DNA of 64,000 nucleotides, from the NCBI GenBank assembly GCA_002269645.1, contig NIVC01000023.1, forward strand, positions 1,449,713 through 1,513,712, written 5' to 3'. The stretch comes from Macrostomum lignano (taxonomy: Eukaryota). A program made the position numbers and the translations under genes. Below the pieces are notes generated by a model. That model worked only from the letters and a program-made list of their open reading frames with translations, searched no databases and had not been told where the DNA came from. This document shows positions 1 through 64,000 of the stretch, one piece after another (positions within the stretch are counted from its first letter, which is position 1; each line of letters opens with the position of its first letter).

Positions 1-3000
1 AAAGCATATATCAGTTTCGAAGTAATCCTAAGCTGTAAAGCTGTACAAAATTTTATATTTACATTATATTTTTTATTACTACGTCATTAGCAAAAAATCA
101 AATAGGCCTAAGACACGGACAGTTAAATATAAATAGCAATCTGAACTAGACTACAAATTATGCCTCAGAACAAAAATATAGTTAAACAAGAGCGACGGTG
201 GATAAAGCTATTTTATAAAAAAAACTTGATAGACACCTTTATTTGTCATTCTATTCAGTAAAATTATTTAAACCTCAGTCTCATGAGTCATTTGCCAATT
301 CATAAGCCGTGGCTTATAAAATAAAGCATATATCTAGAATCCTCGATCGATTATTGTTCATAAATTAGATAAGCAGAAAATTGATGCTAGACGTTTGCAA
401 TGCTTGAAATACAGAAGTCAGTAATCAATATCTAAATCTCATATTTAATTCAATCCAAAAAAGTTTGCTGATATTTCACATCCGTAAGAAGAACCAGGCC
501 AAACATCAATAATAAAGTACTTATTAACATGAAACTGATAACTAAATTAACGAGAGTATTTCAGAACACAAACAGGCGCGACGTAAACAAAGTAAGCAGT
601 TTAACAAAATCCAGCTTAATATTTATTTAAAAAATATCTATTGCAATATTAACCTATTTTTTTTCAGATAAAAACTACTTTTACGGGTTTGTATAAAACA
701 TTTATTTTTAGAATACTATATTTAGTTTCTGATTCTGCGTCCGTACAGTTCCGTAAAAGTGAAGATTAACAAATGGGTAGGAAATTTATTAAGAGGTGTA
801 TTTTGTGCTTTAAAAATGTTTTTTTGAGACCACTTAACGGAAATATAAAAAATTGTATAAAAAATTACCAATTGAAACAACAAATTTTTTTCTACATTTT
901 CTGACTCCCCAGTTTTGACTTTAACCGAGAATTAAGCGTTTTTATTCACATTTGAAATGTTACTTAGTTTTCGTGTGTATCCGTAATAACGACGTTGTAA
1001 CTTAATCCGTCGAGGATTTCAAAATTAAATAAGATGAAAAAGCTTTGAACTACAACCTGACATTAAAATTAAAATTAAAATGAAAATTATACTGTGAACT
1101 GATTTGCCGAATCCTACTTAAAAGGCTTTCCGTTGTGGTATACTTCCTTGCTGAGTTTTGATTTCAGAGAATCCTCTAGCGTGACGTCATTATATAATTT
1201 TTGAAGAAAATACAAATTGGAAACTTAGTATATTTAATTAGACTGCATAACAGACCGTATAATATATTAATATCAGTCTGGCTGTTGAGGACGCACAACG
1301 CGGTTTCACGTCCACAGAAACTGTCTATGGTTGAAAAAGCTTTAGCTATATGCTTAGTGGCGGTTTCGCAGTCCGCGGAGACTGTCTATGGTTGAAACCC
1401 AAATAGAGTTTGAAGCATTCTTCTCCTGGTGGGTGGGTCGAGAGAAAAATAAGATTTAAACAGCTTTAAAGGTTCGTAACTAGCCATTTTTCACTGGGAA
1501 TCAATACTAGAGGAAGATATTAGCGGTATAGAAATGAATGAGATTGCGTTTCTGCAGCAACTTATTTGGACATCGTGATCCTGGTGAAGAAGTTAGTCAG
1601 TGGACAGGTCTGAGCGTAAGACAGCAGCAGTTGATTGACGCAGAATTGTCCAATCCAAGCACATTCAACATTACACCACGCTAGACAGATGTGTCGTGGA
1701 TTGCAGTTTCAAACTACGACCATGTATTTGAGGTAACTATTGATGAACTATCCAACCACGGGTAGGTTGGATAGTTAGTTGCAAGAGGGTGTTTGCAACC
1801 ATGTTATTTACTGAATTCTTTCGTTTATTTCGTGTTTCATTCATGTTGTGTTTGCTCTCGCAGTGAAATATACTGAGACGAAAAGTTATCCAATTTTACC
1901 CATGCTTAAATCAGTCGTGAGCAGATTTGCTTTGACCATAGACAGTGACGGCGGACAAATGTAGAGCGTTTCAATCGCGTTTCAACCCAGGCAGCCTACC
2001 CATAACAAGTATCGCGCATTCGATAGGATATACCGGCATAGATGAGGTTTCCATTTTAAATAATCTGCCGGAACTTTATGGTGCCAGAAGCACATCTAGA
2101 AACGTCGAAAGTTTAGTAATCCGACTTAGTACTCAGATACTCAGATTATCAACAAAAAAATCTAGCTACCGTGAAACATGCCGCTGTCTTTTGTTCGAAA
2201 AAAGGAATTATCTACGAAACAAACAAGGAATATTTTAAATTTGGCAATCCGCCTTAAGTGCACAAGACATGAAATTGTAATAGTAATAAACACTGAGGGT
2301 GTTTTGTGTATTTAATTTGCAAAATATCAACTATTTACAAGAAATAGGCACAGAAAAATACAAAAAAACGCTGGCTAACCATGCGCGCATAGTTAGAAAA
2401 ACTTTTGAAGGCCAAATATCGAGATAGACAAAATTAGCTGGTGCACAATTCCAATACATAATCAATTTTTGCAACTGCAAAATAGAAGACCGTGTGGTAT
2501 AAACTAAGCGAATGCAAAACTCACAATGTAAGTCAAAGGCATCAATTGACATATATATAATATATGTATATATATATATGTTTATAATCAAGGCATTTTC
2601 GATTGGTGCTTCGTTTTGTATAAAAAAACAATGATTTCCACCCTGGTCTTATTAGCTACCGTCTGCAGTTGGCGGTTTCATATATCAATACAGCAACAAT
2701 AATAAGGTAAGAAAATGAAAGTCTTTGAAGTAAAAAAAACTGATTACAGAATATTTAAAGCTATCAGCATAACCGAGAGAGGTTAGATTATAATATATAG
2801 AATAAAGCGACAAGATATGTCTTGTTGGTTTAATAATAATAATAAAACTACTGAAAATACGAATTACTAAGGCATTAAAAGAGGCCTCTTAGCAGCTAAA
2901 AAATGAATTCTATTTATGAAAAATATACACAGATCAATAGAAAAGAGAACAACAAAACACGAGTGACACAGAAAAATCGCGCACCCTCTCATGCAGTTAC

Positions 3001-3113
3001 CATGGTCTGCAAAACAAAACGCCAAACGTAAAGGAAAAATGCTATTAATTATCAGTTAGTGGTGTACCAAATATGTGCGTAATTTATCGATATTTAGCCC
3101 ACGACAAGGCTCG

Positions 3114-3811
3114 TCACGTGACCGTCTCGTGAACGCCGACAGCTGACGGACCGGCTGTGCTTGACGACTGGGCGCCAACGAGCAGCAACGATCTGGACGA
3201 GCGCGGCCGAGCCAAACTGCTGCCAGACGTTGGCTCGCAGCCGCTGTCGAAATCTGTGGAGCTGGGACTCTTCTGGCCGGTGAAGGTGCTGCACAGAGGG
3301 ACCGCCTGTTGCTGCTGGTATGAGAGCTGCTGTTGCAGCAAAACCCGTTGCGCGTGCCTACTCCCACGCGAACTGGTCAATGATGACTGCTGTTGAGTCA
3401 ATAATTGCTGCTCCTGCAACTGTTGGAGACGCTGATGATTGTGCAAATAGCAGGCCTGCGAATCGTAACCATGACAACGCAGGTGCTCTACAGAGTCGCC
3501 GCTACTCGCGCTGCCAGTGTTATAGTCGCTAGTTTCTGTTGGCTGCTGCTGCTGCTGCTGCTGCTGTGGCTTCTGCTTTTGCCGTTTCTGCTGCTGCTGG
3601 GTAAACTGAGACAGCTGTTGTATTGGCTGGTAGGAGCGCTGGTGCTGCAGCAGAGGGAACCGGCTGTTGCCGTTCCCCATAGCAACCGCATTACCCCCAC
3701 CGCCGCCACCATTGACAATGAGATCCGGCTCGCTTCGATGGGCGTTATTACCGTTGCCATAGCGACTTAAACGTTGAGAAGATTTTCGACGCAACTGCAA
3801 CTGATCAGCCG

Positions 3812-3842
<31 letters not shown>

Positions 3843-6800
3843 CAGGTGGAACGGCGGAATCGGCGGCGGCGCGGAACCGCCAGCGGCGGCGGCAGCAGCG
3901 GCAGCAGCAGCAGCGGCGGCGGCCGGAGCAAACGAAGGAGGCGGCAGGCCAACAGAGAATAATTCGCCAGATTTCGAATGCGGCAAAGCCATCATTGATG
4001 ACATCATTAGTGGGATTTGCTGCTGCTGTTGCTGTTGCTGCGGTTGCTGCTGCTGCAGAAGAGACGGCTGCCGGGACAGGCCAGACAACGCCGGCTCCGA
4101 CCGGTACATCTGCTCCCGGTGCGCCCGCGCCTGATCCTCCAATCGTTGGCTAAGCGATCGTTTCATTCGCCGCGACTTCCTACGCAGGAACACGAACACC
4201 ACGCACCAGAGCAGGGTGGTGAGCAGCACGCAGGATGTCGCCGACACCACGACCGCGAATATCAGCAGGGAGAAGTTCGTGCCGCCGCTGCCGCCGCCGG
4301 GATCCCCGGTGGACACCTTAGACGAGCCGTCGACGTCGCCGCCATCGGCTGTAGACACCGGCGGCGACGGCGGCCGCCTAGTCGTAGTTGTCAGCCATTT
4401 GGCACCGTCGTCCACTTCAACAATCGGCCGGTTGCCAACCACCAGCTGAACCCGGCGACTAACCAGCCCGACAGGGTTGCGAGCTTCGCACTGATAGACG
4501 CCAGCGTCGGCCAGCACAGCCGATGTCAGGCGAAGCTGCGACTCGCTGCGATTGTTCAACAGCTGATCGTTGAAGTACCAGGCATAATTTGGCGCCGGGT
4601 TGGCGTCGGCTTTGCAGTCCAAGACGAGGTCGCCGCCGGGTCTGACGCCGACCCTGGCCGACCAGGCCGAGTCGGACACGAACTTAGGACTGGTGAGCAC
4701 CTCCAGATTGAATGCGGTCTCAACCCGGCCGCCGGCATTCTCGCTGATGCAGATGTACCGACCCGTGTCGGCGCTGGTCAATCGGCGTATGCCGAATTTA
4801 GCGGCGTCGCCTTCCGGCAGAGTTAAACGACGCTCCACAGCGGCTGGGAAGTTGCCAAGGCGACGGAGGCTCTGCTCCGGTTTGGGGAAGCCGACGCTGG
4901 CACAGGGAATCTCAACGCTATCGCCCTCATTGGCCTCGTAGAGCGGCTTGGGTCGTTGGACGAATCGAGGAGGTGATAGAACTCGAATGGTGGCTGCTAG
5001 GGAATAGACGGCCGCCTGCGAGCTGCTGACTGTGACGGAGCAGCGGTAGAGTCCGGAGTCGCTGGTGTTCAGCTGAGTTAGACGGAGCTGGGCGCGCCAC
5101 TCTTTGTCCGAGCGGATCAGGCTGACCTGCAGTTTTTAGTAGTTGGATATGGGATATGTAACTGAAAATATGGGATTAGTAACTGAAAATATGGGATTAG
5201 TAACTGCAGATATGGGATTAGGAACTGCATATATGGGATTAGGATTAGGAACTGCAGATATGGAATAAGGAACTGCTGATATGGGATAAGGAACTGCATA
5301 TATGGGATTAGGGACTGCATATATGGGATTAAGAACTGTATATATGGGATTAGGGACTGCATATATGGGATTATTAACTGCATATATGGGATTAGGAACG
5401 GCATATATGGGATTAGGAACTGCATATATGGGATTAAGAATTGCAGATATGGGATTAGGAGTTGCAGATACGGGATTAGGAACTGCAGATACGGGATTAG
5501 GAACTGCAGATATGGGATTAGGGACTGCATATATGAGATTATTAACTGCATATATGGGATTAGGAACGGCATATATGGGATTAGGAACTGCATATATGGG
5601 ATTAAGAACTGCAGATATGGGATTAGGAGTTGCAGATACGGGATTAGGAACTGCAGATATGGGATTAGGATTAGAACTGCAGATATGGGATAAGGAACTG
5701 CAGATATGGGATAAGGAACTGCAGATATGGGATTAGGAACTGCTGATATGGGATTAGGAACTGCAGATATGGGATTAAGAACTGCAGATATGGGATTAAG
5801 AGCTGCAAATATGGGATTAGGAACTGCAGATATGGGATTAGGAACTGCTGATATGGGATTAGGAACTGCAGATATGGGATTAGGAACTGCAGATATGGGA
5901 TAAGGAACTGCAGATATGGGATTAGGAACTGCAGATATGGGATTAGGAACTATGGGATTAGGGACTGCATATATGGGATTATTAACTGCATATATGGGAT
6001 TAGGAACGGCATATATGGGATTAGGAACTGCATATATGGGATTAGGAACTGCATATATGGGATTATTAACTGCATATATGGGATTAGGAACGGCATATAT
6101 GGGATTAGGAACTGCATATATGGCATTAAGAACTGCAGATATGGGATTAGGAGCTGCAAATATGGGATTAGGAACTGCAGATATGGGATTAGGAACTGCA
6201 GATATGGGATTAGGAACTGCAGGTATGGGATTAGAAACGCGCACAAAAGAATGAACTCAGCTCACCTGATCAGGCGCTAACACCAAATTCGAGTACTCAG
6301 ACTTGCTCAACAGCGAAGCCGAGTCGCCCCCGCTAGCTGCAGAGCCCGACGCCACCATGCCAACGCTGACTGCGCCGCTTGAACTGCCAGGCTTAGCAGA
6401 AGACTTAGCAACAGCGTCTAATGTCATTGGCGCGCGTTGCCAAGTAACCAGAGGTGGCAAATTAGACAATATTGTGCAATCTAAATTGAGATTCTGACCA
6501 ACTAATTTGGCTTCGCTAGGCGGATGCGAGATCACTTTAGGCACCAGGCCGATCTCGCAGTTGGCAGCCTGAGATTCGCCTCGCAAATTAAAAACGCTGT
6601 GGCCGCGCAGCGCCGGCGGACTGGCGCACAGGACGCTGACTTCGGGCTCCGCGAAGCCTTTCGATCGAAGCCAGGACACGAAAGCTCGCAGGCTGCACAG
6701 GCCGCACTGATAGTGTGCGGTCTGCAGGTGTCTGTAAAAAGTTTTTACGAAGAAAACGCGCATAAATTACTGTAAGTAGAAGAGCAAAGCCGACAAAATA

Positions 6801-9135
6801 TAAAATACGTTTATATTTTTAACTATGAAAAACGGGTCGCTGAAACTTCATACCTACCCGAACCCAATCTACCTGAGAATCGCCTCCCCCAACCCTACCT
6901 GAGAATCGCCCTCAACCCTACCTGAGAATCGCCCCCTCAACCCTACCTGAGAATCGCCCCCTCAACCCTACCTGAGAACCGCCCCCTCATCCCTACCTGA
7001 GAGTCGCCTTCTCAACCCTACCTGAGAATCGAGGCTAGTACTGATAGCACCATTTAAAAAACCGATCAACTTACAACTTTCTAAGAAAGATCATTCCCTT
7101 AAGATCGTTGGACTCGCTCTCCTCCACCCCGGTAATATTGTTGCCGCGCAGATCCAGCTCCTCTAGACGAACCAGGCCGCTGAAATAGCCCCCGAATCAT
7201 TGAGAGTCGATTCGATGCCAGAGACAGGCGGCGCAGCTGATTAAGCGACTCGAACACCTTGTCGTCAATCACGTGGATGCTGTTGTTGGATAGATCTCTG
7301 GAGAAAACAGATCAAATAAGAGTGGGAGGAATTAGTAATATCTATATAATGTGCAAAGCAGGAGACCTTGTCTTATCAAAAATATAATTCTTTTAATATC
7401 CAAAATGTAAATCAAATTTAAATCTTATCTCTTAAAGATTCAAGATCTAATCTTTTAAAGATTCAAAATCTAAACTCTCAAAGATTTGAGATCTAATCTC
7501 TCAAAGATTCAAGATCTAATCTCTCAAAGATTCGAGATTTAATCTCTATAAGATTCGAGATTTAAATCTCTCAAAGATTCGAGATCTAATCTCTCAAAGA
7601 TTCGAGATCTAATCTCTCAAAGATTCGAGATCTAATCTCTCAAAGATTCGAGATCTAATCTCTCAAAGATTCGAGATCTAATCTCTCAAAGATTCGAGAT
7701 CTAATCTCTCAAAGATTCGAGATCTAATCTCTCAAAGATTCGAGATTTAATCTCTCAAAGATTCGAGATTTAATCTCCCAAAGATTCGAGATCTAATCTC
7801 TCAAAGATTCGAGATCTAATCTCTCAAAGATTCGAGATCTAATCTCTCAAAGATTCGAGATCTAATCTCTCAAAGATTCGAGATCTAATCTCTCAAAGAT
7901 TCGAGATTTAATCTCTCAAAGATTCGAGATCTAATCTCTCAAAGATTCGAGATCTAATCTCTCAAAGATTCGAGATTTAATCTCTCAAAGATTCGAGATT
8001 TAATCTCTCAAAGATTCGAGATCTAATCTCTCAAAGATTCGAGATTTAATCTCTCAAAGATTCGAGATCTAATCTCTCAAAGATTCGAGATCTAATCTCT
8101 CAAAGATTCGAGATTTAATCTCTCAAAGATTCGAGATTTAATCTCTCAAAGATTCGAGATCTAATCTCTCAAAGATTCGAGATTTAATCTCTCAAAGATT
8201 CGAGATCTAATCTCTCAAAGATTCGAGATTTAATCTCTCAAAGATTCGAGATCTAATCTCTTGAGAATTCGAGATCTAATCTCTTGAGAATTCGAGATCT
8301 ACCCTCTCAAATATTTAAAATCTGATATCAAATATTTGAAATCTAGTCTCTTAAAGATCAAGATCTAATCTCTCAAAGATTCGAAGTCTAACCTGTAAGA
8401 TCTGTAATCCAATTTCTAGGATCCAAAATCTATTCACTACGTAAAAGAATTTTGATTCTAATCTTAAAAGCAACTTACAGTTCCTTGAGCCGATGCAGGC
8501 CGCCAAAGGCGTTGCTAGGCAGCTGGGCCAAATTGGGATTGCTACTTAGACGCAGCACCTCCAGACGACTCAAAGGATCAAAGATGCCGCCAATGAAGCT
8601 GAGCTGATTGTGATCCAGGTAGAGCTTCTGCAGCTTCTTCAACTGCTCGAACGCGTCGGTTTGCACAGTTCGAATATCGTTATGCGACAATTGAAGAATC
8701 TGCAACTCGTCCAGACCGTAGGCGATCTCGCGGTTCATCGAGGCCACCCGATTGTTGCTGAGATCGAGCGAGTGCAGACCGCCGCCTTCGATATAGAATG
8801 AGCCGGCGCCGAAGAACTGCAGCCGATTGCGACTCAACCTGAGCTCTTTGAGGCTGGGCCATTTGCCGAACATGAGCGGCGGCACGAATTCCAGGCCGTT
8901 CTGGCTGAGATCCAACGACTCGACCGAGGGAAAGTGCGGGAAGATGTCCGGCCGACTCTTGCGACTCTGTGACACGGACTGGTTGAGGCTGACGTGCAGG
9001 CGGTTCCGGGCAAGGCGGAACTGACGCAGGTGAAGGAGGCGGCTTGTGCCGACCAGCGGGTCGATGCGGCCGATGCGGTTGTTCTGGACCAGCCTGGGGT
9101 GCCGGGCAGCGGGGTGGCGGACAGGGGCTTAGGCA
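3114..9135 (-). CDS. LRIG: LRIG/lambik-like LRR + 3 Ig + TM receptor; exons 9135-8479, 7297-7075, 6731-6266, 5126-3114; N-terminus unresolved, one frameshift
   Basis: GT-AG exons with matching phases. LRR repeats (LDLSQNGL, LRLSRNRL, LDLSNNRV, LYLDHNQL, LDLRGNNI) and an LRRCT (LHLQTAHYQCGLCSLRAFVSWL...CASPPALRG). Three Ig domains (LDCTIL..VTWQ; DSGLYRC; IPCASVGFPKP; DTGRYIC; LDCKADANPAP.YAWY; DAGVYQC). The LRIG hallmark FPAAVERR (vertebrate DFPAARERR) is present. TM LLIFAVVVSATSCVLLTTLLWCVVFVFL, then a long poly-Q tail. Exon 7297-7075 is 223 bp, one base too many at the C5 run 7189-7193. An in-frame TAA at 9129-9131 lies near the 5' edge of the first defined exon. Confidence 0.88.
5145..6235. 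repeat. 21-bp minisatellite (ATATGGGATTAGGAACTGCAG) filling an LRIG intron
   Basis: About 50 tandem units with variants, seen directly. It explains ORFs 5117..6244, 5302..5736 and 5916..6254. Confidence 0.95.
6858..7030. repeat. ~25-bp tandem repeat (AACCCTACCTGAGAATCGCCCCCTC), intronic
   Basis: About 7 imperfect copies seen directly. Confidence 0.9.
7435..8400. repeat. 23-bp minisatellite (GAGATCTAATCTCTCAAAGATTC), intronic
   Basis: About 35 near-identical units with degenerate flanks. Confidence 0.95.
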
Positions 9136-9137
9136 CT

Positions 9138-9605
<468 letters not shown>

Positions 9606-10834
9606 CATGGAGACACACAGAGAAAAACATGCATTTAGATTCGCTGCAACAAAAACTCCAAGTTGAAAAGAATACTGCTCAATAACTAATTACAGTAAAA
9701 GCAATTGCTGCTACCATCAGAAGCCAACGCCAATCAACAAGAACAAGAGATTGACAATACGCAAAATAAATACAATATTAGAACAAAGGAGTCGCTCAAC
9801 TGTCAATCACTTAAATTGCAGTTTAAAAGGATTTTAAAATCTCTTTTTTACTGTCATTTCCAGAAACAACAATCGCAGAACAGAAGCACATCGAGGGCTG
9901 ATGGAGACACGGGTTTTTAATGTTCGGGAATTCGTGTTCAAAACAGGTAGCAAGGGTGCAAAGGGAGCTAAAGCTCCGTTGGCTAGCGTGGCTGGGCGGG
10001 TATTACTATAATCCTCCCTAGCCGGACGGCATCAACTACAGGCAAGCTAATAATAATAATAATAGTTGAGAGACTACTAATACTTATCCATCGATACGCG
10101 CTAACAGAAACTAAGATAGGTACCTCAGTTACCTCTATCTGTGTATATATACCCTTCACACAGCAACAACAGCAAATCCTCTCCCTCTACGCACAGCCTT
10201 ATATATACATATATATATATCGCTCCTCTAAACTTTCCTAGAAACTTTGCTTACTTCAAAAACAAGGCCCCCTCGACGCAAAAGGGCGGAAGAGAGTGGA
10301 AGAAGGGCCCGGAGGAACTGTAGGGGAAAGGGAGAGAGCGAGTGAACACAACACGCTGGACTAGGCGGAATTAAGTAGTTAGTAGTGGGATAGCCAGATG
10401 CATAGCGGAAGCTGCAGTTCGTTGAAAGACAGGCTGCCTGCCTTCTTATTGCCCTGCTTGGAAGCTTCTAGCAGAAGAAAAAAACACGCAAAAAAGCGCA
10501 CACAGTTAAGAGGGTGCTTCCTAATCCCCCCTAATACCAATCGAATGTGTAAAAAAATTCAAATAGATCATGGTCGAGTAGGAAAAACAGGATACAACAA
10601 AATACTGAAAACTGCTACCCTCAGGGTGGTTAGGACTGCATTGTTTATATACGCTGCTCCTATGCGTATATCGGAATTGAAGAGATTCTAGACAGGCAAA
10701 GGATTGCCTGACTGTTTGTTGGAAAAACAACACACTGATGTGCGCGAGTTGCTTTGTAATGCAGTGGGCATACAGTTGTTACTTCTAGCAGACCGCTAAT
10801 TGGAGCTTTGGAGGATATGTGCAGGTAGGCAGAA

Positions 10835-11185
10835 AGATGGGAGATGAGAGATGGAGGTAGAGATGTGAGAGGGAGGGAGAGAGATGTGAGTGGGAGGGAG
10901 AGAGATGTGAGAGGGAGGGAGAGGATGAGAGGGAGGGAGGGAGATGTGAGAGGGAGTTGTGAGAGGGAGGGAGAGAGATGTGAGAGGGAGGGAGAGAGAT
11001 GTGAGAGGGAGGGAGAGAGATGTGAGAGGGAGTTGTGAGAGGGAGGGAGAGAGATGTGAGAGGGAGGTAGAGAGATGTGAGAGGGAGGGAGAGATGTGAG
11101 AGGGAGTTGTGAGAGGGTGGGAGAGAGGTATGAGACGGACGGAGATGTAAAAAGGAGGTAGAGAGATGTGAGAGGGAGAGAGGGT
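10835..11185. repeat. Purine-rich degenerate repeat (GAGAGATGTGAGAGGGAGG)
   Basis: Seen directly. Confidence 0.85.
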
Positions 11186-11648
11186 TTAGCAAATGGAATA
11201 AAACGACTGAGGAATTACGGATGCAACGCTAGAATACACACATGTAGGCAGCTAAGGACATGGAGACAGGTAAACAGCCTAGAAGACAGAAGCAGCTTGA
11301 ATATTTTGTCTATCGAAATAGACAAAGTCTTAAAATCTATAAGTTCATAAATTTAAAAGCAATGAAAGATTCAAAAAGAAAAAGGCGGTCATACACACGT
11401 GGCTTGAACATCCAAGGAATCTACAACAATAAACAAATCCTTGAGAGATGCTTTTAACCCTCTCCAAATTTCAAGTGGTTTTTTCTTCAATCAATTCTTC
11501 GAAAGGCTTTTTTAGTCGTTTTTTTTCAAGTCATCATACACTCAGTGTAGTATAAACAGATTTTACAGCACTTCACAAACATTTTTATGGGCCACTAAAC
11601 ATCCAAGGCTAAGATTTTAAGTAATAATAATAATTTGATTTTACATAC

Positions 11649-12058
11649 TCAGGAAGACTCTGGACACCCTGGACAGACATGGTCCCACGCAACCAGCGCC
11701 GAGGCAATTCTGACCAATTCTGAGCACATACTGTACGCAGGCATGCACTGACTTTCAAAGACTCAGACGGCGCGGTCAACGCTATGACCAGCGGTAGAGT
11801 TTTAGATAGATGCGATTTTTATGAAAAAAACACGCTACCACAACGCACCTCTCCTCTATCCCCCCTAGAGGCAGAAAGTAGGAAGACTACAAGGAAAGAA
11901 ATAAGAATAGAAGAAATTGAAAGTTTCTGCAGACAAACGGATAGATAGCTGGCGGTGGACGATGGTGTCTGTATGATAGAAGACAAGCAAAAGAAGAAGA
12001 AGCAGAGCAGCGGCACAGCGGCAGCAGCAGCAACAGCTGCCCCACACGGATATGACAT
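11649..12058 (-). CDS. Candidate N-terminal exon(s) of the LRIG-like gene (signal peptide / LRRNT-like region)
   Basis: The frame MSYPC...ISSILISFLVVFLLSASRGDRGE is followed by a GTGCGT donor at about 11845. A second frame, ...ACLRTVCAQNWSELPRRW...GVQSLP, ends at a phase-2 GTATGT donor (11647-11648), which matches the phase of the 9135 acceptor. The phases between the two pieces do not join without an indel. Confidence 0.3.
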
Positions 12059-12215
12059 GCAAATTGCAAAGTCTTTCTTCTATCAGCCGGCCCGGCAACA
12101 CAATCCTGCCGATGGGTATATTAGCCAGAGAAGAGAAAAAGGCGTCGGATCTGTTTCAGTTAGCTAGAAGAAGACGCTTTTTCTCGATTAGCTAAGCAGC
12201 ACCAAGGGAAGGAAG

Positions 12216-12259
<44 letters not shown>

Positions 12260-12496
12260 ACACACACACACACTGGCCACATGTGCGAACCACATGCTAG
12301 CTATGGGAGCAATTGCGGCCTAACACCACAGTCTCCACAGCTTGTGTCCTGGCCCCGAACTAATAAATGACAAAACCTTTTCAAAGTTATTAACGCCGCC
12401 AGAATCGTAAAAGCTGCGCAGCTCGCGCTTAGAATCGGTTTTCTTCAGTCTGAAAACTTTTTTGCTTCTTTTTTTCTTAAGAAAACTGATGGACAC

Positions 12497-12935
12497 ACCC
12501 TCTGATCAAGCTTGCTGGCGCCCCTGATACTGATGGCGCCCCTGATACTGATGGCGCCCCTGGTGCTAAAGCCCCTGGTGCTGGCACCCCTGGTGCTGGC
12601 ACCCCTGGTGCTGGCACCCCTGGTGCTAAAGCCCTTGGTGCTAAAGCCCCTGGTGCTAAAGCTCCTGGTGCTGGCACCCATGGTGCTAAAGCCCTTGGTG
12701 CTAGCACCCATGGTGCTAAAGCCCTTGGTGCTAGCACCCCTGGTGCTAAAGCCCCTGGTGCTGGCCCCCCTGGTGCTAAAGCCCCTGGTGCTGGCACCCC
12801 TGGTGCTAAAGCCCTTGGTGCTAAAGCCCCTGGTGCTAAAGCCCCTGGTGCTGGCACCCATGGTGCTAAAGCCCTTGGTGCTAGCACCCCTGGTGCTAAA
12901 GCCCCTGGTGCTGGCCCCCCTGGAGCTAAAGCTCC
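12497..12935. repeat. 15-bp minisatellite (CCCCTGGTGCTAAAG / CCCCTGGTGCTGGCA)
   Basis: About 27 units. Several frames are open because the unit length is a multiple of 3. Confidence 0.93.
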
Positions 12936-13570
12936 GTTGACTGACGCCACAATTGCTGGCATTTCTATTATCAAGCGTCCTGACAGCGTTAATTTGGCTG
13001 TTGCTGACTATATAAAAGAGCATACATTTGCATTGTTATCCGGGGCTCATCAATCATGCCACAGTCGTGCCAAAAGTCTCAGTTTTTGGGAAGAATGCAG
13101 CCAAAAGTTGGTTAGAATTGGTTAAAGCATAGGAGCCATGACAGCGCATTACCGCAGCTCAACTGAGAGCTGATCTAAGCTGGAGATCGTGTCGTGTCAA
13201 CGCGCAGTGCGGGTAAAGCGGTATTATAAAACTACTCAAATGTCCAGCCAAGCCCCACACATTTCTCTCTCTCCTGTTCCTCTCTTTCCTCTATAGCACA
13301 CGCCACACACCATGCGCGAGATCTTCTCACTTCTCATACACTCTATAGCGCCTACAACTCTTGCCTCAAAATCTGCATTGTCCCTTCACCCAGTAACCCA
13401 CTGCTAACTAACCAAACCGCCTACCAAGCCCTCCCTTACCTCATCACAATTGAGCCTCCAGTTTAGAGAGAGAAATAGGAGGACTTAGGGGTGGTTAGTA
13501 AGGCTCATTAACACTAGGAGAATTGGAATAATAGAGCTTAGCAGAAGCTCAGCCTGAGCAGTAGCGCACG

Positions 13571-13601
<31 letters not shown>

Positions 13602-14839
13602 AGAGCGACTAAACTAACACCCCAAAAACCTAATGTCACACCATGAGCGTATGTACATAATGTTAATTATTATTAATAACGCATACCAACTAACACGCAC
13701 ACACACACGCATACATATATGATTCATTACAAACCGGGCACATAACTTCTCTCCTTTCCTCTCCCTCTCTCCCTATACATTTCTTCCCCGTCGACACATG
13801 GACGAGCAAGAGACAAAGAAAAATGGAGAGAGAGAGAGGTGTATGCAGGGAGAAAAAAGTTAAGCTCTATTCTGAAAGGTTTAAGCTACCGCACGGTGTG
13901 AATGAGTGTGTTGTGGTAGAAACTAGGCCTTTTTAGATTGGCGAATGAATGAATCTGAAGCTTAGCTTTAACAAAAGTGGGAAACACACACGGATAGAAA
14001 AAGTAGAATTCAGTGGCACTGAGGCTAGAAGCTTTAGACACGCACACACAGAAGCAGACAAGGCGTTATGCCAGTACTACAGCAGCAGCAGCAGCAGCAG
14101 CCGTAACCCTCGTCCCCTAGAAGAAGAAAGAAACCACACAGAGAATGGGGAACACTGGCAAGGCTCTGACCCCTCTCTCACCCCCCACAAAACCGCCCAC
14201 CCCTCATTCCCCTCCCTTAAGGCAGTAGGCTTATAAAAGCCAGATAGAAATAATGTGTGGACACGACGCCCACAGCTGTGTGGCAACTGCTTACTGCCGT
14301 CCTTCGCTGCATCCAACTAACGCACCAAAAAACCGACCACCCCGATAGACAGCCACACACACACACACACACAAAGCTAACACCAAAGTCTTCACTTCAC
14401 CTCTCTCCCCCTCTCCCTCCCTCTTTCTATCTGACACTTTTGCTGTCAACTGTCCGCCACCCAACTCCCTTGCAGCCTGCCTAAACTTCACGACGACAGA
14501 CGCAGGCTGGGCTCTCCCCAATCTCCCCCCACCCTATAGCGACAGAAGCAAACAGGAGGCCCTGAGGCCTCCCAGTTTACAGTGTATAATCAATACTCTT
14601 TCTGTGCTTTAGAGTCTGCATTGAGTAGTGCAAGCTTTCAATCGATATGAATGACTTAATTTATTATTAATATTCATAATTGCCCATAAATTTTATTGAA
14701 ACCTAGCTTATTCATCTGATTCTGAACAAGATATCATTAACTCTTCATTAAGCCTTCCGTTACTGCCCTCTACTTCTTGCCACTACCTCCATTTACTCAC
14801 TCTACTTCTACCTCTCTTCTGACTCTACTTCTCACTCTA

Positions 14840-15595
14840 CCTCTCATCTACTCACTCTACTCGACACTACCTCCTATCTACTCACTCTACTCGACACTAC
14901 CTCTCATCTACTCACTCTACTCGGCACTACCTCCTATCTACTCACTCTACTCGACACTACCTCTCATCTACTCACTCTACTCGGCATTACCTCCCATCTA
15001 CTCACTCTACTCGGCACTACCTCCCATCTACTTACTCTACTCGGCACTACCTCCCATCTACTTACTCTACTTCTCCCCACTAGCTCCTATATACTCACTG
15101 TACTCGGCACTAGCTCCCATCTACTCACTCTACTCGGCACTACCTCCCATCTACTCACTCTACTCGGCACTACCTCCCATCTACTCACTCTACTCGACAC
15201 TACCTCTCATCTACTCACTCTACTCGGCATTACCTCCCATCTACTCACTCTACTCGGCACTACCTCCCATCTACTTACTCTACTCGGCACTACCTCCCAT
15301 CTACTTACTCTACTTCTCCCCACTAGCTCCTATATACTCACTGTACTCGGCACTAGCTCCCATCTACTCACTCTACTCGGCACTACCTCCCATCTACTCA
15401 CTCTACTCGGCACTACCTCCCATCTACTCACTCTACTCGGCACTACCTCCCATCTACTCACTCTACTCGGCACTACCTCACATCTACTCACTCTACTCGG
15501 CACTACCTCCCATCTACTCACTCTACTCGGCACTACCTCCCATCTACTCACTCTACTCGGCATTACCTCCCATCTACTTACTCTACTTCTCCCAA
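14840..15595. repeat. 30-bp minisatellite (CATCTACTCACTCTACTCGGCACTACCTCC)
   Basis: About 24 units. It explains ORF 14777..15613. Confidence 0.95.
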
Positions 15596-16014
15596 CAACC
15601 TCCATCTTTTTAATACATAATAGTATAGGTGTATAGCTTTGTTAATCTTCTCATATACTAAAAATTATGGTTTTAAAACTTTTACAATGCCTAAATAATA
15701 ATTAGGAACGCAATTGTTATTCGTACAAACTGTATAGGAAATTATATAGCAAACAGTGGTTGCTCAGACTAGCGGGAGCCGCAACTGTGGGAAAAGGTGA
15801 AAACATGGCGGAGAAAGAGATGAAAAAGTCTGAGACAGGGCTACGCCCGGACCCAACAAGATGCAGTTTTATATTGAATTATAAAACTGCACCATGGAGA
15901 AAGTATGACTAACTGTTCCGATTGTTCAGTATTGTATTAAAAGAGAAAAAACATTGCTTCGGGATTAGCTGGAACTGACAAAGTAGGAACAGAAGCAGAC
16001 AAGTAAATATTGAT

Positions 16015-16530
16015 AAAGATGAGTAGAACTGGAGACATGAATAAAGCTGGAGAGACGTGAGTAGAGATGGAGAGATATGAGTGAAGCTGGAGAGACGTTA
16101 GTAGAACTGGACATGAGTAGACATTGAGAGACATGAGTAGAGCTGGAGAGCCATGAGTAGAGCTGGAGAGAAATAAGTAGAGATGAAGGGACATGAAAAG
16201 AAATGGAGAGACATGAGTAGAGATTGATAAACATGAGTACAGATGGAAAGATATGAGTACAGATGGAGAGACATGAGTAGAGATTGATAAACATGAGTAC
16301 AGATGGAAATATATGAGTACAGATGGAGAGACATGAGTAGAGATTGATAAACATGAGTACAGATGGAAAGATATGAGTACAGATGGAGAGACATGAGTAG
16401 AGATTGATAAACATGAGTACAGATGGGAAGATATGAGTAGAATTGGAGACTGGAGAGACATGAGTAGAGATTGATAAACATGAGTACAGATGGAAAGACA
16501 TGAGTAGAAGTGGAGAGACATGAGAGTAGT
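16015..16530. repeat. 20-bp-based minisatellite with a 60-bp higher-order unit (GAGAGACATGAGTAGAGATTGATAAACATGAGTACAGATG...)
   Basis: Lines 16201-16440 repeat in 60-bp register, with CATGAGTA subunits. Confidence 0.88.
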
Positions 16531-19500
16531 CTCTCCACTAGAGTAGAGAGTACATAGCGCAGGCATTACACCAGCCCAGCTAACTGAAACAAATCATTCA
16601 GATAAACAAATCTAATTGTTAATTTTTAATTAGCCAAAAAGCCGCGAAAACCCACAGCCCGGCACGAACAGAGGGCTCGCAGTTTTATTTTTATTACTAT
16701 TAAAAAAATGAGCAAATATCACCACTTGGCACGTAATACGGGGTTGGACAGGCAGTAAGAGAAGAGCAGTATGCATATTCAATAACAAAACCACTCACAG
16801 TTCGGATAGCTGACAGTCTCGCGGAAACATCTCGGCTGTCATTTCGCTAATATTGTTTCTGCCAAGGTGTAAACTTCTCAGGTTAGGCAAAGCTATTAGG
16901 CTGGCCTCCGTCCAAGACTGGATTGCATTGTGATTTCTGCAAACAAAACAAGAGAGAGGGAGAGAGAAAGATTACACACAGATAGAAGATATAACCGATG
17001 AAGATGCTTGTTTCTGAACCTATTCACTGGCACGCGCACAGAAGACCAAGGCTTTGCCGAGCGAGCACACAGAAACCAGCGGCTTGGTAGGTAAGACAGG
17101 CAGAAAAAGAGAGAAAAGACCTACTAGTCAGTTTGAGTTGAATACGTGACTGAAAGGCGATCTCTCTTTGCTCACTGGGTCTGCCCGCATTATGCTGTTC
17201 ACTCACAGAGAGAGAAAAACACCCAGCTTCACGCATCATCAGAGATAGCAGCGAGAGAAAGAGAATTAGCATTAAAGAAGACAGCCCCAGACTGAAGAAA
17301 ACTATATTTCTGATTCTTATCTAAAACACGTTAGATAACGATCAAGAGCTACTTAGCAGCTCTAAAATTATTCTATAGAATGAAACTCTCTGCAGGTTGG
17401 TAAGGAATAAAATAGGGATAAAATAAATCCGCACAAGTCGGTGACGGGGATACTAAGAGACAATGCCAGGCAGAGATGGACGCGAGACTATGACGCTGGT
17501 GCGACGTAAATATTTAATAAATGCAGTTGGAGTGTTAAAAATATATATATAAAAGATACTGGATATATCACTTACAGCACAAGTTTAATTAGCGACTGAT
17601 GCCGATCGCGAAACACTGGCAGAGTTGTCAAACCGGATCTGACAATTTTTCTGCGGAAGATTTTTATATTATTTGACTTTGAAATTACGCTTCAACCCTA
17701 GACTAATTATGTGCCGACGCTTTTCATTAGTAAAAATACAGTCATAGTTACTCCAGCCGTTTACCCGTGATGTAATTTTTTTTAAATTATCGATTATAAC
17801 TTCATATGGTTCAGGTAAATACAGTCAACGTTTTAGTGAGTTGAAGGAGGGGAAGCTCGGGGAGCCACTATGGCCGCTATTGTGTGAAGGGCAAGGTAGG
17901 TCGGAGAGGAGGGAAGGGGAGAATCAAAAAAGAAAATGAGTCACTCGCTATACCGCAGCGCTGCACTGCACAGCACTCCACTAAGGACGGGAGCGGTTGA
18001 GCTTATAGGTTAGGCAGGGTTAGGACCAAGCAGTCAAGACTTCCCTTCTTCATCTAGCTTTATTAAACATAGCAAAAAATTGAAGTAAATTTCTCACTTT
18101 CCCTTGACACCGCTTTATAAGGGCCTATAGCAACTAATACAAGCTGAGTAGTTAGAGTCGACCCAACTTGACACTTACAGAGTAGTTAGCCGGGGAAAAT
18201 GGGCCAGAAAGTTTTCATCCAACGTGTGCGCGGCCACCGCATTGTTGCTGATGTTGCTGCAACGAGGAAATAAAGGAAGGAATGAGTTTTAGGTTTTTAC
18301 AGAGAGACTGAAAGGAAAAAAGTTTGTCATTGCTTTTTCCTGTGCAAACTGTTGGGAATAGCAGGGTGAATTTAACTCGGCTTGCAGGAAGTTAAGAAGC
18401 AACACTTCCTGGCTAAATGTTCCAGCAAAAACTGCTAATCCTGGGTCTTTTTTAAACAAAAAAATATGTTTACACAAAAAACAGAAGAAGCTAAACTTAC
18501 AGTTCGCTTAAACGTTCCAGCACATGTAGATTTCTTGAGGACAGGTCAACATTCTGGCTAATGGTACTGCAATTGGGTGGGAAGGTGTTTAGATTTGTTA
18601 GATAAGTTAGATTTAGAAATATTGCACACATCATCAAGTCAAGATGAACATTGAGCAATGCATTAGAGCAAAGATTATGGTTAATTTTAACTTCTTTATA
18701 CTTCACAAAATGGAGTATGATATGCTACCCAAGTATAGGTAGGATGGAATCTTGGTAATGATCAAATATGATATCTCAATGTGCTGATATGTTACCTAGG
18801 CATCCTAATCCCCAATAATCCCAAAATTCTAGCAAAAGTAGAATCCCAAACTTGCTCAACCATAGAACTTGATCTGATCAAACATTTATATTCAAGATCT
18901 AGGGGATGCTAGCTATTAGGAGATGATTGCTATCTAAGGAATGCATTTGGCTAAGGGGAATGCCTATTATTTTTGTGAAGGCTTTATTTTCTTGTATACT
19001 TCTGTTACTTTTAGACAAAAAGATTCATAGCAAGCATCTTTGTCAATGACAATTTCACTTGAATAAGATGATTCATAAAACTGAAGAAAGAGTTGGTTCT
19101 TAAGAAAATGTACTTTTTTTTAATTTAATGGATATGCATAAATAATTTTTGCTCTTTGCTTATTGAGTGCCCCAAATGGGGGCACTAGATTGCTAGTCTT
19201 ATATCTATATGCCTAACTTTATAATTTAAACAATATACATATATCTAAGTATATTATAATAGCTATTATCTTTAAAATAATAAGTTAGTATCATTTCAAA
19301 TCCCTAATAGAATATTTTTTCAGAAACCTATTAAAGATATACAGCAAATACCATCTTAAACTTTGAAGCATATTATGTCATATTGCCATTATAATTGTAG
19401 AAGGGCCTATGTTTATTCCAAGAAAATTAGTATGTTTCCACGAAATTAAATTACCGCCAAATAACAAGTACCGTATATTTTTGTTTTACTACACAATTTG

Positions 19501-20790
19501 TTTTAAGTGTATGAATTTTTGTTTTAGCGAAGCAAATAAATTTGTTTTAATTCAATGTTGTAGCGCAAACCAATAGGGAAAGACTTTGATTAGTATAAAT
19601 ACAAGGCCAAAAACAGAACATTTCTTTAACTCGACCTCGACCTTTCGGGTTCCTAACTCAGTTAACAGGAAATTAAGATTTCTTGGTTCTTCTGAATTAG
19701 TCATTTGAAGCAGTATTGCAGACTAAGTTGCCGTGTTGGATAGCAAGAGCGTTTTGCTAGTACAGTGATAGGCAGGGATTGCCAGTAAAGAGGGTGGAAT
19801 ACCCCAGTGTAAAGGGTGGAATACCCAGTAAGAAGGGTGGAATACCCAGTAAGAAGGGTGGAAATACCCAGTGAAGAAGGTAAATTGTCCAGGCTGTTGC
19901 AGCTAAGTGTGATGCAGTTCTAAGTCGTGAGAGACAGTACTAAAAAGCCGGGAACCCCTTGGTCTGTGGTAACGCCGTGTTGGACTGATTAGTTGAGGAA
20001 TTAGTAATAACAGTAGTAGTCAGCAGTGTCTTGCCGCTTGGGCACTGAAGCTACCCAGGGTAATTCGTATCGACGATAGCCCATAGCGTATAAAGTACAA
20101 AAGTAGGATTCTTAGAAATAATAGATTCAGTACAATTTAGTGAGATCGCAAGAGAGAGAAATACATTTCTATAGCAACTTGGTAACAGCAGTGGGATTTT
20201 AAGGGCAGAAGGATCCCCTAGTACAACTTGGTGACAAATCAGTGAGATATTATTAGAAAGGATAGGAGAAAGCCTGGCACATAATTTATATATTTATTTT
20301 TTTACACTAATATAATACATTGCATTATCATTAGATTATGATATTCCCATACAATATTTCAATTAATCTATGGACTATGCTTCAATTTATCATATTAGAT
20401 ATATATTATTTTCTACATTATGCTATAGAGCTAAGATTCAATTTTGTACTAAACAGTTCCATAAAAATACAAATTAATCTAATATAAAGCTTCAAAGTAG
20501 ACATATGTAGTTTTTATTGCCTTAGACCCTATTAGAACATGCTAATTAATCATTTTAATTTAAACAAAATTAAGAAATCTAATATAATTTTTTAGCATAT
20601 CAAATGTTCTATACTATTATACATTGCTAATAATTATGAAAGGCTTATCTTTACAATATATTTTCATTTCTTTATTTCATTTCTTTACAACATTTTGTTA
20701 AGACTACTTTTTATTTGAAGCTATAAAAATAACTTGATTTAAATCACAAAAGTCAAAAAGAACTTAGAAATGTTATAAGCCCCTAATTAC

Positions 20791-21692
20791 TAGTGTTCCA
20801 CTGTAATTATGGCTACGGCTATGGCAAATTACGGCTACAACACTTTTGAAGCCGTATTTTCATTACGGATTACGGTTACGGACATATTTTGAGCTTACGG
20901 TTACGGTTGCGGATTATGGAGATTTTTCTAGACTTGCCGTAATTGGTAGCCGTAACAAAAATTATTTGTTTTTAACCGTTTAGTGTTATAAAAGAAAATT
21001 TTTTTATATCAACTTCAACTAGTTTTCATTTTGTTTTACTAGTTATTATTTTTTTACATTTGTTAAGTTTCTAAATATCTACGAAACTTTTTGAAAACAA
21101 AAAATGATTTTTTTCACAAATTTTGTAAATGTAACGAAAACGTTACGAAAATGTAACATACAATTTCTTAGTCATCGGAAATTTTGAAGCAGTTTTATTT
21201 GAACAAATTCATATATTTATATATTGTATTAAACATAATATAATATATAATTAAACATGATATTAAACATACACATTGACCTTGGCACGTCAGTCATAGA
21301 TTCATATTGTAGCGAAACAAAACAGAATCACGACACAGAAAACTGAAAAAGGCACCAAGCACACAATTGCATACAACAATGCTATAGAATACTTAGATAA
21401 AGATAATAAGATATTATATTTACAAAAAAATAAATGAATATTAATGCATGAACGAACAACAAGTAGGTTTTATTGCTATCCTTTTATCCTTTTTATCTGT
21501 CCTTTTCTGTCTGCCCCACTTTTCATGCAAAAATATAAATTTTTGTTATACATTACGGCTACGGTTACAGCAAATTAGGGTTACGGACTTTTTTAGCCCA
21601 TAATGACGGCAAAATTCGGCTATGGAAGTTGCTTCTTTCTTACGGCTACGGTTACGGTTACGGAGGTCAAAACTCGCGGCGGCGGAACACTA
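20791..21692. mobile_element. hAT-type non-autonomous DNA transposon (902 bp)
   Basis: Terminal inverted repeats TAGTGTTCC (20791) and GGAACACTA (ending 21692). Flanking 8-bp duplication CTAATTAC (20783-20790) / CTAATTAT (21693-21700). Both subterminal regions have clusters of TTACGG/CTACGG motifs. No transposase. Confidence 0.8.
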
Positions 21693-22754
21693 CTAATTAT
21701 ATATAAATAGAGCTTAAATATAACTTGATGCTTAAGCCAAGGATTAGAATCATAAGATAGGGCAATCTAATAAATAATTTGAATCAATAAGGCCTAAGGG
21801 CTAAGCTTATATATAGCTAAATAAAATCAAATAAAAATGAAAACTTACAGGTATTGAATATTTGGTGATATTCGAGACGATGAAAGAAGTTCTGCTAATG
21901 TTCTTTGGTCTGTTTTTTGGTCAGATGTTGTTCCAGTACAGGTCGCATGAAGGCCCAGAATATAGCAGGTGTTTTTATCACTAAGAGACCTAAAGTTCCT
22001 AGGCCTATGGCTATACCTGTACCAGCTCAACTTTCCAGACCCACGCTGTCGAAAAGAGCTGCCACTTGTCTGCTTTTTAAGTGCAGCTGATACATTAAGC
22101 ACCGTACTGGCTGTAGCAATGCAAAGCAAAACTGAAACGGCTTGAGAGCCGCTTAAGCACAGCATTGTAAATTGAAATTGCAAACTTTTTACAAAAATTG
22201 AATCAGTGATCCTGCTGAAAGCTTATTGCTGATAATCAATCCAATTCTAAGCTGACTATACATTCTGGCTCGACTAGCTATAGCTAGCAAGTCGGCTCAG
22301 CAGCAGTTGCGCACGGGCGCAGTCGCCGCAATGCTATTTCGAGCACAGATTTCGCTAGCGGCTAGGCCTAGGATATCAAAAAATCGCTCTGGTTTTTACA
22401 AGAATAGTCCCTAAATAGAACACTAGGTAGTAAACTATTGATGATGCTACGTTTTCGGCAAGTAGACTTTGATTAAAAAACGTACACAGTTTTATTCAGA
22501 TATAAGTTAAATTTAGTCATTAGCTGCAGACCGTGGCTGGGCATTGCAGATGATTTTAAAACGCAACGTTTTAAAAACTAACGACATTAACAAATAAGTT
22601 ACACTAATATACAGATAATTAGCAATATGGGAAATAATTGTGAACTCTAAAAATTTTCTTCATATTTTAAAATTGAAGTACAGCCTGAGCCTTCTATTCA
22701 CAAATATAGCGACGCGTATGTTTTCGACGGCAGTTTTTGTATTTGTACTGTGAT

Positions 22755-22980
22755 TGCTGATGTGTCAAGGCTTACTGGGGGAATCGCTGAGATTTCCAGG
22801 CTTAATGGAGGAATTGTTGATGTCAAGGCTTGCGGGGGGAATTGCTGAGATGCCAAAGACTTACTGGGGAAATTGCTTAGGTGTCAAGTCTTCTGCAGGG
22901 GGATTGCTGAGATGATGTCATTTTAAGAGGCTTATAAATACTGGGGGAATGGGTAAGACTTCAAGGCTTACGGGGGGGAA
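22755..22980. repeat. Degenerate ~37-bp tandem repeat (GTCAAGGCTTACTGGGGGAATTGCTGA)
   Basis: About 6 diverged copies. Confidence 0.7.
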
Positions 22981-24427
22981 TAAGTCGTTTTTTTAATAAC
23001 AATGCTACTGTAAAATACTATGCACATGTGCATACGCTGCATGGCGCGTTCATACATGTGATGTGTAAACTAAAGTAATTGTACCATTGACCGACCAATT
23101 ATATAGCAGTATATATACTGCATGCTAACTTGGTCCTTGTTCTGTACACGTAGCAGCAAGTTGAATTTTTTTACAGCGTTAACACAGGTATTTAAAGTTT
23201 TTCGCGTCGCTGCTAAAGCTTTCCCATCCAGGTAATGCATGATCGAAGCATTATACTCGTATTGTCTGAGAACTGCACACAAACTAAAACACCTTACACT
23301 GTACATGTAGATTGGCCATGAGCCAAAAATGCAATACATATACATATATTTAATCCCTAGAAGACATTGGCGTGTTGATTCTTAACAGATCTTATCTATC
23401 TTCTTGGGTTGCTGCTTACTAGCTAACTTACCAGATCTGGGCGACTTGCTACATCGTACAAGATCTTAATTTTTATATCTTTTTATAGCTTCGAATCGCA
23501 CATTTTATTTAATTTTTTGTCCCATTTTGCCATAAAATAAAAAATAATAAAGCTAGAACACTTTTGCCAAATGAATGACAAAACAAATGTACATGTACAT
23601 GTACCTCCCTTCTTAGAAGATCCTGCAAGAACCGAGCAGATTGAGAAGATCTGCTAAGTTTGAGAAACAGAATGTCCTCTAGGGACATGATGCACTTAAT
23701 TGCGAAGGGTTAAAGAGCAAGGTACACTGTAGTAAGATTTTTGACGCTACAATGTACATAATGTACCAGCGTACATGACTGATGTACATGTATTTGTACT
23801 GAAGCAAATTCGTTTTAAATGTATACATTATGCATGCATATTAATGTCATTTTTGGATTTAAATGTGCATGTACATAAGAGTTGTGAATATATAAAACCA
23901 TGGATAACAGGGAAAAATGAACTGTTCTTGCTAGTATAAATGTACGAACTACATCACATGTAGAACATAATTTGCACTACGTGTACATATAATGTATATA
24001 ACTTTATGGCAGTTTGAAGAGAACCCCGGTAGCAGCTTTTTGGCAGTTTGGAGAACCGGTGTAATACTTTTACATGTACACTGTATAGCTATAGCAGCTC
24101 CTAAGCAGCATTTTATTTTAAGCATGAAAAACTATACAGAAATTTTACCAAATATTCAACAAAAACAAAAAAACTCATGCCTATAGATGCTCACTACACA
24201 ACAAAAGGAAACACAAAGTTTAGAATCGATTTTAAATAATGAAACATTCAAATTTAGTTTCAGCTTAAATAATTCACTTTGTAAAGGTTTCCTTAATACA
24301 GTAGTGTACATGTACGAGAGTGCGTGTGCCAAGAAAATGAAAGATTTTATCATAGGACTTTAGAGACACCTAAAATAGACAACGCACTATAGCTAGGTAC
24401 GAATTCTACCAATTAATTGTCGAACAG

Positions 24428-26525
24428 TCAGGCGACTCCGCCACCGTCAATACCGCCGCCGCCTCCGCACAGTGTCTGCAACCGACTGAGCTCAATGCTG
24501 ACCGAGTGCTGCGCCGCTAAAGCCACTTGAATTGCTCGCCGTTTCGCTTCCACCTGAGTCTGAAACTGAGCCTGCGCTTCGCTCGACGCAGTTCGCTGCT
24601 CAACCAGCCGGCGAATTTCTTCCTGCTGACGCTCCAGCTTGTCGCGCGCCTCCGCCTCGGCGCGGCGCAGCTGACGCTCCTTGTCAACTTCAGCGGCTTG
24701 TTGGACTGTCAGGTCCTTCAGCTCGGAGTTCAGCTGTTCAAGCGACGATTCCAGACTGCGCATTCTGAAGGCGATCATGTCTAATTGGCTGTACCATTGC
24801 TTAGTGCCTAAGTCTGTTCGAGACTGCTGCTGCTGGTACTCTTTCTGTTGCTGATGCTGCGGCTGTGACTGTGACTGCTGCTGCAGTGGACACCCATTTA
24901 CCAAGTCCTGCGAATGTTTGTGCGAGTAGAGTGGTCTTGGGAGTTGGTACTCTCGGGTAGGAATCGAACATCCCACCAGGGATTTCTGTGCATTTGGCCA
25001 AAAATAAACTCGGCTGCCGCACGGAAACGAACTCGCAGGGTTTATCGGGAGGGTAGAATCGGATGCGTTGCCATTGGGCTGCTCTAATATCTCATAAAAA
25101 GCATGCATCAGGAGAGAGCAGAGGTCGATGTATCAGTAAAGGGCAGAGGTCGATGCATCAGGAGAGGGCAGAGGTTGATGTATCAGGAGAGAGCAGAGGT
25201 TGATGTATCAGTAAAGGGCAGAGGTTGATGCATCAGGAGAGAGCAGAGGTTGATGTATCAGTAAAGGGCAGAGTTTGATGCATCAGGAGAGAGCGGTGGT
25301 TGATGCATCAGGAGGTAGCAGCAGAGGTGTAGCAGCAAAAACAGTAAGCCACGTTTCAACTATTTACTCGTACCTCGAAACCTTTCTGTTTAACGAGCAG
25401 CCGTTGACCGGCTGATGACTTTAGCGAGTTGTTGGCTTCAGAAATGAGAGGTGCTGGAATCTCATGGTCGTCAAATCCAGAGTTTGCTACCGTCGCTACA
25501 GCCAGACTTGATTCGGCAAATTTTATCACCTCCAGTTTGAGCAGATAGTCGGGTTGTTGAGATTGCACGGCGACTCCACAGACAGAACAGACGGCTGATG
25601 AGGCGTCGGATGTGGTTGCGATTAACTCCGAGCAGCGACCGCAGACTATGTGACCGCACGGCTCTAGGCGGATTGGGTGACGCTGGCTGCTAAGCATGAG
25701 ACGACCGCAGGCTCTGGAAATTAAAGACAATATGAAAACAGTCAATTTTCGAGAAGGAAATATGGCTAGTGGGGGGTGTTCAGGAAGCACTAGATTTGCG
25801 ACACTATGCTTGGATAACGAATATTATGGTTTAATAATAAATTTCACCTGCCCTAATGGACAAATGTGCAACCGACAGCTCATCCGGTTAAGCCGGTTAA
25901 GCTTTCCAGTCGTGAGTTCGATAAGTCCGATGCTCGAACCACTAGGCTACGCACTCGACGTATCTGGTCGACTGCCTTCCCTCTGTTCTCATTTTTAAGG
26001 AGCTTCTTTGATTTTAGCTTCAACAAAGCGACATTGGTTGCCTTTGAAAACCCCACTGATGACATACTGATAGCACATACAATAACACACTGATGATCTG
26101 CTGTGGTTAAAGGTTCAGGCACGCACACGCAGAATGTACAACGGAATGACTATTACTTTCTTACGTACGCATTCTTTTGCCTTCGGGGTTGGCTTCATGG
26201 GTGAGAATAGCTCGATCGAGCCCCAGGCTTTACTCCATTATGCTTGTAAATGGAGTAAGTTGGATTGCAGAAACTAAAATTTAAAAATACTTATGATAGC
26301 TTACCTGCAGAAGTGGCTTGCCGGTCGTTGGCTAACGGAGTTCTTGCTCAATAGCTGCGGTGGTTGCGCTAATCCTGCGCCTGAACCGTTGGTAAATTTG
26401 CCTGCCGCCGGAGAGCTACCCCCTCCGGCTTTGACATTGCGTTGCTGCTGCTCATCTCTGCTCACTTGGCTCGTCCGATGACGTCTGTGACTACTGGAAT
26501 AACGCTGGTGCACTGTTGAGGACAT
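24428..26525 (-). CDS. RING-HC (C3HC4) finger protein with C-terminal coiled coil, ~403 aa; exons 26525-26305, 25713-25374, ~25078-24428
   Basis: Splicing TGC AG|A GCC TGC reconstitutes CRAC...PIRLEPCGHIVCGRC...CSVC, a complete RING. The last exon has a heptad-rich E/Q/R/K region (MRSLESSLEQLNSELKDL...ELSRLQ) and a TGA at 24428. Phases add up. The last acceptor is uncertain by a few codons. Confidence 0.8.
25105..25320. repeat. 25-bp tandem repeat, two alternating variants, in a RING-gene intron
   Basis: GATGCATCAGGAGAGAGCAGAGGTT / GATGTATCAGTAAAGGGCAGAGGTT. Confidence 0.9.
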
Positions 26526-26924
26526 GACACACAACGACGTAACTTTCTATATATCCTATATAGCATCTATATTGAAGAATGATATCGCTTAAAAAGTACG
26601 AATCAATAGATTAGAAACGTAGACAGATATACAAGCACTTCGTCGAGTCAAAAAAATCGTTTTCTATAAAGCAGCTGTGCCATAGAGTTTAGTGAGGTTA
26701 GTGTCTGTTTACTTGTGCAAGGTTACTTACTATACATATGCATTAGGCCTATGCATTTAGAAAGAAACACTTACTGGATTAAATAGACTAAAAGAACACA
26801 TATTTCAGACTAAACAGCAGAATGAGCTAAGAAGCAAGTATTTCAATGTAAACTCGGCAAACCCAGAAGCGTACTCAGGGGTTTTAATGGGATTGAGTTT
26901 CAGCCATCAGGAGCGTCAATATTT

Positions 26925-27312
26925 GTGCCTTGCTGGCCGTCCCTGTCTCTTGGTGGGCGCGCCCTGTCTCTTGGTATGCACCCCTGTCTCTTGGTGGGCG
27001 CCCCTGTCTCTTTGTGGGCGCCCCTGTCTCTTCGTGGGCGACCCTGTCTCTTCGTGGGCGACCCTGTCTCTTTGTGGGCGCCCCTGTCTCTTTGTGGGCG
27101 ACCCTGTCTCTTGGTGGGCGCCCCTGTCTCTTGGTGGGCGCCCCTGTCTCTTGGTATGCGCCCCTGTCTCTTGGTGGGCGCCCCTGTCTCTTGGTGGGCG
27201 CCCCTGTCTCTTGGTGGGCGCCCCTGTCTCTTTGTTGGCGACCCTGTCTCTTGGTGGGCGCCCCTGTCTCTTGGTATGCGCCCCTGTCTCTTGGTGGGCG
27301 CCCCTGTCTCTG
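26925..27312. repeat. 20-bp minisatellite (CGCCCCTGTCTCTTGGTGGG), intergenic
   Basis: About 19 units. It explains the six overlapping ORFs at 26884-27382. Confidence 0.95.
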
Positions 27313-27511
27313 AGTCCCGAACACAGCTGATAGCACACTGATGAGGTGATGGTTCAGCTGATAGCAACGCTATGAATTGCACAATTCAATTAAATGACGA
27401 CAAACGATAACTTTTAAATGAACAGTTGAACTTCGTTAATAACAAATTATAAAACCTTTCTGATTTTATTACTGCAAGTAGCACATTTAGAAAATCAAAA
27501 AATCGTCCAAA

Positions 27512-28654
27512 TCAAACCGATCCAAACCAGACTTCGCGAAATATTTGCTTAGTAGTCTTCTTTTTTCTTGATTCGAGATTTGGCCACTCCGAGAAGTCTT
27601 TGAGGCTAACGGGATGATAGTACTCGGTGTCCGTGCTAGGCTCGGCAAACATCAAGACGTAGCGGTCGCGTGGCGACTTGTAGTACTTTGCCAGCAGCCT
27701 GCGTCTCCGCTCGGTCATGGAGAAGGGCTCGGTTCTGGATAGATTTTTTGTGTTGCAATAATGCTACTGTGAGTAGGAGTCTTCGATAATATTTGTTATT
27801 TGTTACTCTTGGAACATTTGTGTCACGATCTTGGGTCATTTCTGGCACTCTTGGGTCATTCTGTCACTCTGGAGTCCGTTCTGTCACTCTTGAGTCATTT
27901 CTGGCACTCCTGGGTCATTCTGTCACTCTGGAGCTATTTCTGTCACTCTTAGGTCATTTCTAGCACTCTTGGGTCATTCTGTCACTCTGGAGCCATTTCT
28001 GTCACTCTTGGGCCACTTCCATCACTCTGGAGCCATTTCTGTCACTCTTGGGCGATTTCTGTCACTGTTGGGGAATTTCTGTCACTATTGGATCGATTCT
28101 GTCACTCTTGGGACACTTCCATCACTCTGGAGCCATGTCTGTCACTTTTGGGCGATTTCTGTCAATTTTTGGCCATTTATTTTTTTCTTGTGCCATTTCT
28201 GTCACTCTTGAGCAATTTTAGTCCCTCTTGGGCCATTTCTGCCACTCTTGGGTCATTTCTAGCCAGTCACTCTTGGGCTATTTCTATCACTATTAAAAAT
28301 TAGTTAGCGCCTTTGGGTCTTTTGCCTCACCATATCTGAAATTATTTTCGCATCTAGAATAATTCTGTAATTGTTTCGCATTATTATCACATTTCACAAT
28401 TATCTCTGCCTCCCAATTGCATGACACATAAGCACTACTCACCTGTCGAAAACATAATAGCTGACAATTTTCCCCCAGCTGATCAAGAAGGCAGCCACTA
28501 ATCGCACGTGAATCTTGCCTTTAATTGTCAGCCACTGACCATAGCGATGGTTGTAAATCTCTTTTAGCTTGTCGGCATCCGCAAATGACATCATGCAAAG
28601 CGACTGATGGCTGCAAACCGAGCCTAATGGAGACTTTTGCTGCTTCTTGTCCAT
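27512..28654 (-). CDS. Uncharacterised small protein (144 aa from the two visible exons 28654-28443 and 27734-27512; may extend upstream)
   Basis: A GTGAGT donor (phase 2) joins a TCCAG acceptor in frame, giving ...YYVFDR|TEPFSMTERRRRLLAKYYKSPRDRYVLMFAEP...FGSV*. The total is 435 bp. Composition is non-repetitive and coding-like, and the intron carries a minisatellite like other introns here. I do not recognise a domain. Confidence 0.6.
27815..28290. repeat. Degenerate ~20-bp tandem repeat (TTCTGTCACTCTTGGGCCAT), intronic
   Basis: Seen directly. Confidence 0.85.
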
Positions 28655-29043
28655 GCTAACTGGCTTCTGTTCTGTAAATTGGATTGCAGTTGCAGTATTT
28701 TTTGCGGCCGTTTTTTAATTTGTAATTAATATGATGGGTTTCGACCTTCGGGTCCCTTGTTAGGAAAGCCTTCGGGCCTCAGGTCTCAGAAACAAATCAC
28801 TTAGAGCCCTGGCCCCCCACTCCTGTCAGATGGTCAGCCCCATGGTAGCTTGATCGTGTGGCGAGCAGTCTAGGTCCTATAGCTAAGAGAGGGACAGCGA
28901 GAGACAAGCAGGGAGAATTTTGAAGGTAGAAATTAGCTAATCCGCAGACTAAGCTAACTCGCTGCCACCAGCCCGTGCGTCCTGGCTCACCACACCGGGA
29001 CTCTAAAAATCGGGCTTCCGACTAGAAGGGGCTTTGCGCTTAC

Positions 29044-29174
29044 CTGCCAACTAGTGTCTTTTTGCTGTCAATCTCGAAGTCATAGCCGATGATAAGGGAC
29101 ACTGCTGGGACTAGATCGCATTGGCCATGCAGGTACAGAGGGGACTTGTGCAGGGGATTCTTGCAGTGGCGAGT
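29044..29174 (-). CDS. Candidate upstream exon of the 27512-28654 gene
   Basis: CCATAG acceptor, then TRHCKNPLHKSPLYLHGQCDLVPAVSLIIGYDFEIDSKKTLVG, then a GTAAGC donor (phase 2). It is compatible with the 27734 acceptor or with a TTAG acceptor one base before ATG 28654. Confidence 0.4.
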
Positions 29175-30049
29175 CTATGGAGTAGCTACATGTACTATTA
29201 CATTGCTAAATACGAAGATATGTACTTTTGGCCTTCAACGCGCCAACTAGCCTCTCATAGCGCTGATGATAGACTAACTCGAACTTCAGAGACCTCGCAT
29301 GATTCATTACCCGAGCCGCTTGGCTAACCTAGAGTGCACAAAGTACATCTCTGGCGCCGATTCTGCACTTCTGGCAGTTTTGCTCACTGATTTGATTGAT
29401 TGATCGACTGAGAACCGCCTTGCCATTGGTCCACTGTGACCGGCGCCTACTAGCTTAGCTACTCATCTGAGCCGTCGGCGAACAAAGAACTAAAACCGAT
29501 AAAAATAACTGTCAGATTTAGCCTTCTCCTTAAATCACTTCACACCTCAGATTGAATTGGAGTTTCAGACTACTAGCAGTATTATTAAGTGATTTCTGCC
29601 TCAGCAACAGCACTACTGAACAAAATGAGCAAAAGTGTGCGCCTAATCCAGCTACTGAAACAGGGGACAGACAGGGAATCACCCAATCAAGCAAGTCTAG
29701 GTAGCCTCTCACCCAACCAATCAGAAACTCAACAGCCGGAGACCAGGTAATCCACAGTGACCGAATCGGCTTGATGCTCTGTAGCTGTAGACTCGGGATG
29801 ATGCTGACACAATCTTCGCTGATAGCTAGCAGGTGATGATCTTCGCTTGATGTTCGCTGCTGACGACCGGGGGATTCGTCCTTGATGATGATGGGGGGAA
29901 GTCGCAATCCGGGGATCAAGAAACGACGGTCGCGCTCCGGGAACCAGAAGTTGCGTGCTGGACCCGAGCAAGAGTTGCGTCCGAGCGGGCCAAAAACTCC
30001 GGTTTAAATAGCCGCCAACTGGACCGCAGTTTGTTATAATGGAACACGT

Positions 30050-30140
30050 CGATTCTGATTGGCTGAGCCGTTTTGTTAAAATGAGCGCCGAATTTTCTGA
30101 TTGGCTAAGCTTGTTGCTACCCAGAATCACGTGACCGAGA
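30050..30140. promoter_or_regulatory. Putative promoter segment with two CCAAT boxes and an E-box
   Basis: CTGATTGGCT occurs twice (about 30056 and 30098) and CACGTG at about 30128, upstream of the minus-strand exons. More ATTGGCT motifs lie at 30756-30870. Motif evidence only. Confidence 0.3.
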
Positions 30141-33100
30141 GATCCTATCAGTTCCCACAGGGTCGTAAAAAGATGACAGGTGCGGCCATAAATCACTCAA
30201 AATCGCAACAAAATGATTTATGACTTTTCGCGTAGGATTGACAGAAATTAATGAAAAAATATACATTAGAAAGCTCTTATTAAATAGAAAGTGAAGATAA
30301 TGAAGAGAAATTGCTAATCGCTAATCCCAAGGTACTCTTAGGGGTAAAACGCATAGCTGTCAAAGCTGTCACACGCTTGAGTGAATCCGAACAATAGGCT
30401 CTGACCTCATAAATCTTGATGGCCTGTCAAAATTAGGAGAGAAAAAGCTACCGCCCGCATCCTCTCAGACCATCTGGCGCCCGTCTCAACACTGAGTGAG
30501 GCGCAGGTGGCTGTCAGACCAGCTTCGAAAGCGATGATTTATGACCCAAAAAGCAATGCCTATGTTATTATGACTACTAGTATGGCCAGACATTATATCT
30601 AGTATAGATTCTATGACAATTTGCAGAAAAAAGATAAAAATGCCCCTTGCCCACTGTTAGTAGGCAAGTAAGTTTAGAGCCCATGTGCTAGCGCGGGATT
30701 TGAGAAAAAGTGCGTCCTCATCAAATATATGCCTTCATATGTCTTCTCTCTTCTCATTGGCTAAGCCGTGCAATCAATAAATGTTCCTCCTGCCCTCAGC
30801 TCTTCCCTCATTGGCTGAACCGACGCACTCAATAAAATTTTTCTCCTACCCTCGGCTCTTCCCTCATTGGCTGAGCCGTGCACCCAATCAAATGTTCCTC
30901 CCGCCCTCGGCTGTTTTCCTCCTGCCCTCGGCCGTGCGCCGAAAAAATTCTTCATTCCTTTTAACTCTACACTGATTTGATAAAAATCTAATAAGATCGG
31001 GGGAAATAGAAAATTTCTCATAATGTTTTATCAAATTCACTTTAGGATGGACGCACTATGCATATGGGCGAAAAAAAAGAAATTTAATAAACAGTAAAGC
31101 TATACCCTCTAAAGCAGCTAAACACGATCTGATCAGACATTGCAACAAATAGTTCAAAAGGATAGGACCTACCTTGAAAACTTCTTTTTTCAAGCAAGAC
31201 GTGTATATCTGTTTAAAAAGTGTTAAAAAGTTAATATAGCGACGCAGAGAAACTGTGCGGCCGTCGGAGAAGGCAAAAGAATGCAGATCTCTTTATATGG
31301 AGCTAGTGTAAACTCTCTCTTCCATTTTATCTACAATAGGTTGTCTTAAAGAAGCAGGTTTCAGGGGGTAGAGGTGGTCAAACAACGATATTTCTGTCTA
31401 TCTAAAGCATTGTGCATTTTTCTTAGATTCACAGAAGGGTGTGGCTTCGAGAGGCTTGTGTGCAGGCAAACAATGCAAAAGAAGTCTGTGCATTAAATAC
31501 CACCATACCTATCAACTATAGCTCGATTATACTGGAACTAGAAGTAGACTTTCACATTTTTTCAAGCGCTTAAAAATTCATTTATAGCGAAATAATGACT
31601 TGCGGTAGCCATACTACTCGATGAGTAGAGCCTGTAGGGAAATTTTGAACCCACACGGCAATGGACAACTGAAGTAGAAATTAGATGCTACTCTCGACTT
31701 TCTTAGAAAAAAGCTGGAAGCCGGTAAGAAACGTACAGTTGTAGTGAGCCGCTTGTTAGGCGTCCCACTGTAGAGAGTTATTACACAATACCGTAATGCT
31801 CTACTTAAAGTAATATTCTAGGAAAGTCAATTTATTCTAGAATGAGTCATATCTATTTTAGGAATCACGCGCAAACAGAATGATTTAGAACCCTACATTG
31901 TTTGATCAAGGAACCGGATTCCAACAGCTTTATTTGCTTAACCCCATATATGGCAATGCTCAAACATGCATGACCGCTAAATCAAACATTTATGACCTAA
32001 GTAAATACCCAATCCCAAACCGGTTTTTCTCCAAAATTTTGCTGTAAATATAAGTTAAAATTCGAGTCAAAAATTTAGACTCAGAGCGGTCTCTAAGAAG
32101 GCTCTGAAGGAACAAGAAGAAGACCAATCTCTGAGGAACCACACTTTTTGAGAAACAACGCGTTTACCGGATTCAGTTCATTGATTGTTAGCGTAAATAA
32201 GTTGATTAATTGAATTATAATCAAATTAAAATTAATATTAATTAATTTAATTAGAATTATAATAATTAATATTATTATAATTATAATTGAATTAACTGCT
32301 CGTTCATTGTCGATACATTTGAGAAAGGCCTCCTTGTTTCCTAGCCCTAGGATACATTCCTAGAGGATTTATTGATTCAATTGAGTTATCCGTTACGTTT
32401 CGGACGTAACGAAGAAGCCGCCCTTCAGAAGGATCTATCACAAACTTAGAGGATTCAATTGTTCATTAGGGCGCACGTTCTACTGTTAATTCCGAGCTCG
32501 AGGACCGTCAAGAAGTTCTGATTCGCTCTCGCTTTTGGTCGACCCACAGATAAAAGTCAAGGACTCCCGGAGGTACCGAGTCACCTAAGCCAAACCGAGA
32601 TGTCTACAAGCCACTAAAGGATCCGCTGCAGTAAGAGTTATTTGATTTTGCATATACCTAGGCACTTGTTCCCCAGTGTCTAGAAGTGGGAGTTTTCGAG
32701 TGACTGATCACCACTCTTAAACTCTTCACCACTATTGTCAGCAGTTTCCCTTGCCCTCGCCTTGGGTTGCTGTCTGCTGCTGGGCAGTTGCCCTAACCTT
32801 CTGGTCTACCTGGTCTACCCGCCTTGCTCTGCGCTCGATAGTTTGCAGCCACGGGCATCTCTGCTGTGGTCTGCTCTTCGTTCGCTCCATTTCAGAGGTC
32901 GCGGGTGGTGGCCTGCTTTTCCCTTGTCACTTGAGCTAGTCACATGACAAGCCTTGTTTTCTTGGAGTCCAAAAGAGCAGTAACTATTTTTACTGCTTTA
33001 TTTGGCTCGTGTTTTATGAAGAAATCACGTGCCCCGGGACCCCTGCCTTCTTTAAAACAAGAGATGACGTCAGTTTCTAAAAATAGATACTGAGTCACAT

Positions 33101-33831
33101 GATTTTGCACACAATGACGAAAGGGGGATTCCCAGCCTATAAGCACGGCTCTCTCACCCTTGTTTCCGTCAAGGATTTTCTTTTCATCTTTTCCCGTCCC
33201 CCAGTTCTCTGTTTCTGAGTTTTCGAGTTTCCCAGTTCTCAGCCATTTCTAAGTGTCTGAACCTGAGCCTGACTGAATACCCAATTAACTTAGACGCCCA
33301 ACGCCGAACGGAGGCTAACACCGTCCTCCCAACCCCACTCAACCCGACAGGATCTGCTGACCAGTCCGCCTCGTTCGTTATCCTGCAAATCTGCACGCAG
33401 TGCTGAGTTCTCTGACTTGTTTATTTCGTTCCGACGGAAGCTCACCTTACTGAAGGCAAAGACTCCGAGGTAACTGCAGCAACTCACGGCCGACTGTCCG
33501 TTCAAGGACCTGACGATCGAGATGGTGCGAGACCAGCGTATCGAAAAGACCTGTGTGCCCCGCATTGGAGATCGACTGCCGATGGAGTCTGACGACCTGA
33601 CACTGGAAAAATCCCTTAAACTAGCCATCCAAATCGAGACTGCCATCACGGAAGCCAAAACCATCGCTGATGCTCCAGCGCGTCCTACAGTTAGAAAAGC
33701 TCGGTGCAGGCCGTCACCAAGCCCAAGGCGGAGCAAGACCGTGGCAACTGTCAGCGAAGGCCCCAGCACCGTCCTCCACATCAGGGACCAGGAAACGATG
33801 CCAGAAAACGACATCAAGTGCGTCATCAGCG

Positions 33832-34920
33832 TTGACTTGACTTGACTTAGCTGCAGGGGGCTCCGTGCATCCAGATGCAGCGAGGAGGCGTTGCCGCCCA
33901 TTTCGCTAACCCCTGGCGACCACGGGCAGCTGGTGCTGCGGTGTCGTGCAGGGAGATCCGGCCGGTGTCCGCAGCGCGGTCCCCCTCCGGAGAGTCCAGG
34001 AGGTGGTTGGTCGCTCGCCCGGTAGCCCTTAGGTAGTGGAGGAGCTGGCAGAGTTTCTCGAACCTGAAAACGTCTGAGAGGTCCGGGTTCGGGCCGAGGT
34101 AGGTGAGCCTGTCCTGGGTAAAGGCAGGGCATTCACAGATAAAATGCTCCGCATTCTCGACACCGAAGAGGCAGAATGGGCATTCCTCACTACGGAATTT
34201 TCCCTGGAGGTGACGATGCCTGGCAAAACAGCCATGACTCGAGAGGACCATGGTCACCGCCCTGATGTCCCTGCGGTTGAATCCAAGCAGGCCCCTGCGC
34301 AGGGCGGATGAAGGAAAGGACAGCCGCGCGGGATTGCCGGCGTTAGCCCACCTCTCCGCAGGAGCTTATGGCGAGAACTTTGTTTTGGAAAACGGTGGAG
34401 CAGGTGCCGGTGTGCAGGTCGCCACGGTTCTCCCTCTAGATACGATACAGTAGCCGTAGCCAGTGGCGGAATTGATTAGGGACCCGTCAATGAAGCAGTG
34501 GATTTCATGGGGTTTCCAGTTGTCTCTTGCTTCATGACGTGGTGGAATGCTGGTTTTGAATTTGAGCGGAGGGCAGAGCTTGAACGGGATTCCGTCCGAG
34601 AGGGTCAGCAGGCCTTCCGCTGCTTCCAGGTTTCGCAGGCTGAGGTCGCCGTGTGGCCGGAGGTTCCCCTTTCTGAAGGAAAACTGCTTCTGATGGGGAC
34701 ACCCGCGTCAAACAGACAGCGGGTGGTCTTCATTGCCTCCCCTCTGACAAAGAGGTCAAGTGGGGAATGTCCAGGAAGAAGCTCATGCCAGCAAAGGGCG
34801 TAGAGGGAGTCGCGTTCATGATAGCTCGTGATGGCGGTAACATCGTCCACATAGCCAACCTTTTGAACCAGGTCCGGATGCAGGCTGCAAAACAGCTCGT
34901 CCATGACCATTAACCAGCAA
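33832..34920 (-). mobile_element. 5'-truncated non-LTR retrotransposon fragment (RNase H-bearing, R1/LOA/I-group-like)
   Basis: RT C-terminal part (WLMVMDELF...VGYVDDV), RNase H start (IHCFIDGS...TGYGY, about 34480) and a C-terminal CCHC-type motif (GHG-like SHG...ECPFC...[13 protein letters not shown]). Stop at 33847-33849 followed by a (GTCAA)3 tail. Confidence 0.8.
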
Positions 34921-34930
34921 CGCTTCCGGT

Positions 34931-35153
34931 TGTTGAAAAAGTAATGTAAATTGTATCTATGCTAATTATAGTAACTCTCCTTAGATTCCCCAATTCTAGA
35001 ACTTTCTAGAACGATACTGTATAAGTTCGTCAATGCCTGAAACTAAAGCGATTAAATCAACCTTTGGCTCCATCCTCTCCTAACTTTCCCCTTTTGCTCG
35101 TTGACTAAGAACTATACTCGATCAGCTACACCACTGCGTTTAAAAAGCCAACA
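34931..35153 (+). repeat. Copia 5' LTR
   Basis: Direct repeat of 39317-39539 with 5 substitutions. Confidence 0.95.
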
Positions 35154-38100
35154 GGTTATGAGTCCAGCCCAGCACACTTCCACTGCGCGTAAGTGGTAGC
35201 TGATACAGAAGCCTCGCTCAGACGGAAAATAGGCTTGTTCTCGACACGAACTTTCCGAAGAAATGGCGGATGATAAGTTTCCAGTCGACAAGCTGGGAAG
35301 CGGAAACTGGACTACCTGGAAGATCCAGATCAAGTTATGTCTTATAGCGAGGAAGCTCTGGGGAGTCGTCGACGGTTCCGTAATTCTCGCAGAGTATGCC
35401 ACTCAGGAGCAAGAAAACGAATTTCGAGAGCAGCAACAGAGAGCTGCTGCAGTGATCGTTCTGTCAATCGAGAAAGAGCTCATCTATCTAATAACTTCGT
35501 GTGGCGAAGATCCACATCGGATGCGGCAATCCCTCAAACAGTAATTCGAACGAGATTCAACCGCCAATAAGATCTACGTATTTGAAGAAACAGCTTTTCC
35601 GGCTGCAGATGAGTGAAGGGACCCGCGTACAGGAGCATATGCGCCATATGAAGGAGCCGACCGACAAACTGGCCTCTATCAACTCACCTGTCAGTGAAGA
35701 GGACCAAGTGGTCATGCTGCTAAGCAGCCTGCCTGAGAGCTACTCTATCTTGGTTACTGCCTTGGAAGCTCTCGGTGATGATCTTACTCTGCCGATGGTT
35801 CACCAAGCACTCATCAACGAGGAGCAAAAGCGAAATGAATTAGGTGAGCGAGTGTCTGGTGATACACAGGGTGGAGAGTTTGCACTGAAGATCAAAAAAG
35901 GCCAAGGTCTGCCGCGTCGTGTTGTCAAATGTTTCAATTGCGGAAAGATGGGTCACTTTGCTCGAGACTGTCGTTCAGAAGGAGCGAAAAAGTTCGTCAA
36001 GGACCACACCGACAAACCTGCACGGTATGTCGCCAAAACAGCCGATGGTGCTGCTACCCAGGACATCGCCGAAACCTCGCTTGATAACGACGCACCTAAA
36101 AGCTGCCACGAGACATTCTTTATGTCGCTTGCGAAGACCAGCTCTGACATATCCACCTGGATAATTGACTCTGGAGCGTTCTGCCACATGACATACTCTA
36201 GAGAGCTACTAGTCAACTATAAGCAGTTTGGACGACCTGAAAGGTTCAGCCTAGGTGATGGTCGAACAGTCGAGGCCTGCGGCAGTGGTCAGGTAAAACT
36301 CATTATGCTCCTGCCACATGGCAAGCGTTTCAAGACAGTTATAACAGATGTACTTCTAGTGCCTCAACTGTCGTGCAATCTGTTTAGTGCTCGAGCAGCA
36401 GCAGCAAAGGATTAAGTGATACAGTTCGGTCACTCAAAATGCTGGATTCGCAACAAGGCTGAACTCCTTGTTGGAAAGGGATCTGTTGTTAGCAGAATGT
36501 ACCAGCTTGACTGTGAAGTAAAATTGCCGGCGAACGCTGGGACAATGGCAACTGCTGATTCCCCAGACACAAGTGCAACTTTATGGCACCAGCGTCTTGG
36601 TCATGTCAACGAACACCAACTAAATCAAATGAGCAAAGACCAACTCGTGAGCGGCATCTGTAAGTTGCAGACTGCATGTATAGACTTTTGTGAAGGATGT
36701 ATCGAGGGAAAAATGCACTGCAAGCCTCATAGGTCGATTTCCAAAATCCGCTCTACCGAAAGGCTACAACTAATTGACAGCGACATGCGGTCCTATGCAA
36801 ACAGAGTCATTTAATGGAAACAAGTACTTTGTCACCTTTATTGATGACTACTCACGCTGCGTTAAGATTTTCTTCATGCAACAAAGCTCAGAAGTGCTTG
36901 ATAAGTTTAAGAAGTTTGAGGCCATGGTTGCAACAGAAGCAGGACTCAAACTCAAAGCATTGCAAACTGACGGCGGCGGAGAGTATGCATCAAGTCAATT
37001 TACAAAATTCCTGGAGCAGAAGGGCATTCGGCATGAGACTACCGTGGCTCATACACTTCAGCAAAATGACGTTGCCGAACGGATGAATCGCACCTTCGTT
37101 GAATCAGCCCGTACAATGATGGCCTATGCTGGAGTAAGCAACTAGTTCTGGGCAGAAGCAGTAAACACCGCAGCTTATGTGCAAAATAGAGTCGTGACGA
37201 GTGCTCTTACTCCGCAAATGACGCCATACCAGAGTTGGTATGGGCGCAAGCTCGACGTTGAGCACTTTCGAGTTTTCGGCTGCGTAGCCTATGCCCACGT
37301 ACCAGATGTGAAGCTAAAGAAGCTACACAAGAAGGCCGAAAAGCTATGGTTCGTTGGCTACAATACGGATGGAAGAAGCTACAGACTGTTTGATGAAAGG
37401 TTGAGAAAGACAGTCATCCGCTACGATGTGGTGTTCAACGAGACTTATTTTGGAACCTCAAAAAATGGAACAAGAGACAAGGACGCGAGCTGGTTCAACT
37501 TGGAACTTGATAAGCCCAAATATGACAGAAGAGACACCAGGTCAAGAACAGGAACAATCGGTGTCGACAGAAACTGATCAGAAGCGATATCCTCAACGAG
37601 AAAGGAGAGCCCCTGACCGTCTCAAATATGAAGGTGCAAAAGTGGCATCTGAAGCCAAACACTTTGCGTTCAGAATGACCAAAATTATCGAACCGAAAAC
37701 GATTGACGAAGCCCTGAAAGGAGACTATGCAAAGTAATGGAAAGCTGCCGCTGACTCAGAATATAATTCCCTGATGGAGAATGAAACCTGGGATCTGGTA
37801 CGACTACCTGAAGGACGTAAGGCAATCGGATGTAAATGGATCTTTAAGGTCAAGTATGACGGTGATGGCAGGGTATATCGTTTTAAGGGAAGACTTGTAG
37901 CCAAGGGCTATTCACAGAAGTTTGGCATTGATTATGAAGAGACCTTTGCGCCAGTTGTAAAATTCCTATCTGTTCGCGCAATGTTGGCATTAGCGGCTAA
38001 ACATGAATTACACGTTCATCAGATGGACGTTGTAACTGCCTTTTTGAACGGCGAATTGTGCGAAGCAATTTACATGGAGCAGCCACCCGGTTTCGTCAAG

Positions 38101-39316
38101 CCAGGAGAGGAAGAGCTGGTCTGCAAGTTAAAGAAGTCGCTTTATGGACCTAAGCAAGCGCCCCGTTGCTGGAACAAAGCCTTTTGCGACTACCTAGCCA
38201 GAATTAACTTCGACGAAAGCTCAGCCGACAGGAGGATCTCACTACCCTAGCCGTATACGTTGACGACCGAATACTAATTGCGAAGAGTCTGGTGGAAATA
38301 CAACAAATCAAGGATGAACTTTCCAAAAGGTTCAAGATGAAAAACATGGGCGAGTTGCACTACTGTCTAGGTGTCAACATCCAAGCAAACAAGCAGGAGG
38401 ACCGCTGTATCAAGCTTAATCAGAAGCAGTACATAACCAAACTGCTTGAACGCTATGGACTTGCAGAGGCGAACCCAGCCCTAACTCCGATGGATTTCAA
38501 CGTAAAACTAGCAAAATACAACGAGGGCAGCAAGCCAGTTGACTCAAAAGTTTACCAGTCAATGGTCGGAAGCTTGCTTTATGCAGCAACTGCTACGCGT
38601 CCAGACATCTCGTATGCAGTGGGAGTTGTTTCTAAGTTCAACAACAAACCAAGAGAAATACATCTAACCGCAGTGAAACGAATCTTCCGATACCTAAAGG
38701 GAACAATCGACTTTGGCCTAGAGTACAACTCTGGTGTAGAGAACTTGATCCACTATTCTGATGCGGACTGGGCGAGTGACGTAGATAATCGACATTCCAC
38801 CTCTGGCATCGTGTTTAAGCTATCGGGTGGCGCTATCAGCTGGCTTAGCAAGAAGCAATCAACCGTCACACTCTCAACAACGGAAGCTGAGTACGTCGCG
38901 CTGAGCTCTGCAGCACAAGAAGCCATGTGGCTGCGGCGGCAACTAAGTGATCTTGAAAGATCAGGATCTGAGCGACACACTGTGATCTACGAGGACAACC
39001 AAGGAACTATTTATTGCTCTTTCTGAGAATTCTGCTGGAAGCCGACGGACAAAGCACATTGATATCAGACATCATTTAATTCGCGAAGCCGTCAGCAATG
39101 GACTATTCGAGTGCCCTACTGTCCAACTGGCGATATGGTTGCAGATGTGCTTACTAAGCCGTTACCCAAGGACAAGTTCATGCAGCTGCGAACAATGCTT
39201 AGGGTTGTTAAAACGTAACAGAGGAGTCTGAATTTACTGAAATCTTAATCAGAACTTTGTGAAAACTCGACATTTTTTGTAATCGCATACATAAACAATT
39301 TCATTAAATGGGATCG

Positions 39317-39539
39317 TGTTGAAAAAGTAATGTAAATTGTATCTATGCTAATTATAGTAACTCTCCTTAGATTCCCCAATTCTAGAACTTTCTAGAACGA
39401 TACTGTATAAGTTCGTCAATGCCTGAAACTAAAGCGATTAAATCAGCCTTGGGCTCCATCCTCTCTTAACTTTCCCCTTTTGCTCGTTGACTAAGAAATA
39501 TACTCGATCAGCTACACTACTGCGTTTAAAAAGCCAACA
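39317..39539 (+). repeat. Copia 3' LTR
   Basis: Direct repeat of 34931-35153. Confidence 0.95.
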
Positions 39540-42500
39540 CCGGTTACATTCAAGGACAAGACGAGCGCAGTCACCTTCCACGTGGCGGAGGGCAGCATAA
39601 GCCTTCTAGGCCGCCCGGGCTTCCAGCCGTTCGGAGTGACCCTTAATGTCAACCAGCTGCAAGAGGGCGAACTCCAGGTGCATGACAGCTTCAAGAGCCT
39701 GTTCGGACCAGTCTGGCGGGCCAAAGGCATCGTACACAAGCCGAAGCTCAAGTCGGATGATACTTGTACAGTCATCCAAGCACGCCGCAAGATTCCACTA
39801 GCGATGAAGAAGGCGGTCAGGGCAGGACTCAAACGACTGGAGGCCGAGCAGATCATCGACAATGTCGGCGCAAGCGCCTGGGTGAGCAACATGGTCATCG
39901 CATCAAAGAGCGACGGCAAGATCTGACTGTGCCTTGACCTGCGGGATGGTAACAAAGCAATCATCGCGGATGCCTACCCGACGCCAGCCATCGACGAACT
40001 TGCAGCAGAGTTCAGGGAGTCCAAGGTCTTCTCGAAGCTAGACATGAAGACGGGCTATCTTCAGTTTGAACTGCAAGAGGGCAGCCGACACTTGAACGCG
40101 TTCATAACGGACGAGGGGCTATACCATTTTCACTGCGTCCCGTTCGGTCTCAGCAGCGCGGCAGGATTCTACCAAAAGCCATGGCCCGCGAGTTGCAAGA
40201 ACTCCCAGGAACCGTCAACGCAATCGATGACATCCTATAGTCCACGGCAAGACCCGACAAGAGCGCGACAGCAAACTGCGACGAACGTTAGAACGACTAC
40301 AGGAGTACAACATCACCCTCAACGACAAGTGCGTCTTGGGCCAATCGGCCGTCGACTTCCACGGCTTCAGGATATCAGCATTCCGCTGATGAGCATCACG
40401 AGCACCCCGGCGACAGCGTGGGAGGATGCGGCGAGTTCAAACGGCGGGCACCAAGGCACCAACGATTCGCGATCGTCCTGGTTGACAAATTTAGCCGTTT
40501 GGCCAGAGGTCGCGCTGGTGGAAACTGTCACCACGAAGTCCATCATCAACTTCCTCGAGATCACCTGGACGAGATGGGGCACTCAAAAGAGCATCACGAC
40601 AGACAACGGACCCCAGTTCGGGCATGAGTTCGACGACTAACTAGACGGCAGAGCGGTCGAGCACAAAAGAACAGCGGTCTACTGCCCGGAGCAGAACGGC
40701 AACGTCGAGCGCTTCAAAAATATGCTAGGCGAGGGCAGTAGACCGAGGGTTTCAGCGACGCCGTCCGAGAGGTCATCGCCGCCTACAGAGCGACAAGGAG
40801 CGACGTCACGGGTTCGAGCCCACTTGTGCGTTGAATTCAGCTACGCCATAGACACTCGTGCGCTACGAGCACTCGTGATCTAGGCGTTGCTGAATTTAGC
40901 ACACTCGTGCCCCCCACCCATTATCCCGAGTTCCGACCTCGTCTAACCACCCATTATCCAATGTTTGATAATGACTGATTATCACACGCTATATCACTGC
41001 GACATCTAGCCACTCGTGACAGTTGATCATTATCCACCAATGAAACCGTATAGACAACAAACTATTGTTGGCAATTCGTCGTCGCACTTCCACTTGTAGC
41101 CAGAGTCGTCACGCACTGTTACGAACTCATGTCATAAATAAACAAAATGTAAAAAATTGCAACAAGTTTTAAGTTCAATATAACAAAACAGCAGCCCCTG
41201 AGATCGAGCTAAATAATTGTATCGCAGAAGTGAAACCAAAATGACAAACAGCAAAATTTCTGCATATTATTTTCATAGAAACCTAAACTAAGCGCATATT
41301 TTCGATTGGTAAACAATTAATAGCAAACAGACACAGGGTTTCGCATCTGAGAAAATGAAAGAGCCACTACATGTACAAATAATTAAAAACCACAAAACCA
41401 GAATATTGAGTGGTTTTTTGATAGATAAGTATAAGCAATCACAAACAATATTAAAAACCAATCGAGTTCATTAAATTGTCGAACGATGTCCATAAATTGA
41501 ATTTTAGCTACAACAACAAAGGAAAAGCAAGTATTTTTTTTTAAAATTTAGTCTAAAATTGTGAAAAAAATTGGAAAAATATGGAATACCACAGACCATC
41601 ATAAAACTAAAATTGGGTTGATAAAATTCTGGTGGAAAGGATTAGCTAAATAATAATTAAAGTACACGTAAAAAACCATCGAGATAAGCGCAAACAAAAC
41701 TTTGATAGGTAAACTATATTTACAAGTCAGTAGCTATAAAAAAGGCCGAGCTATAATCCAGGTGCCAATTCTGACACGCAAAAATAACCGCCTGTTTTAA
41801 ACCACTTTTTAATTATAGCAATGAAACAAAAACACAACGGATAACATTGAAAATCGCCTATTTAAGCTCGAATTTTGGTTCGGTTAATAAGTCTAATTAC
41901 TCTAATCTGCTATGTACTGCCTACTTTAATAAGTAGCTAAGCGTCGTGTAACGTGACAAGTGAAGCATGATACGACGAACTCTAGTGATTAAAAAATAAT
42001 GCCGGAAAAAATCTATACTCTTTGAAACTAGAAAACAGTAGTAACGACACGCGTGTACGAAATAAGTTTAATATATTCATAAATAAAACACAAAGACGGC
42101 CTAAGTAGACCCGAAAAACTTCTTACAGTAAGTATACTAAGTACACTATCGAGATACGCGGGCTCAATTTTTTTCGACAGAAAAAGACAACTATTTAGAA
42201 TATAATATGCCCGTATTTTAGTTCAACGTACTTGCTTATTTTATTCATTTCTACAAAGCTTTCTATGAAATCAAATCGTAAGTAATAATTTGATTTTGCA
42301 CTATTGACTAAATTGACTTAAAATTTACAATTTAGTTCATGAATTTTATATAGCTATTTCTCCTACATTTTCATTACTTTTATGAAACTTTTTTTTTCAA
42401 AAGTTACCTTTTATTTTAGTATATGGATTGCAAAAAGTTTTATTTAAAAATGTTAGATTTCTTTAAAAAATTAATCTTTTCGTGCCCTGCTTATTTAAAT

Positions 42501-43438
42501 CGCGTTGGTAGAAACAGAGTGCAAAAAAGAAAAAAGTGATTTTTTCGTACCGTTTAAAAGTGGGAAAACCGAGCTAACTGATAAAATTCCTGCTGTGTAA
42601 CACTAAAGCAAGCATTATAACTGCTGGTGCAGCACTCCTCAAACCGGGACTGTATTAATTAAACACAGGTAATGAATAAAAATGAATGAAGGACAGATTC
42701 TCAATAGAAATATAATAGAGTTCTGTCAACAGTGGGTACGATCATCGGACATCATCGGTTAATTTAATATACAATAAATAAAGACCTATTAGCTATAACA
42801 AAAAATAGACAATAAATAAATAAAATTGACCGGACGAAAATCTAATAAAAATTGTATGGTAGTTTTGCATCAACGGGCTTTAATATATCTTATATGAGGT
42901 ATTCATACTCTTAAAATTTTAAGGACTTCCAATTGGTAGATGTGGACGCAGATGTTAGCAAGGAGTTATTTGAGTGGATTAACTTTTTACACGAATTGGG
43001 ATATCAGCACGGCTTTTCGCGAGGCTTTTCCCGTCTTGTAGCAGTAGCAGTAGTCACAGGGACCCCGTGGTGTCCCTTCTCTGTAGCTGGCTCCCCAACA
43101 CCTCTCTAGTAGCCATCTCGCATTGGTCCTTATGCCTCATCAGGTTGCAGCGCTGCGTCCTTCCTCTACTCAAAAAGAGTCCTAACAGAAAAGCCGCTAT
43201 ATAAAAAAACTGCAGCTAGTGCTGCAGCTATAACAAAAATGTAGGCTTGTACTCACGTTTCACACGGCAGAGGTAATCTCGAATCGAGTTGCTATGTACA
43301 AGAAAGCATGAAAATTAAAAATAATTAGTATAAATATAACACGCAGCGTATGTTCTTATCGATTTAGTTTGCTTCTTGAGGTGCTACTACGAGTAAAAAG
43401 TGTACTCAGAAGAACAAGCTCCCCGTAATTATGTCATA

Positions 43439-46400
43439 TCACGCGAGCTCAGCTTTGAGCTGCAACCCGGCTAAGCACTCATCCCCACCTCCACCTCCTC
43501 CACCGTCGTTGGACGCCTCCACGTTGCAGGCGTCGTCTGCTGTCTCGCAGAACACTTTTTTGAACAGTTCGGGCACAGCGTTGGAACTCGGCGGGGCGTC
43601 GAATCGCATTGACAGCACGGCGTCGCCTTGGCGAGTCACTATGGTGCGCAGGTCCGTCACCTGGGGGCATACAGTGGAGCGTTAAGCATCCTCAGACTCC
43701 TCAGATCAGCACATAGGTGTACAGCGGCCATTGACTTTCTAATCGTCAGATATTTGCACTCTTGTCGTGTGAATCGCGCAACAACCTTCCAGCACGCTAT
43801 CAAACCAAGGGTCGTGGCGCTTAGACGCGATAAGCGATAAGCCGCTCTGCCCTCCCCCGCCCTACTGCTTAGCCGCCAATCATTGTTACTAAAAATAGTA
43901 TAGAGGACTAGCTGGAAAACCCCTCAGCGGGTCAGTGGTTAATGCATCCATGGCCAACCCCCCAAGGCGCAGAGTGTACATGTCTGACCGATAAGAAAAT
44001 CAATGGGTCGCTTTACACCTGTGTGAACGTATGTATGAGTGCGTGCCTGCGTATAGTATTAGCTTAGCTTGTATGTGTGCTCAGGAGTCAGCGAAATAGG
44101 CAGAATTGCCGTTAGCGCTGATTGTAGGACAATTTTGCCGAAGGCGTTGCGTCAGGGTGCTCGCAGCCCTCTCTTCAATTACACGCTACTAAAAGAATTA
44201 ACACACTTAACACCTAGACCTCTTACCTTCATAAGAATCTTAGCCCAGTCAACGCCTCGCCTGCACCGTTTCTCCGTCACGTAGCGCTTGAATGCGCTCA
44301 AAATGGCGTCCTGCATCGACTCGATCCGGTCAGGATGCTGCAGACCCATGCGATCGCTCTGCATCAGTAGGACTCCTACAACAACGGCGAGATTCGGAAT
44401 GAAAAAAGATAGTTTTGTGAGTTTATTAGAATGATTCAAATCGAGATATGAAAAGGCGCCTCTCACCTGCCAGCAGGGCCACTTCTTGCTGGTCGAGTTC
44501 GAGTCGGTTCAGGCTAGCCGCGAATTCCCACAGAGGCTCGAGGAAGTCGCTGAGCAGTTTGTCGCTTCCAGTCTCGTCGCCGCCGAATGTCATGAAGCTG
44601 CTACCGCTGATCCTGTCACGCTGTTGAATATATCGACAGGCCGATCGAAGGCAGAGGATCTCCATGCAGCTGCACTTGAGCAGCTGAAACTGGTCCGTCT
44701 GGCTTAGCTGTTCGGAAAAAAGGTAAAATAGGATCGGTAAGAGGTCATCGTGTCCTATTTTGATGTCAGCTTAGAGTCTTCAGCTCTGCTATGATGCCAT
44801 CCCTGACTCCATGGAGTCTTCAGCTCTGCTATGATGCCATCCCTGACTCCATGGAGTCTTCAGCTCTGCTATGATGCCATCCCTGATTCCATGGAGTCTT
44901 CAGCTCTGCTATGATGCCATCCCTGACTCCATGGAGTCTTCAGCTCTGCTATGATGCCATCCCTGACTCCATGGAGTCTTCAGCTCTGCTATGATGCCAT
45001 CCCTGATTCCATGGAGTCTTCAGCTCTGCTATGATGCCATCCCTGACTCCATGGAGTCTTCAGCTCTGCTATGATGCCATCCCTGACTCCATGGAGTCTT
45101 CAGCTCTGCTATGATGCCATCCCTGATTCCATGGAGTCTTCCGCCCTGCACTGTGTGATGTCATCATATATACGCGACATTCCTTTGGATAGCACCATGA
45201 AGTCTATCATCCAACCAGCAAACCGAAACCAAAATATTTACCGAACGAAACCCGACCACTCCTTCGGCGAACTTGACAACCCCGGAGGCTGCACTGGACA
45301 TCACTTGGGTCAGGCTGTCAAAAACGCTTGGCGCCTCCTGTCTGTACACGGCCACGTCATCGTCTTCAACTTGCTCGGACTGTAAAAATAGTATACTACT
45401 AGAGCGTTATGGACATACAAATATTAGAGATTTAGTATATTTTGGATAATAGTATAGTATAGTATAGCATTTTTACTACTGTTACAAACTACACTACTGA
45501 TAGTAGAAATATAGAAAAAAACGCGTTATTTAATGATCTTAGACGGATAATAACAGACCTTGCTCATTAGAGAGCAGACCACGTGACGCGAGAGCTGATC
45601 TACTAAATCTGGACACGGCGAGGTCGGTCCAAATTGTTGACGACGACAACTCGGCCGATTGGTTGCGCGGTTCTGCGAGGCAGAATGGATAATCTTGGTA
45701 AAGTTATGCACGGAAGTAGTTGCTCAAATTAAAGCATTATGGACAAGCGTGGTACCTGCGGTCTAGGCTTACTGGTTTTGTCTACTCTTAGAACTTAGTG
45801 GATTTTCTGGGTATATTGGTAGATTTTGCTGCCACCAGGTCCTTGATTTCCCTAATTCTAGTTTGTAGATATTAAAGAAGTGAGTCAGGACAACGATAGT
45901 AATTTAAACACAAGTTTATAAAGAGAACACAAATTAGTTAACGTAAGTTGTACAAAAGTTGTTTACATTAATTTCCTATACTCCCTTATATGCTTTTGGG
46001 CAAGACTCCCAATGTTTTCGAGGCAAGACTCCTCTTTGTGCAAGCCTATTTCATTCCTATTTCCCTATCTTCCCTATTCCCCCTTTACTTTGAATTCCTC
46101 GGCTAATTTCTAAGTTAAAAGTGTCGCAACAGATGCTTGCCCAAGAGCCCAACTGCTCTTTACTAGTAATAAAGTTCCAAAATTAGCGATCTTCTCCTGC
46201 TCTAATTATTCACCCTAGCTAAAACTACTGTTAGTAGCGTAAAAGCATAATTGAATTCCCCCGCTAAATTAATGCCCTACTACAATTAATTATATTATGC
46301 TTGTGCTAAATACTCGTACTTCTAACACAAACTTGACATCAATAACTTTCCTGAAATTTCTCGAAGATAATAATTAAATTTATTTATCTCGAAGATAATA

Positions 46401-49400
46401 ATTAAACGTTACGTAACTCTTACGGATTGAAATTACCAATGCATGCATGTGTATCGAAAAAAAGCATCGAAATAAACAGAAGTTTGATTGCGTCAACTAT
46501 ATGTATAGAAAAAAAATTTAATTATGTCCCCGATATGTATCAAAAATTCTATAAACAAATTCACTAATATCCCGATATGTATCGAAAATGCATTACAGGA
46601 ATTCACTAATGTCCCCGATATGTATCGAAAATGCTATAAGCGAATCCACTAATGTCCCCGATATGTATCGAAAATGCTATAAGCAAATTCACTAATGTCT
46701 CCGATGTGTATCGAAAATGCTATAAGCGAATCCACTAATGTCCCCGCCCCAATATGTATCGAAAATGCTATAAGCAAATTCACTAATGTCTCCGATGTGT
46801 ATCGAAAATGCTATAAGCGAATCCACTAATGTCCCCGATATGTATCGAAAATGCTATAAGCAAATTCACTAATGTCTCCGATGTGTATCGAAAATGCTAT
46901 AATTGCGAATTCACTAATGTCCCCGATATGTATCGAAAATAGTGTTTGAACAGCATGACTTACCCCGAAACCGTCGCCGCTAATTTCATCTGACGACGAC
47001 AGTGGCAACGGCAGCGCCTGCGACTGTCCAAGACGGGTCGGCCACGCCAGCCGATAGGAGGTGGCAAAGCCGTCGATGATCGCTCGATCGTCGTCGCCGA
47101 TGTCCCAGGAGTCCTCGGAGCCGCAGCAGCTGAAGCCGCCGCCGACGCCAGGAGCAGCCGCTGCCGACGCAGCGGACGCCGATGCGGGGAGTTCCTCTTT
47201 TGCCGACGGCTTCTTGCAAGGCTCGCCGGCGCTTCGACGCTGTCGATTCTCTTCGATGAGCTTCCGCTTAGCGACTCGCTGCCTCTCGTTGAGCACCACT
47301 GCGATGGGGGGAGAGGGAGCATTGGGAACTCATTTTGAGAGTTTATGTAAGTCCCTAGATAATTTTTCTATGGAATCAATGAATCAAGAGTTCCCAGTCC
47401 AGATTTATTAAGAGGGGGTCACAGGCCCCCAGTCCGGATTCATTAAGAGGGGGGTCACAGGCCCCCAGTCCGGATTCATTAAGAGGGGGGTCACAGGCCC
47501 CCAGTCCAGGTATTTATTAAAGGGATCCCAACTAGTCCCATTCTGATCAGTATGGGATCACAAGTCCCATTCTGAGTATGGGATCACAGGTCTCATTCTG
47601 ATCAGTATGGGATCACAGGTCTCATTCTGATCAGTATGGGAGCACAGGTCTCATTCTGATCAGTATGGGATCACAGGTCTCATTCTGATCAGTATGGGAG
47701 CACAGGTCCCATTCTGAGGTAGGAATCACAAGTCGCATTCTGAGTATGGGATCACAGGTCCCATTCTGTTCAGTACGGGATTACAAGTCCCATTCTGAGT
47801 ATGGGATCACAAGTCCCATTCTGAGTATGGGATCACAGGTCCCATTCCGAGTATGGAATCACAGGTCCCAATTCTGAGGTTGGGATCACGGGTCCCAATT
47901 CTGAGGTTGAGATCACAGGTTCCAATTCTGAGGTTGGGATCACAAGTCCCATTCTGAGTATGGGATCACAGGTCCCAATTCTGAGGTTGGGATCACAAGT
48001 CCCATTCTGAGTATGGGATCACAGGTCCCATTCTGAGTATGGAATCACAGGTCCCAATTCTGAGGTTGGGATCACAAGTCCCATTCTGAGTATGGGATCA
48101 CAGGTCCCATTCTGAGTATGGAATCACAAGTCCCATTCTGAGGTTGGGATCACAGGTCCCATTCTGAGTATGGGATCACAGGTCCCATTCTGAGTATGGA
48201 ATCACAGGTCCCAATTCTGAGGTTGGGATCACAAGTCCCATTCTGAGTATGGGATCACAGGTCCCAATTCCGAAATCCAACAGTCAGACTTACAGTCGGC
48301 AGCCATGCCCATTGCCAGGCACTTTTTAAACCGGCACTGCTGGCACTGGTTGCGAGTGTTCTTGTCAATCTGACAGCTCTCGTTCCATTTGCAGTGGTAT
48401 TGCAATTTCTTCTGAATTGTTCGTCGAAAGAAGCCCTGCAATAAATAATGATCACGCGGGGCTTGATGTTGTTTTAAATCATTTCTGAACTACTTTATTA
48501 ATAAAAAGATTGATTTTAAGCGTCTGACTACTAAGAGTACTCTACTAGAGTAAAAACCAGTAGAACTAGAACTGACTACTATAACATCTGAATGACCTGA
48601 GTTAACTAACATGACACCTGAATGACCTGAGATAACTACTATGACACCTGAATGACCTGAGGTAACTACTATGACACCTGAATGACCTGAGGTAACTACT
48701 ATGACACTTGAATGACCTAAGGTAACTACTATGACACCTGAATGACCTGAGGTAACTACTATGACACCTGAATGACCTGAGGTAACTACTATGACCCCTG
48801 AATGACCTGAGGTAACTACTATGACACTTGAATGACCTGACGAGGTAACTACTATGACACCTGAATGACCTGACGAGGTAACTACTATGACACCTGAATG
48901 ACCTGAGGTAACTACTATGACACCTGAATGACCTGAGGTAACTACTATGACACTTGAATGACCTAAGGTAACTACTATGACACCTGAATGACCTGAGGTA
49001 ACTACTATGACACCTGAATGACCTGAGGTAACTACTATGACCCCTGAATGACCTGAGGTAACTACTATGACACCTGAATGACCTGACGAGGTAACTACTA
49101 TGACACCTGAATGACCTGACGAGGTAACTACTATGACACCTGAATGACCTGAGGTAACTACTATGACACCTGAATGACCTGAGGTAACTACTATGACCCC
49201 TGAATGACCTGAGGTAACTACTATGACACCTGAATGACCTGAGGTAACTACTATGACCCCTGAATGACCTGAGGTAACTACTATGACACTTGAATGACCT
49301 GAGGTAACTACTATGACACTTGAATGACCTGAGGTAACTACTCTGACACCTAAATGACGGGAGTTAACTACTCTGACACCTGAATGACCTGAGGTAACTA

Positions 49401-50561
49401 CTCTGACACCTGAATGACCTGAGGTAACTACTCTGACACCTGAATGACTTGAGATAACTACTATGACCCCTGAATGACCTGAGGTAACTACTATGACCCC
49501 TGAATGACCTGAGATAACTACTATGACACCTGAATGACCTGAGGTAACTACTATGACACCTGAATGACCTGAGGTAACTACTATGACCCCTGAATGACCT
49601 GAGATAACTACTATGACACCTGAATGACCTGAGGTAACTACTATGACCCCTGAATGACCTGAGGTAACTACTATGACCCCTGAATGACCTGAGGTAACTA
49701 CTATGACCCCTGAATGACCGGATTTAACCACGACCTTTGTCATAGTATCTTGATGAAATATACTATAAATTACAGAATATCCTATTAAGAGTACAAACAT
49801 TTGTTAAGAATTGTATTAACTATAAATTTCCTGTCATTCGGAACCTGATTGTGTAACAGCTACAAACTAGCTAAGGAGGCCACTGCGAAAAACACAGGAA
49901 AAGACACGTTGAGATCGAGCGTTGCTGCACCTCACGCACCCCAACAACCCTAAAAGCCGAATTGAAACGCAATAGAAAAATAAAGTCTTTAGTTGGGGCT
50001 GAGTGGTGGACACAGTTCGGAATAACAACAGGCAGGTTTTAAACTGGCCGAGGTCATGAACCTGCCAATAAAAACCTTTTCTCTTTTCTCTCTCTATCTC
50101 TCTTTCCTTTCGTTCCGAATTTCGAATTTTGCCCTTTCTCTAGTTGTCAACGCAATCTGGGGTCGGCACGCATTCTATATGCACACTATATGAAATTCGG
50201 TTACGTAATATGCGCGGCAGTAAATAGATTGAGGGAGAGAGAGAGAGAGAAAAGGTTAACGAGCAAGAGCTGTTTAAAATCAGATTTTTTAATAGGTAAA
50301 CCTATGGGGTTGGCACTTATGAATGTAAATCGCACGATAATCCACCGACAATCGCGCGACAATACATATCAAGGTTGTCGCAGTACATGATTAGTAGCTC
50401 ACCTTGCAGCCTTCGCAGGTCATGCAACGATAATGATAACCTGTGGCGGCATCGTTGCACACAATGCACGGCTCGGGTCCATTTGACAGGTCCATGTAGC
50501 TTGGGATGTAGGGCGTGCCTGCGCGTGTGAACAGGAAAAACGCGTGTAGTAGTAGTAGTAA

Positions 50562-50629
<68 letters not shown>

Positions 50630-50633
50630 ATAA

Positions 50634-50677
<44 letters not shown>

Positions 50678-52003
50678 ATAGTAGTAGTAGTAGTAGTAGT
50701 AGTTATTGTAGTAGTAGTAGTAGTAGTAGTAGTAGTTATTGTAGTAGTAGTAGTAATAGTAATTCTCTATTTGAGTAGAGGCAGATCAACATGTCATTTA
50801 TTATCACCCCATAAATAATGTCGCACAGCTCCCGGAAAGCCCCGAGAACAGATGTTGAATTTCTCAGATCTATAAAAAGCAGCAAGTTCGACTATGGATA
50901 CGAAAAAACTGTCGTAGTAAACAAGGCCTTGACGCAACGGCTTGCAATCAGTTAAACAAACCTCGGCGTTACGTAATCAGTTTGGGAGCACAACGAATAC
51001 TGTGACAGCAATAGTCCATAGCAGCTGACAGCTGCTGCACCGAATACATGTAGGGACGAACATTCGTCAAAGAAAAATTGATGAGCAAATGCTACCCCTA
51101 GAAGCAATGACGGATGATGCTTGTTAAACTCGATTTACAAGCAAGCTGGGAAACTGGCTGAAACAGCCCTTTGTATAAAAGTATGTAGTAACAACGATAT
51201 AAAATTACTTCGTTGAAGGCTCACAATAGGACCCAATGACCCCATGACGAAGCAATGACCGACCACTGTATGGGGTATTGACAAACCACTGTATGACCCC
51301 ATGACGGAGAGCGCAATGACGAACCACTGTATGACCCCATGACGGAGAGCGCAATGACGAACCACTGTATGACCCCATGACGGAGAGCGCAATGACAAAC
51401 CACTGTATGACCCCATGACGGAGAGCGCAATGACAAACCACTGTATGACCCCATGACGGAGAGCGCAATGACGAACCACTGTATGACCCCATGACGGAGA
51501 GCGCAATGACGAACCACTGTATGACCCCATGACGGAGAGCGCAATGACAAACCACTGTATGACCCCATGACGGAGAGCGCAATGACAAACCACTGTATGA
51601 CCCCATGACGGAGAGCGCAATGACAAGCCACCGTATGACCCCATGACGGAGAGCGCAATGACAAGCCACTGAATGACCCCATGACGGAGTAATGACAAAC
51701 CACAGCATGACCCTACAAAGTATACAAACGAAAACGCAGAACAGTTTAACTCATTCATTCCACAAAGCCACAAAAAAAACTAAAAAACAGACTCCTTTGT
51801 GAATTATAAACAGCTCATAACGGGTGCACTCACTTCCGTTTCTTGTTTTTCCACGTCGACCATTTTTGGCAGCGGAGCTTTCGTCTTCAGTAGTTGTACT
51901 CGGCTGTAGCTGCTTCTGACTGGGACTTCGTTTGCCTCCTCCGACGCCACCACTGCTGCTGCCTCCGCCGCTGCCTCCGCTGACCGTCTGGCTTCGCTGA
52001 CGG

Positions 52004-52039
<36 letters not shown>

Positions 52040-53387
52040 CTCGAAGCTGCTGTCATGGACGACGAAGGCGTCAGATAGACTGTGTTTCTTCTAGGTGGCA
52101 GCATTGACGCAAGCTGCTGCTGCTGCTGCTGGGTATGCAGGTAGATTGACTGAGCTTGAAGACGCTGCTGCTGCTGCTGCATCAGGCCAGGTGGAGTCAC
52201 CGTCGGTGAAGTTGACGACGACACCGATGAGTTCGGTGGCGAGGCCGGCAGGAAGCAGCCGGTGGCGGCGTTAGGAACAGCCGCCGCTGCCACCGCGGTC
52301 AGCGTCCCGTCGTGTGCGTACAGCGGCGGCGGCGGTGGCGGCTGAGGCATCGGGCCTTGAATTCGCAGCTGACCCTGGTGATGATGCTGATGATGCTGAT
52401 GATGATGAATGTGCTGATGCTGTTGCGAGGCGGGCAGTTGCAGGGTCGGCTGCATTGCGGTTGCGTAGAAAGAATCCGATTGTTGTGCATAGTGCTGCTG
52501 CTGCTGCTGCTGCTGCTGCTGGCTGCAGGATAGGCTTGTCTGTAAAATTTGTTTTAGACTTCATGAATGTACGAGTATATTTGTATATGTATCAATTGTT
52601 TGATGCAGAATGACAGTGACTGCCCTCTGAAGGACTATTTGGGACAGAGGGGCTACAGCAATACCCGCTGAAGGAAACATGTGTAGCAATACCCTCAACC
52701 CGCAGCATAGCAGCAATACCCAAAGCATAGCAGCAATACCCAAAGCATAGCAACAATACCCAAAGCATAGCAGCAATACTCACAGCTTAGCAGCAATACC
52801 CGCAGCTTAGCAGCAATACCCGCAGCTTAGCAGCAATACCCATGGGATAGCATGCAGCAATACCCACAGCATAGCAGCAATACCCGCAGCTTAGCAGCAA
52901 TACCCATGGGATAGCAGCAATACCCACAGCATAGCAGCAATACCCATTGGATAGCAGCAATACCAGTGGGCTAGCAACTTTCAAACTTGCAGACACAGAC
53001 AACTTGCACAGGTAAATCAGCACTCACCTGACTGTAATCTGCCACCAGAGCCGACGAGATCAACGGCAAGTCAGCGTCGATACCGTCATCGTGTTGATCT
53101 GTCACCATAGGCTGATCCTCATCGTCAGTGTAGTGAGCGGCCACCAGAGCCGAGGCTGGCACCGTCCCGCCAACCTGGCCAACAATACACTCGCCCCTAT
53201 TCGAACCGGTAACTAGGCAGCTCGGCTGCAAATAATAATCAACCGAATTGAACATTAGCAACGAGGCGTCGGAGGCGGCGGAGGCAGCGGAGGCGGCGCT
53301 GTTCAAACCTCCGCCGATGCCAACCGGTTCAAGCTTGACAAGACTCGAACCCGAGCTGAGTCGACAAGCTGGCTGAGACGAGGACAT
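43439..53387 (-). CDS. THR: Thyroid hormone receptor (NR1A) orthologue, 802 aa; exons 53387-53028, 52539-51834, 50518-50403, 48435-48294, 47298-46964, 45379-45242, 44707-44467, 44375-44227, 43660-43439
   Basis: All nine GT-AG exons join in phase (2409 bp, 803 codons). TR N-terminal signature [33 protein letters not shown]|GFFRRTIQK...[32 protein letters not shown] box [66 protein letters not shown]-2 ELFKKVF. An in-frame TAA lies just upstream of the ATG. Confidence 0.95.
44778..45145. repeat. 40-bp minisatellite (GAGTCTTCAGCTCTGCTATGATGCCATCCCTGACTCCATG), TR intron
   Basis: About 9 near-identical units. Confidence 0.95.
46520..46945. repeat. 43-bp minisatellite (AATGTCCCCGATATGTATCGAAAATGCTATAAGCAAATTCACT), TR intron
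   Basis: About 9-10 units abutting the donor at 46963. Confidence 0.92.
47410..48270. repeat. Short ~35-bp triplicate followed by a 26-bp minisatellite (TCTGAGTATGGGATCACAGGTCCCAT), TR intron
   Basis: Seen directly; about 27 units. Confidence 0.92.
48575..49725. repeat. 30-bp minisatellite (ATGACACCTGAATGACCTGAGGTAACTACT), TR intron
   Basis: About 38 units. It explains ORF 48490..49800 ([10 protein letters not shown] repeats). Confidence 0.95.
50546..50760. repeat. (AGT)n microsatellite upstream of the first zinc-finger exon acceptor
   Basis: Seen directly. Confidence 0.97.
51230..51715. repeat. 38-bp minisatellite (ATGACCCCATGACGGAGAGCGCAATGACAAACCACTGT), TR intron
   Basis: About 11 units. 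Confidence 0.95.
52670..52965. repeat. 20-bp minisatellite (CAGCAATACCCACAGCATAG), TR intron
   Basis: About 13 units. Confidence 0.9.
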
Positions 53388-54454
53388 TGTGTTTTAACAG
53401 CTAAGGTTAGCCCGCTTTGTCTATGACACCAGCTTCATTAGCGTTGACCATGGCTATTTTAATAATTAGAAACCAAAATATGTTTACAATCGAAGTATAA
53501 GTCCCCTATTTAATCCTGATCTAAAAAATGAGAGGGGCGTGTATAAGAGAACGGAGGCAGATATTCGCGGATTGGTCCCTAGAATTTGCTTCGGTATAAC
53601 TATAGCTGTGTTAAGCCTCTCTCTGCCCTCGCTTGCATGCGTGGGTGGGTGGGTGGGTTATCCAGTTGGGTAAGAGGCAGCCAAGCCCAAGTGTACAGAG
53701 CCGGCGGAGCCTTGACCTCAGCTCCCAGGGCAGGGGCGGCGGTTTGTACGGACGGGGTCATGCGACTCTGGCTGGGAGCGGCGAGGGCGGGCAGAGAGGG
53801 GAAGAGAGGCGAGAGGGAAAAGGAATGAAAGGAATGAAAAGGAACGCTCTCCATTCCAACTTCTAAACGTACGCAACACGGGGAGGCCGCGATGAGTCAT
53901 CGTCAACACAACATGGCCACATGGGCTGGCTCTTTACAACACTACACTGACTATGCTCTATCTCTCTCTGTCTGTCTTGCTATTACGTTGGGGTTAGAAA
54001 ATGTTCCAAGCTCTGTCTATCACCACGCTTGGGCTGGGCCTTGCCATTTCCAGTATTGCCTAGTAAGGGCTATTACGTAATCGCAGGGCCTCGCAGATTG
54101 GTATGGACTATGAACCCCCGCTAAAACGCATTGGTTCCCTCCCACTACTGAATATTAATACTCGTATATAGCTCTTAGTGTACACTGTTGCGGCACTGGA
54201 TGTACATCAACCCAAACCATGAACGAGGGAAATTCTGAGGTTAAATACTGTTACATTGAGGAAACAATATAATAATAAAATGCTTTGAGATAGCCACAAC
54301 AGCAGTGCAAATTAAGTACGGATAGCTTTTTTTAGATTCTACTGCTGCTTCATTCTTGTAAAACTGATTCTACTGGCAATTACAGATGCGGAACTATTTT
54401 ATGCAATCAATTTGACAGTTAATTTATAACATTCAGTAAATTTTTGCTTGTTTA

Positions 54455-54760
54455 CTTGCGACTTGGCGAGGTTGTATAAAGGTCGGGGGTTCGATTCCCG
54501 ATCTTACTGAAACTATTTGTGCCCTTGAGCAAGACACTTAACTCTGCACTGATTCAGTTCAACCAGCTGTAAAATGGGTGCCAGCATTAGCTGGGGTAAT
54601 TGAGGGTGTGTGGCGACCCCCCCCCCCAGTCCTTGGACTGAACAGCAGTACGCAGCCTTCAGATGCGCCGCGCAATATCTGCGGCTGAGCTGTAGGTTGC
54701 ATATCTGGCCCAATCGGGGCAGGAGTAGTTAATTATTACGAGCATATTATTATCATTACT
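54455..54760 (+). mobile_element. tRNA-derived CORE-SINE
   Basis: Pol III B box GGTTCGATTCC at 54488-54498. Then GTGCCCTTGAGCAAGACACTTAACTCTGCACTGATTCAGTTCAACCAGCTGTAAAATGGG (54519-54578), collinear with the MIR-type CORE as I recall it (GTGACCTTGGGCAAGTCACTTAACCTCTCTGAGCCTCAGTTTCCTCATCTGTAAAATGGG). Ends in an ATT-rich tail at about 54730-54760. Confidence 0.75.
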
Positions 54761-54879
54761 AACCCTGATTAAAAATCTAGTTTCTTATCAGATTTTGGAG
54801 CTACATTTTGTGAGTTACGGTATGCTAGCCGACAAGAATTCTGCCCAAGAGATGTCATCAAACTTGCACATGGGAGGTT

Positions 54880-55330
54880 GGACGAGCAACTGACACTCAG
54901 GGAGGCTGGCCCAGCAACTGACACTCAGGGAGGCTGGCCCAGCAACTGAGGATCTGGGAGGCTGGCCCAGCAACTGGGGATCTGGGAGGCTGGCTCAGCA
55001 ACTGAGGATCTGGGAGGCTGGCCCAGCAACTGAGGATCTGGGAGGCTGGCCCAGCAACTGAGGATCTGGGAGGCTGGCCCAGCAACTGAGGATCTGGGAG
55101 GCTGGCCCAGCAACTGGGATCTGGGAGGCTGGCTCAGCAACTGAGGATCTGGGAGGCTGGCCCAGCAACTAAGGATCTGTGAGACTGGCCCAGCGACTGA
55201 GGATCTGGGAGGCTGGCCCAGCAACTGAGGATCTGGGAGGCTGGCCCAGCAACTGGGGATCTGGGAGGCTGGCCCAGCAACTGACACTCTGGGAGGCTGG
55301 CCCAGCAACTGAGGATCTGTGAGACTGGTG
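54880..55330. repeat. 28-bp minisatellite (CTGGGAGGCTGGCCCAGCAACTGAGGAT)
   Basis: About 15 units; same family as 56125-58640. Confidence 0.93.
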
Positions 55331-56124
55331 CAGTACATCATAACCACATGCAACAGAACCCCAATTCACAATAGCAAGCATAATTATTCAACAGTAAAAA
55401 ACAAAAGGAGACTTAAGAAAACTTCCGTTTGGATTGAATATTTGTAAATAAAACTTGCATGCTTTGCATTTTGTAAAACGTACATTTTAATGAATTTCAC
55501 ATATTTAGCATTAACAAATATATAATTAGACAGTGCAAAATTGTGTTTCTAAGATAAAACTTGTGGCCAAAACTGGTAGGTGGCCGCTGAAAAGTCTATG
55601 TACAATGCGGCAGTTGTACATTTTTAGCTACTTACTCGTATATGAAGTAAGTAGTAAGTATAGCAATTCTAAGCAAGAATTGATAAACAAAAAAGAGACA
55701 TAAATTCATAGGCATACTTCTATCATAAGAGGGGACAACAGACGACAATAAATATTTTTCAACAACACAAGTAATAATAGCATATTGCGCAAGCAATGGC
55801 AAACAGCTGAACAAACGGTTTATTAAAAATATTTATGAGTTTGTTAACTATCATAATCGTACTCGTACAGCGGCAACAACATTGAGATAATAGGGCATTA
55901 GCAGAATGCGGAAGATGAGTGCTGCTACACGCCTCGAATCTTTGATGACAGTAAAGAAAAATTGAACAATTAAGCACGGGCACCCAATGATTGCATGATT
56001 AAAAACAGTAAACAGTAATACGTTGTTAAAATTAGAATTGATCTTTTAATTAACAAGCTTTAAATACCTCTCTTGGTTTGGGTTAGTGCGTAGAATAGAG
56101 GGGGGAGGGTGACTCGCTTGTGGG

Positions 56125-58640
56125 TAATAGGCCCAGTATCTGAGGATCTGGGAGGCTGGCCCAGTATCTGAGGACTCTGGGAGGCTGGCCCAGTATCTGA
56201 GGGCTCTGGGAGGCTGGCCCAGTATCTGAGGACTTTGGGAGGCTGGCCCAGTATCTGAGGACTCTGGGAGGCTGGCCCAGTATCTGAGGACTCTGGGAGG
56301 CTGGCCCAGTATCTGAGGACTCTGGGAGGCTGGCCCAGTATCTGAGGACTCTGGGAGGCTGGCCCAGTATCTGAGGACTCTGGGAGGCTGGCCCAGTATC
56401 TGAGGACTCTGGGAGGCTGGCCCAGTATCTGAGGACTCAGGGAGGCTGGCCCAGTATCTGAGGACTCTGGGAGGCTGGCCCAGTATCTGAGGACTCTGGG
56501 AGGCTGGCCCAGTATCTGAGGACTCTGGAGGCTGGCCCAGTATCTGACGACTCTGGGAGGCTGGCCCAGTATCTGAGGACTCTGGGAGGCTGGCCCAGTA
56601 TCTGAGGACTCTGGGAGGCTGGCCCAGTATCTGAGGACTCTGGGAGGCTGGCCCAGTATCTGAGGACTCTGGGAGGCTGGCCCAGTATCTGAGGACTCTG
56701 GGAGGCTGGCCCAGTATCTGAGGACTCTGGGAGGCTGGCCCAGTATCTGAGGACTCTGGGAGGCTGGCCCAGTATCTGAGGATTTTGGGAGGCTGGCCCA
56801 GCAACTGAGAATCTAGGAGGCTGGTCCAGCAACTGAGGATCTGGAAGGCTGGCCTAGCAACTGACACTCTGGGAGGCTGGCCCAGCAACTGAGGATCTAG
56901 GAGGCTGGCCCAGCAACTGAGGATCTAGGAGGCTGGCCCAGTATCTGAGGACTCTGGGAGGCTGGCCCAGCAACTGAGGATTTTGGGAGGCTGGCCCAGC
57001 AACTGAGAATCTAGGAGGCTGGTCCAGCAACTGAGGATCTGGAAGGCTGGCCTAGCAACTGACACTCTGGGAGGCTGGCCCAGCAACTGAGGATCTAGGA
57101 GGCTGGTCCAGTATCTGAGGACTTTGGGAGGCTGGCCCAGTATCTGAGGACTCTGGGAGGCTGGCCCAGTATCTGAGGACTCTGGGAGGCTGGCCCAGTA
57201 TCTGAGGACTCTGGGAGGCTGGCCCAGTATCTGAGGACTCTGGGAGGCTGGCCCAGTATCTGAGGACTCTGGGAGGCTGGCCCAGTATCTGAGGACTTTG
57301 GGAGGCTGGCCCAGTATCTGAGGACTCTGGGAGGCTGGCCCAGTATCTGAGGACTCTGGGAGGCTGGCCCAGTATCTGAGGACTCTGGGAGGCTGGCCCA
57401 GTATCTGAGGACTCTGGGAGGCTGGCCCAGTATCTGAGGACTCTGGGAGGCTGGCCCAGTATCTGAGGACTCTGGGAGGCTGGCCCAGTATCTGAGGACT
57501 CTGGGAGGCTGGCCCAGTATCTGAGGACTTTGGGAGGCTGGCCCAGTATCTGAGGACTTTGGGAGGCTGGCCCAGTATCTGAGGACTCTGGGAGGCTGGC
57601 CCAGTATCTGAGGACTCTGGGAGGCTGGCCCAGTATCTGAGGACTCTGGGAGGCTGGCCCAGTATCTGAGGACTCTGGGAGGCTGGCCCAGTATCTGAGG
57701 ATTTTGGGAGGCTGGCCCAGTATCTGAGGACTCTGGAGGCTGGCCCAGTATCTGAGGACTCTGGGAGGCTGGCCCAGTATCTGAGGACTCTGGGAGGCTG
57801 GCCCAGTATCTGAGGACTCTGGGAGGCTGGCCCAGTATCTGAGGACTCTGGGAGGCTGGCCCAGTATCTGAGGACTCTGGGAGGCTGGCCCAGTATCTGA
57901 GGACTCTGGGAGGCTGGCCCAGTATCTGAGGACTTAGGGAGGCTGGCCCAGTATCTGAGGACTCTGGGAGGCTGGCCCAGTATCTGAGGACTCTGGGAGG
58001 CTGGCCCAGTATCTGAGGACTCTGGGAGGCTGGCCCAGTATCTGAGGACTCTGGGAGGCTGGCCCAGTATCTGAGGATTTTGGGAGGCTGGCCCAGTATC
58101 TGAGGACTTTGGGAGGCTGGCCCAGTATCTGAGGACTTTGGGAGGCTGGCCCAGTATCTGAGGACTTTGGGAGGCTGGCCCAGTATCTGAGGACTTTGGG
58201 AGGCTGGCCCAGTATCTGGGGACTTTGGGAGGCTGGCCCAGTATCTGAGGACTTTGGGAGGCTGGCCCAGTATCTGAGGACTTTGGGAGGCTGGCCCAGT
58301 ATCTGAGGACTTTGGGAGGCTGGCCCAGTATCTGAGGACTTAGGGAGGCTGGCCCAGTATCTGAGGACTTTGGGAGGCTGGCCCAGTATCTGAGGACTTT
58401 GGGAGGCTGGCCCAGTATCTGAGGACTTAGGGAGGCTGGCCCAGTATCTGAGGACTTTGGGAGGCTGGCCCAGTATCTGAGGACTTTGGGAGGCTGGCCT
58501 AGAAACTGAGGACTTTGGGAGGCTGGCCTAGAAACTGAGGACTTTGGGAGGCTGGCCCAGCAACTGAGGATCAGGGAGGCTGGCCCAGCAGCTGAGGATC
58601 TGGGAGGCTGGCCCAGCAGGGAGGTCAGGGAGGTTGGCGA
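56125..58640. repeat. 29/28-bp minisatellite (CTGGGAGGCTGGCCCAGTATCTGAGGACT), about 2.5 kb
   Basis: More than 80 units. It explains ORFs 56046..56888 and 56925..58649. Confidence 0.96.
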
Positions 58641-59470
58641 TAGGTCCATGAATTCATTAAAACGGAAAGATGATTACAAATCTAAGATAGGTAACTGGTT
58701 CGATCGCAAAGAAGTGAAACTGTGCAATTAAACACGCGAAGGCGGCAGCGAGCGAGGCAAAAAAAGAAACAGAGCGGCAAAAAGCAGAATAAATTCGAAT
58801 ATGCTAAATAATCATATTTTAACAGAAAATGGCTCTATTTTCTAACATTTAGCAGAGCAGAGCGGCCCGGTAGCGGGGGACTATGAAGCAATAAATCCGT
58901 CGCAAACAGGGCGGGCACAACAATAGACGCTATTACTAAAACACATTAAGCGATTAATAAACTGCACAAAGTATACTACTTATACTACTAATGTACAACT
59001 GAAAAATGTATATAGCAACATGCAAATAGACAAATTATGTAAAAAAATAATAAACATATAGTTATAAAATACAAGTGCACACATAAAACTCTAAATAAGC
59101 TACTAATTATTAGTAGTAGTTACACGAGTAGTTAATATCGTTACTGATGGTTTTCTCATTCTATTTCAGCAGAAGTAAATTCTATTTTGTATGCACTAGC
59201 TGAAATTTGATTCAAGGCTGTGTCTGTCGGCAAGATGAAAGAGTAGATGAGTGAATAGCTTGTCGAAGGCAATCATACGATTGTGCCTTTGGCTATAATA
59301 ATTATCCAATTATCCAATTTCAGCTAGTGCAAACGAAATAGAATGTGAGTTTGACTAAAATGAATTTTGTCTAAGGCAGGATTTTGTGTCCACGGGACGA
59401 AGAAAAGAATTCACTTAATTCACAATCGTAGTTAATTTGTTAATTTCACAACCCACCACCCCACGTTCTC

Positions 59471-59758
59471 CCACTGACGAAATTGAATGCACTATTTGTG
59501 TACACACAAGCTTCCCCAACCCGCCACTGACGAAATTGAATGCACTATTCGTGTACACACAAGCTTCCCCAACCCGCCACTGACGAAATTGAATGCACTA
59601 TTCGTGTACACACAAGCTGCCCCAACCCCCCACTGACGAAATTGAATGCACTATTCGTGTACACACAAGCAGCCCCAACCCCTCACTGACGAAATTGAAT
59701 GCACTATTCGTGTACACACAAGCTGCCCCAACCCCCCACTGACGAAATTGAATGCACT
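59471..59758. repeat. 53-bp tandem repeat (5.5 copies) directly after the Mastermind-like stop codon
   Basis: Units start at 59471, 59524, 59577, 59630, 59683 and 59736 (CCACTGACGAAATTGAATGCACTATTCGTGTACACACAAGC...). No spacers. Confidence 0.93.
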
Positions 59759-59948
59759 TTAGCTATAATACTCGTAGAACAAGAAAACCAATAATAAACA
59801 CGATCTGTTGTAGTAAAGCACGCAGTTACGCGGAACCGTAGTAGTTGGAGTTGTGATAGATAGCTTGCTGTCCAGGCGTGCTGCTGTTATAGTTAACAGA
59901 CGCAGAGGGCTGCTTGCAGAAGATGTAGAAGCATTAGTGTACGAATAT

Positions 59949-59980
<32 letters not shown>

Positions 59981-62926
59981 ACCACTGCTAACAGATATTG
60001 GCGGCGTTGATGAAACAGGCGGCCGGCCATTATTATTGCTATTATTGCCAGCTGACGAAGATGACTCCACAATGCCGTTAGCCGGCGATGCAACAACAGA
60101 AGCCGGTGTCATTGCGGCAGACACCGGCGTTGGCGGTACAGATGATGAAGATTGCTGCTGCTGAGCAGAGCTGGAGCCGCTGCCTGCGGACTGTATTCAA
60201 CAGAATCGTCTCTATACGAAGCAACTAACCGCCTAGCAGCCAATACTTCGTCGGACGCGCGCAGGCTAGCCATAAACGCCTGTAGATGAGTCTCTAAACA
60301 GCCATTGTTATTATTTTGGCCGCTACCAATCGTAGCTAATGGCTTGCCATTGTTGTTGTTGTTATTATTATTGTTGTTGTTATTATTGTTAACAGCGGGA
60401 GAATTAGGTGCAATTGTGGCAGCCTGATGCTCGGCTATGCCATTGCTGTTGTTGCTAACTGTTGAAGCTTTCTTAGTTAAAGCAGATTTGCTTTTATTAT
60501 TACTGTTATTATTGCTGTTAGCGGATGAGGAATTATTGCTACCAGGTCCGCCAGCTTTAACAGTGGCTGCTGTTGCAGACGATGATTGCGGAGGCTGAGC
60601 TGTGGAATCTAATTCGCCATCTAGAAGGTGAATCTCTGGCAGCTGAGAAGACTGCTGCTGCTGACGTAAAGGAGCCGAATTATCGTTCACTGGCGGCATT
60701 GGTTCGAACAAGCTAGCTAAGTCTTCTGGGAGATCGTATGAGATCGATTGCTGCTGTTGTTGCTGCTGCTGCTGCTGCTGATACTGATGGGGCGGCATCT
60801 GCTGAGCTGCTGAGACTGCGGGTTGTTGAGATGGCATAATTTGTTGTGGCTGATGCTGCTGCTGTTGCTGCTGATACTGATGGGGCGGATACTGGGACGG
60901 ATGAGACTGCTGCATCATGTGATGATTGGTGGGCACGCCCATGCCAGGATAGTGCGGCGGCGGAGGCGCTCTGGGATAGAGATGGCCGGAGGCTGATTCG
61001 GATGCTGCATCATGCTCATGTAGGCCTGCTGCTGCTGCTGCGGCATCGGCGGCGGGTGACCCGGGTAGCCGCCGGGGTGATGATGTTGCTGCGGATGCGG
61101 CGGCCGCAGCCCAGCCGGCATCCCGGGACCGCTTGGATGCTGCGAATACATCATTTGCGAGTGCGGATACTGCTGCTGCTGCTGGTGATGATGATAGGGA
61201 TGCTGCGGCTGGTGCTGCTGCGACGGCGGTGGCGGCGGCATACCGGGTGGCGGCTGGCCGGGACCGACAATATTGGCGGCTTTGTTTGACGGCGGGCCAT
61301 TGTTGCCGCTACCGGCTGCCGCTGCTGCGGCGGCTGCTGCCTTTTTCTTCTGCGGGAGCAAAATATTCAAGAGGGGCTTATAGGCGCTTCTGTTTCGTTT
61401 GGGGGATTAAAGGGCGATTCTGTTTTGCTTGGGGGATTAAAGGGCGATTCTGTTTTGCTTGGGGGATTAAAGGGCGATTCTGTTTTGCTTGGGGGATTAA
61501 AGGGCGATTCTGTTTTGCTTGGGGGATTAAAGGGCGATTCTGTTTTGCTTGGGGATTAAAGGGCGATTCTGTTTTGCTTGGGGATTAAAGGGCGATTCTG
61601 TTTTGCTTGGGGGATTAAAGGGCGATTCTGTTTTTGCTTGGGGATTAAAGGGCGATTCTTATCCATTAGGGGGATTAAAAGACCATTATCATCCATTAGG
61701 GGGATTAAGGGCAATTCTCATCCATTAGGGGGATTAAGGGCGGTTCTTATCCATTAGGGGTACTAAAAGGGAATTATCATCCATTAGGGGGATTAAGGGC
61801 AATTCTCATCTATTAGGGGTACTAAAAGGGAATTATCATCCATTAGGGGGATTAAGGGCAATTCTCATCCATTAGGGGTACTAAAGGGGAATTATCATCC
61901 ATTAGGGGGATTAAGGGCAATTCTCATCCATTAGGGGTATTAAAGTGGAATTATCATCCATTAGGGGGATTAAGGGCAATTATCATCCATTAGAGGGATT
62001 AAGGGCGATTCTTATCTATTGGGAGGATTAAGGGACGATTTTCATCCATTAGGGGGATTAAGAGACCATTCTCATCCATTAGGGGGATTAAGAGACCATT
62101 CTCATCCATTAGGGGGATTAAGAGACCATTCTCATCCATTAGGGGGATTAAGAGACCATTCTCATCCATTAGGGGGATTAAGAGACCATTCTCATCCATT
62201 AGGGGGATTAAGAGACCATTCTCATCCATTAGGGGATAAAGAGACCATTCTCATCCATTAGGGGGATTAAGAGACCATTCTCATCCATTAGGGGGATTAA
62301 GAGACCATTCTCATCCATTAGGGGGATTAAGAGACCATTCTCATCCATTAGGGGGATTAAGAGACCATTCTCATCCATTAGGGGGATTAAGAGACCATTC
62401 TCATCCATTAGGGGGATTAAGAGACCATTCTCATCCATTAGGGGGATTAAGAGACCATTCTCATCCATTAGGGGGATTAAGAGACCATTCTAATCAACGG
62501 AGCTCAGTGAGTAAAGCACATACAACCTTCATGCATAAATAAAGCAGACAGTGAGACGCACCTGAGCAGCAGTGGCCGTACGTTTCTTGCCCTTTTTTGT
62601 CTCCTCAACTCGGGCAGTCAGCGCCTGCATCTCTTCGTGACTCTTCTGCTCATCGACTGGCTGTCTGGCTAGAAATCGATTCTCGCTAACAGCCTGGTGA
62701 TCCCGAAAGGTTGACACGCGATCGACAACTCGTCGAACACTGTCTAACGGAGCCTCCTGCGGCTGGGCAGCATGTGCTGCTGCATCATGTGCTGCTGATG
62801 CTGCTGTTGTTGCATCATGTGCTGCGGCGGAGGCGGCGGCGCCGGTTGCATATGACTCTGATGCTGATAGTGCTGATAAGGTGGCGGGGCCTGATGAGGC
62901 GGCCGAGGCTGCTGCTGCTGCTGCAT
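59759..62926 (-). CDS. Mastermind-like Notch co-activator candidate, ~652 aa after repairing three +1 frameshifts; exons 62926-62562 and 61349-59759
   Basis: The N-terminal segment RVVDRVSTFRDHQAVSENRFLARQPVDEQKSHEEMQALTARVEETKKGKKR aligns without gaps to the MAML/Mam basic helix (RRIELCRRHHSTCEARYEAVSPERLELERQHTFALHQRCIQAKAKR, from memory). It is followed by Q/P/H-rich and short acidic segments (YDLPEDLASLFEP, LLDGELD). Splice CAG|GTGCGT to CCCGCAG|AAG is phase 0. Adding one base at each of about 62766, 60986 and 60185 makes both exons divisible by 3 and open. Confidence 0.62.
61398..62492. repeat. Two related 30-bp minisatellites (GGGGGATTAAAGGGCGATTCTGTTTTGCTT grading into CTCATCCATTAGGGGGATTAAGAGACCATT), intron of the Mastermind-like gene
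   Basis: Seen directly. The shared core GGGGGATTAA persists through a transition zone. Confidence 0.94.
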
Positions 62927-63164
62927 GCTTAGCCAAGACTCAATTGCGGAAATAATCGACAATAACTGAGAATAAACCAAGTAGCCAAATTATTTTTTCT
63001 CTTCACTTATCGATCGGTGTCAAGTCACCATAGCTGCCAATTGACAGGCTGAAGTGTCTGCTCTGAGGCTGAAGTGAGTTATCTGCAATAAATCAATGTA
63101 CAATTCACAATAGTTGACAGTTGAATTAAATGAAAATTGACTGACTAGAGTTAAATATGGAGAT

Positions 63165-63870
63165 TAATTAGATCCCAATCTAGAGACTGATTAGATCTTA
63201 ATCTAAAGACTGATTAGATCTTAATCTAAAGACTGATTAGATCTTAATCTAGAGACTGACTAGATCCCAATCTAGAGGCTGATTAGATCTCAATCTGGAG
63301 ACTAATTAGATCTTAATCTAGATACAAAATAGATTTCAATCTAGAGGCTGATTAGATCTCAATCTAGAGACTGATTATATATAAATCTGGAGACTAATTA
63401 GATCTTAAATCTAGATACAAAATAGATTTCAATCTAGAGGCTGATTAGATCTCATCTAGAGACTGATTATATATAAATCTGGAGACTAATTAGATCTTAA
63501 TCTAGATACAAAATAGATTTCAATCTAGAGGCTGATTAGATCTCAATCTAGAGACTGATTATATATAAATCTGGAGACTAATTAGATCTTAATCTAGATA
63601 CAAAATAGATTTCAATCTAGAGGCTGATTAGATCTCAATCTAGAGACTGATTATATATAAATCTGGAGACTGATTAGATATAAATCTATGAGACTGACCA
63701 GTCAAATCTAGAGACTGATCAGTCAAATCTAGAGACTGATCAGTCAATCTAGAACTGACCATTCAAATCTAGAGACTGACCATTCAAATCTAGAGACTGA
63801 CCATTCAATCTAGAGACTGACCATTCAAATCTAGAGACTGGACTGACCAGTCAAATCTAGAGACTAATTA
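63165..63870. repeat. ~23-24-bp minisatellite (AATCTAGAGACTGATTAGATCTC) with higher-order blocks
   Basis: Seen directly. Confidence 0.9.
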
Positions 63871-64000
63871 AAACCCAAATCAAGGCACTATTTTGGATCA
63901 AATATTAGGATTCTTAAAGACAATTGAGAGTATTTCAACAGTTTAAACCAATTATAATTAGGGAACTTCCAAAACTACGAGTAAATATAGACTATATATA

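What the first reader, a model, noticed from the sequence alone, without database searches (positions are those of the whole stretch)
43550..45271. Thyroid hormone receptor with an apparently reversed coactivator charge clamp (helix 3 K->E, helix 12 E->K)
Seen: helix 3 reads [11 protein letters not shown] (Glu codon 45263-45265) and helix 12 reads ELFKKVF (Lys codon 43556-43558). Known: vertebrate TRbeta has VVDFAKKLPMF (K288) and PLFLEVF (E457), the Lys/Glu pair that caps LxxLL coactivator helices. A swapped pair is a recognised feature of the ligand-independent NR4A receptors (Nurr1/DHR38). Inference: a reciprocal swap in an otherwise intact TR gene suggests compensatory evolution, and a receptor with a non-canonical cofactor surface or ligand-independent activity. 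I know of no description of this in a TR.
Basis: partly seen in the sequence, partly recalled or inferred. Interest (0 to 1): 0.78.

Follow-up and report, generated by a model that had tools for sequence, protein, structure and literature searches.

The report
Divergent thyroid receptor, reversed cofactor clamp
An intact thyroid-hormone-receptor gene of an unidentified non-chordate animal carries Glu and Lys where almost all related receptors carry Lys and Glu to grip coactivators, so it probably no longer works as a classical hormone-switched activator; this is unusual but has not been tested.

Summary
The minus strand of 43439-52455 carries an eight-exon nuclear-receptor gene in which all seven introns have GT..AG ends. 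By DNA-binding domain, the TR-specific N-terminal signature, T/A box, tree position and four shared intron positions, it is a non-chordate thyroid hormone receptor (NR1A) orthologue. Three independent alignments and a position-weight test place Glu (45265-45263) at the hTRbeta K288 position of helix 3 and Lys (43558-43556) at the E457 position of helix 12. No other receptor had this pair among about 150 representatives of NR1-type receptors drawn from 1.84 billion proteins. That set includes TRs of annelids, bivalves, a crinoid, vertebrates, tunicates, a priapulid, tardigrades, Trichuris and flatworm-like TRs. Nurr1 aligns with the same E/K pair.

The interpretation needs trimming. The receptor is not "otherwise intact". 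Its DNA-binding domain is conserved (about 81% identity to annelid and mollusc TRs), but its ligand-binding domain has evolved fast (45-47% against 78-84% among those TRs). It has lost T3 anchor residues (R282G, H435Q). "Compensatory" is unsupported, because the two residues do not touch. Chance expectation at this divergence is about 0.6%, and other fast-evolving TRs also lose clamp residues. The most likely outcome is loss of canonical LxxLL coactivator docking. The finding is moderately interesting and is a new variant of a known kind.

The parts
51834..52455 (-). Putative A/B-domain exon. It is Gln/His/Ala-rich, has a candidate ATG at 52455 and ends ...GRRGKTRNG + A | gtgagt in phase 1.
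   Evidence: ORF list and sequence. The donor GT at 51833 in phase 1 joins the GC at 50518-50517 to make a Ser codon in front of TPYIPSY. The true start codon and any further 5' exons were not established.
50403..50518 (-). Exon carrying the TR N-terminal signature ([15 protein letters not shown]) and the first zinc finger, up to CEGCK.
   Evidence: tblastn with hTRbeta, Capitella TR at 90% identity and oyster TR; splice sites.
48294..48435 (-). Exon carrying the second zinc finger ([47 protein letters not shown]).
   Evidence: Pfam zf-C4 E=8.5e-31.
46964..47298 (-). Exon carrying the T/A box ([22 protein letters not shown]), the hinge and helix 1.
   Evidence: AF2 helix at residues 2-17 of the LBD model.
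45242..45379 (-). Exon carrying helix 3.
45263..45265 (-). GAA, the Glu at the hTRbeta K288 position (helix-3 arm of the charge clamp).
44467..44707 (-). Exon carrying helices 4-8. It includes the retained K306 equivalent ([18 protein letters not shown]) and the beta-turn region.
44227..44375 (-). Exon carrying helices 9-10 ([11 protein letters not shown]...WAKILMK). This is the best conserved LBD exon, 61% identical to Capitella TR.
43439..43660 (-). Last exon. It carries helix 11, the loop, helix 12 ([10 protein letters not shown]), a 36-residue acidic and Gly-rich tail, and the TGA stop at 43441-43439.
43556..43558 (-). AAA, the Lys at the hTRbeta E457 position (helix-12 arm of the charge clamp).

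Best explanation
This is a real, apparently functional, single-copy-in-window thyroid hormone receptor (NR1A) orthologue. It comes from a non-chordate animal that, on similarity, looks spiralian and is not represented in the protein databases searched. Its DNA-binding half is under normal constraint. Its ligand-binding domain has evolved about three times faster than in other spiralian TRs.

During that divergence the receptor lost two of the residues that anchor T3 in vertebrate TRs. It also inverted the AF-2 charge clamp (H3 Lys to Glu, H12 Glu to Lys), while keeping the LBD fold, the hydrophobic face of H12 and the H9-H10 region.

Inferred mechanism. The protein still binds AGGTCA-type elements and probably still pairs with RXR. 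It can no longer cap an LxxLL coactivator helix in the canonical orientation, as in hTRbeta E457 mutants and in NR4A receptors. It therefore most likely acts independently of thyroid hormone. It could act as a repressor or silent partner. It could also act through its long Gln-rich A/B domain or through its RXR partner.

Shown: gene structure, orthology, residue identities and their rarity, domain-specific acceleration, and a confident LBD fold. Inferred: loss of LxxLL docking, loss of T3 response, and the mode of transcriptional action.
For: Gene model. There are eight exons and all seven introns have GT..AG ends. No second H3 or H12 exon exists in the 64 kb.

TR identity. Pfam zf-C4 and Hormone_recep match. 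The DBD scores best against TRbeta in the PDB, 146 bits against 97 for RAR. The non-chordate TR signature PYIPSYM...GPE and Met16 are present and the chordate 2-residue insert is absent (compared with PMC2045677). In an NJ tree the protein falls inside the TR clade, next to annelid, mollusc and crinoid TRs, on a long branch. It shares four intron positions with Capitella TR.

Closest proteins. The nearest relatives are spiralian TRs at 46-48% LBD identity.

Domain asymmetry. DBD identity is 80-83%, against LBD identity of 45-47%.

Clamp. The window has E/K at positions 288/457, and this is unique among the distinct sequences compared. Groove residues V284, K306 and L454 are kept and I302 is Phe. 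H12 keeps the hydrophobic LF..VF pattern.

Ligand anchors. R282G, H435Q and N331S, with R316 and R320 kept.

Fold. AF2 gives pLDDT 82 and pTM 0.80, and Foldseek matches NR1 LBDs.

Functional precedent. hTRbeta E457A abolishes NCOA binding but keeps T3 and NCoR binding (PMC7351129; PMC2842432). Nurr1's reversed clamp prevents binding of typical coregulators (PMC10259986). Oyster TR, with a degenerate AF-2 core, represses and is not activated by T4, T3 or TRIAC (PMC4692385).
Against: There is no expression evidence, no sister-species sequence and no reads, so the constraint on the two residues is unknown. The hydrophobic groove is largely intact. A Lys (285) and a Glu (453) each sit one helical turn N-terminal of the canonical clamp positions, so some form of helix docking might survive. 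The H3 Lys also contacts corepressor helices in other receptors (from knowledge of PPARalpha/SMRT and RARalpha/NCoR structures), so a repressor role is not assured either. The list of T3-contact residues was recalled from memory. The AF2 model coordinates could not be inspected, so no distances were measured.
Confidence: 0.6

Rival explanations
1. Neutral erosion. The LBD is under relaxed constraint, either because the gene is on the way to becoming a DNA-binding-only factor or pseudogene, or because a canonical TR paralogue elsewhere in the genome covers the ancestral role. On this view the E/K pair is a coincidence of two easy transitions with no functional meaning of its own.
For: The acceleration is specific to the LBD. 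The joint chance of both changes is about 0.6% at average-rate sites, which is not negligible given the many fast-evolving TR lineages. Clamp residues are also lost in priapulid (E to A), tardigrade (K to L or A; E to T) and Trichuris (K to Q) TRs, and oyster TR carries a conservative Asp in place of the H12 Glu. JP4 is displaced and an extra intron is present, showing a generally derived gene.
Against: The reading frame is open through eight exons with canonical splice sites. The LBD signature, the hydrophobic core, H9-H10 and an amphipathic H12 are retained, and the domain is predicted to fold confidently. None of the other degenerate TRs has opposite charges at both positions.
Confidence: 0.2
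2. Adaptive re-polarised docking site. The swap is a co-selected pair that creates a surface for a helix bound in the opposite orientation, or for a non-LxxLL partner, convergently with NR4A.
For: The window has the same E/K pair as Nurr1 when both are aligned to one profile. The hydrophobic groove and H12 amphipathicity are kept. The pair is unique among about 150 representatives.
Against: The two residues do not contact each other, so there is no direct compensation to select for (established AF-2 structural knowledge). In NR4A the reversed clamp goes with loss of the site, not with reuse of it (PMC10259986). No relatives are available to show co-occurrence or the order of the changes.
Confidence: 0.12
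3. Displaced rather than reversed clamp. Lys285 (VVKFAEG against spiralian VVEFAKR) and Glu453 (PELF against PPLF) each lie one helical turn N-terminal of the canonical residues, take over capping, and leave LxxLL binding roughly intact.
For: The exchange of E285/K288 to K285/E288 within H3, and the appearance of Glu at 453, are visible in the alignment. Position 285 is K in only 2 of 71 distinct sequences and position 453 is E in only 1 of 45.
Against: Moving both caps by 5-6 Angstrom along two differently oriented helices is unlikely to keep the clamp spacing. The canonical positions would then carry the wrong charge right at the helix ends. No geometry could be measured here.
Confidence: 0.05
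4. Artefact. The two codons, or the exon assignment, result from assembly or sequencing error, or from a wrong helix-12 register.
For: No reads or transcripts are available. Every intron is full of minisatellites, which can disturb assemblies.
Against: The two codons are in different, non-repetitive exons and are surrounded by several other substitutions. The alternative register scores 19 bits worse. The splice model is unique, since other frames run into stops.
Confidence: 0.03

Closest known systems
Spiralian thyroid hormone receptors (NR1A), e.g. Capitella teleta CAPTEDRAFT_167148, Lamellibrachia satsuma KAI0240712, Crassostrea gigas CgTR AKE80988, Sinanodonta woodiana
   Same: They share the non-chordate NTSS, Met16, a DBD with no 2-residue insert and about 81% DBD identity. 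They also share the T/A box, four intron positions and the LBD signature and H9-H11 motifs such as [14 protein letters not shown].
   Different: Those TRs keep VVEFAK(R/N/G/Q)VPGF and PPLFLEMF (Lys and Glu; Asp in oyster) as well as His435. The window has [19 protein letters not shown] and Gln435. Its LBD identity to them is only 45-47%, against 78-84% among themselves. JP4 is shifted by 6 codons, there is an extra intron before VTDLR, and a 36-residue tail follows H12.
NR4A receptors (Nurr1/NR4A2, Nur77, NOR1, Drosophila DHR38)
   Same: They carry the same reversed pair, Glu in H3 (WAEKIPGF) and Lys in the AF-2 core (IIDKLF), at the same profile columns. The reversed clamp is described as preventing interaction with typical coregulators (PMC10259986). 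Like them, the window protein may pair with RXR and has a long N-terminal domain.
   Different: This is a different subfamily (NR4 against NR1A), so the resemblance would be convergent. In Nurr1 the pocket is filled and the groove is polar (Wang et al. 2003, from knowledge). Neither property has been shown here, and the groove residues V284, K306 and L454 are retained.
Engineered or natural AF-2-defective vertebrate TRs (hTRbeta E457A/K, K288A; TRalpha2; v-ErbA)
   Same: A change at the same clamp residue abolishes NCOA/p160 binding while leaving T3 binding and NCoR binding in place (PMC7351129). Such receptors behave as constitutive repressors or dominant negatives.
   Different: Those are single-site or C-terminal changes in an otherwise vertebrate LBD. 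Here both arms are changed, and so is the ligand pocket.
Other fast-evolving invertebrate TRs with degenerate AF-2 (Priapulus LLLAIF; Paramacrobiotus LFATMF with H3 Leu; Ramazzottius H3 Ala; Trichuris H3 Gln; Ciona NR1)
   Same: They are TR orthologues that have lost one or both clamp residues, and ligand activation by thyroid hormones is unproven or absent (PMC10083991).
   Different: They replace clamp residues with neutral ones. None carries the opposite charge at both positions.

Membership tests
Nuclear receptor superfamily | C4 zinc-finger DBD followed by a helical-sandwich LBD | tested here: met
   Pfam zf-C4 E=8.5e-31 and Hormone_recep E=7.6e-20. AF2 LBD model pLDDT 82, and Foldseek top hits are all NR1 LBDs.
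Thyroid hormone receptor (NR1A) | [quoted passage not shown] 2007) | tested here: met
   [17 protein letters not shown]. The definition is in PMC2045677. The spacer has four residues, as in Capitella and oyster.
Thyroid hormone receptor (NR1A) | DBD, P-box (EGCKG) and T/A box closest to TR rather than to RAR or other NR1 receptors | tested here: met
   In the PDB phmmer search, the TRbeta DBD scores 146 bits and the RARgamma DBD 97 bits. DBD and T/A box are 80-83% identical to annelid, mollusc and crinoid TRs.
Thyroid hormone receptor (NR1A) | Non-chordate TR marks: Met at DBD position 16 and no 2-residue insert at DBD positions 33-34 | tested here: met
   [16 protein letters not shown] has Met16, and KKLQ--YHC has no insert. 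The criteria are from PMC2045677.
Thyroid hormone receptor (NR1A) | Groups with TRs, not RARs, in a phylogeny of DBD plus LBD | tested here: met
   An NJ tree on 338 columns places it inside the TR clade on a long branch. This is a rough distance tree without support values. The LBD alone scores about equally against TR and RAR structures.
Thyroid hormone receptor (NR1A) | Conserved splice-junction positions JP1-JP4 (Wu et al. 2007) | tested here: inconclusive
   JP1 (CEGCK|GFF), JP2 (MAAD|LVLN), the hinge intron and JP3 (GFRS|LSQTDQ) coincide with Capitella TR. JP4 is 6 codons upstream of the canonical ...LLMQS|DR site, and there is an extra intron at ILMK|VTDLR.
Thyroid hormone receptor (NR1A) | T3/TRIAC-contacting residues (R282, R316, R320, N331, H435 of hTRbeta) and hormone binding | tested here: not met
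   The window has G, R, R, S and Q at these positions. Actual binding cannot be tested here. This defines the vertebrate function, not orthology, because many invertebrate TRs fail it as well (PMC4692385, PMC10083991).
Thyroid hormone receptor (NR1A) | Canonical AF-2: H3 Lys plus the H12 core with two hydrophobic residues, any residue, Glu, then two hydrophobic residues | tested here: not met
   H3 has Glu. The H12 core is LFKKVF, with Lys in place of Glu but the hydrophobic positions kept.
NR4A (Nurr1-like) receptors | Reversed charge clamp (H3 Glu, H12 Lys) | tested here: met
The description is in PMC10259986.
NR4A (Nurr1-like) receptors | NR4-type DBD and LBD sequence, and NR4 orthology | tested here: not met
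   The DBD, the NTSS and the tree all place it in NR1A. It therefore works like an NR4A at most, and is not a member.
NR4A (Nurr1-like) receptors | Ligand pocket filled by bulky side chains; ligand-independent activity | not testable with these tools

The most novel reading that the evidence does not exclude
A thyroid hormone receptor lineage has convergently evolved the NR4A-type inverted AF-2 charge clamp as a selected, fixed feature. This would create a cofactor surface of opposite polarity, for a reversed-orientation helix or a non-LxxLL partner, and turn an NR1A receptor into a hormone-independent regulator. It would be a natural experiment on how the polarity of the nuclear-receptor coactivator clamp can be rewired.
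Probability: 0.15. Interest if true: 0.65.

Novelty: new variant of a known kind. Interest (0 to 1): 0.4.

Why it matters
The Lys/Glu clamp is one of the most conserved functional features of nuclear receptors. It is at least 90% conserved in the 72-sequence alignment used here. Complete inversion is textbook only for NR4A, where it marks a receptor that has abandoned the classical coactivator site.

Finding the same inversion in an NR1A receptor would do three things. First, it would add an independent data point for how AF-2 can be remodelled. Second, it would give a natural double mutant for testing whether clamp polarity dictates helix orientation. Third, it would feed the open debate on whether invertebrate TRs are hormone receptors at all (PMC10083991). 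This TR is a strong candidate for a hormone-independent one.

The practical weight is limited. The species is unknown, there is a single sequence, and AF-2 degeneration in invertebrate TRs is already documented.

Tried and rejected
Searches that failed or found nothing:
- The search for homologous proteins with the full protein and with the LBD including low-complexity tails timed out.
- A single 80-residue exon found no candidate.
I therefore used a profile made of window exons plus spiralian TRs.
- A scan of metagenome contigs for close relatives found none.
- The Rfam scan of the window found nothing.
- Pfam on the neighbouring ORFs did not help to name the organism.

Modelling:
- Single-sequence AlphaFold2 was useless (pLDDT 46). 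The alignment-based run worked.
- Foldseek cannot separate TR from LXR or RAR folds.

Readings rejected:
- An alternative H12 register, [10 protein letters not shown] aligned to PPLFLEVFED, would restore a Glu at 457. It scores -10.9 against +8.3 bits and loses the hydrophobic residues at 458 and 459.
- An alternative canonical H3 or H12 exon, or a TRalpha2-like alternative 3' exon, could exist within the window. tblastn with three spiralian TRs found only one set of exons.
- The gene could be an RAR. The DBD, the NTSS and the tree all say TR.
Full report
WHAT IS THERE

The finding lies inside a multi-exon gene on the minus strand. Reading the sequence gives these exons:
- 52455?-51834 (A/B domain)
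- 50518-50403 (TR signature and zinc finger 1)
- 48435-48294 (zinc finger 2)
- 47298-46964 (T/A box, hinge, H1)
- 45379-45242 (H3)
- 44707-44467 (H4-H8)
- 44375-44227 (H9-H10)
- 43660-43439 (H11, H12, tail, TGA)

Every intron begins with GT and ends with AG, and the phases fit. The assembled protein from the signature motif onward is 446 residues and matches Pfam zf-C4 and Hormone_recep. No second copy of any TR exon is present in the 64 kb.

THE OBSERVATION

Helix 3 reads [13 protein letters not shown], with GAA at 45265-45263. Helix 12 reads [11 protein letters not shown], with the second AAA at 43558-43556.

Three alignments place these residues at hTRbeta K288 and E457: a MAFFT alignment with hTRbeta and six spiralian TRs, a profile-HMM alignment of 159 database proteins, and a 72-sequence MAFFT alignment.

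I tested the one alternative register that would rescue a Glu at 457 ([10 protein letters not shown] against PPLFLEVFED). I used a weight matrix built from 45 distinct H12 segments.

An AlphaFold2 model built on the 72-sequence alignment is confident (pLDDT 82, pTM 0.80). It has H3 at residues 63-84, which includes Glu83, and H12 starting at Glu251. Foldseek returns only NR1 LBDs.

WHAT IT IS

The DBD scores 146 bits against TRbeta and 97 bits against RARgamma. The protein carries the TR-specific N-terminal signature PYIPSYM...GPE. It also carries the non-chordate marks, namely Met16 and the absence of the chordate two-residue insert (compared with Wu et al. 2007, PMC2045677).

The only database proteins found with the LBD as query are spiralian TRs at 46-48% identity, from Capitella, Sinanodonta and unnamed fragments. 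An exhaustive profile search of 1.84 billion representatives gave nothing closer. The named representatives include TRs of oyster, Lamellibrachia, a crinoid, Priapulus, two tardigrades, Trichuris, Ciona and Styela, as well as invertebrate RARs. A rough NJ tree puts the window protein inside the TR clade, beside the annelid, mollusc and crinoid TRs, on a long branch.

Compared with the Capitella TR locus, four intron positions coincide: after CEGCK, after MA(A/T)D, in the hinge, and after GF(RS/LQ). The JP4 intron is six codons upstream of its canonical place, and there is an additional intron at ILMK|VTDLR.

The source species is not represented in the protein collections. I can only say that it is a non-chordate whose TR looks spiralian.

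HOW UNUSUAL

Among distinct sequences aligned to the profile, the K288 column is K in 64 of 71, R in 4, and Q, L and A once each. The E457 column is E in 38 of 45, D, T and N twice each, and A once. None has Glu in H3 or Lys in H12, let alone both.

The departures belong to fast-evolving TRs:
- oyster: QLLDLF;
- Priapulus: LLLAIF;
- Paramacrobiotus: H3 Leu, H12 LFATMF;
- Ramazzottius: H3 Ala;
- Trichuris: H3 Gln.
Flatworm-like TRs keep Arg and Glu (YFHELF).

This agrees with the published description of its reversed clamp (PMC10259986).

A crude expectation from BLOSUM target frequencies for K to E together with E to K at this divergence is about 0.6%. That is low, but not vanishing given how many divergent TR lineages exist.

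CONTEXT THAT CHANGES THE INTERPRETATION

The receptor is not otherwise intact. DBD and T/A-box identity to annelid, mollusc and crinoid TRs is 80-83%, the same as among those TRs. LBD identity is 45-47%, where annelid and mollusc TRs share 78-84%. The acceleration is therefore specific to the LBD.

Of the T3 anchor residues, R316 and R320 are kept, but R282 is Gly, H435 is Gln and N331 is Ser. The contact list was recalled from memory. Of the six residues that define the TRbeta coactivator surface (V284, K288, I302, K306, L454, E457; Feng et al. 1998, from knowledge), the window has V, E, F, K, L and K.

The neighbourhood is also remodelled. Spiralian VVEFAKR has become VVKFAEG, an i/i+3 exchange of Glu285 and Lys288. 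PPLFLEMFDE has become [10 protein letters not shown], with P453E, L456K and E457K. A 36-residue acidic and Gly-rich tail follows H12.

MECHANISM

From established structural knowledge, the H3 Lys caps the C-terminal carbonyls of the LxxLL helix and the H12 Glu caps its N-terminal amides. The two residues do not touch each other.

A reciprocal swap therefore does not compensate. It places like charges against the helix dipole at both ends. hTRbeta E457A loses NCOA binding while keeping T3 and NCoR binding (PMC7351129; PMC2842432). In Nurr1 the reversed clamp is held responsible for the failure to bind typical coregulators.

I therefore infer that this TR cannot dock p160-type coactivators canonically. 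Together with the altered pocket, this suggests it is not a T3-switched activator.

It probably still binds DNA, and it probably still pairs with RXR, because H9-H10 is the best conserved LBD exon at 61%. It may act as a repressor or silent partner, as unliganded oyster TR does (PMC4692385). Alternatively it may act through its Gln/His-rich A/B domain or through RXR. These last steps are inference.

RIVALS

- Neutral erosion of the LBD, with a coincidental pair (0.2).
- An adaptive re-polarised site (0.12).
- A clamp displaced by one turn to Lys285 and Glu453 (0.05).
- An artefact (0.03).
Without relatives, reads or assays, these cannot be separated further.

NOVELTY AND VERDICT

I found no description of a reversed clamp in a TR in the literature searches. 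The gene is a member of a known family (NR1A) with a feature known from another family (NR4A), so it is a new variant of a known kind.

The interest is moderate. The feature is real and rare. However, AF-2 degeneration and orphan-like behaviour of invertebrate TRs are already documented, the LBD is globally divergent, and the case rests on one sequence from an unidentified species.

Noticed in passing
window 44227-44467 (exon junctions at 44467/44375 and 44227/43660); L001 10391-11401: The JP4 intron is reported as invariant in position in nuclear-receptor genes (...LLMQS|DR...). Here it lies six codons upstream (ALLAG|VLLMQSDR). The gene also has an extra intron at ILMK|VTDLR, which Capitella TR and the ORF-like spiralian fragments P0007-P0012 lack. 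The extra intron is at the point where vertebrate TRalpha1 and TRalpha2 diverge (from knowledge).
   Followed up: partly
window 44774-45149, 46524-46940, 47535-48266, 48575-49719, 50546-50761, 51279-51689: Nearly every intron of the TR gene contains its own long, highly regular tandem array. The periods are 40, 43, 26, 30, 3 (GTA) and 38 bp, with 9-72 copies at 86-97% identity. Further arrays lie upstream, including 56130-58616 with period 29 and 86 copies.
   Followed up: partly
window 45263-45274 and 43556-43570: Besides K288E and E457K, the flanking charges are exchanged. Spiralian VVEFAKR becomes VVKFAEG (E285K), and PPLFLEMF becomes PELFKKVF (P453E, L456K). A Lys and a Glu therefore sit one helical turn N-terminal of the canonical clamp positions.
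   Followed up: partly
window 43439-43546: A 36-residue tail (an F domain) follows helix 12: [36 protein letters not shown]. Vertebrate TRs end right after H12. AlphaFold2 extends the H12 helix into the first part of this tail.
   Followed up: no
window 59759-61370 and 52971-53387 (minus strand): These are long Gln/His/Pro/Asn-rich open reading frames upstream of the TR gene on the same strand, with no Pfam match. They could be further 5' exons of a very long TR A/B domain or a separate low-complexity gene.
   Followed up: partly
window 35501-39026 (+) and 40044-40640 (+): This is a Copia-type LTR retrotransposon remnant downstream of the TR gene. It matches gag (Retrotran_gag_2), a zinc knuckle, the Pol beta-barrel domain and RVT_2, and a further retroelement-like ORF is adjacent.
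   Followed up: partly
window 3114-4838 (minus strand): This ORF has an immunoglobulin I-set domain (E=7e-17). It probably belongs to an exon of a neighbouring cell-surface Ig-superfamily gene.
   Followed up: no
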